Source: a virus (taxonomy: Duplodnaviria > Caudoviricetes). From it: a stretch of 63,605 nucleotides of DNA. The DNA is taken from positions 1 to 63,605 of the IMG/VR virus record IMGVR_UViG_3300046779_001075; one strand, written 5' to 3'. Shown here in pieces: positions 1 through 63,605 of the stretch (positions are counted from its first letter, which is position 1; each line of letters opens with the position of its first letter). Position numbers and translations under genes: made by a program. The notes under the pieces are model-generated. The model was not told the origin of the DNA and did not search any database. It saw only the letters and a program-made list of their open reading frames with translations.

Positions 1-46
1 CTCTTTCCCTCTTTCATAATTCCAAAAGATGGCCGCATGTTATTTA
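1..46 (+). repeat. Terminal direct repeat / circular overlap, left copy
   Basis: 1-46 matches 63560-63605 at 43/46 positions. Confidence 0.9.
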
Positions 47-163
47 TTATTTATCGAAAAACCTCTGGAACCCGCTATTTTGCTTGATTCACCCCATCTT
101 TTTTGATAAACTTGCAACGCCGTATCGCCTGTTACGGACAACATGTTTTATTAGGAGAACGCT

Positions 164-862
164 ATGGGACGCCCTGCAAAGTTCAGCAACGCCGACGACC
201 TCATCAACAACTGCACCGTGAAGAACGACTGCTTCATCTGGCCCAACGCCAACCTTCCCTCACCTTTGCTCAGCCCAACCTCGCCGCTGGCACGGAAAGT
301 CGGAACCAACTCAGTACCCCGAATCCTCTTCATCCTGTGCCGATACCTCCCGGCCTCGACCCGATTGGTCAAGTGGTGCAACACACCTTTCTGTGTTAAC
401 CCGTATCACCACTCCGAGAACCGGAGCATCATGAACCGCCGACTTCGTGAGGGCACGGCGGGCGGTGCAATGAACCTGCTCCCTGAGCAAGAGTCAACGC
501 GACACCTGTTTGCTTCTGATGCTGAGTTGCTCCCGCTTCGACCCGTTGACCCGACAGTCAACCAACTCTTGGCCGCGACCGCCGCGCTCGCTGGGTTTGA
601 CGCTCGCAACCTGCCGCAGAACCGACTGATGGCTAAAGGTGTGCCTACCGCTGAAGAGGGCAAACCTGTGCTCGTCATGAAGAGTCTTGTGGAGAAGCAA
701 CAGCGTGAAGAGATCGCTGAAGCTGAAGCCACGACCGCTAAGGACGACACGGACGACTTCTGGAACGCTTTGGAGGCCAGCGTGGGTACGATGGTCGAGA
801 AGAGTAAGGAAAAAGAGGTGATCGACTACACAAAGCACCTCGCGCAGAACTCGTACCGATAA
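164..862 (+). CDS. Hypothetical protein with N-terminal HNH/His-Cys-like Zn-binding domain, probably catalytically degenerate
   Basis: DCFIWP...KWCNTPFCVNPYHH resembles the CWxW...HxCxNxxCVNPxH pattern; RBS AGGAG upstream. Confidence 0.55.
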   Translation: MGRPAKFSNADDLINNCTVKNDCFIWPNANLPSPLLSPTSPLARKVGTNSVPRILFILCRYLPASTRLVKWCNTPFCVNPYHHSENRSIMNRRLREGTAGGAMNLLPEQESTRHLFASDAELLPLRPVDPTVNQLLAATAALAGFDARNLPQNRLMAKGVPTAEEGKPVLVMKSLVEKQQREEIAEAEATTAKDDTDDFWNALEASVGTMVEKSKEKEVIDYTKHLAQNSYR

Positions 863-876
863 ACGCGAACACACAC

Positions 877-905
877 TTGACAAAGTCTAATCGGTATGGT
901 ATAAT
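877..905 (+). promoter_or_regulatory. Consensus sigma70 early promoter P1
   Basis: TTGACA-17 bp-TATAAT with TG extended -10. Confidence 0.92.
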
Positions 906-945
906 ATACCTTGGTATATTAGATTACTACTGATGTACTACGGCG

Positions 946-974
946 GAACTATCCGACACCCTGTCGGTATGTTC
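946..974. promoter_or_regulatory. 29-bp spaced palindrome, copy 1
   Basis: GAAC TAT CCGACA CCC TGTCGG TAT GTTC. Confidence 0.85.
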
Positions 975-1002
975 CAACCTCAATCCTTTATTGGAGATCA
1001 TC

Positions 1003-1317
1003 ATGAGCACAACACCCAAGCGGGTAATCTTCACCCGTGGACAACTGCTGGAGCACGAAGCTCTGGCCCGACTCTTAAAGGTGCCGGTCCGCGAGGTAAC
1101 AGAGGCGTACATGCGCTCCCTCAACGCCGCCCAGTATCACACCCCCATGACGCGCCCAAGCGTCTACGACCTACTTCAACCATTGCGTGCTCTACAGGAA
1201 GCGGAGCGTGACGGGCGTGATTTCACCCCGATCTTCTGGCACCGCACTGAGGACGGCGTGTTGCATCTAACGATGTGGGACGTGAACACATACAACATAC
1301 CACGAACACAGACTTGA
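1003..1317 (+). CDS. Hypothetical early protein
   Basis: ORF with GGAG RBS between two duplicated promoters. Confidence 0.75.
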   Translation: MSTTPKRVIFTRGQLLEHEALARLLKVPVREVTEAYMRSLNAAQYHTPMTRPSVYDLLQPLRALQEAERDGRDFTPIFWHRTEDGVLHLTMWDVNTYNIPRTQT

Positions 1318-1342
1318 CAAAGTCTAATTCCTATGGTATAAT
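1314..1342 (+). promoter_or_regulatory. Consensus sigma70 early promoter P2 (duplicate of P1)
   Basis: TTGACA-17 bp-TATAAT; about 56-bp near-identical repeat of 866-921. Confidence 0.92.
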
Positions 1343-1373
1343 ATACCTTGGTATATTAAATAGTAAGTCTACA

Positions 1374-1402
1374 GAACTTACCGACACAATGTCTTTTTGT
1401 TC
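1374..1402. promoter_or_regulatory. 29-bp spaced palindrome, copy 2
   Basis: GAAC TTA CCGACA CAA TGTCTT TTT GTTC. Confidence 0.8.
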
Positions 1403-1418
1403 TTATCAGGAGAAAGCT

Positions 1419-1652
1419 ATGACTAATTTTGACTGGCGCAGCTGCACCCACTGTGGTGACGATGTGCATGTGGAGCGGTGGAACCTTGGGTTTCATCTCT
1501 GCCTAATCTGCGGCGAAGATGCCGCAGTCTCTGATCGCGCATCTTGGTGCGTGGTGCAACCGTATGGGAAGGGCCCATACATGCTGGTGACAACTGCGTC
1601 TGCTCGTCAGACCGTGATGGACACCAATCAGAAACAAACCCGCTCAAACTAA
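1419..1652 (+). CDS. C4 zinc-finger protein, TraR/DksA-like finger
   Basis: CTHCGDDVHVERWNLGFHLCLICG matches the CxxCGxxIxxxRxxxxxxxCxxC pattern; AGGAG RBS. Confidence 0.6.
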   Translation: MTNFDWRSCTHCGDDVHVERWNLGFHLCLICGEDAAVSDRASWCVVQPYGKGPYMLVTTASARQTVMDTNQKQTRSN

Positions 1653-1674
1653 CCGACGCTATGTCGGATTGTTC
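1646..1674. promoter_or_regulatory. 29-bp spaced palindrome, copy 3
   Basis: AAAC TAA CCGACG CTA TGTCGG ATT GTTC; contains the upstream stop codon. Confidence 0.85.
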
Positions 1675-1697
1675 AACCTACCTATCTAGGAAATCAA

Positions 1698-2780
1698 ATG
1701 TCTTCTAAAGAACTCTCTTTCACCCGCCGTGTCAACTTCACGGAGACTGTGGACTTGCTACTCAACGCTGGCCACAATTCAATACACCTTACTGGCGAAC
1801 CGGGCGTGGGTAAAACCGCGATCCAAGATGTGCTTGTGGCGAGGACAGGCTTTCACAAGGTGTACATCGACGGCCCCAACACCGATGTGGGTCAAGCTGG
1901 CATGCCAATCCCGAACCATGAGTCGCGTACTCTGGACTTCTACCCTGCCGCCAACTATCGACTGCACACCAACGAGCCGTGCGTCATCATGATTGACGAG
2001 TGGACAAAGACTGACGACTATGTGCGTAACACACTGCACCCGCTGTTGCACGAGCGCCGACTTGGTGACTTCAACTTGCACCCCGAGACTATCGTCTTTA
2101 CTACGGGCAACATGGACAGCGATGGCGTGGGCGACAGTGCCAAGGCACACACTCGCAACCGTCAGACATGGCTGACATACATGAAGCCGAGCGCTGACGA
2201 GTGGTTGGTGTGGGCGGGCAATGCGGGCGTGGCTCCCGAGATCATGGCGTGGGTGAAAGAGTATCCGCACTGCATGGCGTCGTACATGGACGGCGGTCAG
2301 AAGGACAACCCGTACATCTTCAACCCATCGGACGCATCGCAGATTGCGTTTGTCTCGCCGCGTTCGTTGTACAAAGCGTCGCACTGGGTCAATGTGCGTC
2401 AACGCATTTCAGAGAATAGCTTGATCGCATCGCTGGACGGCACGATCGGCTTCTCTGCATCGCGGGACTTGCAAGCGTACATCGCCTTGGCTGACCAGCT
2501 GCCAACTCGCGAAGCCATTGAGTCGTCGCCCGATACCGCGCACATCCCGACCAGCCCTGCGGCTCTGTGCATCCTTGCGTTCAAGGGTGTGGCTGTGTGT
2601 ACTCGTGAGTCGTTCGCTGTGTGGCTGCGCTACATCAAGCGTATGCCTAAAGAAACACAAGCTGTGTTCATCAACTCCCTCCTTGAGATCAAGGACAAGA
2701 AGCAGTGGGCGATGGCGCACCCATCGTTCGTGTCGTGGGCTCGCGAGAACCAGTACATGTTTGCTGGACTCAAGGGCTAA
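1698..2780 (+). CDS. MoxR-like AAA+ ATPase
   Basis: Walker A GEPGVGKT, Walker B IMIDE, sensor-1 TTGN, SPRS sensor-2; nearby VWA gene. Confidence 0.88.
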   Translation: MSSKELSFTRRVNFTETVDLLLNAGHNSIHLTGEPGVGKTAIQDVLVARTGFHKVYIDGPNTDVGQAGMPIPNHESRTLDFYPAANYRLHTNEPCVIMIDEWTKTDDYVRNTLHPLLHERRLGDFNLHPETIVFTTGNMDSDGVGDSAKAHTRNRQTWLTYMKPSADEWLVWAGNAGVAPEIMAWVKEYPHCMASYMDGGQKDNPYIFNPSDASQIAFVSPRSLYKASHWVNVRQRISENSLIASLDGTIGFSASRDLQAYIALADQLPTREAIESSPDTAHIPTSPAALCILAFKGVAVCTRESFAVWLRYIKRMPKETQAVFINSLLEIKDKKQWAMAHPSFVSWARENQYMFAGLKG

Positions 2781-2807
2781 ACAATCAGACAACCAGTCGG
2801 AAAGTTA
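2779..2807. promoter_or_regulatory. 29-bp spaced palindrome, copy 4
   Basis: AAAC AAT CAGACA ACC AGTCGG AAA GTTA. Confidence 0.72.
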
Positions 2808-2810
2808 ATC

Positions 2811-3047
2811 ATGAAACAGAAACAATTACCCAAGATCGGTGTCCCTGTTGCGTACAAGGGGTGCTACATAGTCCGTGTGAACGACGGCTTTGATTGTGTT
2901 GACCGCACATCTGGTCGTTGGATACATCTGCCTGATGCACGGCGGGCGAAGTGGAACGCGACAGTCTGGTCACGCCTGAGTGATGAGTTCGGTGGCTCAT
3001 CCATTCGTGTCTTTACACCTGAGCAGGTGTTGGAGGGACTGAAGTGA
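2811..3047 (+). CDS. Hypothetical protein
   Basis: ORF in tightly packed operon. Confidence 0.65.
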   Translation: MKQKQLPKIGVPVAYKGCYIVRVNDGFDCVDRTSGRWIHLPDARRAKWNATVWSRLSDEFGGSSIRVFTPEQVLEGLK

Positions 3048-3235
3048 CAACATACGAAGACCCAAGAGACACAGCACTGCGGATGGTGAGTATGTACAAG
3101 CACAGCAAGTACACACCAGAGGAGCGAGCGACAGACCATGCGTTTTCGTATGACAGCAACAGCTCGCAACGCAAGTTCTGGCTCGCAGTCCTCAACCACA
3201 TCAACCAACCGAAGGGTAGAAATGAAAACTTTTGA
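3044..3235 (+). CDS. Hypothetical protein
   Basis: GTGA overlap with upstream stop; GGAGG RBS. Confidence 0.65.
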   Translation: MTTYEDPRDTALRMVSMYKHSKYTPEERATDHAFSYDSNSSQRKFWLAVLNHINQPKGRNENF

Positions 3236-3392
3236 GGTGGAACTACAACGCACCAGCTATGTCACCGTAACGGTGGAGGCTGAGAACGAAGACGATGCCG
3301 AGGCGCTTGCGTGGAAAAAGATCGAGCAAGACTGCGTCAACATCAACGACTCCCACTGGAGTCTCGAATCAATCGAGGAGGTGTTCTCGTGA
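3222..3392 (+). CDS. Small acidic protein, DpnD/PcfM-like
   Basis: MKTFEVELQRTSYVTVTVEAENEDDAE pattern. Confidence 0.55.
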   Translation: MKTFEVELQRTSYVTVTVEAENEDDAEALAWKKIEQDCVNINDSHWSLESIEEVFS

Positions 3393-3490
3393 AACCCTAC
3401 TTCACTTATGCAGAGACAGCATGGCGTGTTGCTTTGCTGGTGTTCTTAATCACAGTCCTACTGTTGGACTTATTTGTCTGGAGACCATGA
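3389..3490 (+). CDS. 33-aa membrane peptide (not in ORF track)
   Basis: GTG start after GGAGG; MKPYFTYAETAWRVALLVFLITVLLLDLFVWRP; overlaps both neighbours by 4 nt. Confidence 0.65.
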   Translation: MKPYFTYAETAWRVALLVFLITVLLLDLFVWRP

Positions 3491-3696
3491 TGGAATTTAC
3501 ATTGACAGAAATGTGGCTGATCGTGTGGGCGATAGCCGCTACTGCCTACGCGCTCAAGTTCCGCGAGGAAGCGAAGATGGTTAAGCATTTGCTCAAAGCA
3601 ATGCTCAGAGACCAAGTTGTGTACGACCGGATGAAAGCTGACCACGACACATTCATGAAGGAGATGAAAGATGCTGAAACCCAGAATGCCCGCTGA
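3487..3696 (+). CDS. Small protein with N-terminal hydrophobic helix
   Basis: MMEFTLTEMWLIVWAIAATAYALK; GGAG RBS. Confidence 0.65.
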   Translation: MMEFTLTEMWLIVWAIAATAYALKFREEAKMVKHLLKAMLRDQVVYDRMKADHDTFMKEMKDAETQNAR

Positions 3697-4912
3697 AAAG
3701 CGGATTGAGTTGGTGCATGTGAGCCTGATGCGAGCGCCAGAGTTTGCTCTGTTCGCGGGCCTGTTCATGGTGGGCAAGACCACTGTGGAAGACCTGCCGA
3801 TCACTGCGGCTACCAACGGGCGTGACGCACGATACGGGCGTGGCTTTGTGGATACGCTGACTGACAAAGAGTTAGCCTTTCTCATCATGCACGAGAACAT
3901 GCACAAGTGCTATCGACACCTGACCACATGGCGATCTCTGTATGATAGAGATAGGCGCGTGGCTAACCAAGCGTGCGACTATGTCATCAACATACAACTG
4001 TTGGACATGGACCCAGACGGCAAGCTACTGCACATGCCCAAGGACAAGAACACCGGTGCTGTGCTCGGGTTGGTGGACGCTCGCTTCCGTGGTATGGACA
4101 CACGGCAGGTGTTTGACATCTTGATGCAAGAGAAGCAAGATGGCGGTGGCGGCGGTGGTGATGGCGAGGGCGGCGGCGAACAATCAGACGGCGAGTCGGA
4201 TAGTTCAGGCGGGCTTGACCAACACGATTGGGAAGATGCTGTCAACGGCATGAGCAAGGAAGAGCAAGAGCAACTCGGGCGTGACATTGACCAAGCGTTG
4301 CGGCAAGGCGGTATCTATGCTGGCAAGGTTGGCGGCAACATGCCCCGTGAGATCGGTGAACTGCTCAAGCCCAAGGTCAACTGGCGTGAAGTCTTGCGTC
4401 GGTTCGTGCGTACTTCGCTCAAAGACCGTGACTCTGTGTCTTGGCGTAGGGCGCATAAGAACTACCTTTGGCAAGATGTGATTCTGCCGAGCATCATGGG
4501 CAAGCGGGTCAAGTCGCTGGTCATTGCGATGGACACATCGGGTTCGATACAGGGCCCGATACTGACTGAGTTCCTATCAGAGATGAACGCCATCGTGCGT
4601 GACATCGGTGCTGATCGCATTGATGTGCTGTATTGGGATACGGAGGTGGCTGGACACGAGACCTACAAGGGTACGAACAAGGACATCGTGCACCGTACTA
4701 ACCCTAGAGGTGGTGGTGGCACTGACCCTGACTGCGTGGTGGACTTCATGCACGAGCACGAACTCAAGCCTGATGCGCTCATCATGCTGACGGACGGCTA
4801 CATGCACAGTAACAAACCCAAGTGGGCTGCGATCAAAGCGCCGACTCTGTGGTGCGTGATTGGCAACGATAGCTACCAAGTTCCCAATGGCCAGAAGTTA
4901 AACATCAACTGA
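3671..4912 (+). CDS. HExxH metallopeptidase-like plus VWA domain protein (DUF2201-type)
   Basis: TAATNG, HENMH, acidic/Gly linker, MIDAS DTSGS, GGGGT, MLTDG. Confidence 0.9.
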   Translation: MLKPRMPAEKRIELVHVSLMRAPEFALFAGLFMVGKTTVEDLPITAATNGRDARYGRGFVDTLTDKELAFLIMHENMHKCYRHLTTWRSLYDRDRRVANQACDYVINIQLLDMDPDGKLLHMPKDKNTGAVLGLVDARFRGMDTRQVFDILMQEKQDGGGGGGDGEGGGEQSDGESDSSGGLDQHDWEDAVNGMSKEEQEQLGRDIDQALRQGGIYAGKVGGNMPREIGELLKPKVNWREVLRRFVRTSLKDRDSVSWRRAHKNYLWQDVILPSIMGKRVKSLVIAMDTSGSIQGPILTEFLSEMNAIVRDIGADRIDVLYWDTEVAGHETYKGTNKDIVHRTNPRGGGGTDPDCVVDFMHEHELKPDALIMLTDGYMHSNKPKWAAIKAPTLWCVIGNDSYQVPNGQKLNIN

Positions 4913-4922
4913 GGAGATAGAA

Positions 4923-5165
4923 ATGGATGATGAAGTTTTGTTGTGCATAGGCACAAGCCGAGTGGTGATGTCACCAGAGGAAGCGTTCAAGATATGTGCA
5001 GCTGTCAATGGCTCGTCGCGTATTGGTGCGCGTTGGACTAACGGCGGGAATGTGGAGACCCTGCAACCGCCATCTATGGATTCGTTCATAGCGTTCGTTG
5101 TCCCGTTCACGGGCCATATGCTAATGACACTGGATGCAAATGAGAAATCTGTGAAAGGAAAATGA
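4923..5165 (+). CDS. Hypothetical protein
   Basis: GAGGAG RBS; operon packing. Confidence 0.65.
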   Translation: MDDEVLLCIGTSRVVMSPEEAFKICAAVNGSSRIGARWTNGGNVETLQPPSMDSFIAFVVPFTGHMLMTLDANEKSVKGK

Positions 5166-5166
5166 A

Positions 5167-5340
5167 ATGAAACAGCAACAACAGCAGCCGGGTTACAGCG
5201 TGACCCTTAACAAAGAAACATACGACCTGCTCATGTCAGTCAAGGGTAGCCTTGTCGAGCAGCTGGGCTTCGAGCCCACCAACGGCCAAGTGGTACGCCA
5301 CCTGATCGCCGTCTTCCACATCTACAGTAGCGCAAACTAA
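5167..5340 (+). CDS. 57-aa ribbon-helix-helix-like DNA-binding protein (not in ORF track)
   Basis: YSVTLNKETYDLLMSVK...PTNGQVVRHLI fits strand-helix-helix RHH pattern; AAGGA RBS. Confidence 0.55.
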   Translation: MKQQQQQPGYSVTLNKETYDLLMSVKGSLVEQLGFEPTNGQVVRHLIAVFHIYSSAN

Positions 5341-5362
5341 CCGACAGTTTGTCGCAATGTTC
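5334..5362. promoter_or_regulatory. 29-bp spaced palindrome, copy 5
   Basis: AAAC TAA CCGACA GTT TGTCGC AAT GTTC. Confidence 0.85.
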
Positions 5363-5373
5363 AGGAGCATCCT

Positions 5374-5565
5374 ATGCCTTTAATTGTCATAGCGGGCACG
5401 GTCAAATATCGCCGCCCAAAGAAACACGAACTGCCTGTGATCGGCAGGTTGTATCAGAGCAACGAAATCTACAAGCGCAAGGAGCGCGAGAAACAAAGTT
5501 CGGAATTGTCCGAGCACATGTCTGTATTGCAAGTCGCTTTATTGAAAGGAAAAGATCATGTCTAA
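5374..5565 (+). CDS. Hypothetical protein
   Basis: AGGAG RBS directly after palindrome copy 5. Confidence 0.6.
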   Translation: MPLIVIAGTVKYRRPKKHELPVIGRLYQSNEIYKRKEREKQSSELSEHMSVLQVALLKGKDHV

Positions 5566-6571
5566 CACAGCAGGTGTGCCACACCTAAACTCATTCGCCG
5601 AGGCCAAGCGCCGGTACGAGAACACAAAGCCCATCCGTGGACATGCAGAGAAGGTGCGTCCCTTGGGTATCCGTCGTCACCACCGCATGGCGAGCGTAGC
5701 TATGCCTGACGCTGACACAGTTGTGTTCAGCTACTACGGCAAGCCGTTCGTTACTTGGCACTCAGACAACACATTCACCGTTACCAACAGCGTGTATCAG
5801 TCCGCGTATACGGCCAAGCATCTGTCGTACTTCCTACCCCGTCAGTGGTACACGGATTGGGTGAACTGCTCGATGGTGTTGCGTAACTTCAGCAGCCGGT
5901 ACCACATTCCACACAACGCCGCTTACAAGTTCGCCCCTGTGGGTGATAACTTTGATTTGGTTGATAAGCCTGTGGCTTACGCCATACGAAAGAAACGCAA
6001 TGGCCTTAAGCATGAGCTCGCTAAGTACGAGCCGTTCCTTGACTGGCTAACCGTAGTCTCATCTGTCTCTAACGAGGTGGAGAATGTTGAGGGTGAACAC
6101 GCTCTCAATGTGTTGCGTGAAGCCGCAGGTCTGCGTCCGCACGAGTGGTACACACAGCGTAGGGCCAAGTACCTAAGTTCGGGAGTTCCCTATGACCATG
6201 CCGATAAATCTATCAACGACTGGTACGCAAGCGAGTCATTACCCATGACCTTCAATGCTACATACAGCAAGCAGCATCGGTTTCACACGCCCACCTGCTC
6301 CCTCTTACTTGATTGGGTGAGCGGCGCTGACGCTGATAAGTGGGTGCATGCCATGCAGATTATCTCGGCTAGGGCTGGTGCACATCAGTGGCGCAAGGGC
6401 GAGGGCTACATATGGCGGCTGTCTGTTGACCAAGCCAAAGAGTACCTGAATGCGTTAGCCCTGCATGTGCACCGCGACACAGCGTTTTACTTTGAGCCAC
6501 TGCCCACGGGTGAGTTGGCTCCACGCACCAACACTCGGTACTTCCAAGTGTATGAAATTTCTTCAACCTGA
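5558..6571 (+). CDS. Hypothetical protein (337 aa)
   Basis: Long ORF with RBS; no motif recognised. Confidence 0.8.
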   Translation: MSNTAGVPHLNSFAEAKRRYENTKPIRGHAEKVRPLGIRRHHRMASVAMPDADTVVFSYYGKPFVTWHSDNTFTVTNSVYQSAYTAKHLSYFLPRQWYTDWVNCSMVLRNFSSRYHIPHNAAYKFAPVGDNFDLVDKPVAYAIRKKRNGLKHELAKYEPFLDWLTVVSSVSNEVENVEGEHALNVLREAAGLRPHEWYTQRRAKYLSSGVPYDHADKSINDWYASESLPMTFNATYSKQHRFHTPTCSLLLDWVSGADADKWVHAMQIISARAGAHQWRKGEGYIWRLSVDQAKEYLNALALHVHRDTAFYFEPLPTGELAPRTNTRYFQVYEISST

Positions 6572-6598
6572 ACAATCAGACATTGTGTCGGATAGTTT
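6570..6598. promoter_or_regulatory. 29-bp spaced palindrome, copy 6
   Basis: GAAC AAT CAGACA TTG TGTCGG ATA GTTT. Confidence 0.85.
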
Positions 6599-6623
6599 TA
6601 CCAACCGTTCTAAGGAGAACACC

Positions 6624-7502
6624 ATGACAGAGAATACTATGATCGCCCCGCCTGTTTCGTTGTCGTCGATGGCTATGCTCATCGAACTACGGATAAGCAC
6701 ATGGACTGCGCGTAAGCGTGACAAAGACACGACCACTGCGCTTAACGAAGAGAAGGAAGCATCGCAGGATGCGAGCTCTGTGTACAAGTATCTCATGGCG
6801 GGCAGTGACCACCTTGAGAAGATCGAGAAGTACGCCGCCAAGTGCCGCAACTGGAATTCACAGCAGACACTGCCGTGGATGAAGGGCGTGGGCTTGCTGC
6901 CGATGGACAACTTCTTTTCGTACCGCGAGCAGCTGGGCACGATGGAGGCCAACTTCAACGCGCTAGTCTCCGACTTCATTGTGGCGTACCCCAACCTTGT
7001 CAGCACACAAGCCTTCAAGTTGGGTAAGTACTTCAACGCTGACGAGTTCCCTGATGTTGCGTCGTTACCGCGCAGGTTCAAGTTCGAGTACAACTTTCTC
7101 CCTGTACCAGAGAAGGGTGACTTCCGCTTGCAGTGCGAAGAGCGTGTGCGTCTGGACTTGGCAGAGCAGTACGAGAAGATGTACAACAACAAGTTGGCCG
7201 AGGCCATGCGTGACCCGTGGGAGAGACTGCACGAGTTGCTACTCAAGATGAGTGAGACACTGACTGACTCACCTGATGGCAAGCGCCGCGTGTTCCGTGA
7301 CACCATCGTGACCAACGCTGTCGGCCTGTGCGACTTGCTGTCACGGCTGAATGTAACCAACGACCCGAAGCTGGAAGAGGCTCGCCGTATGCTGGAGAAA
7401 TCGGTTGTCAACCTTGACGCTGATGACCTCCGCAAAATCCCAAGCGCCCGTGCTGAACTGAAGAACAGCGTGGACGACATCATCAACAAATTCAACTGGT
7501 AA
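6624..7502 (+). CDS. DUF3150-like protein
   Basis: MLIELRISTWTARKRD start, TLPW...LLP, FPDVASLPRRFKF; family co-occurs with MoxR/VWA; TAAGGAG RBS. Confidence 0.65.
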   Translation: MTENTMIAPPVSLSSMAMLIELRISTWTARKRDKDTTTALNEEKEASQDASSVYKYLMAGSDHLEKIEKYAAKCRNWNSQQTLPWMKGVGLLPMDNFFSYREQLGTMEANFNALVSDFIVAYPNLVSTQAFKLGKYFNADEFPDVASLPRRFKFEYNFLPVPEKGDFRLQCEERVRLDLAEQYEKMYNNKLAEAMRDPWERLHELLLKMSETLTDSPDGKRRVFRDTIVTNAVGLCDLLSRLNVTNDPKLEEARRMLEKSVVNLDADDLRKIPSARAELKNSVDDIINKFNW

Positions 7503-7513
7503 GAAAGCAACAC

Positions 7514-8380
7514 ATGGCAAACTTTGTAAACATCCGTCTGCCCGAAGACAAACTACTCGACCCCGAACTGAAGAAGATCGTGGATAAGCTAGCAATAGAC
7601 AACCCTAAGTGGGTGTTCACTGCGTCGAAGCGTGGCAACTCTTACGCTCGTGGTGTCAGCTACACCACGCTGACCAGCCAACCTATTGCGCCTGACGGCT
7701 TCACCTTTGTGCGTGTGGTCGATGTGTCGTGCGACTCAGAACTCTTGGGCGGGGTGTATGTCGATAGCTTCTACGGACGCAATGCCACGCAGAGTTGGCG
7801 GTACAACATCAAGTGCTGGCGTGTCACGAAGGAGCGCGGCGCTAGAGATACAACCAGCACCACCAAGGCAGATGTAGCCCTACGCCACATCAAGAAGTTG
7901 TTCAAGCCGATGGACTACGCAGAGACTATGGTTCATGCAGTGGCGGCAGTGGAGGGAGGTTTCAACGATGCGTTGCGTGCGTTGAGAGACCCTATCCGCG
8001 CCATGCGGTTAGTCAAAAGCACTGCGGCCTTGCAAGCATACGCTTTGTCGAAAGCCCTTGGCGAGCCCGTTGTGTCGCCCGACTTGATAGAGATCGAGCG
8101 TACACTGCAGTCGGACTCGTACAAGCAAGCTATGGCCGAGTACTTCTTGTCGGAAGACATGATGAAGCTGTACGGCACGGACAAGCTGCGCGTAGTGGTG
8201 GCGTTGGGTGACAACCGATACCTGCACAGGAACGATGCCGAGTTGATCGCGTCTGACTTTGACAAGCTGCCCGAGCGTATGCAGAACCACATCAGTGTTC
8301 TACACCTGATGCAGGACAACGAGATCGTGCGCGATGTCGGCTTCAGATACAACGATACACACTTCTATGTAATAGTGTAA
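7514..8380 (+). CDS. Hypothetical protein (288 aa)
   Basis: Long ORF ending before terminator. Confidence 0.8.
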   Translation: MANFVNIRLPEDKLLDPELKKIVDKLAIDNPKWVFTASKRGNSYARGVSYTTLTSQPIAPDGFTFVRVVDVSCDSELLGGVYVDSFYGRNATQSWRYNIKCWRVTKERGARDTTSTTKADVALRHIKKLFKPMDYAETMVHAVAAVEGGFNDALRALRDPIRAMRLVKSTAALQAYALSKALGEPVVSPDLIEIERTLQSDSYKQAMAEYFLSEDMMKLYGTDKLRVVVALGDNRYLHRNDAELIASDFDKLPERMQNHISVLHLMQDNEIVRDVGFRYNDTHFYVIV

Positions 8381-8397
8381 CGATCGCCAACCAACAC

Positions 8398-8424
8398 AGA
8401 CCCGCTTCGGCGGGTCTTTTTTTT
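8398..8424 (+). terminator. Rho-independent terminator ending early region
   Basis: AGACCCGC-TTCG-GCGGGTCT plus T run. Confidence 0.93.
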
Positions 8425-8434
8425 GTCTATACTA

Positions 8435-8463
8435 GAACAACCCGACACGCTGTCTGATTGTTC
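8435..8463. promoter_or_regulatory. 29-bp spaced palindrome, copy 7
   Basis: GAAC AAC CCGACA CGC TGTCTG ATT GTTC. Confidence 0.85.
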
Positions 8464-8498
8464 CATTGGGGTAGGTGTTTCCCCCTATAAAATAATTC

Positions 8499-8526
8499 TT
8501 GACACTGTCTAATCCCCACCTATAAT
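8499..8526 (+). promoter_or_regulatory. sigma70 promoter for replication operon
   Basis: TTGACA-16 bp-TATAAT; spacer retains GTCTAAT seen in P1/P2. Confidence 0.85.
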
Positions 8527-8538
8527 TCATACACCGAC

Positions 8539-8865
8539 ATGGCAGCTACACCTGAGAAGAAGGTCAAGGATAAGGTAACAGCCATCTTGCGAAAGCACGA
8601 TGCCTACTACTTCTTCCCCGCGACTTACGGAATGGGCAGGGCTGGTATCCCCGACATCGTCGCGTGCTCCAATGGGCTCTTCATAGCCATCGAGTGCAAG
8701 GCGGGCAAGGGGAAGACGACGGCACTACAAGATAGAGAACTAGCGGCGATCAAAGAAGCTGGCGGTATCTCTACAGTAATCAACGAAACCAACATCGAGT
8801 TGGTCGAGAAAATCTTATCAGAGGTAAAACATGCTAGAGAAACTATTAAGGGCCCGGCTCCCTGA
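8539..8865 (+). CDS. VRR-NUC family nuclease
   Basis: TPEKKVK, GIPDIV, IECKAG, TALQ. Confidence 0.88.
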   Translation: MAATPEKKVKDKVTAILRKHDAYYFFPATYGMGRAGIPDIVACSNGLFIAIECKAGKGKTTALQDRELAAIKEAGGISTVINETNIELVEKILSEVKHARETIKGPAP

Positions 8866-9274
8866 ACAGATCGTCGCTCTCGTTGAGAAGCTCGAACAAG
8901 ACCCTGATACCAGTCACCTACAGAGGGTGGAGTGGCTGTTAAAAACTGACAGCTCTCGGTTCACGCGATACGAGCGCTGGGTCATAAAACGCGCATTGCG
9001 TAAAAGCCAAGACGTGGTACGCCGCGAAGAGACACTCAACCGTGTGATGAGTATCGTCATCAACGAGCCGGTCAAAGAAAAAGGCCCTGATGTATCTATG
9101 TACCCCAACCCCGGCTTGCAGGGTGCGGGTTTGTCGCTCCAACAACATGGCGCGTTGCACCAAGCTAATATTGCCCGAATACAAGCTGCCCAATTACAAG
9201 CGCAACACGACGCCCGCAACTACGCCCAAGGCTACACCGACACCCGCAGTTTGTACAACGGGAAACTTCTGTGA
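8831..9274 (+). CDS. Hypothetical protein
   Basis: GAGG RBS; overlaps both neighbours. Confidence 0.65.
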   Translation: MLEKLLRARLPEQIVALVEKLEQDPDTSHLQRVEWLLKTDSSRFTRYERWVIKRALRKSQDVVRREETLNRVMSIVINEPVKEKGPDVSMYPNPGLQGAGLSLQQHGALHQANIARIQAAQLQAQHDARNYAQGYTDTRSLYNGKLL

Positions 9275-11097
9275 TTACGATCGACTTCGAGACATACTAC
9301 GCGACTGACTTCTCGCTCACAAGACTCACGACCGAAGAGTATGTGCGCGACGACCGCTTCCAAGTTATCGGGGTAGCGGTCAAAGTAAACGACGGGCCGA
9401 CCGAATGGTTCAGTGGTGACTTCACGCAGACAGCAATGTGGCTTCACCGCTTTGAGTGGTCCGACCACTTCGTGTTAGCCCATAACGCAATGTTTGATGC
9501 CGCCATCATGACGTGGCGCTTTGGCATCCGCCCCAAGGCATGGCTGGATACGCTGTCTATGGCACGCGCCACGCTGGGGCCGAACGCCAAGGTGGGCCTT
9601 GCCTCCCTTGCAGAGCAGTACGGGCTTGGCGCAAAAGGTCTCGAAGTTAACGATGCCAAGGGTAAGCGGCTGGAGGACTTCACCCCACAAGAGTTGGCTG
9701 ACTACGGCGGCTACTGCGTCAACGACGTGGAGCTGACCTATAAGCTGTTTAAGGAACTCGATGCTGGCTTTCCTGTGAAAGAAAAGCGCCTGATTGACAT
9801 AACCATCCGCATGTTCAGCGACCCCATGTTGGAGTTGGACATTGAGGCACTGGAGGCGCACCTGAACGGCGTGCGTGAACGCAAGGCCAAGCTGTTCGAG
9901 ACATCAGGTATCACCAAAGAAGTGCTCAACAGTTCGGCTAAGTTCGCCGCCTTGTTACAGTCGCACGGTGTGCGGCCCCCGACCAAGATCAGCGCGACTA
10001 CGGGTAAGGAGACCTACGCCTTCGCCAAGAGCGATCAGGAGTTCGTTGCGTTGCTCGAGCACCCGAAAGAAGAAGTGCAAGCCATCGTTGCCGCTCGTAT
10101 CGGCGCGAAGTCAACACTGGAGGAGACACGCACAGAGCGCTTCATAGATATTGCCAATCGTGGCCCTATCCTCGTCTATCCACGCCGCATGCCCATCCCG
10201 TTGAAGTACTACGCCGCGCACACCGGGCGTTGGGGTGGCTCGGACAAGGTGAACCTTCAGAACCTGCCAAGTCGTGGGGCAGAGGGTGGCAAACTAAAAC
10301 GTTGCATCGTTGCACCTCGCGGGCATGTCATCATCGACTGTGACTCGTCTCAGATTGAGGCTCGTGTGCTGGCGTGGCTGGCAGGGGAGCAGACACTGCT
10401 TAAGTTGTTTCGCAACGGCGAGGACGTTTACAAATACATGGCGGCTCAGATATACAACAAACCGTTCGATCTTGTTACGCCAGAAGAACGCTTCATTGGC
10501 AAAACTACAGTGTTGGGCGCGGGTTACGGCATGGGCGGCGAGAAGTTCCAAGCGCAGTTGGCTAACATGGGCAAGGACGTTGACCTCGACATGTGCAAGC
10601 ACATCATCAAGCAGTACCGCCAATCCAACCGTGCTATCTCGAATTGGTGGCTGGAGCTGAACCAAGTATTGCAAGCGATCATGGCGGGCAAAGAAGTCGC
10701 GGTTGACAAGGTGGGCCTCATGACGACCAGCCCAATGCTGGGTATCGAGTTGCCCAACAATCTGTTCCTGAACTACCCTGAGTTGACCAAGGGCACGAAC
10801 AACGATTTCAGTTACATGACCCGTGCTGGGCGCAACCGTATCTATGGTGGCAAAGTGGCAGAGAACCTGTGCCAAGCCGTGGCCCGTTGCATCATCGGTG
10901 AGCAGATCATCGAGATCGAGAAGCGCCACCGTGTTGTGTTGACGGTGCATGACGCTGTTGCTTGCGTTGTGCCAGAAGACGAAGCCCAAGAAGCTCGTGC
11001 GTATATTGAGCAATGTATGCGTACATCACCCAAGTGGGCAAAAGATTTGCCCCTCAACTGCGAGTCAGGAATGGCTCGAACCTACGGAGATTGTTAA
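9271..11097 (+). CDS. polA: Family A DNA polymerase with 3'-5' exonuclease
   Basis: DFETY, HNAMFD, HTGRW, NLQNLP, motif A DSSQIEAR, motif B KTTVLGAGYG, motif C VHD. Confidence 0.95.
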   Translation: MITIDFETYYATDFSLTRLTTEEYVRDDRFQVIGVAVKVNDGPTEWFSGDFTQTAMWLHRFEWSDHFVLAHNAMFDAAIMTWRFGIRPKAWLDTLSMARATLGPNAKVGLASLAEQYGLGAKGLEVNDAKGKRLEDFTPQELADYGGYCVNDVELTYKLFKELDAGFPVKEKRLIDITIRMFSDPMLELDIEALEAHLNGVRERKAKLFETSGITKEVLNSSAKFAALLQSHGVRPPTKISATTGKETYAFAKSDQEFVALLEHPKEEVQAIVAARIGAKSTLEETRTERFIDIANRGPILVYPRRMPIPLKYYAAHTGRWGGSDKVNLQNLPSRGAEGGKLKRCIVAPRGHVIIDCDSSQIEARVLAWLAGEQTLLKLFRNGEDVYKYMAAQIYNKPFDLVTPEERFIGKTTVLGAGYGMGGEKFQAQLANMGKDVDLDMCKHIIKQYRQSNRAISNWWLELNQVLQAIMAGKEVAVDKVGLMTTSPMLGIELPNNLFLNYPELTKGTNNDFSYMTRAGRNRIYGGKVAENLCQAVARCIIGEQIIEIEKRHRVVLTVHDAVACVVPEDEAQEARAYIEQCMRTSPKWAKDLPLNCESGMARTYGDC

Positions 11098-11765
11098 TGA
11101 CAAAGCCCATCACATGGTCGTACAGCAGTTTGGCCCTGTATCAGCAGTGCCCTAAGAAGTACTACCACCTCAAGGTCGCCAAAGACGTCAAGGAAGAGTT
11201 GGGTGAAGCCATTGTCTTCGGCAACGAGATTCACAAGATAGCTGAGCTATACGTTAGTAAAGATCAACCTATTCCAGAGAAATACAAGAGCATCGAGCCA
11301 GCGCTCAAAGTTCTGAAGGACATGCCCGGCGAGAAGCTGTGCGAGAACAAGCTGGGCCTGACCGCTGACCTGAAGCCCTGTGGGTTCTTCGACAAGAAGG
11401 TGTGGTGGCGCGGCATCGCTGACATCATCATCTTGCAGGGCGACACGGCGCTGACTGTGGACTACAAAACGGGCAAAAGCAGCAAATACGCAGACCTCAA
11501 GCAGTTGGAGATTCTGTCGCTGGCTCTGTTCAAACACTTCCCCCACGTCAAGAAAGTGAAAGCAGGGCTCATGTTCCTGTTCGCTGATGACTTCGTCAAG
11601 ACTGCGTACTCCGCTGATTCACAGAGCGAGCTGTGGACATCGTGGGTATCAGATGTTGGACAACTTGAGCAATCTGTCGTTAACGACGTATGGAACGCCA
11701 AGCCCAACTTTACATGCCGGGGCTGGTGCCCTGTGCACACATGTGACCACAACCAAGGAAACTAA
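11097..11765 (+). CDS. PD-(D/E)XK exonuclease, Cas4/RecB-like with Fe-S cysteines
   Basis: WSYSS...QCP, GIAD, VDYKTGK, C-terminal CRGWCPVHTC. Confidence 0.87.
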   Translation: MTKPITWSYSSLALYQQCPKKYYHLKVAKDVKEELGEAIVFGNEIHKIAELYVSKDQPIPEKYKSIEPALKVLKDMPGEKLCENKLGLTADLKPCGFFDKKVWWRGIADIIILQGDTALTVDYKTGKSSKYADLKQLEILSLALFKHFPHVKKVKAGLMFLFADDFVKTAYSADSQSELWTSWVSDVGQLEQSVVNDVWNAKPNFTCRGWCPVHTCDHNQGN

Positions 11766-11767
11766 AA

Positions 11768-12199
11768 ATGAAACGCTCTCAATCACAAGCGCAGAGAATC
11801 CGTGACTACTTCGCCAAACACCCCGGCAAAACTGTGCCTGAAGTTGCTAAGGCAATGGGGCTGAAGTACCAAATCGTGTACATGGTCAAGCGAAATATGG
11901 ACAGTAAGAAAACCCCCAAGCAAGAATGGAAGGTCGTGCACGTCAGCACCTCCGACAACAGCATCGAACATGCCATGCACGTTGAAATGCACGAGCCAGC
12001 TTCTGACCCTGTGAACCACCCCGCCCATTACAAATATGGTGGCATTGAGACTATCGACTTCATCGAAGCCAAGGAGCTTGGGTACAACTTGGGTAATGTA
12101 GTGAAGTACATCACCCGTTCTGACCACAAGGGCAACCGCAAGCAAGACCTTGAGAAAGCTGCTTGGTATCTTCAGCGCGAGCTATCGCACATGTCATGA
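11768..12199 (+). CDS. HTH-like N-terminus fused to DUF3310 (SaV-like) domain
   Basis: DPVNHPAHY...IETIDFI...GNVVKY...DLEKAAWYL. Confidence 0.8.
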   Translation: MKRSQSQAQRIRDYFAKHPGKTVPEVAKAMGLKYQIVYMVKRNMDSKKTPKQEWKVVHVSTSDNSIEHAMHVEMHEPASDPVNHPAHYKYGGIETIDFIEAKELGYNLGNVVKYITRSDHKGNRKQDLEKAAWYLQRELSHMS

Positions 12200-12438
12200 A
12201 AATCGCCCGCAGTTTACGCAAGCAGATAAAGGAGTACGAGCGCGAGGGCTTCCATGTCATCGCCATAGAGAACCGCGCTGGCTCCCACAAGATGTTGCGT
12301 TTTGCGGAGTTTTCTGAGCCGCAAGTTGTGACCAGTTCAAAGTCTGACTGGCGGGCGTTGAAGAACAATATAGCGAGGTTCCGCCGATTGGCGGAACAAT
12401 CCACAACTACAAAGAGAGAAGATGAAAGCAATACTTGA
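12196..12438 (+). CDS. Small protein, HicA-like fold possible
   Basis: EGF...GSHKML...SSKSDWRALKN. Confidence 0.45.
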   Translation: MKIARSLRKQIKEYEREGFHVIAIENRAGSHKMLRFAEFSEPQVVTSSKSDWRALKNNIARFRRLAEQSTTTKREDESNT

Positions 12439-12628
12439 GTTCAACTACCCCGACGACGAGATCAAGTTGCGTCGGGCCATTCACTGCCACGAAGCGTTCG
12501 ACACACTGTGGACCATCAAGAACAAGGTGAACAGACGATTCACCCACAAGGCCGATCTCGAAGATGTACTGCGTTATGTCCAAGAGATAACCGATGACGC
12601 GCTAAGGATTTCAGGAGAAGATGTATGA
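12422..12628 (+). CDS. Hypothetical protein
   Basis: Operon packing. Confidence 0.65.
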   Translation: MKAILEFNYPDDEIKLRRAIHCHEAFDTLWTIKNKVNRRFTHKADLEDVLRYVQEITDDALRISGEDV

Positions 12629-12825
12629 GCAATACGAAGACAGGTGGACACGCCTTCCCAACAAGCCAAATTGCTGACTCTGATGGCATGACCTTGCGTG
12701 ACTACTTTGCAGCCAAGGCGATGCAAGGAATGATGGTTGACGGCATACATGAAAATGACTTTGCTTGGGCCTCTGCACAGGCCTACAAAGTGGCCGATGC
12801 CATGCTGAAAGCGAGGGGCGTATGA
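12625..12825 (+). CDS. Conserved small phage protein
   Basis: AFP...GMTLRDYFAAKAMQG...AYKVADAML motif common in proteobacterial phages. Confidence 0.8.
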   Translation: MSNTKTGGHAFPTSQIADSDGMTLRDYFAAKAMQGMMVDGIHENDFAWASAQAYKVADAMLKARGV

Positions 12826-12929
12826 CTTGGCCGTTCCCACCACCCACTGGCCCCGTGCCGTGGACACCAGAGCAGATCAGACAGTACGAGCAACAAAAGC
12901 GCGAGAGCGCAGGAGAAGCATTGCTATGA
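12822..12929 (+). CDS. 35-aa Pro-rich peptide (not in ORF track)
   Basis: MTWPFPPPTGPVPWTPEQIRQYEQQKRESAGEALL; ATGA overlaps at both ends. Confidence 0.65.
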   Translation: MTWPFPPPTGPVPWTPEQIRQYEQQKRESAGEALL

Positions 12930-13249
12930 GACACATACTCTTAACGACTGCACTACTTTGTGGTGGTGCACAGGCGCAGTTCTTCACGGGCAACGACTTG
13001 CTGACTCGCCTTAACTCAGACATACCGGTTGATCGTGGTCTTGGCATGGGGTTCATCATGGGTGTGTATGACGCAACACTGACGATTGAACACTGCCCAC
13101 CATCCAACGTGACGGCTGGTCAGGTCAGGGACATGGTGGCAAAAAACCTGTACAGCGGAGCCGCCGCCCGACACCTACCCGCTGAAGCGTTTATCACCTA
13201 CACACTCGGGGCCGCATGGCCCTGCCCAAAGAAAGGAAAGGGCGTATGA
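12926..13249 (+). CDS. Rap1a/Tai-like secreted immunity protein
   Basis: Signal peptide ending AQA, TGNDLL, GFIMGVYD, CPP..VT.GQ, RHLPA, AWPC; AGGAG RBS. Confidence 0.8.
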   Translation: MRHILLTTALLCGGAQAQFFTGNDLLTRLNSDIPVDRGLGMGFIMGVYDATLTIEHCPPSNVTAGQVRDMVAKNLYSGAAARHLPAEAFITYTLGAAWPCPKKGKGV

Positions 13250-13476
13250 CTAACGACTTTAACCCTGATTGGCTGTGCGTATGCGGTGACTTAACTACGC
13301 TGGGTATTGTTCATCGCAAAGACGGCCCTTGTTACATACCCGATAAGCGTGAATGGGTTGGGCTGACGGATGAGGAAATACAAGCGGAGTGGTTGCTTAC
13401 ACCACAGCACGATAAAGCAGAAGGCATCTGGTTTGGTCGCAGACTTGAAGCCAAACTCAAGGAACTCAACACATGA
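13246..13476 (+). CDS. Hypothetical protein
   Basis: REWVGLTDEEI...EAKLKELN motif of small phage proteins. Confidence 0.7.
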   Translation: MTNDFNPDWLCVCGDLTTLGIVHRKDGPCYIPDKREWVGLTDEEIQAEWLLTPQHDKAEGIWFGRRLEAKLKELNT

Positions 13477-13709
13477 ACATCACAATTTTTACCAAGCACG
13501 GCTGTCCAAATTGCACGACGGCCAAGAACCTGCTGGCAAGCAAAGGGCTGGGGTACATCGAGATGCACGACCAGACGGACGAGTTTGAGTTTGAGAAGAT
13601 GCTCAAGGCTCACCCTGAAGTGCGGCAGATGCCACAGATTTTTATCGAAGGCCAGCGTGTTGGCGGCTTGGCTGGACTGCAAGCGGCGTTGAAGGAGATG
13701 GGGTTATGA
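13473..13709 (+). CDS. grx: Glutaredoxin
   Basis: CPNC active site, MPQIFI, VGG. Confidence 0.93.
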   Translation: MNITIFTKHGCPNCTTAKNLLASKGLGYIEMHDQTDEFEFEKMLKAHPEVRQMPQIFIEGQRVGGLAGLQAALKEMGL

Positions 13710-13798
13710 CTGAGTGCCAGCATCGTTGGGAGCCTGTCGAGGGGCAACCCGTTTACAAGTGCGCCAAGTGCGGCGTGTTCATGAGGATTATCAAATGA
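13706..13798 (+). CDS. 30-aa zinc-ribbon peptide (not in ORF track)
   Basis: MTECQHRWEPVEGQPVYKCAKCGVFMRIIK; ATGA overlaps. Confidence 0.6.
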   Translation: MTECQHRWEPVEGQPVYKCAKCGVFMRIIK

Positions 13799-13947
13799 CT
13801 AAAGAAGAAGCCCTGCAAACAATCAAACTACTGTCCGCGCTGGAGTCGTGGGCGTTCAGCACAAAGACTTCGTTGCCCGACTACCTGCACGACGACTTGC
13901 AAGGGGCAATGAAAGTTCTTGAGAAAATCGTACTGGAGAAGCAATGA
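13795..13947 (+). CDS. Hypothetical protein
   Basis: GAGG RBS; ATGA overlaps. Confidence 0.6.
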   Translation: MTKEEALQTIKLLSALESWAFSTKTSLPDYLHDDLQGAMKVLEKIVLEKQ

Positions 13948-14246
13948 CCCCTGTGCGTCAGAAAAGAATCCGCACACTGCTACGCACAAGGCCGAGCGGC
14001 ATGTCGCCACTGGAGATTGCCGAGGCGCTTGGCATGCACCCAGCTAACGTACGCACTTCTTTGAGGGCTATGCCAGATGTGTATGTTGACCGCTGGCGCT
14101 TGGGTGGCCGTGGTCAGTACGAGAAGGTGTGGGTTGCAGTGCATGTGCCAGAGGACTGCCCTCACCCCAAAGACCGCACCAAGTGGGGCGTTCACCACAA
14201 GAAACCAAAGACCCAGTGGGTCATAACCGAAGGAGTAAGAGCATGA
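13944..14246 (+). CDS. Winged-HTH-like protein, paralog A
   Basis: GMSPLEIAEALG...NVRTSL...MPDVYVDRW...VPEDCPHP. Confidence 0.65.
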   Translation: MTPVRQKRIRTLLRTRPSGMSPLEIAEALGMHPANVRTSLRAMPDVYVDRWRLGGRGQYEKVWVAVHVPEDCPHPKDRTKWGVHHKKPKTQWVITEGVRA

Positions 14247-14635
14247 AGGTTGGGTTTACCTGCTCTTGTTTTGACCTGCTACACGCTGGACACATCGCCA
14301 TGTTGCGCGAGGCTAGTAGCGTTTGCGACTATCTTATCGTAGGGCTTCAGACCGACCCGAGCATTGACGGGCGTAAGCCAAAACCTGTGCAGACGGTGTA
14401 CGAACGCTACCTCCAGTTGGATGGGTGTAAGTACGTGGACAAGATCATCCCCTACGACACCGAGGACGACCTGATGAATCTTTTGCTCACACTCCCGATT
14501 GACATTCGGGTTATTGGGGATGAGTATCAGTTCCAAGACTACACAGGCAAGGGATTGCACGAGGTCTATTACAACAAGCGGCGACATTCGTGGAGCAGCT
14601 CATCATTGAAACAAAGAATTAAGGAGAGAACATGA
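14243..14635 (+). CDS. Cytidylyltransferase (TagD/glycerol-3-phosphate type)
   Basis: FDLLHAGH (HxGH), LIVGLQTD, ERY..L, IGDEY, SSSSLK. Confidence 0.9.
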   Translation: MKVGFTCSCFDLLHAGHIAMLREASSVCDYLIVGLQTDPSIDGRKPKPVQTVYERYLQLDGCKYVDKIIPYDTEDDLMNLLLTLPIDIRVIGDEYQFQDYTGKGLHEVYYNKRRHSWSSSSLKQRIKERT

Positions 14636-14922
14636 CTTGTAATTGCCACCCCAACTCACCGTTCCACTGGCACGAAGACCCACGACCCAGCATCTTCTAT
14701 GAGGACCACACCTTCCGTGCCAAGGGCGCTGACGGTAAGAGCGGCTCACAGATTGCCACCGACTTTGTTGAATCCCAACGGGGTGTAGGCAGAATGTCCG
14801 GCACGATTCAAAGCCTCAGCAAGAAAGACAAAGAGCTGGCTGTGGTTGCGTACAAACAGTTCGGTATCTTCAGCCGCGCTCAACCCAATGTGAAACCGTC
14901 TCCGAACAAACACGAACTATGA
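14632..14922 (+). CDS. Hypothetical protein
   Basis: AAGGAG RBS; operon packing. Confidence 0.65.
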   Translation: MTCNCHPNSPFHWHEDPRPSIFYEDHTFRAKGADGKSGSQIATDFVESQRGVGRMSGTIQSLSKKDKELAVVAYKQFGIFSRAQPNVKPSPNKHEL

Positions 14923-15182
14923 GAACCAACACAACGCACTCGGTGCGAACACTACTCAGAGAAAACTCTGACGGTATGGACGTAGGCACCATCGCCAACA
15001 ACCTAAACAGAGAACCCGAGAACGTGCGTCGAATCCTAAAGACCATGCCAGACGCGTACATTGACAGGTGGACACACTTCGGCGGGACCGGCATGCCCAG
15101 CGCCATATGGTGCGTCGTAGTGCCCCCAGAAAATTGCCCCAGACCAGATGCCAAACGAGGAAAAAAGCGTAATGAAAACTGA
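14919..15182 (+). CDS. Winged-HTH-like protein, paralog B
   Basis: GMDVGTIANNL...NVRRIL...MPDAYIDRW...PPENCPRP. Confidence 0.65.
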   Translation: MRTNTTHSVRTLLRENSDGMDVGTIANNLNREPENVRRILKTMPDAYIDRWTHFGGTGMPSAIWCVVVPPENCPRPDAKRGKKRNEN

Positions 15183-15399
15183 ACTCATCGACTATGCCGC
15201 ACCCATGATGCGCGTTGAAAAATTGCTGAAAGAAATGCACAATTCATTGTTGGACAAGGACATGCTTACCGCTCACGAGAAAGCACTCGCGCTGATCGTG
15301 GAATCGCGTGTCCTCTGTAACACCCTCATCCTCATGAAAGAACAGGAAGCCGAACATGCCTTACGTCAACAAACCCAGACCGTACAAAAAAGAGTATGA
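15172..15399 (+). CDS. Hypothetical protein
   Basis: GAGG RBS; helical. Confidence 0.6.
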   Translation: MKTELIDYAAPMMRVEKLLKEMHNSLLDKDMLTAHEKALALIVESRVLCNTLILMKEQEAEHALRQQTQTVQKRV

Positions 15400-15610
15400 G
15401 CAACAGCAAGAACGTGGCGAGTTGCCCAACCGTATGGAGCGCCAGCGGGCGCGGCGAAAGCTCGACGCCAAAGGCGTTGACCGTACGGGCAAGGACGTAG
15501 CCCACGTGAAAGCTCTGAGCAAGGGCGGCTCCAACAAGGACGGCGTGAAACTTCAAGCCCCTTCAAAGAACCGCTCTTTCAAACGCAACCCTGACAGCTC
15601 AATGAAGTAA
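15356..15610 (+). CDS. Small HNH endonuclease-like protein
   Basis: GKDVAHVKALSKGGSN...SKNRS. Confidence 0.7.
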   Translation: MPYVNKPRPYKKEYEQQQERGELPNRMERQRARRKLDAKGVDRTGKDVAHVKALSKGGSNKDGVKLQAPSKNRSFKRNPDSSMK

Positions 15611-15611
15611 C

Positions 15612-17177
15612 ATGCAAATTCTGGCCGACCACACTCTTGTGGTACGAACTAAGCATCCCGGTCGTGTGCTAGAGACCGTGCCTAATAGCAAAGTCGCCCA
15701 TGACTATGGCGATGGTCGCTATGAAGTGTCCCTTAACTGGGACCTTCCATCTGCCCAGACTCTGAGCAGGTTCATGAAGAACGTGCCTTCTCCTATTAAG
15801 CGGGACTACAACTGGCCCCGCCCGATGGGGTTCACACCGTTCGATCATCAGAAAGAAACAGCTTCGTTCCTTTCTCTGCGTAAGCGAGCCTTCTGCTTCA
15901 ACGAGCAGGGCACGGGCAAGACAGCATCCGTCATCTGGGCGGCTGACTACTTAATCAAGGCGGGCGTGGTCAAGCGCGTACTCGTCGTGTGCCCTCTGTC
16001 GATCATGCAGAGCGCGTGGCAACAAGACTTGTTTAAGTTCGCCGTGCACCGTCGTGTGGACGTAGCGTATGGCGACGCAAAGAAGCGCAACAAGATCGCC
16101 AACAGCAGTGCCGAGTTCGTCATCATCAACTATGATGGACTGCCCTCTATTGCTGAGGACGCCATCAAGAACAATCTGTTTGACCTGATCGTGATTGACG
16201 AAGCTAACGCCTACAAGAACGTACAAACCAAGCGTTGGAAACTGATGCGTAAGCTCGTGACCGACAAGACGTTCCTGTGGATGTTGACCGGCACGCCTGC
16301 GGCGCAAACACCTACCGATGCCTACGGCTTGGGGAAACTGTGCGTACCAGAACGCGCACCGCGTTTCTACGGCGACTTCCGTGAGTCTGTCATGCAGAAC
16401 TTCGGTATGTTCCGATGGGAGCCGCGCCCTGATGCAGAGAAGATCGTGCACGAGCTCTTGCAACCAGCCATCCGCTTCGAGAAGAAGGACTGTTTGGACC
16501 TGCCCGACGTTACGTTCGTAGAGCGTGAAGCACCGCTGACACCCACACAACGCAAGTACTACAAGGAGCTCAAAGACCAGATGCTGCTTGAGACAGCGGG
16601 CGAGGAGATCAGCACGGTCAATGCGGCGGCGCGTATGAACAAACTGCTCCAGATTTCCTGTGGCACTGTGTACAGCGACAGCGGCGCGGTGGTGGAGTTC
16701 GATGTATCGAGCCGACTCAATGTGGTCGAGGAGGTCATCGAAGAAGCAAGCCACAAGGTGTTGGTGTTCGCACCGTTCCGTCATGCCATCGAGATGCTCC
16801 ACGCCCACCTGACCAAGGCGGGCATAGCATGCGAAGTGATTCACGGCGACGTGCCTGTGCGTAAACGCACGGACATCTTCAAGCGCTTCCAAGAGAAGAA
16901 CGATCTGAAGGTGTTGGTCATCCAGCCGCAAGCCGCATCACACGGTGTCACTCTGACTGCCGCTAACGTCATCGTGTGGTACGCGCCTGTCACGTCCACT
17001 GAGACCTACCTGCAAGCCAACGCACGTATTGATCGGCCCGGCCAGCGCAACCCAATGACCATCGTGCACATCGAGGGCAGTCCTGTCGAGCGCAAGCTGT
17101 ACCGCATGCTGCGCGAGAACATTACGAACCACACAAAAGTGATTGATCTTTACAAAAATGAGCTGTCAGATACTTGA
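15612..17177 (+). CDS. SNF2-family superfamily 2 helicase
   Basis: QGTGKT, VIDEAN, LTGTP, HGVTLTAA, QANARIDRPGQ. Confidence 0.93.
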   Translation: MQILADHTLVVRTKHPGRVLETVPNSKVAHDYGDGRYEVSLNWDLPSAQTLSRFMKNVPSPIKRDYNWPRPMGFTPFDHQKETASFLSLRKRAFCFNEQGTGKTASVIWAADYLIKAGVVKRVLVVCPLSIMQSAWQQDLFKFAVHRRVDVAYGDAKKRNKIANSSAEFVIINYDGLPSIAEDAIKNNLFDLIVIDEANAYKNVQTKRWKLMRKLVTDKTFLWMLTGTPAAQTPTDAYGLGKLCVPERAPRFYGDFRESVMQNFGMFRWEPRPDAEKIVHELLQPAIRFEKKDCLDLPDVTFVEREAPLTPTQRKYYKELKDQMLLETAGEEISTVNAAARMNKLLQISCGTVYSDSGAVVEFDVSSRLNVVEEVIEEASHKVLVFAPFRHAIEMLHAHLTKAGIACEVIHGDVPVRKRTDIFKRFQEKNDLKVLVIQPQAASHGVTLTAANVIVWYAPVTSTETYLQANARIDRPGQRNPMTIVHIEGSPVERKLYRMLRENITNHTKVIDLYKNELSDT

Positions 17178-17201
17178 CAAGGTCAAGTTTTGTGATACAC
17201 T
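17174..17201 (+). promoter_or_regulatory. sigma70 promoter with palindrome over -35
   Basis: TTGACA-16 bp-TACACT with TG extension; CTTGAC-AAG-GTCAAG. Confidence 0.7.
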
Positions 17202-17233
17202 GATAAACCTAAAAAAGAGAAAGAGAGAGCAAC

Positions 17234-17638
17234 ATGGAAGACGACCTGTCTGTGGACAAACTGTCCGCAGTTTATTTAAAGATTCGCACTGCACGCGAAG
17301 AGCTTAAAGCCAAGTTCGATGCTGATGACAAAGTACTCGAAGCGCAAATGGCTGACATCGAACACGCTTTAATTGATGCACTGAACAGCGCGGAAGCTGA
17401 TAGCATATCAACCCCGCATGCCACAGTCATCCGCCGTATCTCGACACGATACAACCCAACAAACTGGGACGCCATCTACCGGCTGGTTGACAAGCACAAG
17501 GCTTACGGGCTTTTGTTCAAGCGAGTTCACGACGCCAACATGAAGGAGTTCCTTGAACAGAATCCCGATGAGTTCCCAGAGGGACTCAACGTCGATAGAA
17601 AGTACGCTGTAACAGTTCGGCGTAAGTCAACAACCTGA
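17234..17638 (+). CDS. Conserved coiled-coil replication-module protein
   Basis: YLKIR coiled coil, NWDAIY, PEGLN; usual position before SSB-like gene. Confidence 0.75.
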   Translation: MEDDLSVDKLSAVYLKIRTAREELKAKFDADDKVLEAQMADIEHALIDALNSAEADSISTPHATVIRRISTRYNPTNWDAIYRLVDKHKAYGLLFKRVHDANMKEFLEQNPDEFPEGLNVDRKYAVTVRRKSTT

Positions 17639-17649
17639 AGGAGAGAGCA

Positions 17650-18540
17650 ATGAGCAACATTCAAACATTCCGTGGCGACCTGCCAGCCCACCTGCAAAAC
17701 GTCAAACTCGATGACTTCACACAGGCGTTCAAATCGTCTGGCGGTAGCATCAAGCGCATCACACTGCGCGGGCGTGTTTTCCGTCTGGTGGACGGCGGCA
17801 AAGAGATCGCCAAGAACACTGACCCACACATGGACGTGGTGATCGTCAGCGGTAGCAAGACTGTGCAGAAGGCGTACTACGCCGGTGAGTACAACGCCGA
17901 CGAGACCTCCGTGCCTGACTGCTGGTCCAGCGACGGCGAGCGCCCAGACGCAGATGTGGCTGACCCACAAGCAGAGCGTTGCAAAGACTGCCCACAAGCC
18001 ATCAAGGGCTCGGCGGGCGCAGGTCGCGCAGCTTGCCGTTACTCTTGGCGTCTCGGTGTGGCCCTGCGTAACAATGTCGGCGGCGACATCTACCAACTCA
18101 TCCTGCCACAGAAGTCCATCTTCGGCCAAGGTGACGTTGAGCACATGCCCTTCTTGCAGTACGCCAAGTACGTTGCACAGTCCGGCTACAACCTGAACAT
18201 GCTGTCCACCCGTCTGTCGTTCGACACTGACAGCGACTTCCCCAAGCTGGTGTTCAGCAACGCTGAGTTCCTCGACAAGGACACATACCAGACCGCCGTC
18301 GAACAAGGTCAGACCCAAGTTGCGATCAATGCAGGTCGTCTGAACTTCACGAAGAAGCAAACCGCCGCTCCTGTGCTCCCTAAGCTGGTTGCTCCTGCTG
18401 GCTCCGCCGCCGCAGAAGTCAAAGCAGCTTCGGATGCGATCGTCGAGCCTACGGTTCGTACCACAGCCAAGGTCAAGGAAGCTCCCAAAGAGAAGCAGAA
18501 CCTTGCCAAGCTGATGGACGAATGGGGAGATGACGAATGA
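17650..18540 (+). CDS. Putative ssDNA-binding/annealing protein
   Basis: PDCWSSDG, CKDCPQ, ACRYS Cys motifs; acidic tail DEWGDDE; replication context. Confidence 0.6.
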   Translation: MSNIQTFRGDLPAHLQNVKLDDFTQAFKSSGGSIKRITLRGRVFRLVDGGKEIAKNTDPHMDVVIVSGSKTVQKAYYAGEYNADETSVPDCWSSDGERPDADVADPQAERCKDCPQAIKGSAGAGRAACRYSWRLGVALRNNVGGDIYQLILPQKSIFGQGDVEHMPFLQYAKYVAQSGYNLNMLSTRLSFDTDSDFPKLVFSNAEFLDKDTYQTAVEQGQTQVAINAGRLNFTKKQTAAPVLPKLVAPAGSAAAEVKAASDAIVEPTVRTTAKVKEAPKEKQNLAKLMDEWGDDE

Positions 18541-18761
18541 TTGGGTACAGTCAGCAGGTTGTCAAAACCAACCGAGATGCTGATGGCCGCAAACTGGGGG
18601 TTTGTCTTGGGCGATACTGCATCAACCGAGAAATCCCAGTTGCGGATGTGATGGAATACTTCGGGGTGTCAAAGCAAACTGTGTACAGCTGGTACGCAGG
18701 GACGCACACCCCAAGTAAGCGCCACGCAATCCTCATCAGTAAATTCCTTGGTAAGTCTTAA
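18537..18761 (+). CDS. HTH (Cro/XRE-like) DNA-binding protein
   Basis: VADVMEYFGVSKQTVYSWYAG..TP. Confidence 0.8.
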   Translation: MIGYSQQVVKTNRDADGRKLGVCLGRYCINREIPVADVMEYFGVSKQTVYSWYAGTHTPSKRHAILISKFLGKS

Positions 18762-18772
18762 CGACCCTTTTC

Positions 18773-18828
18773 GGGGGTAACTAGCTCGACGGAGCGAACG
18801 GGGTTTTCCGTCAGCCCCCGTTACCCCC
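18773..18828 (+). ncRNA. Candidate structured cis-element upstream of primase
   Basis: Outer stem GGGGGTAAC/GTTACCCCC, inner stem GACGGA/TCCGTC, loop AACGGGG complementary to CCCCGTT. Confidence 0.55.
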
Positions 18829-18855
18829 AATTTTTATGACGTGCGTGGACAAAAT

Positions 18856-21708
18856 ATGGCGGATGTTCGGTTACTCAAGGCGGTATTGCCACAAGTTGAT
18901 GATGGTTGGTACTGCGTCTTGGGTCTTAAAAACGGGAGGTTCACCTCTCAAGAACACTTCAAGACGATCGAAGAAGTAGAAGCAGAAGCAGATCGTTTGG
19001 TGTCCAGTGATGTGGATGCCTTCTTTGCATGCGGCAGGTTTGAGACAAACGAGAACCGTGACGCTGACAATTGCGCGTGGATGCAGTCGTTCTTTCTGGA
19101 CATCGACTGTGGCGCAGACAAAGCTACCCCCGATAAATATGGGCGCATCAAGGGCTACATCGACCAGCCTACTGGCATGCAAGCGCTCAAGGATTTGTGC
19201 AAGACACTTAACCTGCCCCGGCCCAGCATCGTCAATAGCGGGCGTGGCTGGCATGTTTACTGGGCGCTGACCGCGCCTGTACCGAAAGATCAGTGGTTGC
19301 CTGTCGCAGCTACGTTCAAAGCCTTGTGTGCCAAGCACAAGTTTATTGTTGACCCAGCCGTACCTGCGGATGCCGCACGTATCCTGCGGGTGCCGGGCAC
19401 CAAGAACTTCAAGGGCGACCCACCACACGATGTCGAGCTGCTCCATCTGGCTGAGCCTATGGAGTTCGAGGCTTTCGCCGCGCTGATGGGGCCCATCATG
19501 CCCGTCAAGCCCATCACCCCGCACAAGGAGCTCGACGAGTTCACACGCGCTGTGATCGGCAACAAACAGTCCCGCTTCAAAACCATCATGCTCAAGACGG
19601 CTGAGGGTCGTGGCTGTGCACAACTGCTGAACATCATCGAGAACCAAGCAGACATAGAAGAGCCGCTGTGGCGGGCAGGGCTGTCCATCGCCCAGCACTG
19701 CGTGGACCGGGACAAGGCCATTCACCTGATGTCCAGCCAGCACCCAGATTACAACCACGACACAACAGAGCGCAAGGCCAACGCAACTAAAGGGCCCTAT
19801 ACGTGTGATGTGTTCGACGCCTCGTACCCCAACGTGTGTACCGAGTGCCCCAATCGCGGCCAGATCAAATCACCTATCGTGTTGGGACATGAGATAGCCA
19901 AGTCCAATGAGGGCGACAGCATCAACTACGAGACTGGCCCGACCCCAGCCGCTGTGCAGGACGGCGCTACCAAGACCGGCTTCGTGGTTCCCAAGCTGCC
20001 CCACCGCTACTTCCGTGGCAAGAACGGCGGTATCTACAAGTACCTCAAAGCTGAGGACGAAGAAGAGGACGGCGAGAAGGGCGTGGCGCTTGTGTACGAA
20101 TACGACCTGTTCGTCATCAAGCGTCTGTTTGACCCGGTGCAGGGTGAGACGGTCTTGATTCACTTGGCACTGCCCCGAGATGGGGTGAAAGAGTTTTCCT
20201 TGACGTTGGTCGATGCCCTGAGCAAAGACGAACTGCGTAAGGTTTTATCGTTCCAAGGCGTGATTGCCATGCAGGTCCAGATGAATCTGATTCTGGAATA
20301 TCTGGTGCAGTGCGCGAAGGAACTGCAAGTAGTACAAGAGGTAGAAACTATGCGACTGCAATTTGGTTGGGCTGACGGCGATGCGAAGTTCATTCTCGGT
20401 GACCGTGAGATTGGGCCGGACTTTGTTCGGTATAGCCCCCCGTCCAAGGCAACCCGTGAAGTGGCCCATGCCCTGCGCCCTGTTGGCGACTTGGAGACGT
20501 GGAAAGACATTATTAACACATACAACATGCCGGGTTTTGAACCGCACGCGTTTGCTGTGTTTACGGCGTTCGGTGCACCGCTGATTAAGTTCATGGGTGT
20601 GAAGGGCGGCATCATCAACCTGATTAACAACCGCTCCGGTACCGGCAAGTCCACCATCCTGCAGGTGATGAACAGCGTCTGGGGCCACCCCGATGCGCTG
20701 ATGTTGCAGTGGCGCGACACTTTGAACGTGAAGCTGCACCGCATGGCCGTGATGTGCAACCTGCCCTTGGGCGTGGACGAAATCACAAAGATGAGCGCCG
20801 ACGACTTCTCGGACTTGGCCTACAGCGTCACCCAAGGTACACCCCGCCGTAGGATGAAGGCGTCAGCCAACGAAGAGCGGGAATCCCAAGGCTACTGGGC
20901 CACCACTATGGTGTGCACATCCAACGCCAGCATGACCGACAAGCTGGAGTCCCTGAAAGCTACGGCTGAAGGCGAGCTGATGCGGATGATGCAGTACCGT
21001 ATTGACCCGACCAACAACCTCGACAAGGCCACGGCCAAGCACGTCTTCGGTCGCTTGCAGAGTAACCACGGACTTGCGGGTTTACCCTATGCCAAGTTCC
21101 TCGTACAGAATTTGGAAGAGACTGTGCATGCAGCCCTGAAGCTGCAGACTAAGTTCGACAAAGCCGCGAAGATCGACACTCGTGAACGGTTCTGGTCAGC
21201 GATGGTTGCGTCCAACATGTGCGGCGCGGTCATGGCGCGTAACTTGGGTCTGCACAACATTGACACCAAGCGGGTCTACGACTGGGCAGTGAACGAAGTC
21301 CAGAGCATGCAGGGCGAGGTGCGTGTGTCATTCGACGACTACGCTACCGTGGTGGGCGAGTTCTTGCTCAAGCACAACCTGAACATTCTCGTGTGCAACC
21401 GGCACAGCACGTCCAAGGCGGGCATAGCCGCCGCGCCTTTGGTGAACCCCCGTGGCCCCCTGATGATTCGCTACGAGCCTGACACCAAGCGGATGTTCAT
21501 CGTACGCCAAGCGCTGAAGGACTTCTGCGTGAGCCGTCAGATTACGTTCAACGACATGCTGGCAGGGCTGAACAAGAACGGAGCCTTCATTGCCGAGGTA
21601 CGCACTCGTCTGGACGTTGGCATGGACATGCAAGCTCCCCCGGTTGTGGCCCTTGAGTTCGATGCTGACCTGCTGGGTGTAGCACCGGGTCTGGGTGATG
21701 AGAATTGA
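18856..21708 (+). CDS. Primase-helicase (RepB/AEP-like primase + DUF927 + P-loop helicase)
   Basis: FFLDIDCG, SGRGWHVYW, RILRVPGT, C-rich Zn site, SGTGKST, GVDE. Confidence 0.87.
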   Translation: MADVRLLKAVLPQVDDGWYCVLGLKNGRFTSQEHFKTIEEVEAEADRLVSSDVDAFFACGRFETNENRDADNCAWMQSFFLDIDCGADKATPDKYGRIKGYIDQPTGMQALKDLCKTLNLPRPSIVNSGRGWHVYWALTAPVPKDQWLPVAATFKALCAKHKFIVDPAVPADAARILRVPGTKNFKGDPPHDVELLHLAEPMEFEAFAALMGPIMPVKPITPHKELDEFTRAVIGNKQSRFKTIMLKTAEGRGCAQLLNIIENQADIEEPLWRAGLSIAQHCVDRDKAIHLMSSQHPDYNHDTTERKANATKGPYTCDVFDASYPNVCTECPNRGQIKSPIVLGHEIAKSNEGDSINYETGPTPAAVQDGATKTGFVVPKLPHRYFRGKNGGIYKYLKAEDEEEDGEKGVALVYEYDLFVIKRLFDPVQGETVLIHLALPRDGVKEFSLTLVDALSKDELRKVLSFQGVIAMQVQMNLILEYLVQCAKELQVVQEVETMRLQFGWADGDAKFILGDREIGPDFVRYSPPSKATREVAHALRPVGDLETWKDIINTYNMPGFEPHAFAVFTAFGAPLIKFMGVKGGIINLINNRSGTGKSTILQVMNSVWGHPDALMLQWRDTLNVKLHRMAVMCNLPLGVDEITKMSADDFSDLAYSVTQGTPRRRMKASANEERESQGYWATTMVCTSNASMTDKLESLKATAEGELMRMMQYRIDPTNNLDKATAKHVFGRLQSNHGLAGLPYAKFLVQNLEETVHAALKLQTKFDKAAKIDTRERFWSAMVASNMCGAVMARNLGLHNIDTKRVYDWAVNEVQSMQGEVRVSFDDYATVVGEFLLKHNLNILVCNRHSTSKAGIAAAPLVNPRGPLMIRYEPDTKRMFIVRQALKDFCVSRQITFNDMLAGLNKNGAFIAEVRTRLDVGMDMQAPPVVALEFDADLLGVAPGLGDEN

Positions 21709-21898
21709 GGGCATCACGTACCAGCTGTGCTGGCAGGACTTCACTGTTGGCAGCTCATTCTTCGTACCGTGCCTGAACGACACAGCGGCACGGAAGCTCA
21801 TTGAGTTCAAGATGTCACGGCTGGGTTACGCCGTGATCGTTAAGCTAGTAATAGAAGATGGCATACGCGGATTGCGGGTCTGGAGAATTAAGCGTTAG
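21695..21898 (+). CDS. Conserved small phage protein
   Basis: VGSSFFVP...GLRVWR motif. Confidence 0.7.
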   Translation: MMRIEGITYQLCWQDFTVGSSFFVPCLNDTAARKLIEFKMSRLGYAVIVKLVIEDGIRGLRVWRIKR

Positions 21899-21906
21899 AA
21901 TCCGGC

Positions 21907-21973
21907 TGCAACTCGCAGTTGCTTCTCTCCTCTGATAGGGTTAAGCCCCGCCGTAACAAGCGGGGCTTTTTTT
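21907..21973 (+). ncRNA. Candidate small RNA with anti-Shine-Dalgarno segment
   Basis: TTGCGG-18-TAGAAT promoter, 5' hairpin GCAACT/AGTTGC, TTCTCTCCTC tract, terminator. Confidence 0.45.
21943..21973. terminator. Terminator at convergence of the two gene blocks
   Basis: AAGCCCCGC-loop-GCGGGGCTT plus T run. Confidence 0.9.
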
Positions 21974-24900
21974 ACTGGTTCGCCAGATAGTTCTGCCGTG
22001 ACAGCGATTCGCGCAGACGCTTGTCGATGTACAGACCGTTCTCAGTCTGTGCCGACTTCTTCATACGCTCAATGATAGAACCGGTGATGGAATCCGCAGG
22101 GATGCGCACCGACGGATGCTTGTCGTTGAACTCCATGATCTTATCGAACGCTTCCTCGTTGGCCTCAACGTCGTTGGACATGAAGGTCAACCCGTAGTAG
22201 TTCAACAGGTTCTGGCGCTGCTTCAAGATTTCCTGCTCTTGGCCTTTGACCGTGATGTTGTAGTACTGACGTTCGGCCAACTCTTGCGAGCGCAGACCCA
22301 GACCCTGCATCATCAAGATGAACGGGCTGGGGTTCTCAGTGAGCATGTCGCCGCGCAAAGTAGTTGCACCACCTTCACGTGACATACGCTGAGCAATCAT
22401 GGCGTTCTTGATGAAGGCGGGCGAGATCGCCTCGACAGCACGGTCTCCATGACCTTGGTTCCACAAGTCAACTGCGCGGGCAGCGTTAACACCAATACCG
22501 ATGGTTGGGCCAAGCAGGTCCACGAGGAACGTCTGCAGTGCCTCTGCTTCGTCTTGATTCTTACGACCATCACGGAACCACATCTCATCGAGCTTCACAC
22601 GGCTACCGATGTCCAGACCAGTCAAGGCGTTGAGCGAACCGCGTGTCAGGGCAGTGCCCATGTTTGCGCCAAACGTCTCGTTGGCCCAGTTCACGAAGGC
22701 CAGCTCGAAGTCGAACGGCTCTTCATCGTCATCCCCGCCCGCTACGTTGAACACAGCGTTGATGATCGACGCGACAGTCGAGAAGCCCCAGAGACCAGTG
22801 ACCCCAGAGAAGATGGCTGACATGCCCATCGTTCCAACAAAACGCGCACGTGCTTCGCGTCTTTGCTCAGGCGGCAAATCTTTGATCGAGTTCAGCAGGT
22901 TGCGTGTCAGGAAGAAGGTCATCTGCTGCGGGAACTGCTTGAACTGCCACACGATGCGAGCAATTGGGCTCTGGAAGTAGCGCGGCTTGTTGGCTGACGA
23001 GTAGTCAAACATAGCCGTGTTCGTAAGGTTCTTCGCTTCTGCAATAGATTCTGCAAATGCCTGCTGCCGGTTGGGCATGCTGGCGCGTTTGTCCATAGCT
23101 GCGCGGAACGCAGACATAGCCATAACTTCACGGTTGAAGCGTTCAGCGTGGTGGAACGCATACGACAGCACCTGCATGCTCTTGTTGCGCAGGCCAGAAT
23201 AGTTCTCTGTTGGTGTCGAGGCCAGACCAGACTGGTCGTACGTCGCAGTGATGTCGATCAGACCGTCAGCAACGAACCGGTCGTATGCTGCCCGCTCGAC
23301 TGAACTGAGTCTATCGGAGCGGTCAAACGACGGAGACAGCAGGCGGCTATCAATCTTCCGCTCGCCCACTTCTACGTTAAAGCCGGTCATCATGATCTGT
23401 GCAGCAGCTCTGCTTGTCTCGTACAGCACCTTACCAGTTGCGGCGGTGTAACCCATCTTTGGGTTTGCCTTCACCTGCTGGCTGACCAATGTTGGGAACC
23501 CGATGACCACACCACCCAATACGTTGGTGATGGCAGATGCGATTGAGCTCAGGTAGAAGATAAACCCGACGTTGGACAGCATGGAGGGGATAGTCCCGAT
23601 GTCCGTTGGGTTCAGCATGTTGTCCAGACGCTTGCTGACCTCATTCACGTAGTCGCGCAGTTCGTCGGTCTCGCGCACAACGGTTGGGTCGTAACCCACG
23701 TTGGGGTCGTAGCGGTCTTTCAACTGCATACGCGCAGCATCCAACTGAGAGAACATCTCAGGTGAATACTCAAAGCGAGCCATCTGGTACGCCATGTTGA
23801 AGGAAGACGTAGCGAAACTGCGCAACGCATCTTCAGAGTAGCCTGCCACGTTGTTACGGTGGATAAACTGATTGCGCATGCTGCGGTCAGGCTGGTTGCT
23901 CAGATAGGTCTGGTAGTAGCTATCCTTGAGTTCCTGCTTCTTCGCATCGGCATCTGCAGGGCTCAAGCCTGTGACGTCGATCTTGTCAACTGCCTCGAAC
24001 ACTGCCTTGAGAAAGGCAGACTCGCGGGCATGGTAGTCCATCTGCTTGGTGTAATCGTTACCAATATTAGTACCGATGGTGTCAGCCAAGTGTGGGTCTT
24101 TCTGCAGCCGCTCTTCGATGTGTCGATCACGTGCAGCCTCAGACTCAAACATGTAGTATTCGCGGCCTGCGCCCTTACCGATCTGGTACCAGAAGCGACC
24201 GAAACGCATCAATGGGAAGTATGGCCCGCTGAGCTTGCCCTTCTCGAACTCGTTGCGAATCTCGGTAATCGTAGCTTCAGACACACCCAACTGGCGCATC
24301 TGAATGATACGGCGGTTCATCAAGCGCTTGTAGTTAGAGTACCGGCGCTCGTAGAAGTCACGCACATCGCGGTAGACCTGTTTGGCGCGGGGGTCCAATT
24401 TGCCCCACTCAACCATCAGTTCTTGGTTGGCGTTGCGCTGCTTGGTCGTTGCCTTATCTGGGTCAACTTCCTTGATCGTGGCCATGTGCATGACGCGGCC
24501 AATCTGCCGAGACATTTCAGGGTCAGCAGACTGCAGTGCTTCCCACGACTTGGAGATGTCGCCAGCTTCTTGCAAGATGCTGTTCTTTCTCGACAGGAAC
24601 TCTTCCGTCACGCGAATGAAGTTGGTGATCTGCGGCAAACGGCCAGCAATCAAGTCGTCGAGCTGACGCAAGGTGAGCACGCCCAGTGCGTACGGACGTG
24701 CGCTTGACTCGAGGCTTCTGAACTCGCGCATGAGTGCGCTGTCCCACTTCCGGCTGGTCATCAAGCGCTTGATGGCGCTAGGTTGGTTGGGCATGCCGGG
24801 GCGCATAGGCTTGATGCGGGTGACCTTACCGGCCATAGCCTTGGGTCCACTGCTGCCAACCAAGCCTTCGAGGGACATTGGGCCAGCGATCATGGCGTCG

Positions 24901-27900
24901 GTAGCGAACATGGTCTCAACCATGACGTTGCTCTCGTAACCCTTCTTCACGTTGAACAGCTTACGAACAGCTTCAGTGAAGGTATTCCACAGCGAGAACG
25001 GAGCGGCTTTGTAGCGCAGGCTGCGCAGCTGTGCTTGGAACACTGGGTTAGTCAGTGCTTCAGACACAAACTCGTGCAAGTCCTGCAGGCCGTAGATGCG
25101 TTCGTTTGTGTACTCGTCCTGTGACAGAACTTGTTTGGCGTGCGTGTACAGCTCGACCAGACGATCGTAGCCTTGACGCTGAATACCTGTCAGCTTGTCT
25201 GCGTTGTCCAGCAGTTGCGAAGACGCAGCGTGCAGTGCCTCGTGGAGGAACAGATGGTTGGTCAGACGACCAGCACCGGAGCGCAATACGATGCTGTCAG
25301 AAACGGGGTCGTACTTGCCATCCCATGCGTACTGGCGGTTGAACAGGTCGAGCGTATTCTCGAACGCTTCGATCTGCCCGGGCAGTGCGTTGTTCTGTTT
25401 AAGCGTGGACTGCATGCGGCCCAGTGCGGTCACAACTTCCCGCAGGTTGGTCGAACGCAGGCCAGCAATGATCGTTGCTTGCTCTTCCACGGGATACAGC
25501 TCAGTGACGATCTGGCTCAACGTGTTCAGCTGCTCGTTGATAGACTCTTTGACGGCGGGATCGTTGGACAACGTCTCCATCGTGTTGACGTCTACCAAAC
25601 GAGTCTTGGCAGTGATACCGGCATCAAGCAGGCGCTGAGCCAGCGCTGCGTAGTAAGGGTTGCCTTTCGCATCGGCCAGAATCTGCAAGGCTTCAGCGGT
25701 CTTACCTTGCTCCAGCAAGCGACGCAGGGCTGGGTGAATCTCTGTAACCATCTGCACGGTTGGCAGATTCTTCACCGACACCACATCTTCTGGTGCGACC
25801 TCTTCAATGTCACCGATACGCACGACCTTCTTGCGTGGCGCACGATTCGCTTTTCTTTTGGTGCGAGTCTCAACTTCTTTGTTCTGCTTTTCAGCATAAG
25901 CATCCAGCTGCTCGTGATACCGAGTAACGGCCTTGGCGAACCGCTCGTTCTCTGCGGCGTTCTTCTTATGCTCAGCGATCATCTCGTCGAGCACTTGCGA
26001 GGTGGATTTGTCGAGGTTGTCTTTAATCCACTGTTGGAACGCCAAAGCCTGACGGCCACCTTCACCAGCAAATGTAGAGCCGGTACCGTTGTTCTTTGGG
26101 TCAATCTCGTAGTAGGCTAAGTCGTACGCCAGATCGTACAGCGCCTCACCAAACGTTTTGCGGTTGGTGTTATTCAGGTAGTTGGCAGCTGCTTGCTGCG
26201 GGGCGCTGAGCTTCTTGCCTAACGCAACCACTTGTTTGAGCGCCAGCACCGCTGAGCGGAGCGAGCGATCAAAGATCACATGCGATGTATCCGCTTGTCC
26301 TTGTGATGGACGACGGGGCTTGCCTTCTGGCGTTGGCCCGAACTCTTGAGTTACGGTGCGAGTAGACTGCACGTTCTCAGTGTACGGACGACCCGAGTAC
26401 AGTGCGGACGAACCAAGACGAACGCCGCCTTCTGTACCACCAACTTGCTCAACGTACCCCTGCACCTCTGAGCTGAACGCGTCCATGCCACGGCGTGAAG
26501 TCAGGTCAGGTAGACCTGCACGCTCAAACAATCGAGACTGCTGCCCGGCGTCTGCGTTACGCAGAGCTGCGACCAGATCACGGAGTTTGTCCATACCGCC
26601 AACGCGGTTGGCCAGATATGTGAGCATCTTGCGAGCGCCTTCGCTCGACTCTTGCCCGGGCTCAGCAATGTCGTATTCCAACAGTGTGCCTGCGGCAGTA
26701 TTCTTCGAGTTGCCGTGGCGCTCTTGTTCTGCGGGGTTGTCTGCAGCGGGCTTGATTGCGTCGAAGAAGCCAACAATCTCCGCACCTTCTGCGGTCTTTG
26801 GCACGTGTTCTGTAGATACAGCGGGAGCCTCCACTGGCGGCGCTTTTTTGGCAGCGGGCTCAGCTTCAGCAGGTGCTTCTTCTTGCACGGCGGGCGCGGT
26901 TTCTTCCGCCAACGAAGCGTCCTCAGCACCGAACTCTTCTCTCGGTGTGGGCTTACCCTGTGGGGCATAAACTTTGGACAGCGCGGCCTCGAGGCGATCA
27001 ACGTCCGCCTCTTCGCTAAACAGATCACCCTGCATAGCGCGGGGTGTGAGTCTACGATTGATGGCCTCGACCGCTTGGTCGATGTCAGCGTTACTCTCGT
27101 TTACAAAAAGCTCAGAGACTTTCTCTGGGTTCTTGAAACCTTCGGCCCGAGTCATACCGAACCGGGGAGCCATAGTCATGGCCCAGTTGGCGTTGTGTTG
27201 TCCAGACGCTTGCTGCGCAGCGATACGCTTGCGGCGCTCTTCCAACTCAACCAGCGCGGCTTGTGGGTCCTGTTGGGCCAAGGCAAGCGCAGCTTGAGTC
27301 TCGCGGCTAGCGCCTCGGAGTGTGCCAAACAAGTTGCCTTGCATGGCGCGAGCTTCACCACCTTGCTGATCGGCAATCGCGTTGATGATGGGCATGCCAT
27401 CAAACATTGGGTTCTTAAGCTGCTGGATAAGTTCCGGGTCTTTAATCGCGCCCGCGAGGCCGTTTACCACCTCATCCAAATCCCGCGACACCAACTTCAT
27501 GGTGCGCATATCAGCTTCTGTCGGGCGCTGATTACTCATCAACCCCAGCAGTTCTTGCCGGAGATCAGAGTAGCTACGGCGAAGATCGTCGATATTCAGT
27601 GCACCGGGGAGTGATCCTTCTCGCTCATCAGCTGCTCCAGCAGCCGGTCCAGCAGGAACCATTCCATCTGCGTCAAGTCCAGCAACTCTTCCGGTGGGGA
27701 CTCCACCAGCGGGCTGTCCAGCCACTCCAGCGCCCTCTCCAGCTGCTGGACCGATAGGTCTTGTAACATCTGTTTCCTCCTGACCAAGGGTGTCAAGCAC
27801 TGAGCCTGTCTGCAACTTAAACGCTTCTTCCGGTTTAGTCAGTGCGCCCTTAACGCTGCCGGGCCCTGCACCGCCCAACGCGCCGAGCACGAGGTTAGCC

Positions 27901-28979
27901 GCTGAGTCTTCGCCGAGCTCTTGGCTAGGCAGCACTTGCTTAACGCCGATATTGGCAGCAACGCCTTCGCCCACCTCACCCAAACCTTCTTCTAAACCAG
28001 TAGCGGTGCCTGTGGCTACACCTCGACCAAGCCTGCTTGCTCCAGCTTTTGCAATAACTTTGTCGAACGCGCCAGTAAGAACCTTACTCGTTATGTTGGA
28101 GCCAAGCGCACCGACCATACCCTGCAGCATCGCACCAGTTTCAGATGCTTTGCTCAAGGTCATTTCTTTGGCTTGCTCTGGCTTAATGCCGCCGTCCACC
28201 AAGTTCTTGAAGTACGGGCTGACTTCGTACAGCTCGTCAGTGCTCAGTTCGCCCAGCTTGTCGCGGGCGTTCTTCGCGCCTTCACCTGCGGCCATACCAC
28301 CACCGAGCACCGTGCTACGGCTAACCGCCTTCGCGGGGTCTTTGGTTAAGAGAGACGTAGCAATAATAGGAGCCATCGAGCCAAACACGCCCGCAGCCTG
28401 CAGTGCGTAGCCGCTGACTGTTGGGTCATCGCCGAAGCTCAATTCACCTTTGAAGATGTTGCCTTCGGGGGTAGAGCCCTTGATGCGTCTCTTACCAACC
28501 TCGGAGATGCTGTTTTCAATATCCTGCTGTACGCCGTAAGCGTAATCCGACAGACCACGGAGCCCGGGGATTTTGGGAACCGCGTTCAGGGCGCGGTCTG
28601 CGATAACGCCAGCCTTGTCTTTGCTTTCCAGTGTGTTCTCGATGCTGCTAAAACCCAACTTGTCGGCCAGCACAGTGCCCGCTAGACCCATGAGCTTTGC
28701 CCCGGGCAGTGGGTTTTCGCCAGTCAGAGCACTTCGTACGCCACCGCGAACACCTTGCTCAATACCTTCTGGGGCCGAGCCGGTGCCCCCGACAAGGCTA
28801 CCGGTTAATTTTTTAAGCGCATCAAGCGAGAACGCACCAGCGCCATAATCCTCTTCCGAGGTTTTGATCTTGGCCTTTGGTTCTTCCGGCTTTACTTCGG
28901 GCGCAGCTTCTTTTTGAGCGAACGGATCGAATACGCTCGGACCACCCTTGGGTTGAGCAAACGGATCGAATACTGGCAT
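21972..28979 (-). CDS. Giant internal virion/ejection protein (polyvalent-type) with zincin HExxH domain
   Basis: 2335 aa; last late gene; Gly/Ala-rich N-terminus; LHEALH...HEFVSEA; YFPLMRFG and helical C-terminus. Confidence 0.75.
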   Translation of the reverse strand: MPVFDPFAQPKGGPSVFDPFAQKEAAPEVKPEEPKAKIKTSEEDYGAGAFSLDALKKLTGSLVGGTGSAPEGIEQGVRGGVRSALTGENPLPGAKLMGLAGTVLADKLGFSSIENTLESKDKAGVIADRALNAVPKIPGLRGLSDYAYGVQQDIENSISEVGKRRIKGSTPEGNIFKGELSFGDDPTVSGYALQAAGVFGSMAPIIATSLLTKDPAKAVSRSTVLGGGMAAGEGAKNARDKLGELSTDELYEVSPYFKNLVDGGIKPEQAKEMTLSKASETGAMLQGMVGALGSNITSKVLTGAFDKVIAKAGASRLGRGVATGTATGLEEGLGEVGEGVAANIGVKQVLPSQELGEDSAANLVLGALGGAGPGSVKGALTKPEEAFKLQTGSVLDTLGQEETDVTRPIGPAAGEGAGVAGQPAGGVPTGRVAGLDADGMVPAGPAAGAADEREGSLPGALNIDDLRRSYSDLRQELLGLMSNQRPTEADMRTMKLVSRDLDEVVNGLAGAIKDPELIQQLKNPMFDGMPIINAIADQQGGEARAMQGNLFGTLRGASRETQAALALAQQDPQAALVELEERRKRIAAQQASGQHNANWAMTMAPRFGMTRAEGFKNPEKVSELFVNESNADIDQAVEAINRRLTPRAMQGDLFSEEADVDRLEAALSKVYAPQGKPTPREEFGAEDASLAEETAPAVQEEAPAEAEPAAKKAPPVEAPAVSTEHVPKTAEGAEIVGFFDAIKPAADNPAEQERHGNSKNTAAGTLLEYDIAEPGQESSEGARKMLTYLANRVGGMDKLRDLVAALRNADAGQQSRLFERAGLPDLTSRRGMDAFSSEVQGYVEQVGGTEGGVRLGSSALYSGRPYTENVQSTRTVTQEFGPTPEGKPRRPSQGQADTSHVIFDRSLRSAVLALKQVVALGKKLSAPQQAAANYLNNTNRKTFGEALYDLAYDLAYYEIDPKNNGTGSTFAGEGGRQALAFQQWIKDNLDKSTSQVLDEMIAEHKKNAAENERFAKAVTRYHEQLDAYAEKQNKEVETRTKRKANRAPRKKVVRIGDIEEVAPEDVVSVKNLPTVQMVTEIHPALRRLLEQGKTAEALQILADAKGNPYYAALAQRLLDAGITAKTRLVDVNTMETLSNDPAVKESINEQLNTLSQIVTELYPVEEQATIIAGLRSTNLREVVTALGRMQSTLKQNNALPGQIEAFENTLDLFNRQYAWDGKYDPVSDSIVLRSGAGRLTNHLFLHEALHAASSQLLDNADKLTGIQRQGYDRLVELYTHAKQVLSQDEYTNERIYGLQDLHEFVSEALTNPVFQAQLRSLRYKAAPFSLWNTFTEAVRKLFNVKKGYESNVMVETMFATDAMIAGPMSLEGLVGSSGPKAMAGKVTRIKPMRPGMPNQPSAIKRLMTSRKWDSALMREFRSLESSARPYALGVLTLRQLDDLIAGRLPQITNFIRVTEEFLSRKNSILQEAGDISKSWEALQSADPEMSRQIGRVMHMATIKEVDPDKATTKQRNANQELMVEWGKLDPRAKQVYRDVRDFYERRYSNYKRLMNRRIIQMRQLGVSEATITEIRNEFEKGKLSGPYFPLMRFGRFWYQIGKGAGREYYMFESEAARDRHIEERLQKDPHLADTIGTNIGNDYTKQMDYHARESAFLKAVFEAVDKIDVTGLSPADADAKKQELKDSYYQTYLSNQPDRSMRNQFIHRNNVAGYSEDALRSFATSSFNMAYQMARFEYSPEMFSQLDAARMQLKDRYDPNVGYDPTVVRETDELRDYVNEVSKRLDNMLNPTDIGTIPSMLSNVGFIFYLSSIASAITNVLGGVVIGFPTLVSQQVKANPKMGYTAATGKVLYETSRAAAQIMMTGFNVEVGERKIDSRLLSPSFDRSDRLSSVERAAYDRFVADGLIDITATYDQSGLASTPTENYSGLRNKSMQVLSYAFHHAERFNREVMAMSAFRAAMDKRASMPNRQQAFAESIAEAKNLTNTAMFDYSSANKPRYFQSPIARIVWQFKQFPQQMTFFLTRNLLNSIKDLPPEQRREARARFVGTMGMSAIFSGVTGLWGFSTVASIINAVFNVAGGDDDEEPFDFELAFVNWANETFGANMGTALTRGSLNALTGLDIGSRVKLDEMWFRDGRKNQDEAEALQTFLVDLLGPTIGIGVNAARAVDLWNQGHGDRAVEAISPAFIKNAMIAQRMSREGGATTLRGDMLTENPSPFILMMQGLGLRSQELAERQYYNITVKGQEQEILKQRQNLLNYYGLTFMSNDVEANEEAFDKIMEFNDKHPSVRIPADSITGSIIERMKKSAQTENGLYIDKRLRESLSRQNYLANQ
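27596..27769 (-). CDS. 57-aa overprinted gene nested in the giant ejection protein
   Basis: GGAGG-6 nt-ATG; helical protein-like sequence; host frame is a low-complexity linker here. Confidence 0.65.
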   Translation of the reverse strand: MLQDLSVQQLERALEWLDSPLVESPPEELLDLTQMEWFLLDRLLEQLMSEKDHSPVH

Positions 28980-31363
28980 TACTTATCTCCGTAGGTACGC
29001 TGATAGTATGCCGTCAATTGCTCATCACTGAAATTTTTATTTTCTGGAGCGGCACGTGCCGCAGCCAAAAATTGTTGTAAGGTTGGCCCAGTAGATTGCG
29101 CCGCAGCGCCGCCGGTTGACCCACCAGACTTCTGCATCTCCGAAGATACTTCGTTGTAACGCTTTTGCAAGAACGCCTTGTTTGCGTCCAGAACGGCTTT
29201 CTCTTTGGGAGTAAGTTCTGGTTTTGCCTCGTACTGCGCAACCTTCATCTGCGCAATCTTGACACCCTCGTCCTTTTGCAAGACGTCGAGCACAGCCTTC
29301 TTGTGCTCAAAGTCTTTGTTCGGACCGGTGTACTTGACACCATAGCGAGAAGCGCCCAACGAACCCAGAGCGTTCTGGTATGCCTCAGCGCCCTTCTCGC
29401 CTGTAAGTCCTCGGTAAGACTTCTGACCTGAGTAGATGGCATCGAGCTCTGCCAACATACGCTCGTTCTCGCCGGGCTTGTTGAGCTGCGCCATCTGAGC
29501 CTCGTGCGAGCGCTTGCTGGCCGCAGCGCTGGCTGCTGTGGCTTCCCGCTGGGCATCGACGCTGCGGATGTTGTTGTCCACGCTGGCTTGGATAGTAGCC
29601 AAGTCTTTGTTGGCGTTCATCCTACGTGTGAGAGCTTCCTTCTTGTCTTCACGGCCCTTGTCGTACAAGGATTCGGCTTTGCCAATCTGACCGTCGGCAC
29701 GTGCCTGTTCAGACGCGGCAAGAGTCATCTCGGCCTGACGCAGCTTGCTGTTTGCATCGAAGAAGTCTTTGTTTGCCTTGGCCAGATTAGTACCGACAGC
29801 GGCAGCAGCACCCGCAGCAGCACGAGACTTACTGCCGGGCTGCAACAACGCCTGTGCGCCCATCAACCACGCAAGACCTTCGCCTTGGTTCTTCTGGGCG
29901 CTCAGAGCCTCACGATCTTTTTTCAAGTCTTCAATAAACGGCTTCAGGGCACTCTCGCCGTAAAGGTTCTTAATACCGGGCAATGCGGCGCTGATACCCG
30001 ACAGACGCTGCTCTGGGGTCTCCGCAATGTTCTCGCTGGAGGCATCAATGATGTTCTTCATGTAGTCGTTCAGACCACCGCCTGCGAACGCCACGACACC
30101 CCCGCCCGCCATACGGTCGGCCATCTCATCGGTCACGCCACTGGCGATGCCGCTACGCTCCGAAGCCCGCATAGCCATCTCGCTTTGGATGGCTTCGAGC
30201 TGGTCCATGTCACCACGAGCTTGAGCAGCTTGGGCTGCTTGCTGCAGTTGTTGATCCGACAGTTTGCTGACAATACGCTGAATGTTGTCTGGGCTGTCCA
30301 CAGAGCCGCCGTCGGCGTAGGCCATGCCACCCTCGGCCATAAACTTGCTGAGGCCGTACGCACCCATACCCAAAGCGCCAACTTGCTGCGCCGCACTTGG
30401 GTTGGGTTCGTAGATAGTTCTAGTGGCGGACTGCCCAAGTGGCAAACCACGAATCATGTCGCTGAAGAAACCCAACTGCTTGTATGGGTAGTTCTGTTCA
30501 TTCTGGAAGTCTTGATACGCCTGTGTAAGACCCTGCTGACGCATCGCTTGTTGCTGCCCGCCGTAAGCGTTCTGCAACTTGTTGATGTCCAAACCTTGAC
30601 CAAACTGTTGGCTACCCAAAGCGCCGAGCTGACCAGCGCCAGCCAGCGCGGTCTGCAGCCCCTGCATACCGAGGCCCGCGCCGTATTGACGCGACTGTTC
30701 ACCAAGCTGCTGCTCGACGTTGAATTGATTTTGACCGCGTGAGTAAGCATCTTGCAAACCACGGGCTTGGATGTCGCCTTTTTGCAGTGCGAGGTTACGT
30801 GCGGCTTCGGCGTCTACGATTGCGTGACGGCCACCACCAAACGCACCGGACTTAACTGCGGTAGCGTTGCTCTGAGTGCGGGCAATATCGGCCTGACGTT
30901 GAGCTTCGCGCTGCTGGATGTCCACCACATTTTGCATGTAGGGGTCCATGTACTTACCCGCCTGTGCACCGAACTGACCCGTTTGGTAGGGGTTGTACGC
31001 TGTACCCATCGCCTGACCAGCTACCTGACCAGCAATGTTAATACCTTGTCCTGTCGCAGCGGAAGTCTGCATGTTCTCCGCCGCCTGCTGCGCCCCCAGC
31101 TGCATGGGGCTAAACCCGGCGATGCGATCACCACCGTAGGTCTGATACGGTTTATCAGCAAGTGCCGCACCCTTCTCTAAAGCGCTTTTGGCGTACCCAC
31201 GGGCCCACTCTGGCAGTTCAGTAATCTGAGTCTGTGAACTCGACGACGAACTACCACCGCCGTCATCACCTTGAGGTTTGATCTTGCGGTCGCCGTAATG
31301 CTTAAAGGCGTGCTCTGGCAAGTCTGGAATATCCAGAAGCAGTTTGGCGGAGTTCATTCTCAT
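28979..31363 (-). CDS. Internal virion / DNA ejection (pilot-like) protein
   Basis: Gln/Ala/Gly-rich; YMDPYMQNV, GAFGGGR, YPYKQLGF motifs; position after GNAT-like gene. Confidence 0.7.
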   Translation of the reverse strand: MRMNSAKLLLDIPDLPEHAFKHYGDRKIKPQGDDGGGSSSSSSQTQITELPEWARGYAKSALEKGAALADKPYQTYGGDRIAGFSPMQLGAQQAAENMQTSAATGQGINIAGQVAGQAMGTAYNPYQTGQFGAQAGKYMDPYMQNVVDIQQREAQRQADIARTQSNATAVKSGAFGGGRHAIVDAEAARNLALQKGDIQARGLQDAYSRGQNQFNVEQQLGEQSRQYGAGLGMQGLQTALAGAGQLGALGSQQFGQGLDINKLQNAYGGQQQAMRQQGLTQAYQDFQNEQNYPYKQLGFFSDMIRGLPLGQSATRTIYEPNPSAAQQVGALGMGAYGLSKFMAEGGMAYADGGSVDSPDNIQRIVSKLSDQQLQQAAQAAQARGDMDQLEAIQSEMAMRASERSGIASGVTDEMADRMAGGGVVAFAGGGLNDYMKNIIDASSENIAETPEQRLSGISAALPGIKNLYGESALKPFIEDLKKDREALSAQKNQGEGLAWLMGAQALLQPGSKSRAAAGAAAAVGTNLAKANKDFFDANSKLRQAEMTLAASEQARADGQIGKAESLYDKGREDKKEALTRRMNANKDLATIQASVDNNIRSVDAQREATAASAAASKRSHEAQMAQLNKPGENERMLAELDAIYSGQKSYRGLTGEKGAEAYQNALGSLGASRYGVKYTGPNKDFEHKKAVLDVLQKDEGVKIAQMKVAQYEAKPELTPKEKAVLDANKAFLQKRYNEVSSEMQKSGGSTGGAAAQSTGPTLQQFLAAARAAPENKNFSDEQLTAYYQRTYGDK

Positions 31364-31767
31364 AGCTCAATCCTCATCACATTGTGGGTCTTAGCAAGTC
31401 CCATTTTCTCGTACATGGGCACCAAGTCGTCTTGGCACCAGCATTGCGCTTTCGTTGCGCCGTTCAATCGCATCCACTGCATGGCTTCTTCAAACACATG
31501 CTTGCGGACAATACCTTTACCACCCATCAAGTGTGCATGTGCCACACGGTGCATGGGCAAGTCCTGAAAACTGATTGTCACAGCGCCGGTTATACCTTCG
31601 CCCGGCTCTTCCCACACCAGCAGTTTGTAAGCGCCAGTACGCACGCCATACTCTACCTGCTCGATCGTGATCGACCCGGGATCAAGATCAATGGCTTTTT
31701 GCAGCAGTGGTGCGGCTATCGGCCATACCACCGGCATAACGTTTGGCGTAACGTGATGAAGCGCCAT
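31360..31767 (-). CDS. GNAT-fold virion-associated protein
   Basis: Size and position typical of podovirus acetyltransferase-like genes; MYEKMG motif. Confidence 0.55.
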   Translation of the reverse strand: MALHHVTPNVMPVVWPIAAPLLQKAIDLDPGSITIEQVEYGVRTGAYKLLVWEEPGEGITGAVTISFQDLPMHRVAHAHLMGGKGIVRKHVFEEAMQWMRLNGATKAQCWCQDDLVPMYEKMGLAKTHNVMRIEL

Positions 31768-31769
31768 GA

Positions 31770-34046
31770 TTACGCGGGCAGCAGTTTATCGGCGCGGCTG
31801 TTGACTGCAACACGACCTTTGCCAATAGATTTCTTACGACCCTTCTGGATTCGGTCCATCATGGCGTACAGCTTGCGGGCACCTGCTTCAGTCGAGCCAT
31901 TTCCCAACTCAGAGACGATACGGGCTGGAACCACAAATTCGCCGTCAGCCAAACGAGCTGGACGCTTGTTGCCAATAGTCGCAGGGATGCTGTCAGACAC
32001 GCCATCACCGGGGCCACGCAACAAACGACCACCGTCGGAGTAATCACCAAGGTGACTCATACTACCGCCACGGGCCAGAGACAGCAAACCGCCGTTGGCT
32101 TCACCGTTGTCGCCACCACCGCCGCCTTCGCTGCCACCGCCACCACTATTGCTATCGCTTGAGCCAGAGTTGCCGGGATTAGAATCAGCCCCGCCAGAGT
32201 ACGAGTCACTCTGAGAGTCCATGCTGTTGACTCCTTCGGAGCTACCCACGCCTACACCAGAAACGCCGCCTTGGGTGCCGTAACCGCCGCCTTGGGCGCC
32301 TCCGTACGCGCTTTCAAACGAGCTGGAACCACCCATTGAAGTATCGCCATAGTTTGAACCAAAACCGCTCGGACCAACACCGTAGTTAAACCCGCCTGAA
32401 CCGGGAAAAGCACTGCCTCCGAGTTCGCTGGGGAGACCGTTCTGACCTGTTTGATAACCACTCAGGGTGTCACGATCCAAAGAGCCGTTGTAGTTTGTGT
32501 TCATGGTGTAATCACCGTAACCATAAACATCAGCGCCCGCCTTTGGCACAGCTTCTTGTGGCGCTCCAAATAACCCAAACAGACTTCCAGCACCGCGCCC
32601 AAAAGATGTCTGGGACGGGTCAAAGCCTTGTTTTTCAGCCATAGATGAATGCCAAGCATCAGGGGCAAGAAACTGAGAAAGAGCTCCGGGGGTTGTGTAC
32701 CCAAAAAGCGTCTGCGCCCCACGAGCAAGCGCAGCCTCCATTGGTCTGTCGGCATAGTAAGCGGCCCGCTCAGCGGGGCTCCTCTGGCTCCAATCGCTTG
32801 GCCCTTGTGGAGCTGAACCACCTGAACCACTGCTTGTAGTAGTGCGTTTGCCCTCGCGTACAACTTTCCTGTATGTGCGAGTTTCTGGGTCAAACTCGTA
32901 CTCGTCGGCTGGCATTTCAGTTGCCGTAGCCACGCCACCAGCAGCAAACATCAACCCGTTGTTGGCCATCAGTGTTTGGGCTTGCGCTTTATCTGACATC
33001 TCTTGAACTGGGCCACCATCAGCATAACCACGCAGCGCTTTGGCTTCAGCATCAGAAATGTTCCGATACCCGGCGTTCGGAAAATAGCTCTGCTGCCGAC
33101 CAAAGTCCCGACCAAGCTCACCATAACCGGGCACATCTGGTGCTGGCGTAACAGGAGCCATGCCCGCATCGTATTGCAAACGCTGAGGCATTCTGCTGTC
33201 GCTCGCTGGAGCTTGACCACCTTGCCCACTACTTGTCATGAACGGAGATGCAGCGGCTAGGCCATACTGCATCAATCCTTTTGCTCCACCGACACCGGTA
33301 GCTGCAACACCCTTGGATGCGGCGTTACCCATGAATGCAGTTCGGCCTTCTGGGGTAAACAAGTTTTCTACGCCACGACCCATCTGAGAGACGTTACCCA
33401 TGAAGGTTGACGTAGTGGGGATAGGTGTTGCCGTTGCCACTTGGGGGATTCCGGCGCTGAGTTGGCTAGCCGTGACTGGAACTGGGACTGACATTGGGCC
33501 AGCAATCGGAGCTGTACCGAGCACGTTGGTGCTCATACCGGGGGCAAAGCTCATTGCGCCCGTACCTGCGGCGGCTGACGAGTTAACGCCCAGATTTGTC
33601 AAAGCGTTTTGCTGGAGAGCAGCTTTTGTTGCAGCCATCTCGGAAGCACCGGCACCGGCTGCTCCAGCAGCACCTGCTTCAGCAGCACCCGCGCTCATCA
33701 ATCCGCCAGCCAAACCTGCGCCACCGTATGCGCCCAAGCCAGCCATAATGCCTTTTTTCAGGCTACCTGTTGCCACAGTACCCAAAGCGCCAGCGGCCAA
33801 ACCAGCTTGCGCAGCTGTCAAACCAAAACCTGCGGGGCCGAGAAAAGCGCCTGCCACCATAGGCAAAATGCTGGACAAGAAGCCAGCCTCTGGTAGACCA
33901 GTATCAGGGTTGACAGTCAACGAGCCACCGTGCGCCTTAGCAAGCGCTTGCAGACTGGCCACTTCCTGTGGGGCCATGTGGACGAGAGTTGTATCTGGGC
34001 CCCGACCACGGGACGCCATGTGTTGTGCGGCAATTTGCAGGCTCAT
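31770..34046 (-). CDS. Internal virion protein
   Basis: N-terminal GRGPDTTLVHM...NPDTGLPEA; hydrophobic Gly/Ala segment; C-terminal GPGDGVSDSIPA...LADGEFVVPA. Confidence 0.7.
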   Translation of the reverse strand: MSLQIAAQHMASRGRGPDTTLVHMAPQEVASLQALAKAHGGSLTVNPDTGLPEAGFLSSILPMVAGAFLGPAGFGLTAAQAGLAAGALGTVATGSLKKGIMAGLGAYGGAGLAGGLMSAGAAEAGAAGAAGAGASEMAATKAALQQNALTNLGVNSSAAAGTGAMSFAPGMSTNVLGTAPIAGPMSVPVPVTASQLSAGIPQVATATPIPTTSTFMGNVSQMGRGVENLFTPEGRTAFMGNAASKGVAATGVGGAKGLMQYGLAAASPFMTSSGQGGQAPASDSRMPQRLQYDAGMAPVTPAPDVPGYGELGRDFGRQQSYFPNAGYRNISDAEAKALRGYADGGPVQEMSDKAQAQTLMANNGLMFAAGGVATATEMPADEYEFDPETRTYRKVVREGKRTTTSSGSGGSAPQGPSDWSQRSPAERAAYYADRPMEAALARGAQTLFGYTTPGALSQFLAPDAWHSSMAEKQGFDPSQTSFGRGAGSLFGLFGAPQEAVPKAGADVYGYGDYTMNTNYNGSLDRDTLSGYQTGQNGLPSELGGSAFPGSGGFNYGVGPSGFGSNYGDTSMGGSSSFESAYGGAQGGGYGTQGGVSGVGVGSSEGVNSMDSQSDSYSGGADSNPGNSGSSDSNSGGGGSEGGGGGDNGEANGGLLSLARGGSMSHLGDYSDGGRLLRGPGDGVSDSIPATIGNKRPARLADGEFVVPARIVSELGNGSTEAGARKLYAMMDRIQKGRKKSIGKGRVAVNSRADKLLPA

Positions 34047-34084
34047 TGGGGCCTCTCAGAAAGGGGGTTGGTTGAGTCTATCAT

Positions 34085-34723
34085 TTAAGGCGGCGTTGGT
34101 CTAGGCTCCGGCAGGGGAGCGATAAAGTTAACCGACATGACAGACGAGGGGATTCCGGGGTGAGGACTGGCCGAAGGACCTGCATCCAGCTTTACAGTGG
34201 TATCGGAAGCAGAAACAATCAGCTCCAGATATTCGTCTTTCTGCATGTCGATGTTGAACGAATAGGCGATCGGCGCATAAGCGTTGGAGCCCGAAATGCT
34301 GTACGCACGGGCAGAATACCCAATGTCTGTGCCATTACGTCGAATCCACAGAAACAGGTCTTTGGAGCTGCTGTTGGTGCTCAGAATCTGCCCGCTGTAC
34401 TGAAAGTTGTAGATGCCGCCAATCCCAATCAGAATCCGGCTGGTGGTGCTCAAAGACACCGCGTTGCTCAGGTAGGTCTGGTCGTACACCACGGGGTAGG
34501 CCGTGTTGGCTGCTGCAATAGTCTGATCGACAGTATTGAAAAACAGTCCGTTTGGGCAACCAACATACTGACCGCCGTTGCTTCCAATGACGGACGCGAG
34601 CGCGTTATCAAGCTGGTTGAAATACAAACGCAGCACATCGTTGTACTGGTCGTGGAACCGAGTCTCGTACTCCTTCGGTGCAACAGGAAGGAACGGCGGT
34701 TTGGATATGGTAAGAGCTGTCAT
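34085..34723 (-). CDS. Tail-associated protein with C1q/BclA-like C-terminal domain
   Basis: N-terminal helix LRLYFNQLD; beta-rich GIYNFQYS...LWIRRNGTDI. Confidence 0.55.
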   Translation of the reverse strand: MTALTISKPPFLPVAPKEYETRFHDQYNDVLRLYFNQLDNALASVIGSNGGQYVGCPNGLFFNTVDQTIAAANTAYPVVYDQTYLSNAVSLSTTSRILIGIGGIYNFQYSGQILSTNSSSKDLFLWIRRNGTDIGYSARAYSISGSNAYAPIAYSFNIDMQKDEYLELIVSASDTTVKLDAGPSASPHPGIPSSVMSVNFIAPLPEPRPTPP

Positions 34724-36879
34724 CGACGACCATCCGGGCGAACATCAATCGAGGGCACACCCAACTGCCACTGCACACCAAGAGCGTCAGAAGAAATCTT
34801 AAACGCCATCTGGCGCCCGCGCACCCGCGTGTAGACAATCTCGGTGAACTGCTGCACGGCGTAGTTGCGCTGACCAGAATAATTCTGGGTGCTGGCGACT
34901 TCTGGACTTGGGGCTGCGCCGTAGTTCGAGCCGGGGTTCTGACGTGGGCGCATCGTGATGGTCACTGCCGGGGTGTTTACCGTGGAGCCATCAAACGTAA
35001 TGTCCGGGATCATGCGCCAGACAAAGCCGTAGTTATGGCCGTCACCGATGTTGAAGTCGGCAGACTGGATGTAAGCCGTAATTGGGCTTGGTGGGTTGGT
35101 CGTACCGTCGTCCACGCCGTCTTCATGGTAAATGATCTGGCCGTTGTATCCCGCAGTTGTGGGGTAGTCCCGCAGAGGCGAATCAACCCAAGCTGTACGG
35201 GACAGGTTGCCGTAGCTCCAGATTTTTTCCAAGTGGTTGTAAATGACGTAACGATCTACCACGGTGGAGTTGGCCGAGCAATAGAACCACCAGATTTCGT
35301 TGAAGCCTTCGTTGGTGCTGGCAAAGAACTGATACTGCTGCTGCAGGTTGATGTCACCAAAGATGTACTGACGCAGGGGGCAGTAAAGCGTCTCCACACG
35401 ACCGGAGTACATGTAGAACTTGTCGAGCCCCATCCAGTAGGTAATGTTGGCGGCTGTGGCAACAGCGTTGGGGCCAGCAATCGAGGTGTTTGAGCCCAGA
35501 ATCTGGAAACCCCAGACATAAGGTGGTCCAAGGTACTGCATGGAGTAGATAGCTGCATCCGTCCACACCAAGATTTCCTGACGAGTCTGCAAGTTGGCGA
35601 CAATGGAGGAGCCTGTACTCAGGCGGTAGCTACCTGCTTGGTTGGTCGCAGCAGGGGTCCAAGTCAAGTAGTCTTCTTGGTCGGACCAACGAACCAACAT
35701 GGGGTCGAGGTCTGTCTCGCCGTAGTCGTTGCAACCAAACGCAAGCACAAACCGGGAAGCATCTGACACTGCCACTGCGTTACACACGGATGGGCAGTCT
35801 GTGTCCGCGTCATATGGAGAGGGACTTGCCGAGTTGAGCAAGACTGCGCGGTCGTAGACGGTCGGTACAGCGTTCACTTTCCAGAGATACAGCCCACCAC
35901 CACGAGGGTTAATGATGAGGTCTTGGCCATAATTTGACTGACTCCACAACCGCAACTGCAGACCAACTCCCAACCCTGAAGTGGTTGCCGAGCCCCACCC
36001 TGAAGCATTGCTGTACTGGTTGACAGTAGTGCCGGTTGTGTAAGCCCTAGCTGTACTGCCCACACCGCGAACACACCCAGTAAAAGTTGTGCTGGTTTTG
36101 CCTGCGTAAGTGATGTATTCACCGTCAATACCAATCGCACCGGACGCGGCAAACCCAGTTGTGGAGACAACGGTGATTGTGGTATCACTATCGCTCAGCG
36201 CCCCATCTAACGTAGTAGACGCAGCAATTGTTGTAGTGCCACCCCAACCGCCAGCGCCCCAACCCACGCCAACCGTATAAATCTCCGAGCCGGTTGAAAT
36301 TTGGTAAGCAAAAGTGGCGGAGCCAGTTGTCCCGGAAGATGTAGCGGGGGACGCGACAGTGATGCTGTAGGTGGAAGAGTCGATGTACGTGATGCGGAAC
36401 TCAAGGTTCAGCGCAGCGGCTGGGATGCCGTTAATCGCACCGCCAACACCAGAAATAGTTACAAAATCACCAGTCTGCCCGTTGTAGCCGGGGTCGTTGA
36501 CGATTACCGTGGCAGAACCGTTGACCGTGGTAAACGCATTAGAAGCCACAGTGTTGGTGTCGCGCAGCGGCGTCACGTCGTAAAAATCACCGCCTGCGGT
36601 TTGCTGGATGTAGTACTTTAAGTTGGTGCCGACACCCAACAAGTTGAATTCTGACAGTGTGACCCAGTTCCACAAAGAGCGGCACACGCCCCAAAACGAA
36701 CCTGCGGGTGGTTGCAAGGTGGGTTCAGCAGAGCCTGTGTCCAGAGTCCAGCCGCCAATCTTTTCAGGGTAGCCCGAGCGAAAGCGCACTTTGTCCATCT
36801 CGAACCAAGTGCCTTCATTGGATAAGCTCGTCGATTCACGGTTTACGCCGGGGCGCAGTTGGAGTTTCTGTAAGGGCAT
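34720..36879 (-). CDS. Tail nozzle / head-stabilisation protein (P22 gp10 / tubular B-like)
   Basis: PGVNRE, VRF...PEKIGGW, VRWSDQE, EIWWFY, RGRQ, DVRPDGRR. Confidence 0.78.
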   Translation of the reverse strand: MPLQKLQLRPGVNRESTSLSNEGTWFEMDKVRFRSGYPEKIGGWTLDTGSAEPTLQPPAGSFWGVCRSLWNWVTLSEFNLLGVGTNLKYYIQQTAGGDFYDVTPLRDTNTVASNAFTTVNGSATVIVNDPGYNGQTGDFVTISGVGGAINGIPAAALNLEFRITYIDSSTYSITVASPATSSGTTGSATFAYQISTGSEIYTVGVGWGAGGWGGTTTIAASTTLDGALSDSDTTITVVSTTGFAASGAIGIDGEYITYAGKTSTTFTGCVRGVGSTARAYTTGTTVNQYSNASGWGSATTSGLGVGLQLRLWSQSNYGQDLIINPRGGGLYLWKVNAVPTVYDRAVLLNSASPSPYDADTDCPSVCNAVAVSDASRFVLAFGCNDYGETDLDPMLVRWSDQEDYLTWTPAATNQAGSYRLSTGSSIVANLQTRQEILVWTDAAIYSMQYLGPPYVWGFQILGSNTSIAGPNAVATAANITYWMGLDKFYMYSGRVETLYCPLRQYIFGDINLQQQYQFFASTNEGFNEIWWFYCSANSTVVDRYVIYNHLEKIWSYGNLSRTAWVDSPLRDYPTTAGYNGQIIYHEDGVDDGTTNPPSPITAYIQSADFNIGDGHNYGFVWRMIPDITFDGSTVNTPAVTITMRPRQNPGSNYGAAPSPEVASTQNYSGQRNYAVQQFTEIVYTRVRGRQMAFKISSDALGVQWQLGVPSIDVRPDGRR

Positions 36880-36910
36880 CGTTTACCTCAGTTTTATGGC
36901 ATTTTCGCAC

Positions 36911-37417
36911 TTAACTCAGGAACAGCGCAATCTCTGCTTCCCGGCGCTTCACCAGTCCGGGTAAAACTTTGCCGCCGCCCTTAGTCCAAGCCATGAACGC
37001 CTGCGCCGCACCTTCCCAGTCACCCCGGTTGGCTTTCATGCGGATGGTCGAGCGTTGCAGGTTGCCTAGTCCAAAGTTAAAGGAGATAGAGACAAGAGCG
37101 TCAAAAGCGCCTTGCCTGCCAACAACGCCGGGAACAAGTCGTAGAACACCACGTTCAAAAGACGCGACGTCATCAGCGAATAATTTCTCGATTTCTTCTT
37201 TGCTCCAGACACGGTTGTCCTCCGGTTTAAGCGGCATCTCTTTGCGGATCATGGGGGTTTCTTTACCCTCGACCCGTGCCATCGGCAGTTTGATCTGCTC
37301 CTGATACAGCACATGGCCGTACCCAATCGTCCAGATGTGGGCGGGGCAAAGGTACGGCTTGTTCCTGCACCCCTCAAAGCGGTGCATCAAATCTGCGCCA
37401 GCTTTGGAGAGCTTCAC
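36911..37417 (-). CDS. Endolysin, GH24 lysozyme
   Basis: FEG..KPYLCPAHIWTIGYGH (E-x8-C-x5-T), FDALVS..FN.G, LPGLVKRR. Confidence 0.93.
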   Translation of the reverse strand: MKLSKAGADLMHRFEGCRNKPYLCPAHIWTIGYGHVLYQEQIKLPMARVEGKETPMIRKEMPLKPEDNRVWSKEEIEKLFADDVASFERGVLRLVPGVVGRQGAFDALVSISFNFGLGNLQRSTIRMKANRGDWEGAAQAFMAWTKGGGKVLPGLVKRREAEIALFLS

Positions 37418-37938
37418 TTCTTGCTCCAGCCACGCGAACCGAACCAGAAACCGATGATGCCACCCAGCATGGCCATCTCGTCAGTGCTGAAAATAATGTC
37501 ACTGAAGCGCACCAAGTCTTCGAGGTTTGTAATCAGCTTCTCGTTGTACCAGACATACCAAGCCAGCCAGCCGTTAATCAGGACCAACTCCAGCACAAAG
37601 ATGTAGGTGATGGTCGGGCGCACGGTGCCGATGTAGTTGGCAACCCATGTGGAGGCTTTGGCAAGGACTGCCTTGTCGTGCTCTTGGGCGCCTTGGGTCA
37701 TCTCGGCTTCAGCCTGCGCCATCTGTGCGTTGGTCTGCATCGCCACCTGCTCGGTGCGGATTTCTTCGATCTTGGCTTGGGCGGCAAAACCAGCAGCAGC
37801 CAGCGCCAGCTCGCGCTCGGTCTGGACTTGAGCCAAGGCCAGCTCGTGCTTTTGGTCAGCTTTGCTCTGGAAATAGTCCAGCAGTTTGGGCAAGCCGGAA
37901 ATCAGCAAGCCACCGAGTGTAGAAATTAAAGACAGCAT
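37414..37938 (-). CDS. Holin-like membrane protein (3TM type)
   Basis: VRPTITY, IIGFWFGSR; adjacent to endolysin. Confidence 0.75.
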   Translation of the reverse strand: MLSLISTLGGLLISGLPKLLDYFQSKADQKHELALAQVQTERELALAAAGFAAQAKIEEIRTEQVAMQTNAQMAQAEAEMTQGAQEHDKAVLAKASTWVANYIGTVRPTITYIFVLELVLINGWLAWYVWYNEKLITNLEDLVRFSDIIFSTDEMAMLGGIIGFWFGSRGWSKK

Positions 37939-37939
37939 G

Positions 37940-38167
37940 TCATTCCTCTAAGTTGGATTTCACGAAATTGATAATGGACTTGGTGTCGTCCACGGGCAGC
38001 ACGTACATCATGTCAAGCACCCAGTTGGCGGCGATTGCCATGCAACAGACCCGGATGAACCGGTCGATGCCGAGCTTCCAGTCTGTGCCAACTTCAAACC
38101 ACTTGAGGAGTTTCCACACATCGTCAGCACCCGTTTTTGCGGCAGAACGAGAACAGCTCCCATCCAC
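37940..38167 (-). CDS. Small hydrophobic protein (true start probably near 38119)
   Basis: ORF in lysis cassette. Confidence 0.45.
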   Translation of the reverse strand: MDGSCSRSAAKTGADDVWKLLKWFEVGTDWKLGIDRFIRVCCMAIAANWVLDMMYVLPVDDTKSIINFVKSNLEE

Positions 38168-38627
38168 CCCACATCAGGCCACAGAAGATGGCAACCGAGA
38201 TGATGACCGCGATGGCCGTCTCAAGTTCTTCCTGCTCCTTCTGCTTTTTGCGTCGGGCGTCTTCTTTGGCTTTGCCTGCGGCCTTGGCAGCCTCGGCTTC
38301 CATCACAGTGGCACGGGCCTTGATCTTCTGCCACACGTCCATCTTGTTGGCGTTCCAGAACAGGCGTTTCAGGTCTTCCTCAAACTCCTTCTGGGCGTCG
38401 ATGGCCATCTCGATCTCAAAGGCTTTGCCCATTGACGAGTTACCAAACGAGCCAGCCTTGGCCGCTTCAGCAGACGCAATGGCATTGGCCTTGGCATCGA
38501 AATACTTCCCCAGCATGGGGGCCAGCGACTCAATGTTCTGCGCCGTAGCACTGGCCTTTTTGACCAGACGTACTGCGTTATTTACCGCGTCAAGGGCGGC
38601 ATCTGGATCAAGGAGAAGGCCGATCAT
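38124..38627 (-). CDS. Coiled-coil protein with C-terminal TM helix
   Basis: AIAVIISVAIFCGLMW hydrophobic segment. Confidence 0.7.
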   Translation of the reverse strand: MIGLLLDPDAALDAVNNAVRLVKKASATAQNIESLAPMLGKYFDAKANAIASAEAAKAGSFGNSSMGKAFEIEMAIDAQKEFEEDLKRLFWNANKMDVWQKIKARATVMEAEAAKAAGKAKEDARRKKQKEQEELETAIAVIISVAIFCGLMWGGWELFSFCRKNGC

Positions 38628-38728
38628 CTAAGCACCCACCACAATATGTTTACAAGATCGAACGCCACCCACATGCACAGGCATGAGACAAGGACTCCAG
38701 CAGTGATCGCTATTGCCCAGTCTTTCAT
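38624..38728 (-). CDS. 34-aa membrane peptide (not in ORF track)
   Basis: MKDWAIAITAGVLVSCLCMWVAFDLVNILWWVLR; GGAG RBS; ATGA overlap. Confidence 0.6.
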   Translation of the reverse strand: MKDWAIAITAGVLVSCLCMWVAFDLVNILWWVLR

Positions 38729-38741
38729 GGGTCAGCTCCCC

Positions 38742-39020
38742 CTAATATTTACCTTCGGCGAACACGTTGACGAACACCGTGCCATCTTCCAGCGCTTCGA
38801 TTTCGTGCCATTGCCCAGCAATAAGATTTACTGGCTTACTGTTTTTACTCAAAACAACTTCCTTATTTTCTTTCCGCACGACAATAGAGCCAGAACAACA
38901 GTATGTTGCATGCGAATAAACATGTGTGTGTTTAATCAAGCCATCAGCTTTATCCGCATGAAAAATATGTGTTTGTACACCGTTGTACGAAAACTCAAAT
39001 TTTGGTTGTATTTGGTTCAT
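38742..39020 (-). CDS. Cupin-fold protein
   Basis: KHTHVYSH...GS...WHEIEALEDGTVF. Confidence 0.75.
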   Translation of the reverse strand: MNQIQPKFEFSYNGVQTHIFHADKADGLIKHTHVYSHATYCCSGSIVVRKENKEVVLSKNSKPVNLIAGQWHEIEALEDGTVFVNVFAEGKY

Positions 39021-39247
39021 TACAGATTTTCCAAGCCGGAAATCAAAGGCTGATCCTCTGCAACAGGATGCGGATCAGTAGGTTCAGGTGTAGGATCAAT
39101 CAAATTATTGTCGACATAAAGCCAACCAATACCTGCGGTGTCGTGCTGCAACAATGTAAAACCGGCCTCCACAGGATACTGCTGCAAGTCTTCAATGACA
39201 ACTGCGTTTACAACAACACCATTTTCAATAAGTACATATCTATTCAT
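39020..39247 (-). CDS. Small tail-fibre-associated protein
   Basis: YVLIENGVVVN...AGIGWLY; follows Gly-rich fibre gene. Confidence 0.6.
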   Translation of the reverse strand: MNRYVLIENGVVVNAVVIEDLQQYPVEAGFTLLQHDTAGIGWLYVDNNLIDPTPEPTDPHPVAEDQPLISGLENL

Positions 39248-39248
39248 T

Positions 39249-39962
39249 TTATGCCCCTTGATTACGGATTACAACACAGCCAGCAGAGCCGCCGGGGTAG
39301 AACCCAGAGCAACTAAGAACATCATAACCACCCGCCGCTCCGGGTAGATAATTTGATGTTAAAGAGTACGTTTTTGCAGTTGCTCCGGTGTCGTAATTTG
39401 TAATGATCGAGCCTTCTGCAAAACCCCCTAAATTTTTTGAAAGTCCGACTATATTCGCCTCGCGATTACTAAAAATAACCCAGCTAGCTGTTCCAATGCT
39501 TGTCCCTCCGAAAGCACCACCAATACATGTATTTTTCAATGTGCCGCCTGTACCGTTGCCGTTTGTAGCGTAAGCGGCACTGTTGGGCGCACCCGCGCCC
39601 CCAGTAGCAGACATCAATTTGGAAGATGAATTTACACCAAACCATGATTCACCACCAGCACTACCACCAGCAGTGGAACCAGCACCTCCAGCACCAACCG
39701 TCACTGTGTAGGTTGTTCCGGGAGTGACAGATATAACACCGTCAGCATAACCGCCAAAACCGCCACTTCTGCCATAGTTACGGCCCGCGCCGCCTCCCCC
39801 GCCAACAACAGAAAGACGGATTTTTGTTACACCAGCAGGGCAAGTCCATGTGCTCGACGATGTAAAAAGCGTTGTATCGACCAAAGTCACTGCAGATGCA
39901 GCAGTGGTTTGAGTCGTTCCGTCATTGAAAGTGATGGTTGTTCCGCCAACTGTAATTGCCAT
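39249..39962 (-). CDS. Glycine-rich fibre/receptor-binding protein
   Basis: ITFNDGTTQTTA, FTSSSTWTCPAGVT, VVGGGGGAG, YTVTVGAGG. Confidence 0.7.
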   Translation of the reverse strand: MAITVGGTTITFNDGTTQTTAASAVTLVDTTLFTSSSTWTCPAGVTKIRLSVVGGGGGAGRNYGRSGGFGGYADGVISVTPGTTYTVTVGAGGAGSTAGGSAGGESWFGVNSSSKLMSATGGAGAPNSAAYATNGNGTGGTLKNTCIGGAFGGTSIGTASWVIFSNREANIVGLSKNLGGFAEGSIITNYDTGATAKTYSLTSNYLPGAAGGYDVLSCSGFYPGGSAGCVVIRNQGA

Positions 39963-40015
39963 AATTACTCCTTATTCGGCACTGAAGCCAGTTATCTGAT
40001 CCGTTGTAACCTTGG

Positions 40016-41788
40016 TCATCCCGCGCTTACGCTGCCGGAAACAACCATATTGCCAGCCAAGTCAATTGACATCCGCTCAAGCGTTTTGTACTTCAAAATA
40101 AGTTCTGAAGTAGTTTCGGTCTGCGTACCCGATTGAGAACCCGATGTATTGACCAGCGTTCGCCATGTTGCTGTCTGATTGCCAGCCTGCGTCCCGCTGG
40201 TGTCAATTGCAGAACCGCCCGATGTGGCTGATACCTCAAAAGTTGTGCTTGTGCGGTTGATGACGTAATACTGCGTGCCCGCTGTCAAACCAGTTGGTAA
40301 CGTGTCGGTTGTGGAGAAAGTCACCACATCGCCATTGGATGGCGCAGACGCTACAGTAACCACCGCTGGAGTGGCGATCGTAATGGTTGCGGACTGCGAT
40401 ATGTCCTTAGCTGTCGCCAGCTTGTACGTTGTCGATGTCCTGTCGTACACGTAGTACGCAGCGTCAGCGGTAATCCCGGTCGGGAGAGCGCCGGTAGTGG
40501 AAAAAGACACAGCCGTGCCGTTAGCTGGTGCAGTAGTGACCGTTACAACTGCGGGGCTTGCAATCGTCATGGTCGCTGTCTGTGTGGCAAGAGTCTCAGA
40601 AAATGCCCAGTTCGTTGTCCCCATGCCGGGGACGGCGTTAGTAACAAACCCGCACGTTGCAAGCGCCGTTGTTGAAGTAGCCACAGGTGCAGTGACACCC
40701 AAAGACACGGGGGTCAACGTCAAGTTACCTGAACCAACGTTGGTAATGTTTACAGCCGAACCACCGAACGTGGTTGACAGCTTGATTGTCTGGGTTCCCG
40801 AGTAAGTTCCGCTGATGGCGGTTGAGGCCGCAGTCTGAGAAAGAGCAATGTTGTAAGTGCCGGTTCCGCCTGTACCGGTGCCCAAAGAAGAGACGGTAGT
40901 CGCGCTAACGCCGGTGCCGGAGATTGCTGTACCCACGCCAATAGAGCCCGCATACACTGCAGAAATTGTAAGAGTGGTACCAGAAATTGAACCCAGACCC
41001 GAGAAATACGGTGTCGCACTTGTTTTGACAACGTAGTAGTTGGTGTTGGTGGACAACCCCGTAGGCATCGTGCCAGATGATGTCAGCACAACCGCCAGCC
41101 CATCGGAATAAACGGCAGACGGCAACTCAATTGTGTCTGCGGCCACGACAATCTTTGAAGTCTGGTCAACGGTTTGAGCGGTTGCGCCGTTCAAATACGC
41201 AGTGCTGTTTGTGGAAAGATACTCCAGCGCTGCGACATTCCCGCGAACCGATTGCGAACCGTACGTGGCAATTGACGCATTGGTGGTAATTCCGTCGTCT
41301 ACAGTCAGAGCGCCGCCTACAGCCAGAGCGCCACTGACGTCAAAAGTTGGCGCAAAGTTCAAAACCGACGCAAAGTTGGTTCCATCCGACCACACTGCGA
41401 CGGTCTTACCTGCCGGAATAACAACCCCGGTTCCAGCCGCTGTGGTGTTACCAATCGACGTCGAGTTGTAAATTGTGGCCGAGTAAGCGCTGGCGTTGTA
41501 GATTACATACTGCTTGGACGCTGGCGGCGCGTACACACTAAACGCTGCGGTGGTGGTTGTGGTCAGTGCAATTGCCGCGTGAACAGCTTGGTTGGCTGAT
41601 ACCGTTGCAGAACCGCCGTTCAAATATGTAAGCGCTTGGTTTGCCGAAGTAACCGATACAGAGATATACCCCGCTATCGCCTGCTCAATGACGTAAGCCA
41701 AGTTGGTGTTGGTCGTCGCTCCCCACGTACCGGCTTGGTCGCCGGTTGTGATGAGTTCGATCCGAAGGTCTGGGGAGTATGTGCTCAT
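40016..41788 (-). CDS. Tail fibre / structural protein with repeated modules
   Basis: [24 protein letters not shown]-terminus; three PTG(L/I)..YYV modules. Confidence 0.75.
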
Positions 41789-44493
41789 GGTGCGTTACCT
41801 TTTGTCAATTGTGCCACGAGGGCCTCCAGTTTGGCAATCCGTTCTTCTTGCTCAACAACGCGCTTGGCCAGTTGAATTGCGGATACGAGGGCTGCGGCTC
41901 CGTAGTTTACTGAGAGCTTACCGTCCGACCCAACCGGTACAGAGTTTGGCAACAGGGGTTGCAGTGATTGAGCGGAAACACCATCCTGCGTCATTTCTTG
42001 GTCAACGCGGTCATATGTGCCGTGCTTCACCACCGCCAGACGCTCAACGTAGTCGGTTGGGAGATCGCGCCAATTGGTCTTCAGGCTTTCGTCTGAAGAG
42101 GCGGTAAACGACACAGCTGTGTAACTGTTCGCGGAGTTCAACCCGTTTGCAGTTGTAGCGGTAGATGCGGTTCCTGTTAGGTTGGCGGTAATGGTGCCTG
42201 CGCTAAAGTTGCCCGAGCCATCACGAGCCACAACTTTACCGGCGGTGTTTGTGGTGGTGGCATCAACAGCCAGTGTGCCTGTTGTGGTGATTGTGCCGCC
42301 AGTCAGGTACGTGCCCGCAACAACCGATGTGACCGAGCCGTTGCCTGTACCCGCGCCCAAGTTTGCCCGAGCTGTTGCCGCATCTGTCGCGCCTGTACCC
42401 CCGTTGGCCACAGCCAAAGTGCCGCTGATGTGGGTGGTCAGACCGATCTTGCCCCACGCCGGGGCAGTGCCAACACCGCCAGAAATCAGTGCGTTGCCAG
42501 TGGCTACATCCGCGAGCTTGGCCAGAGATGTTGATGTATTCGCATACAGCAGGTCCCCAACAGCATAAGAAGACTGCCCAGTGCCACCGTAAGCAGCAGC
42601 AATAACGCTGCCGTTCCAAGTACCAGCAGCGAGAGTGCCAACTCCAGTAATCCCAGTGTACGAACCGTTAAGACGTGCAGACGGGAGGGTTCCTGATGTG
42701 ATGTTTGCTGCATTGGTGGTGTCCGTTGTTGCCGAAGGAGCCAAGCCAGAAACATCTGCCGCTGCGATGGTGCCCCATGAAGGAGCCGCAGAAACCCCGC
42801 CGCCTGCGCCAGTTTGGACCAAGAATGTCTTGGTTGTGGTGGTGTTGCCCGCCAGCTTGGCCAAGGTGTTGGTGGCTGACGAGTAGATGATGTCGCCCAG
42901 CGTGTAGGTAGTCAAACCTGTACCGCCGTTGCCTGTTGGCAATGTGCCCGACACAGCGCCGGATTGGTTCAAAGAAACCGCGTTCCACTCGACGTTGGTG
43001 CCGCCAGCGTTCATAACCAGCGATTTGTAGCCCGCACCCGCAGCCAGCTTGCCCCATGTGTTGGTGCCCGAGCCGTACAACAGATCGCCCGTTGCAACTG
43101 TGGCCGTGCCCGTGCCGCCGTTGGTGGCTGCAACTGTGCCTGACAAGGAGATGACATTACCCGAGACGTTAACTGGCGCTGTGCCCGTGTAAACAGGCAC
43201 TTGGCTAAACTCGTTGAACGTAATGTCAGTAGTGCCAAAAGTGATGGCGCTGGTGTTTGTACAGATAAACGCAAAGAAACCTTGCGTAGTACCGCTGGTC
43301 ACGAAGAAATAATCACCACCACCCAAGCTGTTTGGGTCGCCTTCGGAAGAAGTGTTGGCATCAGAAGAGCGAGTCAGCACCCAGTTTGTGGAGCCGCTGC
43401 CCACGGTGGTAACAACATAAACGCCGTTTTGAAGCCCGGTGGTCTGCTGCCAAACCAGTACGCGGTCATTGGTGGCCAAAGCCACGCCGTCAACAGACAG
43501 AGCTGCCTGAGCGCCCGAGTTGGTCAACGTCGCCCCAACACCAGAAGAGCCGTTGCTATAGGTGGCAGTCAAGTTCCCTGTTGTAGCAACAAGCACAGGC
43601 TCATGGACGTGGAAGCCGTTTGATGTGGCGTTGTCCACATATTGCTTGGTGGCAGCTTGAAGAGCCAGCGTTGGGTCGGCATCCAACAGCACGGTAGACT
43701 GGAATTCAGCCGCCCCGGTGATGACGGCTGCGCCTGCCACGGACAAGCCGTTGGCCAATTCCACGTCTTGGTCTGTACCTTTGATACGGATGGCTTCATT
43801 GGTAGCGTCTACGCCGCCAGCAAACAGAACCACGTCTTTGTTGGCTGTCTGGTTGCCGAGGAAGAAATCATCACCATCATGGAACAGATAGCCCGAACCG
43901 GGGGTAAACAGCGGGTAATCCACCGACGTGTAGTTTGAGCTGTTGATGCCCATGTCGGTGAAGTGCGTGTACCCGTCTGTGGTGGCGTCGTTGTACACCA
44001 CGAAGTCGGCAGAAGCCGAAGAGCCGTCGCTCTGGTTCAAGTTATACACCTGACCAAAAGAGTCCACGTTGCCCACAAACTTACCCAACTCCGCTTCCAG
44101 AGATGGGTTGACCGTCACACCAGAACCCAAAACGGTGATTGGACCGCCATCAATCAGCGTCTGACCATCGGGCTCTTCGTAAATAGCTCGCTCGGCAGGG
44201 TATGTGACAAACACATCTTTTGTGCCTGCGGAGAAGTTGACCAAGTTACCCGCGTTGCTGGACTCAAACACAGTATCACGAGACAGGGTGAACGTGCCTG
44301 CGGTATCAGTAACAGTGCCCTTGCCTACTTCCCACTCGCTGCCAGATTGAAGGGCAATCGTGTAGTAAGTCTCGTTGCCGTTGCCGATTGCAGCAAATGT
44401 CTGGTAACCTGTTGCGGCGGAGCCCAGCGTTGCTGTGCCTGTGCCAGTAACACCTGATGCAACTTTGACTCGATCTTTTAGAACAATGGCCAT
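41785..44493 (-). CDS. Tail fibre with C-terminal intramolecular chaperone (S74-like)
   Basis: [14 protein letters not shown](L/I)(L/I)Y repeats, SDESLKTN...GVSAQ...LSVNY, coiled-coil end. Confidence 0.82.
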
Positions 44494-44501
44494 AAAACCT
44501 C

Positions 44502-45119
44502 TTATGCTTGCGTTTTCACCGGCGTCCAAACGGCTGGCTGATTGTTGTCAATTGTGCCCCAGCTTGTAGACTGGTAAGCGTTTACGGAACCCCAAGCACT
44601 TGTTTGAGAATCGTTGATGACGTTCCACAAATAATTTGCTACATCTGAGTCCGTGATCGTAGCGGAACCCGCAAACGAAGCAAACATTATTGCCAAGGCA
44701 CTGACCGCGTCATCGCCTGCGGCGGCATCTGAAACAGTTGCATTGAACTCGGACGCCTCCACCAATGCGGAGTCGGCTCCAGTTGCGGCATCAGACAAGG
44801 CTGACAAAAAAACGGCAAGCGCCGCCGCAGAGTCAGCGCCAACAGCTGCGTCTGAAAGACTCGACACGAAAACCGTCAACGCGCTCACGGCGTCTGCCCC
44901 AGCTGCGGCGCCAGACATATTAGCGGTAAAGGTTGAAACCTCGACGTGCGTTAAATCCGAGCCAGTAGCATCTTCTGTAACGGCAGTTAAATAGATTGGC
45001 GATGCTTGGAGCGCAATATCGGCTACTACCGCAGAGTCGCTAAACTCGACGTCATAGGCGATGCCCTCGGTGCCAACCGCCCCCAACGGGGCCGCAGCGA
45101 GTGGCGCGAACCCAAGCAT
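44502..45119 (-). CDS. Acidic Ala/Ser-repeat virion protein
   Basis: MLGFAPLAAAPLG; repeated SDAA.GAD units. Confidence 0.65.
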   Translation of the reverse strand: MLGFAPLAAAPLGAVGTEGIAYDVEFSDSAVVADIALQASPIYLTAVTEDATGSDLTHVEVSTFTANMSGAAAGADAVSALTVFVSSLSDAAVGADSAAALAVFLSALSDAATGADSALVEASEFNATVSDAAAGDDAVSALAIMFASFAGSATITDSDVANYLWNVINDSQTSAWGSVNAYQSTSWGTIDNNQPAVWTPVKTQA

Positions 45120-45131
45120 TGGGGTGTTCCT

Positions 45132-45707
45132 TTAAGCTGCGTCGAGGCTGAAGGTGTACGACACGTTCAGTGTGTCACCGTTAACCACGACACGATCTCC
45201 GGGGGAGTCAAAATCTGCTTCAGAAAACAGGATACCCGAAGTGCCGCTAGCCACAGTGCAAATAAATGCGCCTGCGACTGTCGCAGAGCCAGTAATGGCA
45301 AAAGACGATGGAGCGCCGGTGCTGTCGATAACCGAAGGCGCTGCAGTGGTAGGAGTACCAAAAGTCACAGCCTTACGCGAGCCGGAGTAGTCTGTAAACT
45401 CGGTCCAACCAGCGTGAGAAGCCAGAGTGTCGGCGGCAGCGTATGCGGTAGCGGAAGCGGGGCCAGTCACCAAACCAAGGTAGAACGCAGCGGTGTAGCT
45501 GGAGCCCTTGAAATATTTGTTGTTCATGTCCTGCAGGCCGGTGTTCACAACGAGGTTGTGCATCTTGCCGGACCACTTCAAGTTACCGTCTTTATCAAGG
45601 CACTCGACGTGATACACACCGCCGCCCTTGGCGGACTCACCAAACCCAGTTTTAGCAACCATGCCAGCAGTCACGCTGTCTGCAGATTTTGCTTTTTCGA
45701 TAGCCAT
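45132..45707 (-). CDS. Virion structural protein
   Basis: NLVVNTG, YLGL, GDTLNVSY; tail module context. Confidence 0.7.
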   Translation of the reverse strand: MAIEKAKSADSVTAGMVAKTGFGESAKGGGVYHVECLDKDGNLKWSGKMHNLVVNTGLQDMNNKYFKGSSYTAAFYLGLVTGPASATAYAAADTLASHAGWTEFTDYSGSRKAVTFGTPTTAAPSVIDSTGAPSSFAITGSATVAGAFICTVASGTSGILFSEADFDSPGDRVVVNGDTLNVSYTFSLDAA

Positions 45708-45717
45708 AAAGACCCCT

Positions 45718-46152
45718 TTAGGAAATACGGATGATCGCCGATGTATTTGTCACGGCAGGAAATTGGACGGTAAACGTGGCAGTTGAGGTCTTGTCCGCCC
45801 CAAAATCTAACACGCACACAGATGGATTACCGCTACCTACTTGGTAAATCAACGCACCGCGTGCGGTAAGCGCTGAAGTCCAAGTCACGTTGCTGAACGA
45901 CAAATACGCCGTAGCGTTACCCGTTTGGTTGCCAATAGTCGGAACTTGCGAGATGGTCAACGCCTCACCGCCAGCGGTGTAGCCGGAAGCCACCACTTCA
46001 CCAGTCATGCCGGTGGTGTAAGCTGTTGTGTCTGGGCCAATCGAAGCTGCGCCGGTGAATAACGCGATCTTGAAAGAGCCTGCGGCCAAGTCGAATGTAC
46101 CATCAAGCAGTCCGACTTTGAATGTGTTCGTTGCGCCTTGTGCGATCGCCAT
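45718..46152 (-). CDS. Virion structural protein
   Basis: FKIALF, GYTAGG, ARGALIY, VLDFGADK. Confidence 0.7.
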   Translation of the reverse strand: MAIAQGATNTFKVGLLDGTFDLAAGSFKIALFTGAASIGPDTTAYTTGMTGEVVASGYTAGGEALTISQVPTIGNQTGNATAYLSFSNVTWTSALTARGALIYQVGSGNPSVCVLDFGADKTSTATFTVQFPAVTNTSAIIRIS

Positions 46153-46153
46153 A

Positions 46154-46828
46154 TCAAGTCACCGCCTGTCGGTATTGGCCAGAACGATAAGCGTCCTGAC
46201 GCTCCATGCCATCGCCCAGACGTTTTGCCAAAGCCAATGCCTCAGTGTACTTAGCGTTGTACAGCTGAACCATATCGGCCTCACCCTTCATAAAGGTGAT
46301 GGCTTCCACCAGTGCGCCATACAACAGCACGGAATCAAAGTTATCACCCAGCCACGTCTCGTCCGCAGTGACGATAGACTCGGGGTAGTAGTAATAATGC
46401 AGCTCCACGGAATACACAGCATCCGGTGTTGGGCCAAGAATCAACGACAACTCGTTTGTGATGATTGGAGAAGCGTCGTTGGTCGTAGAAGGGCCAAACA
46501 GAGCGTAGTATTTGGGGATCGCAGTGCTCGTTGGCGTTGGATACGCCTGACGAATGAAGTTAACGTCCTTGTTCAGGAGGTATTCATATGCACCTGTGCC
46601 GTCGATGACGGCCAAAGAATATACCGCCAAAAAATCGCTTGGGGCGGACAGATACTTGTTGTTCGTCGTGGTAACGCCCGTGACGTTTTTGCGCAACGAA
46701 GGGAACTGCACCGAGTTATAGATGCGCTGCTCCGCCTGCTTGACAAACACAGGGATGTTGTCAATGAAGTCTTGGTCGAAGTTCTGCGTGTAATCGCAGA
46801 TAGCAGCGGTCAACTGGGTGTAGTTCAT
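46154..46828 (-). CDS. Tail adaptor / tubular-A-like protein
   Basis: MNYTQL, AEQRIY, PKYYA, GPTPD, LLYGALVEA. Confidence 0.7.
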   Translation of the reverse strand: MNYTQLTAAICDYTQNFDQDFIDNIPVFVKQAEQRIYNSVQFPSLRKNVTGVTTTNNKYLSAPSDFLAVYSLAVIDGTGAYEYLLNKDVNFIRQAYPTPTSTAIPKYYALFGPSTTNDASPIITNELSLILGPTPDAVYSVELHYYYYPESIVTADETWLGDNFDSVLLYGALVEAITFMKGEADMVQLYNAKYTEALALAKRLGDGMERQDAYRSGQYRQAVT

Positions 46829-46835
46829 GTTCGTA

Positions 46836-47108
46836 TCAGGCCATTGGGCCGCGAGCCATCACGCCTTTTGTGGCCGCGCCGGTACCACGGATTTTAATGC
46901 CCGTAGTCTTGACGTCGTCGGCAGCAGGGTTGCCAGCGCTCACGCGAGCAGCCACGGTACGTGGGGACATTTGTTCTGCGGACATGTTGTTTGGGTCTTG
47001 CGCTTTCTTAGCGCCAGTACCAGCTTTGCCGTCCATAGTGTGTGGCTTGGCATAGACGCTGGCGGAACCAACTTCTTTACCCATCATTTTCTTGCTGAAT
47101 TTAGCCAT
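46836..47108 (-). CDS. Small basic protein
   Basis: C-terminal GIKIRGTGAATKG..ARGPMA. Confidence 0.7.
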   Translation of the reverse strand: MAKFSKKMMGKEVGSASVYAKPHTMDGKAGTGAKKAQDPNNMSAEQMSPRTVAARVSAGNPAADDVKTTGIKIRGTGAATKGVMARGPMA

Positions 47109-47110
47109 GA

Positions 47111-47305
47111 TTAGCCTCGTTTCTGTGCTGCAACTTTAGCCAAACCACGACCCATAGACTTCATGTCAGCGTTGGTTTTGCCGCCCTTGACGCCTTTGTG
47201 GCCTTTGCCTTTTTGCGCAGCTACCGTGGGGCCGCTGTCACCGAGGTTTTTACCCTCGGTTTTGCCCTTGGTGTTAATGCCTTGTGCGCCTGCTTTGAAT
47301 GACAT
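47111..47305 (-). CDS. Small basic protein
   Basis: AQGINTKGKTEG; MKSMGRGLAK; AAGGAG RBS. Confidence 0.7.
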   Translation of the reverse strand: MSFKAGAQGINTKGKTEGKNLGDSGPTVAAQKGKGHKGVKGGKTNADMKSMGRGLAKVAAQKRG

Positions 47306-47315
47306 GTTCGACTCC

Positions 47316-47744
47316 TTACGTCGTTGATATAGTGACTGTACCAATTTCCACGGCTAAAGCCAAGTAATTTGGCGTCAAACCATCGTCGGTATTTGCCGCT
47401 CCACCAACAGGGTTCCACCCCCACTGAATGTTGCGACTACCTTCGCCCTGAAAACCCTGCTCCTGCGTGCTCGTACCGTTACCGTACGAAATCTGCAAAC
47501 CCGTCGTACCAGACGTTACATAGCTTCGATCTGGGCGTGGGCTACGCAAACCTTGCGGGTCATCAACGGGGTACATACCCAGCTGAAGCTGCGGTTGATC
47601 TGGGTCCCAGCACTCTGGGCAAACCAAGAGCTCATAGTTCTTGGTCTTGATAATCTCGCGCTTGAGCTGCTTCAGTTTGAACCGCTGGTCGCAACGGTCG
47701 CACTGAGCAATCGCCCATTTACCGCTGGCGAACCGGTTAGCCAT
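47316..47744 (-). CDS. Zinc-ribbon virion-module protein
   Basis: CDRC...CPECWD...DPQ.L..PRPD. Confidence 0.7.
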   Translation of the reverse strand: MANRFASGKWAIAQCDRCDQRFKLKQLKREIIKTKNYELLVCPECWDPDQPQLQLGMYPVDDPQGLRSPRPDRSYVTSGTTGLQISYGNGTSTQEQGFQGEGSRNIQWGWNPVGGAANTDDGLTPNYLALAVEIGTVTISTT

Positions 47745-48673
47745 TAGGTGCCCCCAATATACTGCTGACGTGGGACAAAGCGAATAGCCGCCTTCTCGTG
47801 GTCCTCATAAGCGGCCAGCTCCCACGCCTCGTCGTACTGCTGTTTCAACAGCATGATGCGCTCAGCGCCTTCAGGGATTTTACCCGCGATGTAGTACGCC
47901 AACCCAGCAGCCATGCAGGGGATAAATCGGAAAGGTACGTCCATGACGTTGACACCGCCGCCTGCGTCTTGCGTACGGCGAAGACGCCAGTAAACAAACT
48001 GATACGACTGTGCGCCGTCTGGTGTCGGCCATACGGAAACAGCAGGGAGGTTCTGCACGGAAACAGAAGCTGCGGCTGTGTGTGCGGCGGCAGTTGTGCC
48101 ATTCTGACCACGGAAGCAGTACGTCAGGTCGTTGCCACTGATCGCGGTGTAGTTGATTGTTTCGTTGTCAATCTTGATAAACCCAGCGGCTGGCATGCCT
48201 TGGGTCGATGTCAAAGTGATCGTCGAGGCAGTTGACGAGATGCTGCTTGCCAAGGTGGTGATTGGCGCTGCGGTTTGGCCGTCCAAACGTTGGACCCACA
48301 CCTGAATAGGGCGGGCTTGCTGGAGTTTGTTTGGCAGCGTCGCGTAGGTAGAAACACTAATACGCGTGATGGTCAGGTCAGCTTGGTTGGAGACCTGACC
48401 AGCCTGAGTGCGGATGACGTGCTCGAGCAGGTCAACAGTGTCGTTTGGCAGTGCGTAGGTGCTCTGCCCTTGAACCAAGTCAATCTGACCCTGCTCAATC
48501 GTCCACATGTTGATGCCACGGTTGGCCCAGTCGGCGAACATGATGTTGAGACTACGACGCGCTGTGCGCAGGTCATAACCCGAACGCAGTTCACGTCCGG
48601 CCCGCTCGAACGCTTCCTCAACCAGCTCAGACAGGTCGAGGTTAAATGATGAGGTTCCGGATGTGATAGCCAT
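47744..48673 (-). CDS. Head-tail adaptor-like protein
   Basis: EEAFERAG, ARRSLN, WANRG.N.W, WPTPD, PFRFIP. Confidence 0.72.
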   Translation of the reverse strand: MAITSGTSSFNLDLSELVEEAFERAGRELRSGYDLRTARRSLNIMFADWANRGINMWTIEQGQIDLVQGQSTYALPNDTVDLLEHVIRTQAGQVSNQADLTITRISVSTYATLPNKLQQARPIQVWVQRLDGQTAAPITTLASSISSTASTITLTSTQGMPAAGFIKIDNETINYTAISGNDLTYCFRGQNGTTAAAHTAAASVSVQNLPAVSVWPTPDGAQSYQFVYWRLRRTQDAGGGVNVMDVPFRFIPCMAAGLAYYIAGKIPEGAERIMLLKQQYDEAWELAAYEDHEKAAIRFVPRQQYIGGT

Positions 48674-48906
48674 TATCTAAATCCTGCTGTTTTCTTTGCG
48701 ATGTTCTTAGGCTGGGCTACGAACTGCTTCCCGGCTTTTTTGCCAGCGCGTTTTGCACGCGTTGTCGCAGCGTACTCAGCAGGGCTGAGACTTTTAATCG
48801 CAGCTTCTGGAAGGTATCGCTCACCTGTTTTGCTAGACGGTTTTCCACTTTTAGTCCTCCACTTTTGGTCACCCCAATTTTTAAGGGAAGTCTGCGGCGC
48901 TTTCAT
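48673..48906 (-). CDS. Small basic protein, DUF5872-like C-terminal half
   Basis: QTSLKNW..QKWRTKSG...ERYLP...GKQFVAQP. Confidence 0.65.
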   Translation of the reverse strand: MKAPQTSLKNWGDQKWRTKSGKPSSKTGERYLPEAAIKSLSPAEYAATTRAKRAGKKAGKQFVAQPKNIAKKTAGFR

Positions 48907-48907
48907 A

Positions 48908-49186
48908 TCAGTCTCGATACCCGCCGCCAGCGGCTTTGTACTTCTTGGCCACAAGCTGTGCTTTACGGGCCGACCACTGGCCTGCCTTGGTGCCGTGCGT
49001 TGCAGCAGCTTTCACCTGAGACACAATCTTCTTGCGAAGAGATGGCTTAGTGTAGTTGCCCGCAGCATTAACCGAGCCACCGTCAGCGTAGACGTCAACC
49101 GGGTAGTCTCCGTCACGCTTCTTGATGACTTTGGGTTTAGGCATCTTGGAGGCTTTGACTGCCCCCATGCCACGGCTGGCCATCAT
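48908..49186 (-). CDS. Small basic protein, DUF5872-like N-terminal half
   Basis: NYTKPSLR...GQWSARKAQL...GGGY. Confidence 0.65.
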   Translation of the reverse strand: MMASRGMGAVKASKMPKPKVIKKRDGDYPVDVYADGGSVNAAGNYTKPSLRKKIVSQVKAAATHGTKAGQWSARKAQLVAKKYKAAGGGYRD

Positions 49187-49488
49187 TAACGCAGCTTTCC
49201 ACGGGTTTTACCCCGTAATGCAATACCGTCGGCACGGCGCGAAGCGGAAGAACGAGCCATACCACCTTTTTTCATGCCCTGCTCTTGTGCAGGCTGTCCT
49301 TGCATACTCTGGCGTTGGGCCTCGGCAGCAATAGCTTTTTCGCGCTCTTCTTCCTCAGCTGCGGCTTTTTGAGCGCTCCTAGCAATTGAAGCAGGAATTG
49401 CGCCGCCGAAGCCTTTACCAATGAGTCTACCCATTGCGCCTTCGCCAGTAAGCATTCCAACCAACGGAGAAAAATCAGCTAATTTCAT
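49186..49488 (-). CDS. Small protein with MKKGG / DGIAxRGKTRG tail
   Basis: Motif shared with neighbours. Confidence 0.7.
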   Translation of the reverse strand: MKLADFSPLVGMLTGEGAMGRLIGKGFGGAIPASIARSAQKAAAEEEEREKAIAAEAQRQSMQGQPAQEQGMKKGGMARSSASRRADGIALRGKTRGKLR

Positions 49489-49497
49489 GTTAGCCCC

Positions 49498-49752
49498 TTA
49501 GCAGGTTTTGCCGCCGTAGGCCATCTTGACCATAGTGCCCTTGGTCTTACCCTTGGAGCAGCAGCCGTCACCGCGAGTCACACCACCTTTAGCGTAGCCT
49601 TTTTGGCCGCGCACGCCACTACGAGCGTCTTTCTTGTCGGTCGTGTACTCGGTAACACGCAACGATTTTGTGTACGCGTCTTCCAGTTTGCCTTGGTCTT
49701 TTGCGTCCTTGGCCTCTTGCATTGCTTCCGCGATCATTTCTTTAGTAGCCAT
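49498..49752 (-). CDS. Small protein with YAKGG / DGCCSKGKTKG tail
   Basis: Motif shared with neighbours. Confidence 0.7.
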   Translation of the reverse strand: MATKEMIAEAMQEAKDAKDQGKLEDAYTKSLRVTEYTTDKKDARSGVRGQKGYAKGGVTRGDGCCSKGKTKGTMVKMAYGGKTC

Positions 49753-49760
49753 GTTTCACC

Positions 49761-50333
49761 TCAATAAGTTCTTGCTTTACGTGCACCACGAGCGATGCCC
49801 CAACCTTTGACAGAGCCGCCCTTCTTCATACCTTCCTCAGCGGCACGTTCGTACATATTACGAACACCGCGAGACGTAGCGCTGTTGGCCATGTAATCAC
49901 CCGACATTGCGCCTGATGCCTTTGGGTCACGGCGTGGCACATAGTCGCGCATGAGTGCCTCACGCGGATCAGCCGCTGGTGCACGTGAGCGATATGCTCT
50001 TGCGCCTTCCTCGGGGGTCACAAAGTTAGAAGCGGGGTTCGCAACAGGCTTTGGACGGCGCTTGGGTGCGAGTTCAGCATCGCGCATCTCGTCCAGCATG
50101 CGGCTACCTTTTTCTTGGTTGCCTGCCGCCACTGCGTCTTCCATGATCTTCTGCGACTCAGGGGACGCGTTTGCGGCCTCCAATGGGTCCATCTCTGCAG
50201 CCGTAGACGTGCTTGGCGCTGAAGCCACAGATGGAGCAGCAGCTTCTTCGCCCTTCACCGCCTTATTGCGAGAGGCCATGTAAGCTAGACCAGCCAATGC
50301 GGCCAGACCAGCTAAGTTCTTTTTACGGGCCAT
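49761..50333 (-). CDS. Protein with N-terminal hydrophobic segment and MKKGG tail
   Basis: LAGLAALAGLAYMA; GMKKGGSVKGWGIARG. Confidence 0.7.
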   Translation of the reverse strand: MARKKNLAGLAALAGLAYMASRNKAVKGEEAAAPSVASAPSTSTAAEMDPLEAANASPESQKIMEDAVAAGNQEKGSRMLDEMRDAELAPKRRPKPVANPASNFVTPEEGARAYRSRAPAADPREALMRDYVPRRDPKASGAMSGDYMANSATSRGVRNMYERAAEEGMKKGGSVKGWGIARGARKARTY

Positions 50334-50346
50334 ATCTACCCCCTAA

Positions 50347-50865
50347 TCAGCACTTACCACCGCGTTTCATCGCGATCTGGGTGCCCTTGGTTTGACCTTT
50401 TTTGATGACACCATCAGGCTTAGAGCTGGTCTTGACCGCGCCCATCTTGGTCATGCCACCAGACTTCATGCCAGCGTGGGCCTTAGACGCAGGGGCTGCG
50501 GCGTGGGCTTTCAAGGAAGTGGCAATGCCACCCTTGGCCATTTTGGCTTCGGCCATCTCATGTTTAATCATGGACTTGGGAGCGCCCTTCTTTTTCATGA
50601 AGCTCACTTCTTTGGCCATCATTGCTTTGGATTCTTTCATATCGCCACCTTCTTTAAACATTTGGGTTTTACCGTGCCGGGTCTCCGGCTTGTTGATCTT
50701 CTGCAAGTCAGCACGCGATTTTGTCGCGCCTTTGAACTTCAGACCCTTACTTGCCTCACTAAACTCCTTGGCTACAGTTTGCGGCACGCCAGCTGCTTTC
50801 GCAAAGGCCGGGTTGTGCGCGGCGGCATCCATGAATTTTTTCTGTTTGTCACTTGTTGCTGGCAT
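50347..50865 (-). CDS. Basic protein with four xxxGG motifs
   Basis: MPATSDKQKKFM; FKEGG, MAKGG, MKSGG, MKRGG; DGVIKKGQTKG. Confidence 0.72.
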   Translation of the reverse strand: MPATSDKQKKFMDAAAHNPAFAKAAGVPQTVAKEFSEASKGLKFKGATKSRADLQKINKPETRHGKTQMFKEGGDMKESKAMMAKEVSFMKKKGAPKSMIKHEMAEAKMAKGGIATSLKAHAAAPASKAHAGMKSGGMTKMGAVKTSSKPDGVIKKGQTKGTQIAMKRGGKC

Positions 50866-50866
50866 A

Positions 50867-51055
50867 TCAGACCTTAAAGGGCAAACCTTTGCCCGCAAGA
50901 TACCCGGCGGCTAAAAGGCCAATCCAGATCAGAACCTTCTCTACAACAGTCTTACCGACTTTCTTGTAGAACTCAGACGACAGTTCCTCAAGGGCAAGCT
51001 TTGCCGCTTCCTTGGCCACCAATCGTTCGCGGTCAGTCAGTTCAATCTCGGTCAT
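50867..51055 (-). CDS. Small membrane protein
   Basis: FYKKVGK followed by hydrophobic segment. Confidence 0.65.
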   Translation of the reverse strand: MTEIELTDRERLVAKEAAKLALEELSSEFYKKVGKTVVEKVLIWIGLLAAGYLAGKGLPFKV

Positions 51056-51056
51056 A

Positions 51057-51311
51057 TCAGCACTTCCAACGCGCCAACGCAGCGGCTTTGCGAGTAGGTC
51101 TACCCTTCTCGTCTTTCATCGGGCCCGGCATGCCAGACATGCGTGCGCAGAACGAATCCTTGCGCTTGCCGCCTTGTGGCTGGGGAGCTTTCAAGTTACT
51201 GCCTGTGGCAGCGTTGTATTTGGCACGGCCCTTGGCTGTCAACCCAGCGCCCTTGGACACCGGCAACTTCTCACCACGACCTACAGCAAGCGATGGGGTT
51301 TTCTTAGCCAT
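51057..51311 (-). CDS. Small basic protein, DUF6321-like
   Basis: GLTAKGRA.YN..TGSNLKAP...SFCARM...RWKC. Confidence 0.68.
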   Translation of the reverse strand: MAKKTPSLAVGRGEKLPVSKGAGLTAKGRAKYNAATGSNLKAPQPQGGKRKDSFCARMSGMPGPMKDEKGRPTRKAAALARWKC

Positions 51312-52053
51312 TGACGACTTTCAGTTTGGGAGTGCAGTGCTCTTCAAGCAGCGGCTTCAACACATCTTCAGCGAAGTCACGGGTGAACTTCTCTTGGCCA
51401 ACGTGCGGCAAGCTGATCGAGGGGTCAAGGAAAACTGTGAAGCCGTCCTCAGTGGCGCGGTCGCAGAACAAATAATCCTCGCCATAGTACTCGCCGTTGA
51501 CGATCTTCAAGTCAAAGATGGCGCTGTCTGTACGGTTATCGACGTTGTTGAGGTAGTTCCACTCAGGGTGCTTGGCAATCATCGTCTCAAGGACGTGACG
51601 CTGGATCATCATGAACCCGGTACCGATACGCTTCACACGAAGCAAGCCGTTCTTGTCAAACTCCAAGCCACCGTGCTCGTCGAGATAGTAGTCGAGGAAG
51701 AATTTGCGGTCCATACCACGGCGTGGGTAGATGCCAGCTGTGATGTCTTTGTCCAAGCTCAGCGCCATGAGGCGCAGCACTGCATCAGCGGTGACCACCA
51801 CGTCGGCATCGACAAACAGAAGCGTGTCTGCGTCAGATTTGAGGAAGTCCGCAACCAAGCAGTTGCGAGCCTTCGTAATAAGGGAACACCCCGAGAGGTG
51901 CGTGAGATAGAGCTTAACCCCCAACGACTGGACCTGAACGGCCAGATTGGACAAGGCAAAGGCTGAATCAATGTTCAGCTTGCCGTCGTAAGCGGGGATC
52001 GCAACCATGAGTTTGCGGCCCGCTAGGTTAATGCTCTTCTCGTTATCAGGCAT
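51304..52053 (-). CDS. GT-A fold (family 2-like) glycosyltransferase
   Basis: VAIPAY, ITKARN, LFVDADV (DxD), GTGFMMI, GEDYLFC, HVG. Confidence 0.82.
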   Translation of the reverse strand: MPDNEKSINLAGRKLMVAIPAYDGKLNIDSAFALSNLAVQVQSLGVKLYLTHLSGCSLITKARNCLVADFLKSDADTLLFVDADVVVTADAVLRLMALSLDKDITAGIYPRRGMDRKFFLDYYLDEHGGLEFDKNGLLRVKRIGTGFMMIQRHVLETMIAKHPEWNYLNNVDNRTDSAIFDLKIVNGEYYGEDYLFCDRATEDGFTVFLDPSISLPHVGQEKFTRDFAEDVLKPLLEEHCTPKLKVVNG

Positions 52054-52324
52054 AGAACACCGTTACTTTGGCGTTGGACAAGGTAGCGTAAATGCTGGTC
52101 TCGAACAACACGCCTTCAGCTGGGATCAGAACGTTGAAGGTCTCACCGTTTGCCACAGTGTTCAAGGTCATGATGGTTGTGCCGCTGGAGCCGCCATCTT
52201 TCAGGATGACACTGCCCGTGGAACCGCCGGGTTCAATCACTACGCCACGCAGTCGTGCGCGGCCACCAGCGACTGAGCCGGAAGCGGCCAGCGATATGGC
52301 TTTAACGTCGGTTTGCATACTCAT
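52046..52324 (-). CDS. Small beta-rich virion (decoration-like) protein
   Basis: MQTDVK...GVLFETSIY...VTVFY; AGGAG RBS; head module. Confidence 0.65.
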   Translation of the reverse strand: MSMQTDVKAISLAASGSVAGGRARLRGVVIEPGGSTGSVILKDGGSSGTTIMTLNTVANGETFNVLIPAEGVLFETSIYATLSNAKVTVFYA

Positions 52325-52342
52325 AATCAATCTCCTGTGAAG

Positions 52343-52360
52343 CAGGGGCCGAAGCCCCTG
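52343..52360 (-). terminator. UUCG hairpin (terminator or stabiliser)
   Basis: CAGGGGC-TTCG-GCCCCTG on minus strand; weak U tract. Confidence 0.55.
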
Positions 52361-52367
52361 AGATCAA

Positions 52368-52583
52368 TTAAGAAGCAGCGATCGCTGTACCTGCGGGAGA
52401 AATCCAGTTAGAACCGTTCCAGACGGCCAAGCAAGGTGCGCCAGCCAAACCGTTAGAAACGTAGATAACTTGGCCTGTGGTTTTGTCGGCAGCTGCAATA
52501 GCGTTAGCCGAAGTCACAGTGTAGGTAGGAGCGATGAAGCCGTTTGTCGATGCGACTGGGCCGGAGAAGGTAGTGCGTGCCAT
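52368..52583 (-). CDS. Small virion protein (head fibre/decoration-like)
   Basis: MARTTFSGPV...GQVIYVSN...WNGSNW; GAGG RBS. Confidence 0.7.
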   Translation of the reverse strand: MARTTFSGPVASTNGFIAPTYTVTSANAIAAADKTTGQVIYVSNGLAGAPCLAVWNGSNWISPAGTAIAAS

Positions 52584-52589
52584 GATGAT

Positions 52590-52662
52590 TCCTCATGCGG
52601 TTAAGGCGTATCTGTCTGCATGACGTCGGCCCGGAGCCGTCAGATACACCGGAAAGTCCGGG
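52590..52662 (-). ncRNA. Candidate pseudoknotted RNA leader downstream of capsid gene
   Basis: GGTGTATCTG/CAGATACGCC stem, inner CGGC/GCCG hairpin, TCATGC pairing with GCATGA overlapping the RBS. Confidence 0.55.
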
Positions 52663-52681
52663 AGTTGGTGCAATATACACC

Positions 52682-52708
52682 AAAAGAAAAAGGGGCACAA
52701 GGCCCCTT
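52682..52708 (-). terminator. Terminator after major capsid gene, overlapping a possible promoter
   Basis: AAGGGGC-CTTGT-GCCCCTT + T tract; TTGTGC-17-TATATT. Confidence 0.85.
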
Positions 52709-52743
52709 CTTCGCTGGATGGTCGGGAGTACCGACCTAACCGA

Positions 52744-53676
52744 TCAGGACGAACCCGAAGAGCCCCAGATACCCAGAGCGTCAGACCAGCCGAAGCTGTA
52801 ACGCTCACGGGCCTTGTAACGGACGTTACCGGTGTCGAAGTCGCCGTCCATGCTGTTTTGCAGCGGTGTACGAACGAAGTGCTTCAGACCGTTAGGCACG
52901 TCTGTGGTCAAGAACCAAGCGTTGGTGTCAGTCAAGAAGTTGTTGACTGTGTAACCCTCTGGCACGGAGCCGTTGTTGTTGATCGCGTTGATGTCGTTAT
53001 CAGCGGTACCAACACGCAGGCTGGTTTCCAACAAACGAGTCGCAACGAACTGCAGACTTGGAGGGACAATCATCTTCTTGGGCTTAGCAGCGATCAACAG
53101 ACCACGTTCATCAGTCCAAGCAGCGATCTGGATAACGGCGGCTTCCAAGGAAGTCTCGTTCAGGTCAGCTTGAGTAGATGGAGTGTTGCTGTTGGTGCCA
53201 CCAGAAACCAATGGGTGGTTGACCAAAGTGCCGCCGCTGTTGTAGCCGAACAACGATACGCCGTCGCCACCCAGATAAGCACCGTTGAAGCCGTTGTTCA
53301 AAACAGCGGCAGCTTTGACTTGCTTGGTGTAAGCCATAGCGCGGGCCAAAGACTTGGTGTAACGAGCAGACAGGCTGTCGTACAAGTTATCTTCCACAGC
53401 TTCTTCAGTGATGGAGAAACCGAGGGCGATAGTCTCGTGGTTGTATCGAGTGGACCATGCTTCTTGAGCGTTGTCATAAGCGATGGCGGAGCCTTCGTTC
53501 TTGACAGGAGCTGCGGAGAAGCCAGACAACTTCACCTCTTCTTCAAAGCTACGCTCAGAAGTTTCGGTTTCGTAAATCTCTTTGTGTTGCTCACCATAAC
53601 GAGCGTACTCCATACCGAACAAAGCGTTCAAGCCGGGGAGCAGTTCCTTGAGCAGTTGTGCGCGTGAAATAGCCAT
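52744..53676 (-). CDS. Major capsid protein
   Basis: MAISRAQLLKELLPGLNALFG, GDFDTGNVRYKARERYSFGWSD; strong codon bias; followed by terminator. Confidence 0.92.
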   Translation of the reverse strand: MAISRAQLLKELLPGLNALFGMEYARYGEQHKEIYETETSERSFEEEVKLSGFSAAPVKNEGSAIAYDNAQEAWSTRYNHETIALGFSITEEAVEDNLYDSLSARYTKSLARAMAYTKQVKAAAVLNNGFNGAYLGGDGVSLFGYNSGGTLVNHPLVSGGTNSNTPSTQADLNETSLEAAVIQIAAWTDERGLLIAAKPKKMIVPPSLQFVATRLLETSLRVGTADNDINAINNNGSVPEGYTVNNFLTDTNAWFLTTDVPNGLKHFVRTPLQNSMDGDFDTGNVRYKARERYSFGWSDALGIWGSSGSS

Positions 53677-53686
53677 GTTTTACTCC

Positions 53687-54283
53687 TTAAACACCAGTGG
53701 TGTTGTTGTATTGGTGAGTGTTGATCTTCACCAACAACTCGGTGTAGCCACCGGTGCTGAGAGCGGTCTCAGGAACCACGTCGATAACACGCAATGGGAT
53801 GGTTGCAGTTGTGCCAGCACCGGTCAATGTCACAGCAAAAGCCGAATTGCCAGTAGAGGTAGAACCTGCGTTCAATACCAAAGCAACGTTAGAGCCAACA
53901 TCAGCGCGGCTCGCGGTGCCCATAGTTGTACCAGAGGTAACAACGGCCACTTTGAACAAAGCTTGTTGGTCATCCACAACGTAAGCGTAGGCTGGGCTAC
54001 CAGAGGTAGAAGCCAAAGCGGGGATGTACTGACCTTGCACTGTTTGACCAGACGAGTTCACGTACTGACCGCCAACGCAAACGCCAACGATGTTGCCGCT
54101 GTTAGTGGTGGTTGATTTAACCAAGAAACCGTCGCTGCCGATCAACACTGTATCGCCATTGAAAATGGCGGTAGCGAAGCCAGCGGCAACAGGAATCTGA
54201 CGAATTGCACCGGCGTAGGGCTTACCATCAAGCGAATTGATGGGCTCCAAGCCATAAGGTGCCGAAACGGTAGGGTATGCCAT
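53687..54283 (-). CDS. Capsid cement/decoration protein
   Basis: MAYPTVSAPYGL.P, IFNGD, AYVVDD; immediately upstream of MCP. Confidence 0.7.
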   Translation of the reverse strand: MAYPTVSAPYGLEPINSLDGKPYAGAIRQIPVAAGFATAIFNGDTVLIGSDGFLVKSTTTNSGNIVGVCVGGQYVNSSGQTVQGQYIPALASTSGSPAYAYVVDDQQALFKVAVVTSGTTMGTASRADVGSNVALVLNAGSTSTGNSAFAVTLTGAGTTATIPLRVIDVVPETALSTGGYTELLVKINTHQYNNTTGV

Positions 54284-54298
54284 TTAGGACTCCAAAAT

Positions 54299-54763
54299 TT
54301 AAGAACCAGAACCGAAAGTAACCTTCGACTTCTTGTCCGAGAACAAGGGCATGCGAGGATCACTCTCACGAAGAAAATTGTTGTCCACGGACTCCATTTG
54401 AGACTTGTTCTGGTTAGCGTAATACGCTGCCCGTTGTTCCAAGAACTCCGACGGAATACGACAGAGCAACAAACCGCCCACTTCTACGTTGCCTTTAAAG
54501 CGACCTTCAGTGGTAGCGTGCATCATGAGCTCAGGATAGTCCTCTGCTTTGCAGGGCTCGTATCCTTCGCGGAACTTAGAAGAAATATTTGATGGGTCAG
54601 ATGTACCCAACGTACTGATCCGAATCCAGCGATGAGTCCAGCCGGGGCGGGCATCAGGGCTAGGCAGTGTCTCTGGGGGACGCCACGCTGTTGCGCGTTG
54701 CGACACCGCACGACTATCTACGTCACGGGCCAATCGGTTTTGTTTAGTACCTGTTTCCATCAT
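54299..54763 (-). CDS. Conserved head-module protein
   Basis: WRPPETLP, HRWIR, REGYEP, VGGLLLCRIP. Confidence 0.72.
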   Translation of the reverse strand: MMETGTKQNRLARDVDSRAVSQRATAWRPPETLPSPDARPGWTHRWIRISTLGTSDPSNISSKFREGYEPCKAEDYPELMMHATTEGRFKGNVEVGGLLLCRIPSEFLEQRAAYYANQNKSQMESVDNNFLRESDPRMPLFSDKKSKVTFGSGS

Positions 54764-55743
54764 TCACCTCTTTTCAGCAAAGCAACCTGTTTAGCATATT
54801 GTTCCAAAGGGACCCCAAGACGGCGAGCGATCGCTGCTTCGGATGCCTTCAAACGAATGCGGTTAGGCGGGGTGCTGCGTGAAGCCGGAGCTACAACGGC
54901 AGCGGGTTTTGTTGCACGGCGGGGAGTTTCCTCTTCAGCCGGTTCTGACGTCTTTCGTGGAGGCGTTTCGTCATCCTCATAGCTCTGCTCACCTTCAAAG
55001 TGCTCAGGAAATCTTTTGCGCATCGTTTCGTCGATGGTTTTGAAGTACTCTTCAGTACCTACATAGCCCGCACCATACTGCTTTGCTAACTTTCTGTCAA
55101 GCCCCATTGCAGTCATAGTCATTTCGTCGTCAACTCCCCACCAGTCAGAGTTGTTGTCCACCCACTTTTTAGTGCGGGGGCTCATCTGGGGGGCCTCGGC
55201 TTGAGCAGCAGGTTTGAAGTCCTCCTTCTCCTCCACCTCGATAGGTCGCAGACCTTGGGCCTTCTCAACCTTCAAAGTGGCACGAGCGATCTCAGCTTGG
55301 GCATCAGCCAGCGCGTCTACGTCGCCTGACTCGTACGCCTCTTTGTACTTCTTCTTGGCCGAAGACAACTCAATATCAGCAGTGGATTTGGACTGCTCGA
55401 TATAGGCTTGGCTACCGGTGGCAAGCTGCTGTTGGAGACGCTTGTTCTCCTCGAGAACCTGCTTGGCGTAGGCTTCAGCGGCGAGGCGCTCGCGCTCCGC
55501 AGTCTCTTTGGCCCGACGCTCATCGTGGTAACCACGAGTGAACTTCTTGATACGCGCTTGGACCTTCTCGTCGTATGAGTTCAACTCGTCATCGGTTGGG
55601 TCTTCTGGGGGTGGCGCAGCTTTGCGACCACGGTCCGAAGGAGGCGCATCGTCTTCTACGACGATCTCAACCTTGTCTTTTTCGGCGGCTTCTTTTTCGT
55701 CGGGGAACTCAAATTCCTCGCCTTTAAACTCTGGCAATGGCAT
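54760..55743 (-). CDS. Scaffolding protein
   Basis: Acidic coiled coil; C-terminal AIARRLGVPLEQYAK. Confidence 0.75.
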   Translation of the reverse strand: MPLPEFKGEEFEFPDEKEAAEKDKVEIVVEDDAPPSDRGRKAAPPPEDPTDDELNSYDEKVQARIKKFTRGYHDERRAKETAERERLAAEAYAKQVLEENKRLQQQLATGSQAYIEQSKSTADIELSSAKKKYKEAYESGDVDALADAQAEIARATLKVEKAQGLRPIEVEEKEDFKPAAQAEAPQMSPRTKKWVDNNSDWWGVDDEMTMTAMGLDRKLAKQYGAGYVGTEEYFKTIDETMRKRFPEHFEGEQSYEDDETPPRKTSEPAEEETPRRATKPAAVVAPASRSTPPNRIRLKASEAAIARRLGVPLEQYAKQVALLKRGE

Positions 55744-55753
55744 GTTTTACTCC

Positions 55754-56167
55754 TTACGATGCACGTGTGATACCACGGGGGTCTTGGACAACGGCCTCAA
55801 CCGAATCATCATTGATGATGCGGAACTCTCGACCGTGAATCTTCAAGCGGGTGCCTGAATTGGGGCGCACGATGACAAAGTCACCTTCTTGGCACGACGG
55901 ACCGGATGGGAAGCGTGTCTCATCTTTGTACGCGTCAGGGCCGAGCTTCACTACGAACAACACCGAGGTCAGGACCTCTTCGTGATACATAGCTTGGCTA
56001 GATTTGAGAATACCAATCTCGCTTTCAGCGTACTGCTCCATAGCCTCGGGGACTACGCACAGCACATGAAAACGCTTGGGATCAGGCAGTTGCTTGGCTT
56101 TATCTTCTGCGGGTTTATTCAGCAGACCTGACAGGTCCACCGCGCCCGCTAAATTAAGTTCACTCAT
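55754..56167 (-). CDS. GroES/Cpn10-like co-chaperonin
   Basis: VVKLGPDAY, GDFVIV...SGTR..I.G.EFRIINDD.VEAVV. Confidence 0.82.
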   Translation of the reverse strand: MSELNLAGAVDLSGLLNKPAEDKAKQLPDPKRFHVLCVVPEAMEQYAESEIGILKSSQAMYHEEVLTSVLFVVKLGPDAYKDETRFPSGPSCQEGDFVIVRPNSGTRLKIHGREFRIINDDSVEAVVQDPRGITRAS

Positions 56168-56357
56168 CGTAGTTCTCCGTTCGTTGCACAAGGTCTTTGA
56201 CAATGGTTTCTGCATGTGTGAGACCTCGGATCACACCGCAGACGTGACGATACTCGTCAAACGTTTTGGCACCACCTCCAGCGAGGTGGGTTTCTTGATC
56301 GCTTCGGAGCTTGTCGATCTCCTTGGCGATGTAACTCAGTAACTTGTAGCTGTCCAA
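56160..56357 (-). CDS. Conserved small protein after portal
   Basis: FDEYRHVCGVIRGL motif. Confidence 0.7.
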   Translation of the reverse strand: MDSYKLLSYIAKEIDKLRSDQETHLAGGGAKTFDEYRHVCGVIRGLTHAETIVKDLVQRTENYDE

Positions 56358-58829
56358 TTAGCCCTCCTTGCGCGGTGTGCGGTTCTGCCCAGCCCGCTGC
56401 TGTGCGGCACGCTGCTGCATCATCTGAGCGCGGTGTTTGGCCGCGTCCACACCGATGCGCACACCCTCGAGCTCCTGCTGCTTGGCCAGCTTGTCGCGTG
56501 CAGCTGCGGCTGTCGCGCTCACCTGCATAGCGGCAATCTCTTTTTGCGCCTCGATGCGAGCCTTCTCGATCTCCAACTGGTCTGCCTTGGCAGCTGCGTC
56601 GATCTGCTGCTTCTGCGCCTTGAGTTGCAACTCCTGCTGCTTGATCTGGAGTTCCTGCTGCTGCATCTGCACAACTGGGTCCTGCATCTGCTGCTGAGCT
56701 TGCTGTTGTGCGGCCTCCTGCTGGTTGCGCTGCAACAACTGCTTGGACGCTTGAGCGGCCATGATGGCGATCTGGTCGGCCTGCTCGGACGACAAGTTCT
56801 TCTGCTGCTCTTCGCCCGGCAGCACCATGCCCATCTGCTCCTCGATCTGGCGACGGTACTCGAACGCCACGTGCTCGTTGATGTGCGCCATCATCGCAGC
56901 CTGCAGAGCTTGCGCCTGTGGGTTCTGGCCAACGATCTGCATGATCTTGGGGTCCTGCATCGCAGCCATGTGCACACCCAAATGCGCCTGATGGTTCTGC
57001 TCCATGAACGCCTTGACCGGCTTGCCTGTCAGGATGTTCTGGTTCTCCTGCACTGGGTCGGTCGGCACAGCGTCGTCCTCGATCGGCACGAGCTTGGCAG
57101 CGTTCTTGATGCCCAGCACCTCGATCATCTGGCGGTGCAACAGCGGCAAGTCATACAACTGCGGCGCAGTCTGCGCCAGCTGCAACACGGCCTGATACTG
57201 CACAACCTTCTGCGCCATAGTGGCAGCGTTGGGGTCGCTCACGGGGATCACGTCCACCAAGTCGTAATCAGCCTTCTTCGCCGAGCGTTTTGCATCAACT
57301 GGCTCGTAAGAGTACTCTTCTGGCGTGTAATCCGCAATAATGACCTTAAGAAGCTTGAACTCCTGCTTCATCGCGTAGTGCAATCGGGCCTGAACAGCCG
57401 ACATCACCTTGAGTGTGCGCTCAAGCAGCGCCAGCGTAGTACCCACAGGGGCTTGGCTGCTCATATCTGACACGTTCATGTCGCCAGATGACGCGAAACT
57501 GCGGCCTTCTTGCACGATCTGGTTGAACAGCGTGAACAGAACTTGCGACGGTTCCTTGTATGGAAGAGGCAAAATGTTGTCGCGGATCGAGCCAGATGGC
57601 ACGTCCACATCGCGGAACTCACCGGGCTGGATCGGTGTGTCATCGCCCTTGATGCGCAAGCCGCGTGACTTGAGGCCACCGGGCAAGTTGCTCAACGTGC
57701 CAGCGTCAATCAGCTGACGGATCAGCATCGTTGCGCTCTTGGCGTAGCCGCCGATCAAGTGAATCAAGCCGTAGCCGTAGAAGCCAAAGCCCGGGATGTA
57801 CTGGTAGTGCACGAAGTGTTGGCGCTTGAGCTTGAGAGGATCGTCCTCGTACCAATTCCTACGAACAGCCAAAATCTTGCGAGTGCCCTTCTCAACAGTC
57901 ACCACGTATGGCAGCGCAATGCCTGTCTTCTCACCGTTCTCGTCCTTGTCCTCAAAGCCCTCGAGGTCCAACGTGACGTGCATCTCGAGCAAACGGAAGC
58001 GGTCGTCCTGAATGGCGGACATGCCGTTCTCTTCAGCCTTTTGCTTCTCAATGTCGTCCAACTCCACGATCGGCTCGCCCAAGTCCTCGTCCAGATAGAA
58101 CCCAGCATGCTGCAGCTTCTTGAGCTCGTTGGCTGTCTTGCGCATCACGTGCGTCACACGCTCAGCGTCCTCGACGTTACTCGCGCCGTACGGCACCACG
58201 ATGTCTTCAGCGGGGATGAACGTAGCAACTTGGCGACCCTTGGATGGATCGAAGTACACTTTCTTGAACGCACTGCCCGCCAGTGGCAGTGACCACAACA
58301 GCTTCTCGTGCTCGGAGCGATACTCAGTCATCACTTCAGTGAGCTGATAGTTCATGTCCTCACGCACACGGGCCGACGCTTCTTCACGCAGCACGTCGAT
58401 CGCACCAACGATCTGAGTCTTCACAGGCCCCATAGCCGGGAAGGTCTCCATCATTGCCTCAGACTGGAAACGCACAACCGACTCAGTCAGCATGGGGTGG
58501 AACACACCACACGCACCTTGCCACGGCTCAGTGCGGTCTTCGTACTTCAGGCCCAGCAGCTTCAGACCATCTACATATGTCTGAATCCAATCCTTGCGGT
58601 CGTTGGTATCTTTATCAAAGTCACCGACCAGCTCTTCACCCAGTGTGGCCAACACAGAGTCGTCCAAGAACTCAGCAAGGTTGGCATCGAACTCATCAGC
58701 GGTGCCTACTGTCTCCTCGACCAGCTCTTCTTCACCGTCGATCGGTTCAAGCTCCAGCTCTATTTCCAACTCAGGGAGCTCGGCCAAATCTGACAAGCCC
58801 ATCGGCGCTGCGTACAAACCTTTTTCCAT
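56358..58829 (-). CDS. Portal protein (P22-like, long C-terminal coiled coil)
   Basis: Follows terL; HPMLTE, GSAFKKVY, GFYGYGL, Gln-rich helical tail. Confidence 0.88.
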   Translation of the reverse strand: MEKGLYAAPMGLSDLAELPELEIELELEPIDGEEELVEETVGTADEFDANLAEFLDDSVLATLGEELVGDFDKDTNDRKDWIQTYVDGLKLLGLKYEDRTEPWQGACGVFHPMLTESVVRFQSEAMMETFPAMGPVKTQIVGAIDVLREEASARVREDMNYQLTEVMTEYRSEHEKLLWSLPLAGSAFKKVYFDPSKGRQVATFIPAEDIVVPYGASNVEDAERVTHVMRKTANELKKLQHAGFYLDEDLGEPIVELDDIEKQKAEENGMSAIQDDRFRLLEMHVTLDLEGFEDKDENGEKTGIALPYVVTVEKGTRKILAVRRNWYEDDPLKLKRQHFVHYQYIPGFGFYGYGLIHLIGGYAKSATMLIRQLIDAGTLSNLPGGLKSRGLRIKGDDTPIQPGEFRDVDVPSGSIRDNILPLPYKEPSQVLFTLFNQIVQEGRSFASSGDMNVSDMSSQAPVGTTLALLERTLKVMSAVQARLHYAMKQEFKLLKVIIADYTPEEYSYEPVDAKRSAKKADYDLVDVIPVSDPNAATMAQKVVQYQAVLQLAQTAPQLYDLPLLHRQMIEVLGIKNAAKLVPIEDDAVPTDPVQENQNILTGKPVKAFMEQNHQAHLGVHMAAMQDPKIMQIVGQNPQAQALQAAMMAHINEHVAFEYRRQIEEQMGMVLPGEEQQKNLSSEQADQIAIMAAQASKQLLQRNQQEAAQQQAQQQMQDPVVQMQQQELQIKQQELQLKAQKQQIDAAAKADQLEIEKARIEAQKEIAAMQVSATAAAARDKLAKQQELEGVRIGVDAAKHRAQMMQQRAAQQRAGQNRTPRKEG

Positions 58830-58838
58830 ATCGTGTCC

Positions 58839-60386
58839 TTACACTGTGTAGAACCGCTCTTTGCGGTGACTTCGGAACCATTGAATATCCTCGGGCTCAT
58901 CACTTGGCAGTCGCAAGAACCCACCCTGACGGAAACGCATAAGCGCCAAAGTAGTCGCGTCAACCAAGTCGTCATGCTCGCCCGCCGGAAACGCAGCGAT
59001 CTCGTCCACTAACTCTTCAGCCCAGCGGGTGCGGGGAACCCACACCTTCCCAGACGCAATTATGTCTGAGACTGAGTTCAAGCGGGCAATTTTGTCCTGA
59101 CCCTTGCTCGGCGTGTACTCCATCACCGGGATACCCATCGCCCTCAGTTCGTAGATCAGCGGCGCACCTGTCGCCTTCTTCTCGATCAACAACCCATCTG
59201 GTTCATAGTCGTTGTACTCGCGCAGCACATCCTTCTTGAGCTCCACCCACTCAACCCGCTTCTTGTACGTATTGAGCAAGATGATGTTCTTCGACTGGTC
59301 CTTGTGGTGAGTGAAAATCCCCCACGTCGTGCCCGCTGAATAGTCGGCCCGTTGGCTTTTCTCAAACGCCGTGTCCCATGTCTGCAAGATGTACTCACAC
59401 TCTGGCGGGTTCTCCTCCTCCCACCACTGCCACCAATCCCGCTTGATGATGGCCGACTCGTTACCCACAGGGTTCTGTTGATACTGCGCCTGCCACTTGG
59501 CGTTCGGGAGTTCCTCCTGCAGCGCTGTCAACTCCTCCAGCGACCAGAACTCTGGCCATAAGGGTTTACCACTAGGCAAAATCGCAGGAAACTCGATCAC
59601 TTTCCACTGCTCACCGCCCCGTTGGGCAGCAGCCTTGAGCACCTGACCGGTCAAATCCCGCTGAGCCCAGCGAGTCATCACGATCACGATCGCCCCACCG
59701 GGCTGCAAACGCTGACGCGGGCCTGACGTGTACCACTCCGTGACCTTGTCGAACACATCTGCGTTGGTTGCGGCCATCGCCGCCTCCTGTTCGGAGTGCG
59801 GATCGTCAATAATCAGCAGGTCAGCACCCTTACCCGTCACCGTACCGCCCACACCGATCGCAAAATAGTCACCATTTTTGCTGGTGTTCCACCGACCGGC
59901 AGCTTTTGAGTCCGCACGCAGCTCCAAACTGGGGAAAAGGTCCTTATAAGTCTCCGAATCCACCAAATTTCGCACTTTTCGACCGAAACCTACCGCCAAT
60001 TCCGCAGTATTTGAGCTCTGGATAACCTTCTTATGAGGAAAACGACCCAAAAACCAAGCGGGGAGAAGGTAGGACGCAAATTCTGACTTGGTGTGCCGTG
60101 GCGGCATGTTGATGATGAGTCTTTTACAGGTGCCATTTGCTACTTCCTCGAAGGCTTTGGCCATAATCTTGTGGTGACGCCCGCCGATGAACTCCGGCCA
60201 GACCTTATTGACGAACCCCATGAACGTCTCGCGGGCAAATTGCTTCTCCGCCAACTCCTCCCGGCGGGTCAGGTCCTCCAGCACCTTCGCTTTTTGCGCA
60301 TCGGTGAGCTTGTCCAGATTCGCCAGCAGAGCTTTGAGCTCTGCATCCATCTGTGGAACAGGAATCTCTTTACGCGACATGGTCAC
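58839..60386 (-). CDS. terL: Terminase large subunit
   Basis: NMPPRHTKS, LIIDDPH, MTRW, YQQNP, WDTA, HDDLVDA. Confidence 0.95.
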   Translation of the reverse strand: MTMSRKEIPVPQMDAELKALLANLDKLTDAQKAKVLEDLTRREELAEKQFARETFMGFVNKVWPEFIGGRHHKIMAKAFEEVANGTCKRLIINMPPRHTKSEFASYLLPAWFLGRFPHKKVIQSSNTAELAVGFGRKVRNLVDSETYKDLFPSLELRADSKAAGRWNTSKNGDYFAIGVGGTVTGKGADLLIIDDPHSEQEAAMAATNADVFDKVTEWYTSGPRQRLQPGGAIVIVMTRWAQRDLTGQVLKAAAQRGGEQWKVIEFPAILPSGKPLWPEFWSLEELTALQEELPNAKWQAQYQQNPVGNESAIIKRDWWQWWEEENPPECEYILQTWDTAFEKSQRADYSAGTTWGIFTHHKDQSKNIILLNTYKKRVEWVELKKDVLREYNDYEPDGLLIEKKATGAPLIYELRAMGIPVMEYTPSKGQDKIARLNSVSDIIASGKVWVPRTRWAEELVDEIAAFPAGEHDDLVDATTLALMRFRQGGFLRLPSDEPEDIQWFRSHRKERFYTV

Positions 60387-61137
60387 CCTCAGCGGGCGTG
60401 GCGGGCTTGACGGGATACTCGAGCAAATCTACCGTTTCTATAGGAGACGGCACTTCTTCAACAACGTCAGGACCGAACTCTGCATCAAGATCAATGTCCA
60501 CCGGAGTCACATCTGTCACCCCTTGGGCCATCAGCATCTTCCGAACCTTATCTTTGATCGCCGCGTCCAAGTCCGTCACGTTGTTGTACGTCACGGTGAT
60601 CTCAGTCTTCTCAGAGAACAAGCCCACATCGCTGATCTTACCCAGCATCTCTGTCGCTTTGATCTCAATCCTTGGGTCTCCGCACGACGCAAGGTCCAGC
60701 AGTTTGTTCGTAACCACCAGCCGCATCTGTGCGGCATCCGCCACAAACTCGTTGCTGTACTCACGCAGCATGTTCCCGATGCGGTCAGCGACCGACAGGT
60801 CATATAGTGCGGGTGGGTTGACACGGTCCGCTGTGGACAAGCTCGGTTGTGTCGTGGTGTGCACCTTACGTGGCCGACCCCTGCCTCGTTTTTCTGGTGG
60901 GGGCTCGGGCTGCATCGCCCGCTGGTACTGTGACTCGATCAAAGAACTGAAGTCCTTGAAAATTTGATCCGCCTGCTCTTGCGCTTCGGGCGCGTCGTCG
61001 GGTTCAGCACCGAGTCCTTTGAGCAGCTCCGCTGTGTTGGCGGCAATCTGCATGTTCTCGCGCAGGGTCGTAGCCATCTCCGGCGATAAGTCGTCGGGAT
61101 ATGGAACAGTTTTGTCAGGCGTTATATGTAATGTCAT
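60370..61137 (-). CDS. terS: Terminase small subunit (putative)
   Basis: Directly upstream of terL; KATEMLGKISDVGLFSEK; AT-hook-like KRGRGRPRK. Confidence 0.65.
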   Translation of the reverse strand: MTLHITPDKTVPYPDDLSPEMATTLRENMQIAANTAELLKGLGAEPDDAPEAQEQADQIFKDFSSLIESQYQRAMQPEPPPEKRGRGRPRKVHTTTQPSLSTADRVNPPALYDLSVADRIGNMLREYSNEFVADAAQMRLVVTNKLLDLASCGDPRIEIKATEMLGKISDVGLFSEKTEITVTYNNVTDLDAAIKDKVRKMLMAQGVTDVTPVDIDLDAEFGPDVVEEVPSPIETVDLLEYPVKPATPAEGDHVA

Positions 61138-61165
61138 AGAGGAAAGAAGGCACTCCATGTGGGTT

Positions 61166-61259
61166 GCTGGTACTCGCTGCGTCTGGTGGTCCTGATGGCG
61201 CATGAACTTAATCACTGCCAACAGGTCAGTCGTGGTCCACCAGCATCCGCTTTCCCAAC
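61166..61259 (-). ncRNA. Candidate structured RNA leader of late operon
   Basis: Three stacked stems around internal loop GAAAGCGGAUG/ACGCAGCGAGUA. Confidence 0.55.
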
Positions 61260-61266
61260 GGAGCGA

Positions 61267-61296
61267 ACTGTAACAGAAATACTGCGGTGTGTGCAA
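61267..61296 (-). promoter_or_regulatory. Possible late-operon promoter
   Basis: TTGCAC-18-TACAGT with TG extension; start would fall at the 5' end of the RNA structure. Confidence 0.5.
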
Positions 61297-61696
61297 GAGG
61301 AGGTTGGGACTCCTACCCGGGGGCCTGCGGCAGGCTGGCGTTTGCGCAAACCTCTCCAGAAATTTTGGTACCCCCCGGGGGGTCTCGAATAAGAAGAGAA
61401 GGGGGTGGGTTTTAAATTTTGTTCTTCAAATGTGCAAAACACTGTGTATGGTGTCCGGGTCCCCCGATGTGGCTGTGTCGGGGGGTGCCCCTCCGGTGGG
61501 GTCGGCGATTTCTGAAAAACCACAGTGGTAGCCGGAGGCTGAGAATTTTTATTTTTTGATAGAGCTAGCACTGCGCGGGCGATACATTCATTGCTTATAC
61601 ATTGCGCCATTGATTACTTGCGTGTGCGGTTTCCCCCTAATTTGTATGGTAAGCGTATAGTTATATACATGGGCAGGAAATGACATTCCCTGCTCT

Positions 61697-61725
61697 GAAC
61701 AAAGCGACATTCGGTCGGTTTGTTC
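61697..61725. promoter_or_regulatory. 29-bp spaced palindrome, copy 8
   Basis: GAAC AAA GCGACA TTC GGTCGG TTT GTTC. Confidence 0.82.
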
Positions 61726-61764
61726 GGCGCTTATGCCACTCATTCTTTTTTATTGGAGAATCAA

Positions 61765-62424
61765 ATGTCTGCTTCTGTTAATTCCGCTGTTGCGGCTGTC
61801 CCTGCTTCTGATGTTGCCTTGTTCAACGGCGCACCGATCGAGTCGTCCCTGATCGAAACCCTCGAACAGTTGGGCCGTGACTATCAGACCGCTGAGGATG
61901 CTCAGGCCGTTGCGATTCGTTCGCTGAGCAAGTGTGATGTGGCCTTGTTCGATATCGTCAAGGGCTTGCCTTACGCTGAGTTCAAAACTGTGCGTGGCTT
62001 TGTGGTCAATGGTCTGCGTGACAAGGGTTCACCCTCTGACGATGCCGCTGGCAAAACTTGGGAGCGTGCTATCAATCGCATTGCATCGTCATGCGGCTTT
62101 GAGCGTCCTAAGGCGACAAGCGAAGCGGCTGAGCGCATGGCTAAAAAGCGGGCTGAGCTGGCCGCAAAGTTCGCTGACAAGTCAGACGGCGAGTTGCTTG
62201 AGTTGCGCTCTGAGCTGGCCGCCAAGGGTGACACTAAGTCCTTGGCTCAGGCTCGCATCATTGCCAAAGAGTTGGAGACACGCGAAAAGCCAGCATTGGA
62301 TGCGGCTCAGGGTCTGCGCGTTCAAATGCGTGACAAGCTGATTGCTCGTGCCAAAGAATTGTGCAAAGCGGGCACTACTGACGCTGACAATATGTTGATC
62401 GCGGCTTTGCAAGCTGTGGCTTAA
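61765..62424 (+). CDS. Hypothetical Ala-rich helical early protein
   Basis: GGAG RBS; first gene of + strand block. Confidence 0.8.
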   Translation: MSASVNSAVAAVPASDVALFNGAPIESSLIETLEQLGRDYQTAEDAQAVAIRSLSKCDVALFDIVKGLPYAEFKTVRGFVVNGLRDKGSPSDDAAGKTWERAINRIASSCGFERPKATSEAAERMAKKRAELAAKFADKSDGELLELRSELAAKGDTKSLAQARIIAKELETREKPALDAAQGLRVQMRDKLIARAKELCKAGTTDADNMLIAALQAVA

Positions 62425-62437
62425 CCAAGGGGGCATC

Positions 62438-62629
62438 ATGAATGACATTCATGCTCTGCCCGCCTACGGGCGGGATTACAAGTCCAAGGCGGCTGTCTTG
62501 GCTGATTGGCAAGCGGGCAAAGATTTCCTTTGCGCTGTCTCGGGTCGGTACTTGAGCGTTCGGGATTCCCTGCCCGCGCAAGTGTGGATTCGCTACGCGA
62601 AGCTGACCAAGTTGGTTCGCGTTCAATAA
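62438..62629 (+). CDS. Conserved small early phage protein
   Basis: PAYGRDYKSK....DWQAGKDF motif. Confidence 0.72.
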   Translation: MNDIHALPAYGRDYKSKAAVLADWQAGKDFLCAVSGRYLSVRDSLPAQVWIRYAKLTKLVRVQ

Positions 62630-62690
62630 ACCCTGCCCGCCCTGCTTGTCGGGGCGGGCTTCATCCCTTTCTTTCTTTTGGAGTGTTCCC

Positions 62691-62891
62691 ATGTTCTATG
62701 GTGCTGTTAAGTTTTTCACTTTCGTTTCCACTGCTCAGGGCGATGGTTCGTTTCGCATTAAGCGTGTAACCCTTGCTACGGTCTATTGCGATTACGCTGA
62801 CGCTGGCGACAAGCTGATCGCGTTTCGCGAAGCGAACAAAAACATTCGCGACATTCACGCCCGATTCGAGTACATAGAGAATCTGGGTTGA
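62691..62891 (+). CDS. Hypothetical protein
   Basis: GGAG RBS; followed by hairpin. Confidence 0.6.
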   Translation: MFYGAVKFFTFVSTAQGDGSFRIKRVTLATVYCDYADAGDKLIAFREANKNIRDIHARFEYIENLG

Positions 62892-62896
62892 TCTTT

Positions 62897-62925
62897 GCCC
62901 GCCATGTTTCGGCATGGCGGGCTTT
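62897..62925 (+). terminator. GC-rich hairpin, probable terminator
   Basis: GCCCGCCATG-TTTCGG-CATGGCGGGC-TTT. Confidence 0.7.
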
Positions 62926-63100
62926 GATGCCAGTCACTGTATTGATGCCAGTTCTGTAACCAACGAACGGAGTAGTCGATGAACGGCGTAGCTCGTAGCG
63001 AGCAACGGGCGAGTCCCTGTTCAGCGTGGCGGGCGATGAATCGCGTCGCACACTAGGTTCTTACTTGATACCAGTCACTGGAAGAAACGGGGTAGGCCAC

Positions 63101-63129
63101 GAACAAACCGACAGTTCGTCGGATTATTC
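63101..63129. promoter_or_regulatory. 29-bp spaced palindrome, copy 9
   Basis: GAAC AAA CCGACA GTT CGTCGG ATT ATTC. Confidence 0.82.
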
Positions 63130-63559
63130 TATTCTTTACATACACAAGATTGCCCAGACCGCACGGCCCGCTCGCCAAGTGTGCAATAGGTTAAGTTTAG
63201 TATTACATTCTAACGGCAACATATCTTTATTCGCCCTCAACGGGCAAGGCGGGCATCACCCCCAAACCCGCACCACATAAGGCTTAGCGGGCAACGCACC
63301 TCAGCTACGACAAGCACCCATTTAATAATGTTCAGGTCGCGCTCACGGTAACAGGCGAAACCCCCTATGCAACAGGCGCTATTTTTTCTTCCTCCCAACG
63401 GGCAAGTCCTTGATTTTATTGAACTTCTTCTTATACTATACTTAAATAAAAATAATAATAAACAACATGCGGCCAAAAATTAAAACTATGAAGAGACCTA
63501 GGAATCCCCCTCTTCCAAGGCTTCACCCGACCTCCCGCCGCGCCCACCTCGCCGCCGCT

Positions 63560-63605
63560 CTCTTCCCCTCTTTCACAATTCCAAAAGATGGCCGCATGGT
63601 ATTTA
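63560..63605 (+). repeat. Terminal direct repeat / circular overlap, right copy
   Basis: 43/46 identity to 1-46. Confidence 0.9.

Follow-up and report, generated by a model that had tools for sequence, protein, structure and literature searches.

The window analysed here is the whole 63,605-nt genome of an uncultured phage (IMG/VR virus record IMGVR_UViG_3300046779_001075). Its early arm runs unbroken across the window ends, the flanking genes being adjacent in relatives, and is punctuated by ten copies of a 29-bp palindrome, given here without strand. The first element of the arm is copy 1 (61697..61725); 39 nt separate it from the ATG that opens the first early gene (61765..62424, + strand), which encodes an all-helical product of 219 aa, predicted to form a homodimer. 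Copy 2 (63101..63129) lies in an apparently non-coding stretch. Copies 3 (946..974) and 4 (1374..1402) follow the early promoters P1 (877..905) and P2 (1314..1342), with their centres 55 and 46 bp past the respective -10 elements; both promoters are on the + strand and match TTGACA-17-TATAAT at 12 of 12 positions, P1 with TG, and the P2 cassette nearly duplicates that of P1. Copy 5 (1646..1674) precedes an AAA ATPase gene and supplies, with its linker TAA, the stop of gene 1419-1652; copy 6 (2779..2807) covers part of the ATPase stop codon, leaving 3 nt to the next ATG.

Further along, copy 7 (4178..4206) is embedded in a G/D/E-rich linker of a DUF2201_N and VWA-like gene (3671..4912, + strand). 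The linker TAA of copy 8 (5334..5362) is the stop of a gene for an RHH-like protein of 57 aa (5167..5340, + strand), a likeness seen as a pattern by eye, with no family match, and copy 9 (6570..6598) sits on the stop codon of gene 5558-6571. Finally, copy 10 (8435..8463) lies between the intrinsic terminator at the end of the early units (8398..8417, + strand; an 8-bp G+C stem and then a T run) and the promoter P3 of the replication module (8499..8526, + strand; 12 of 12 matches), with its centre 77 bp before the end of the P3 -10 element; no site lies downstream of P3.

Reality and distribution of the repeated site

The first-pass annotation listed nine 29-mers with the consensus RAAC-WAW-CCGACA-N3-TGTCGG-WWW-GTTC. 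All nine are present and fit this consensus, but the true total is ten, the copy at 4178 having been missed. Each half of the site has an outer block of 4 bp, an A/T-rich linker of 3 bp, and an inner block of 5–6 bp, and the centre is free; the site has no conserved flanks and is not followed by a T tract. The core CCGACA-N3-TGTCGG occurs six times in the window with up to one mismatch, compared to 0.11 occurrences expected and a maximum of one over 100 shuffles. Allowing up to three mismatches, the full consensus finds nine sites and a back-to-front control pattern none; the copy at 2779 exceeds this limit and is the weakest (30.3 bits). A symmetric weight matrix trained on the nine listed copies scores them at 30.3–39.6 bits, a match by construction, and independently recovers the tenth (4178-4206) at 34.0 bits. 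Over the circularised genome, the best position outside the ten copies reaches only 9.6 bits, and the maxima in 50 shuffles average 8.1 bits, with a top value of 18.9.

All ten copies fall in the arc from 61697 to 8463, in agreement with the restriction to the early region originally noticed. The placement at gene boundaries or in non-coding DNA holds for nine of them, which are intergenic or on a stop codon, but not for the coding copy at 4178; the four overlaps with upstream stop codons (1650-1652, 2778-2780, 5338-5340, and 6569-6571) are all real. The next ATG follows at 3 to 75 nt. It also stands that most copies are not on promoters, since a strong sigma-70 promoter is found within 110 bp upstream of only two of the ten. 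Neighbouring copies are separated by 1404, 1450, 428, 272, 1133, 1399, 1156, 1236, and 1865 bp in the window, and by 1851, 1230, 1129, 1160, 1129, 589, 1431, and 1253 bp in the relative G001.

Site versions in related phages and a candidate binding protein

IMG/VR relatives of this phage hold the same 29-bp architecture in 7–11 copies each, limited to an early arm of ~10 kb and occupying the same positions beside core genes in all of them. In five relatives that are complete or nearly so (9, 9, 8, 7, and 8 copies), each set is contained within ~10 kb adjoining the terminase end, with no copies outside this stretch. At least five versions of the site can be distinguished, with GAAC or GGAN in the outer block and CCGACA, TCGACA, TCGAAW, CCAACR, or CCCTK in the inner one. 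A switch of version alters both half-sites together, and a single version is used throughout a genome. Phages with 77–95% identical ATPases bear different versions. The copy inside the DUF2201 gene lies in a variable linker whose peptide changes with the version, encoding in each case that version's site. As the linker is recoded in each version, selection acts on the site itself.

The first early gene (g61765) encodes the best, although not proven, candidate for the binding specificity, and its sequence tracks the site version. The products of g164 and g1419, the DUF2201, RHH, and DUF3150 proteins, the endonuclease, the polymerase, terL, and others are 67–97% identical across phages of different versions, whereas only g61765, g5558, g7514, and g8831 show 52% identity or less. 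For g61765, phages of the same version share 56% identity and those of different versions 40%, and its same-version excess, regressed on ATPase identity, amounts to 15.0 points, against at most 7.3 points for 13 other gene families. In 30 further loci, the same-version effect after accounting for terL identity is +13.8 points for g61765 and +0.8 for the adjacent gene m60370; 300 label permutations of the g61765 effect gave a mean of -0.2 and a top value of 7.2, all these version tests resting on non-independent pairs. At terL identities of 87–94%, g61765 products are 69–76% identical between versions A and E (1 bp of difference per half-site), 46–52% between A and D (3 bp), and 36–39% between A or E and B. 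The site versions are, however, largely clade-bound, with seven version changes on the g61765, terL, and m60370 trees alike and a possible minimum of six.

The homodimer model of g61765 scored 0.77, compared to 0.00 for the best of three controls; this mark is reached by 20 of 30 proteins whose solved structures are pairs of one chain and by 1 of 23 solved as single chains, counts that apply only approximately here because a custom alignment was supplied. Contacts agree in at least 95% between runs, with a partner pLDDT of at least 83. Foldseek against the PDB gave no match at E <= 0.001, VIA-align reached a best Z of 6.4 with generic helices only and no recognisable DNA-binding fold, and Pfam, NCBIfam, and PHROG gave no family match. 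The protein has a computed pI of 6.4, and its N-terminal architecture varies within class A, where short and long forms are found.

Other candidates for DNA binding have also been considered. The RHH-like protein (5167-5340), previously put forward as the binder, cannot set the inner specificity because two phages that differ in their inner half-sites have it at 94% identity and with an unchanged predicted strand. The product of 61765-62424 is a better candidate. The statement that no CI-type repressor is present also requires correction, as a Cro/CI-type HTH is encoded at 18537-18761, albeit with only a weak family match; a winged HTH at 13944-14246 likewise has only a weak family match.

Relation to promoters and possible functions of the array

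The relation of the sites to transcription was surveyed in ten genomes, at the 30 promoters that match at least 11 of the 12 consensus positions. At 13 early-arm promoters, a site is centred 46–94 bp past the -10 element, and further copies continue through the operons. At five replication-module promoters, on the contrary, the last site lies 70–89 bp upstream and none is found downstream, and six promoters located another 7–8.4 kb on have no sites. Strong early-arm promoters before g164 in three genomes (G007, G008, and G010) have no downstream site, and one in G005 is followed only by a variant with a 4-nt centre. Among the three functions first offered for the copies (a stoperator-like roadblock network, DNA-entry or anti-restriction sites, and cassette recombination sites), the roadblock network fits best with this distribution. 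The array may therefore constitute a set of two-fold symmetric operators, bound by a co-evolved phage protein, that turns early transcription down in a stoperator-like manner, a reading to which about an even chance is given. A pure roadblock does not explain the copy at 8435, which follows the terminator and is outside the early units, nor the retention of the DUF2201-internal copy and the clustering of spacings at ~1.1–1.4 kb.

Alternatively, a phage protein might use the copies not for transcription control but as regularly spaced nucleation or loading points for coating, bridging, or condensing the first 10 kb. Such a role, be it ParB/KorB-type spreading, a DNA-entry ratchet, or the protection of the first-entering DNA, is considered rather unlikely. 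Neighbour spacings cluster at 1.1–1.45 kb, the DUF2201-internal copy is kept where a 2.5-kb gap would otherwise arise, one copy lies past the early terminator, eight of the ten window copies have no nearby promoter, and the candidate binder is modelled as a long-helix dimer. However, no ParB/Srx, SMC, or KfrA family match was obtained among the early proteins scanned, the spacing tracks the conserved gene order and is not strict (with gaps of up to 2.4 kb in G003), and the tight link to early promoters would be superfluous. For DNA entry in particular, the genome records are arbitrary cuts or contain assembly repeats.

The element could also act in the polycistronic early transcript, as an RNA hairpin read by a phage RNA-binding protein for processing, stabilisation, or translational control. 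All copies are found where early DNA is transcribed, near ribosome binding sites at the junctions of genes, the 29-mers are foldable (z-scores of -1.6 to -5.2), and the arms stay complementary when versions change. Nevertheless, a pairing analysis of 193 distinct sites, collected in the window and in 28 related loci, makes this improbable. Within versions, 160 changes are one-sided (80 left and 80 right), against 25 compensated ones, 14 of which affect one weakly conserved position; double unpaired changes number 20. Non-Watson-Crick combinations account for 123 of 1,776 arm position pairs, consisting of 32 G.T, 25 A.C, and 66 others, so that G.U is not preferred on the mRNA strand (32 vs. 25). 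This confirms the earlier impression that mismatches are uncompensated, and the equal load of one-sided changes on both halves, with no G.U bias, favours a symmetric double-stranded DNA site over an RNA stem. Moreover, the A/T-rich linkers are mostly non-complementary (25 of the 48 class A sites, for example, have A/A), the ten copies fold with stabilities anywhere between -3.9 and -13.5 kcal/mol, copy 8435 is downstream of the terminator, and the window has no Rfam match. Hairpin readers usually recognise the loop, whereas here the centre is free.

It is likewise improbable that the copies serve chiefly as points of recombination or shuffling by which accessory early genes pass from one phage to another, in the manner of the PeSL elements of T4-type phages or integron attC sites. 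The sporadic gene 1003-1317 lies between the near-identical promoter and site cassettes P1/946 and P2/1374, two other sporadic genes (2811-3047 and 5374-5565) begin directly after a copy, and some blocks of homology between the loci L021 and L020 start or end within 50 bp of one. However, the proteins scanned include no integrase or recombinase, and the copies keep constant positions beside core genes in all relatives. Within the copies, conservation is selective, covering the arm positions and not the drifting centre and linkers, which argues for recognition rather than recent copying.

It is very improbable that the phage exploits sites of a host transcription factor or nucleoid protein, although the site is symmetric and of regulator-like size. 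A search of bacterial and archaeal genomes (596 billion bases) for the perfect class A consensus gave five single matches in unrelated taxa, each in a different genome, and the differing versions in phages with closely similar ATPases also speak against a host factor. A match to a characterised host regulator box, which the first-pass annotation had named as a refutation of its claim, is not supported, as the exact class A consensus is no commoner in 185,579 bacterial species genomes than chance would give. Single-stranded hairpin promoters of N4 type, read by an injected polymerase (the 2335-aa virion protein), are just as hard to credit: the inner arms would give the 6-bp stem and 3-nt loop of N4 early promoters, and residues 196-411 of the giant protein match the N-terminal part of the PHROG virion RNA polymerase profile, but the polymerase part of this profile is unmatched, Pfam gives only LPD39, no sequence in the PDB matches, the last 900 residues resemble PLxRFG/DarB, the loop is unconserved, the distance to the next ATG is variable with one copy intragenic, and consensus sigma-70 promoters already serve the early arm.

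Altogether, the uncompensated departures from symmetry, the recoded linker, and the chance level of the consensus in bacteria argue for a site recognised as double-stranded DNA by a symmetric binder that the phage encodes and that co-evolves with it. In the operator reading, such a protein would read each half-site independently, and the co-evolution of its specificity with the sites would have given rise to the at least five versions. The 7–11 operators would cover exactly the early transcription units read by the host sigma-70 RNA polymerase. Once accumulated, the binder would occupy the sites 25–60 bp past the early start points, together with further points within the operons, and block the elongating polymerase, turning the early genes down, while the sigma-70 promoters of the replication module, which are just as strong and have no operator downstream, would stay on. 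With the first early gene product (61765-62424) as the best candidate binder, the system would behave as a Cro-type timer with stoperator-like distributed sites, and the operator in the leader of its own gene suggests a self-regulating circuit.

Comparison with known systems

The hairpin promoters of the N4 virion RNA polymerase lie in the early region of a podophage with a giant virion protein. The array resembles them in its short stem, 3-nt loop, restriction to the early region, and giant virion protein, but differs in the lack of polymerase homology, the free loop, and the unfixed gene distance. The PeSL (promoter-early stem-loop) cassettes of T4-type phages are repeated modules of an early sigma-70 promoter and an inverted repeat around variable early genes. 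P1/946 and P2/1374 flank gene 1003-1317 in a similar way, although only two of the ten window copies are accompanied by a promoter and the positions are conserved beside core genes.

In the KorB OB sites of plasmid RK2 and the SopB/ParB centromere sites of phage N15, one palindrome is dispersed over kilobases, in part distant from promoters, and one dimeric protein with a ParB/Srx domain silences or organises the region through simple palindromes of 13–20 bp. The array shares with them the several dispersed copies of one palindrome, some far from promoters. However, its site is a 29-bp composite, and no ParB/Srx match exists among the proteins scanned. Lambda Cro, the first product of its early operon, binds the symmetric OR/OL and lowers early transcription in lytic growth, acting only at promoter-overlapping operators through a known HTH fold. 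The circuit proposed here would likewise use a first early product on symmetric operators to turn early transcription down, but from sites located beyond the start points and within operons, and no HTH can be recognised in the candidate.

The stoperators of Cluster A mycobacteriophages (L5, Bxb1) are many copies of a short site, mostly off promoters and in short intergenic gaps, which are thought to stop the elongating polymerase and whose motif varies among related phages, tracking the binder sequence (PMC6550527, PMC9283540). They are asymmetric 13-bp sites oriented with transcription, present in up to ~30 copies over the whole genome, and bound by the monomeric immunity repressor of temperate phages (PMC6550527). 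Both systems have in common the many copies of one short site, mostly away from promoters and in short intergenic gaps, a proposed block of the elongating polymerase, and a motif that differs between related phages along with the sequence of the binder, here a candidate. Stoperator phages are temperate, whereas the phages studied here have no integrase among the proteins scanned, and their site is a two-fold symmetric, composite one of 29 bp, present in 7–11 copies in the early arm only.

A symmetric site repeated along the early arm

The window holds ten copies of a two-fold symmetric 29-bp site, all of them within ~10 kb. The nine copies reported by the first-pass annotation, at 946, 1374, 1646, 2779, 5334, 6570, 8435, 61697 and 63101, are all present, and a symmetric matrix built from them and then scanned over the window returned an independent tenth copy at 4178 (34.0 bits), with no score above 9.6 bits elsewhere in the window and a largest shuffle maximum of 18.9. 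The core occurs six times with at most one mismatch (0.11 expected), and the consensus with up to three mismatches is found at nine sites, compared to none for the reversed control. The placement of the copies at gene boundaries or in non-coding DNA holds for nine of the ten, which are intergenic or on a stop codon, but not for copy 4178, which lies inside the DUF2201 gene. The four overlaps with stop codons and the restriction to the early arc are borne out, the latter also in five whole or near-whole relatives, where 7–9 copies lie within ~10 kb beside the terminase end. The site sequence is uniform within any one genome, and the spacing between neighbours in the window and its relatives clusters near 1.1–1.45 kb, with some intervals shorter and some up to 2.4 kb.

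The record is a complete virus of 63,605 bases with 52–57% G+C, whose plus-strand arm extends from ~61,700 across the record ends to ~21,900. This arm opens with small genes without assigned function and encodes a MoxR-type AAA ATPase (1698–2780), a DUF2201/VWA protein (3671–4912) and a DUF3150 protein, beyond whose gene lie those of an endonuclease, a family A DNA polymerase, a helicase and a primase-helicase. The terminase, portal and structural genes and the gene of a 2335-aa virion protein are on the minus strand (21,972–61,610). A close named relative was not found by megablast against the phage collection; by polymerase, the nearest named phages are Rhizobium phage RHph_TM3_14A (36%) and Pseudomonas phage KPP25 (34%), the former sharing the gene layout of the window but lacking a repeated palindrome of this kind. 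L045, a distant relative (ATPase 30% identical), carries in place of the 29-bp element another repeated palindrome, (T/G)GCGTAAGT-W-ACTTACGC(A), with three copies at 6529–7843.

Several neighbouring genes show features of their own. The product of g164 (164–862, plus strand) keeps the pattern C..C...C....CVNP.HH within its N-terminal ~90 residues in all homologues, which, compared by eye, we take to be like the zinc-binding loop of His-Me finger nucleases with W replacing the catalytic His; family searches with this protein gave no match. A 140-aa protein (12827–13249, plus strand) matches Rap1a of Pfam above the cut-off (PF18602, E 2.5e-13); the family carries the name of immunity proteins, and its presence within a phage replication module is unusual. 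The 2335-aa virion protein (21972–28979, minus strand) combines three parts: residues 196–411 resemble the N-terminus of the N4 virion RNA polymerase, residues 1425–1585 form an LPD39 domain, and the 900-aa C-terminus is PLxRFG/DarB-like, as in ~60-kb podophages, among them PEp14, SopranoGao and Skulduggery. Around copy 63101, ~880 bp (62892–63605 plus 1–163) lack a convincing gene; the ORFs 63026–63280 and 63467->221, the latter in frame over the record ends, have an odd composition, no family and no homologue outside the site region.

The exact consensus was found in 13 IMG/VR stretches with 1–7 copies apiece, whose proteins are 47–95% identical to those of the window. A search anchored on the ATPase yielded 29 loci, only 11 of which contain matches to the matrix of class A, the version of the window (outer GAAC, inner CCGACA), and the remaining loci hold the same 29-bp architecture in different letters. 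Six of the 29 loci were assigned to class A, 16 to class B, GGA(A/C/T)-N3-TCGACA-N3-TGTCGA-N3-(T/G/A)TCC, four to class D, GAAC-N3-TCGAAW-N3-WTTCGA-N3-GTTC, and one to class C, GGAA-N3-CCCTK-N5-MAGGG-N3-TTCC, with no version recognised in two. A further search took the first early gene as its anchor and yielded 51 loci; class E, GAAC-AAA-CCAACR-N3-YGTTGG-TTT-GTTC, one base pair per half-site apart from the site of the window, is held by four loci (L118, L119, L136 and L140). When further genomes of classes C and D were looked for, no additional class C genome emerged. Across versions, block positions and total length are fixed, and outer and inner blocks vary separately. The spacing was previously described as invariant, but two variants with a centre of 2 nt (CCGACA-GA-TGTCGG, G009:C1 ~7440–7470) or 4 nt (TCGACA-TCCA-TGTCGA, G005, after promoter 28775) indicate that the 3-nt centre is not absolutely fixed.

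Copy 4178 falls in a length-variable, G/D/E-rich linker of DUF2201, whose peptide differs per version and spells the site of that version: EQSDGESDS (A), NDRQDV (B) and NNPDGEGNS (C). Judged from these peptides, selection is acting on the site itself. Without this copy, the gap between neighbouring copies would be 2.5 kb.

Early promoters and the proposed mode of action of the array

Three perfect sigma-70 promoters are present in the window, at 877, 1314 and 8499 (the last serving the replication module), as well as one strong terminator (8398–8417). A survey of ten genomes for promoters that match in 11 or 12 of 12 positions yielded 30. Thirteen early-arm promoters are followed by a site centred 46–94 bp after the -10, five replication-module promoters have the last site 70–89 bp upstream and none downstream, and six promoters located 7–8.4 kb further on have no site nearby. 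Three early-arm promoters before the g164 gene lack a downstream site, one promoter in G005 has only the variant with the 4-nt centre, and for the two found elsewhere in the genome the relation to sites does not apply. These relations make the array co-extensive with the early sigma-70 units. A strong promoter is found no more than 110 bp upstream of two of the ten window copies, so that most copies are indeed off promoters, as the first-pass annotation had it; a conserved TATAGT-containing stretch preceding the first copy (61697) reads by eye as a weaker promoter. The arrangement is that of a putative operator shortly after each main early start, with further ones inside operons.

In the promoters at 877 and 1314, the -10 and the start point are covered by another inverted repeat, TAATATACC-TT-GGTATATTA (902–921 and 1339–1358). 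Its arms vary among relatives (GTAC, CTAC and GTATC types) with complementarity kept, its types do not track the version of the 29-bp site, and it is absent from replication-module promoters; it may represent a second operator system. An extended -35 region, ACTTGACAAAGTCTA (875–888, 1312–1325 and 8497–8510 in the window), is common to all strong promoters of the ten genomes and constitutes a short palindrome (ACTT..AAGT) around TTGACA.

The reading that we prefer, with the balance standing about even, is that a dimer encoded by the phage occupies the array and halts the host polymerase within the early units. The early phase would then be self-limiting, and the replication promoters would stay on. 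A non-transcriptional role of the array, as a scaffold or in DNA entry, is a good deal less probable, although it would account better for the spacing, for the copy within a gene and for the one beyond the terminator. In systems of the ParB/KorB-parS type the binder has a ParB/Srx domain; ~30 proteins scanned here gave no such Pfam match, a search that remote homologues could escape.

That the sites act as RNA hairpins is very unlikely, given how their halves vary. The comparison comprised 193 distinct sites (48 of class A, 104 of B, 9 of C and 32 of D), all lying over 40 nt away from the ends of their loci, identical contexts having been removed. Among 1,776 arm pairs, 1,653 are Watson-Crick, as a result of both halves being conserved, and the other 123 comprise 32 G.T, 25 A.C and 66 other pairs, so that pairing is not kept by wobble changes. 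Within versions, 80 changes affect only the left half and 80 only the right. Compensated changes number 25, of which 14 fall on the weakly conserved fourth position of class B, and another 20 changes are double and unpaired; the suggestion that mismatches are uncompensated is therefore upheld, with 160 one-sided changes versus 25 compensated ones. The linkers are A/T-rich and mostly non-complementary, the flanks and the centre are unconserved, and none of the 193 copies has a downstream T tract. Folded as RNA, the ten window copies reach -3.9 to -13.5 kcal/mol, and a search of the whole window against Rfam gave no match. The balanced, uncompensated changes, the unpaired linkers and the lack of a T run bear the signature of duplex DNA on which a symmetric binder would recognise each half-site separately. 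From one version to another, the two halves change in concert, as expected when the specificity of a binder shifts. An identity as intrinsic terminators was likewise rejected, as the 193 copies have no T tract and the real terminator lies at 8398–8417.

A function as gene-shuffling points is equally hard to credit. Integron attC sites, the substrates of the IntI recombinase, are long imperfect palindromes of variable sequence, whereas the present sites are 29 bp long and uniform within a genome, and integrase and recombinase families found no match among the proteins scanned, which are part of the ORFs. In N4-type hairpin promoters, bases of the loop and the stem are conserved and the start lies at a constant distance, but here the centre is unconserved, the downstream ATG is 3–75 nt away and one copy is intragenic, and this explanation is given hardly any probability. 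Such promoters are read by an RNA polymerase packaged in the virion; in sequence searches the giant virion protein shows no polymerase homology, matches phrog_2206 only through its N-terminal, non-polymerase part, and has LPD39 as its only Pfam match, a PLxRFG/DarB-like C-terminus and no sequence match in the PDB. The same very low standing is given to a host factor: a host regulator box would have been a competing identity, but the exact class A consensus, the only form searched, gave five single matches in unrelated taxa among 185,579 species genomes, with no genome matched twice.

A fast-evolving candidate binder

Proteins that are nearly identical across site versions cannot set specificity and were excluded, with highest between-version identities of 97% for DUF3150, 96% for the RHH-like 57-aa protein (5167–5340), 93% for terL, 92% for g1419, 83% for the polymerase, 81% for DUF2201 and 67% for g164. 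The RHH-like protein had been proposed as the binder; for the inner block this has to be abandoned, the proteins of L020 (class A) and L021 (class D) being 94% identical with an unchanged N-terminal strand. A Cro-type HTH protein (18537–18761) was rejected as the determinant because its recognition helix is conserved in all versions. The early arm holds no version-specific, non-orthologous gene present throughout one version only, and a genome-wide gene-family scan of 11 genomes revealed no family with a clean separation by version. The families left are g61765, g5558, g7514 and g8831. For g5558 (5558–6571, plus strand), a confident mixed alpha/beta model was obtained (pLDDT 88.8, pTM 0.77) that matched nothing in the PDB at E <= 0.001, and its fold may therefore be undescribed.

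The product of g61765, the first early gene (61765–62424), is 56% identical within versions and 40% between them, and its excess after regression on ATPase identity (pairs more than 97% ATPase-identical being skipped) amounts to 15.0 points, compared to at most 7.3 for 13 others, all these identity tests using non-independent pairs. Between L020 and L021, overall DNA identity is 81%, but the identity of this protein drops to 37%; the window and L020, both class A, share 66%. In a set of further loci, 15 of 52 with fewer than two concordant sites were dropped from the tree and identity tests, and the latter also left out L125 (unassigned inner block), short-match loci and duplicates. Once terL identity is accounted for, sharing a version adds 13.8 points to the identity of g61765 in the resulting 30 loci (largest value with permuted labels, 7.2) and 0.8 to that of m60370, the neighbouring gene. 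The larger the site change, the greater the divergence, with 69–76% identity between classes A and E, 46–52% between A and D and 36–39% between A or E and B, with terL at 87–94%; the class E homologues of L118, L119, L136 and L140 are still 69–76% identical to that of L137 (class A). In a first tree set, g61765 alone was at the minimum of changes for version (three) and outer type (one), but in a larger set with controls terL and m60370 equalled it with seven changes each, so that trees do not discriminate.

The protein, which in class A occurs with either a short or a long N-terminal part, is predicted to be all-helical (pLDDT 83.6) and to form a symmetric homodimer, with a score of 0.77 versus 0.00 for the best of three controls, and its homodimer runs show at least 95% contact agreement and a partner pLDDT of at least 83. 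Of 30 proteins solved as same-chain pairs, 20 attained the homodimer mark, as did 1 of 23 whose solved structures are single chains, counts that hold only roughly because our own alignment was used. Foldseek against the PDB gave no match at E <= 0.001, a wide VIA-align search reached a best Z of 6.4 on generic helices, and the Atlas leads are weak (DUF3102, 0.78; phage repressor c domain, 0.77), so that structure and family searches recognised no DNA-binding fold or family. The family has 272 detected members, of which the 120 listed are all unnamed or called hypothetical. The assignment of g61765 as the binder or one of its components is tentative and falls slightly short of an even prospect.

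If early shut-off by a phage-encoded dimer is correct, a virulent podophage would silence its early genes through a downstream operator array rather than a global polymerase inhibitor, keeping the host sigma-70 polymerase for later genes, and the g61765 family would gain a testable role. At least five natural site versions with a candidate binder changing in step would constitute a test bed for the evolution of protein–DNA specificity, would supply orthogonal repressor–operator pairs for engineering, and would allow cross-exclusion among uncultured phages to be predicted from their sequences. A more speculative extension, which we consider improbable, is that the array and the early dimer form a self/non-self system of virulent phages, in which the first binder expressed would silence the early arm of a same-version latecomer, and an arms race among co-occurring lake phages would have produced at least five mutually orthogonal protein–operator versions. 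This would be superinfection immunity without lysogeny.

Comparison with stoperator networks

Literature searches on KPP25, early-region palindromes and stoperators returned no description of such an array. Among known systems, the array comes closest to the stoperators of Cluster A mycobacteriophages. Stoperators are many non-promoter sites whose motif tracks the repressor (PMC6550527, PMC9283540). Elongation would be blocked by protein bound at a stoperator, as is proposed here for the array. Like them, the window holds ten copies of one short site, mostly off promoters and in intergenic gaps. However, stoperators are asymmetric 13-bp sites in a single orientation to transcription, whereas the present site is 29 bp long and two-fold symmetric, with deviations divided equally between its halves (80 left-only and 80 right-only). 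Stoperators are also spread genome-wide, unlike the array of the window with its ~10 kb. Their phages are temperate, with an integrase and an immunity repressor; among the proteins scanned here, which represent part of the ORFs, none matched an integrase family, and the present phages are apparently virulent. With two defining stoperator features absent and an apparently virulent lifestyle, the array would represent a related kind of system rather than a member of the stoperator networks.
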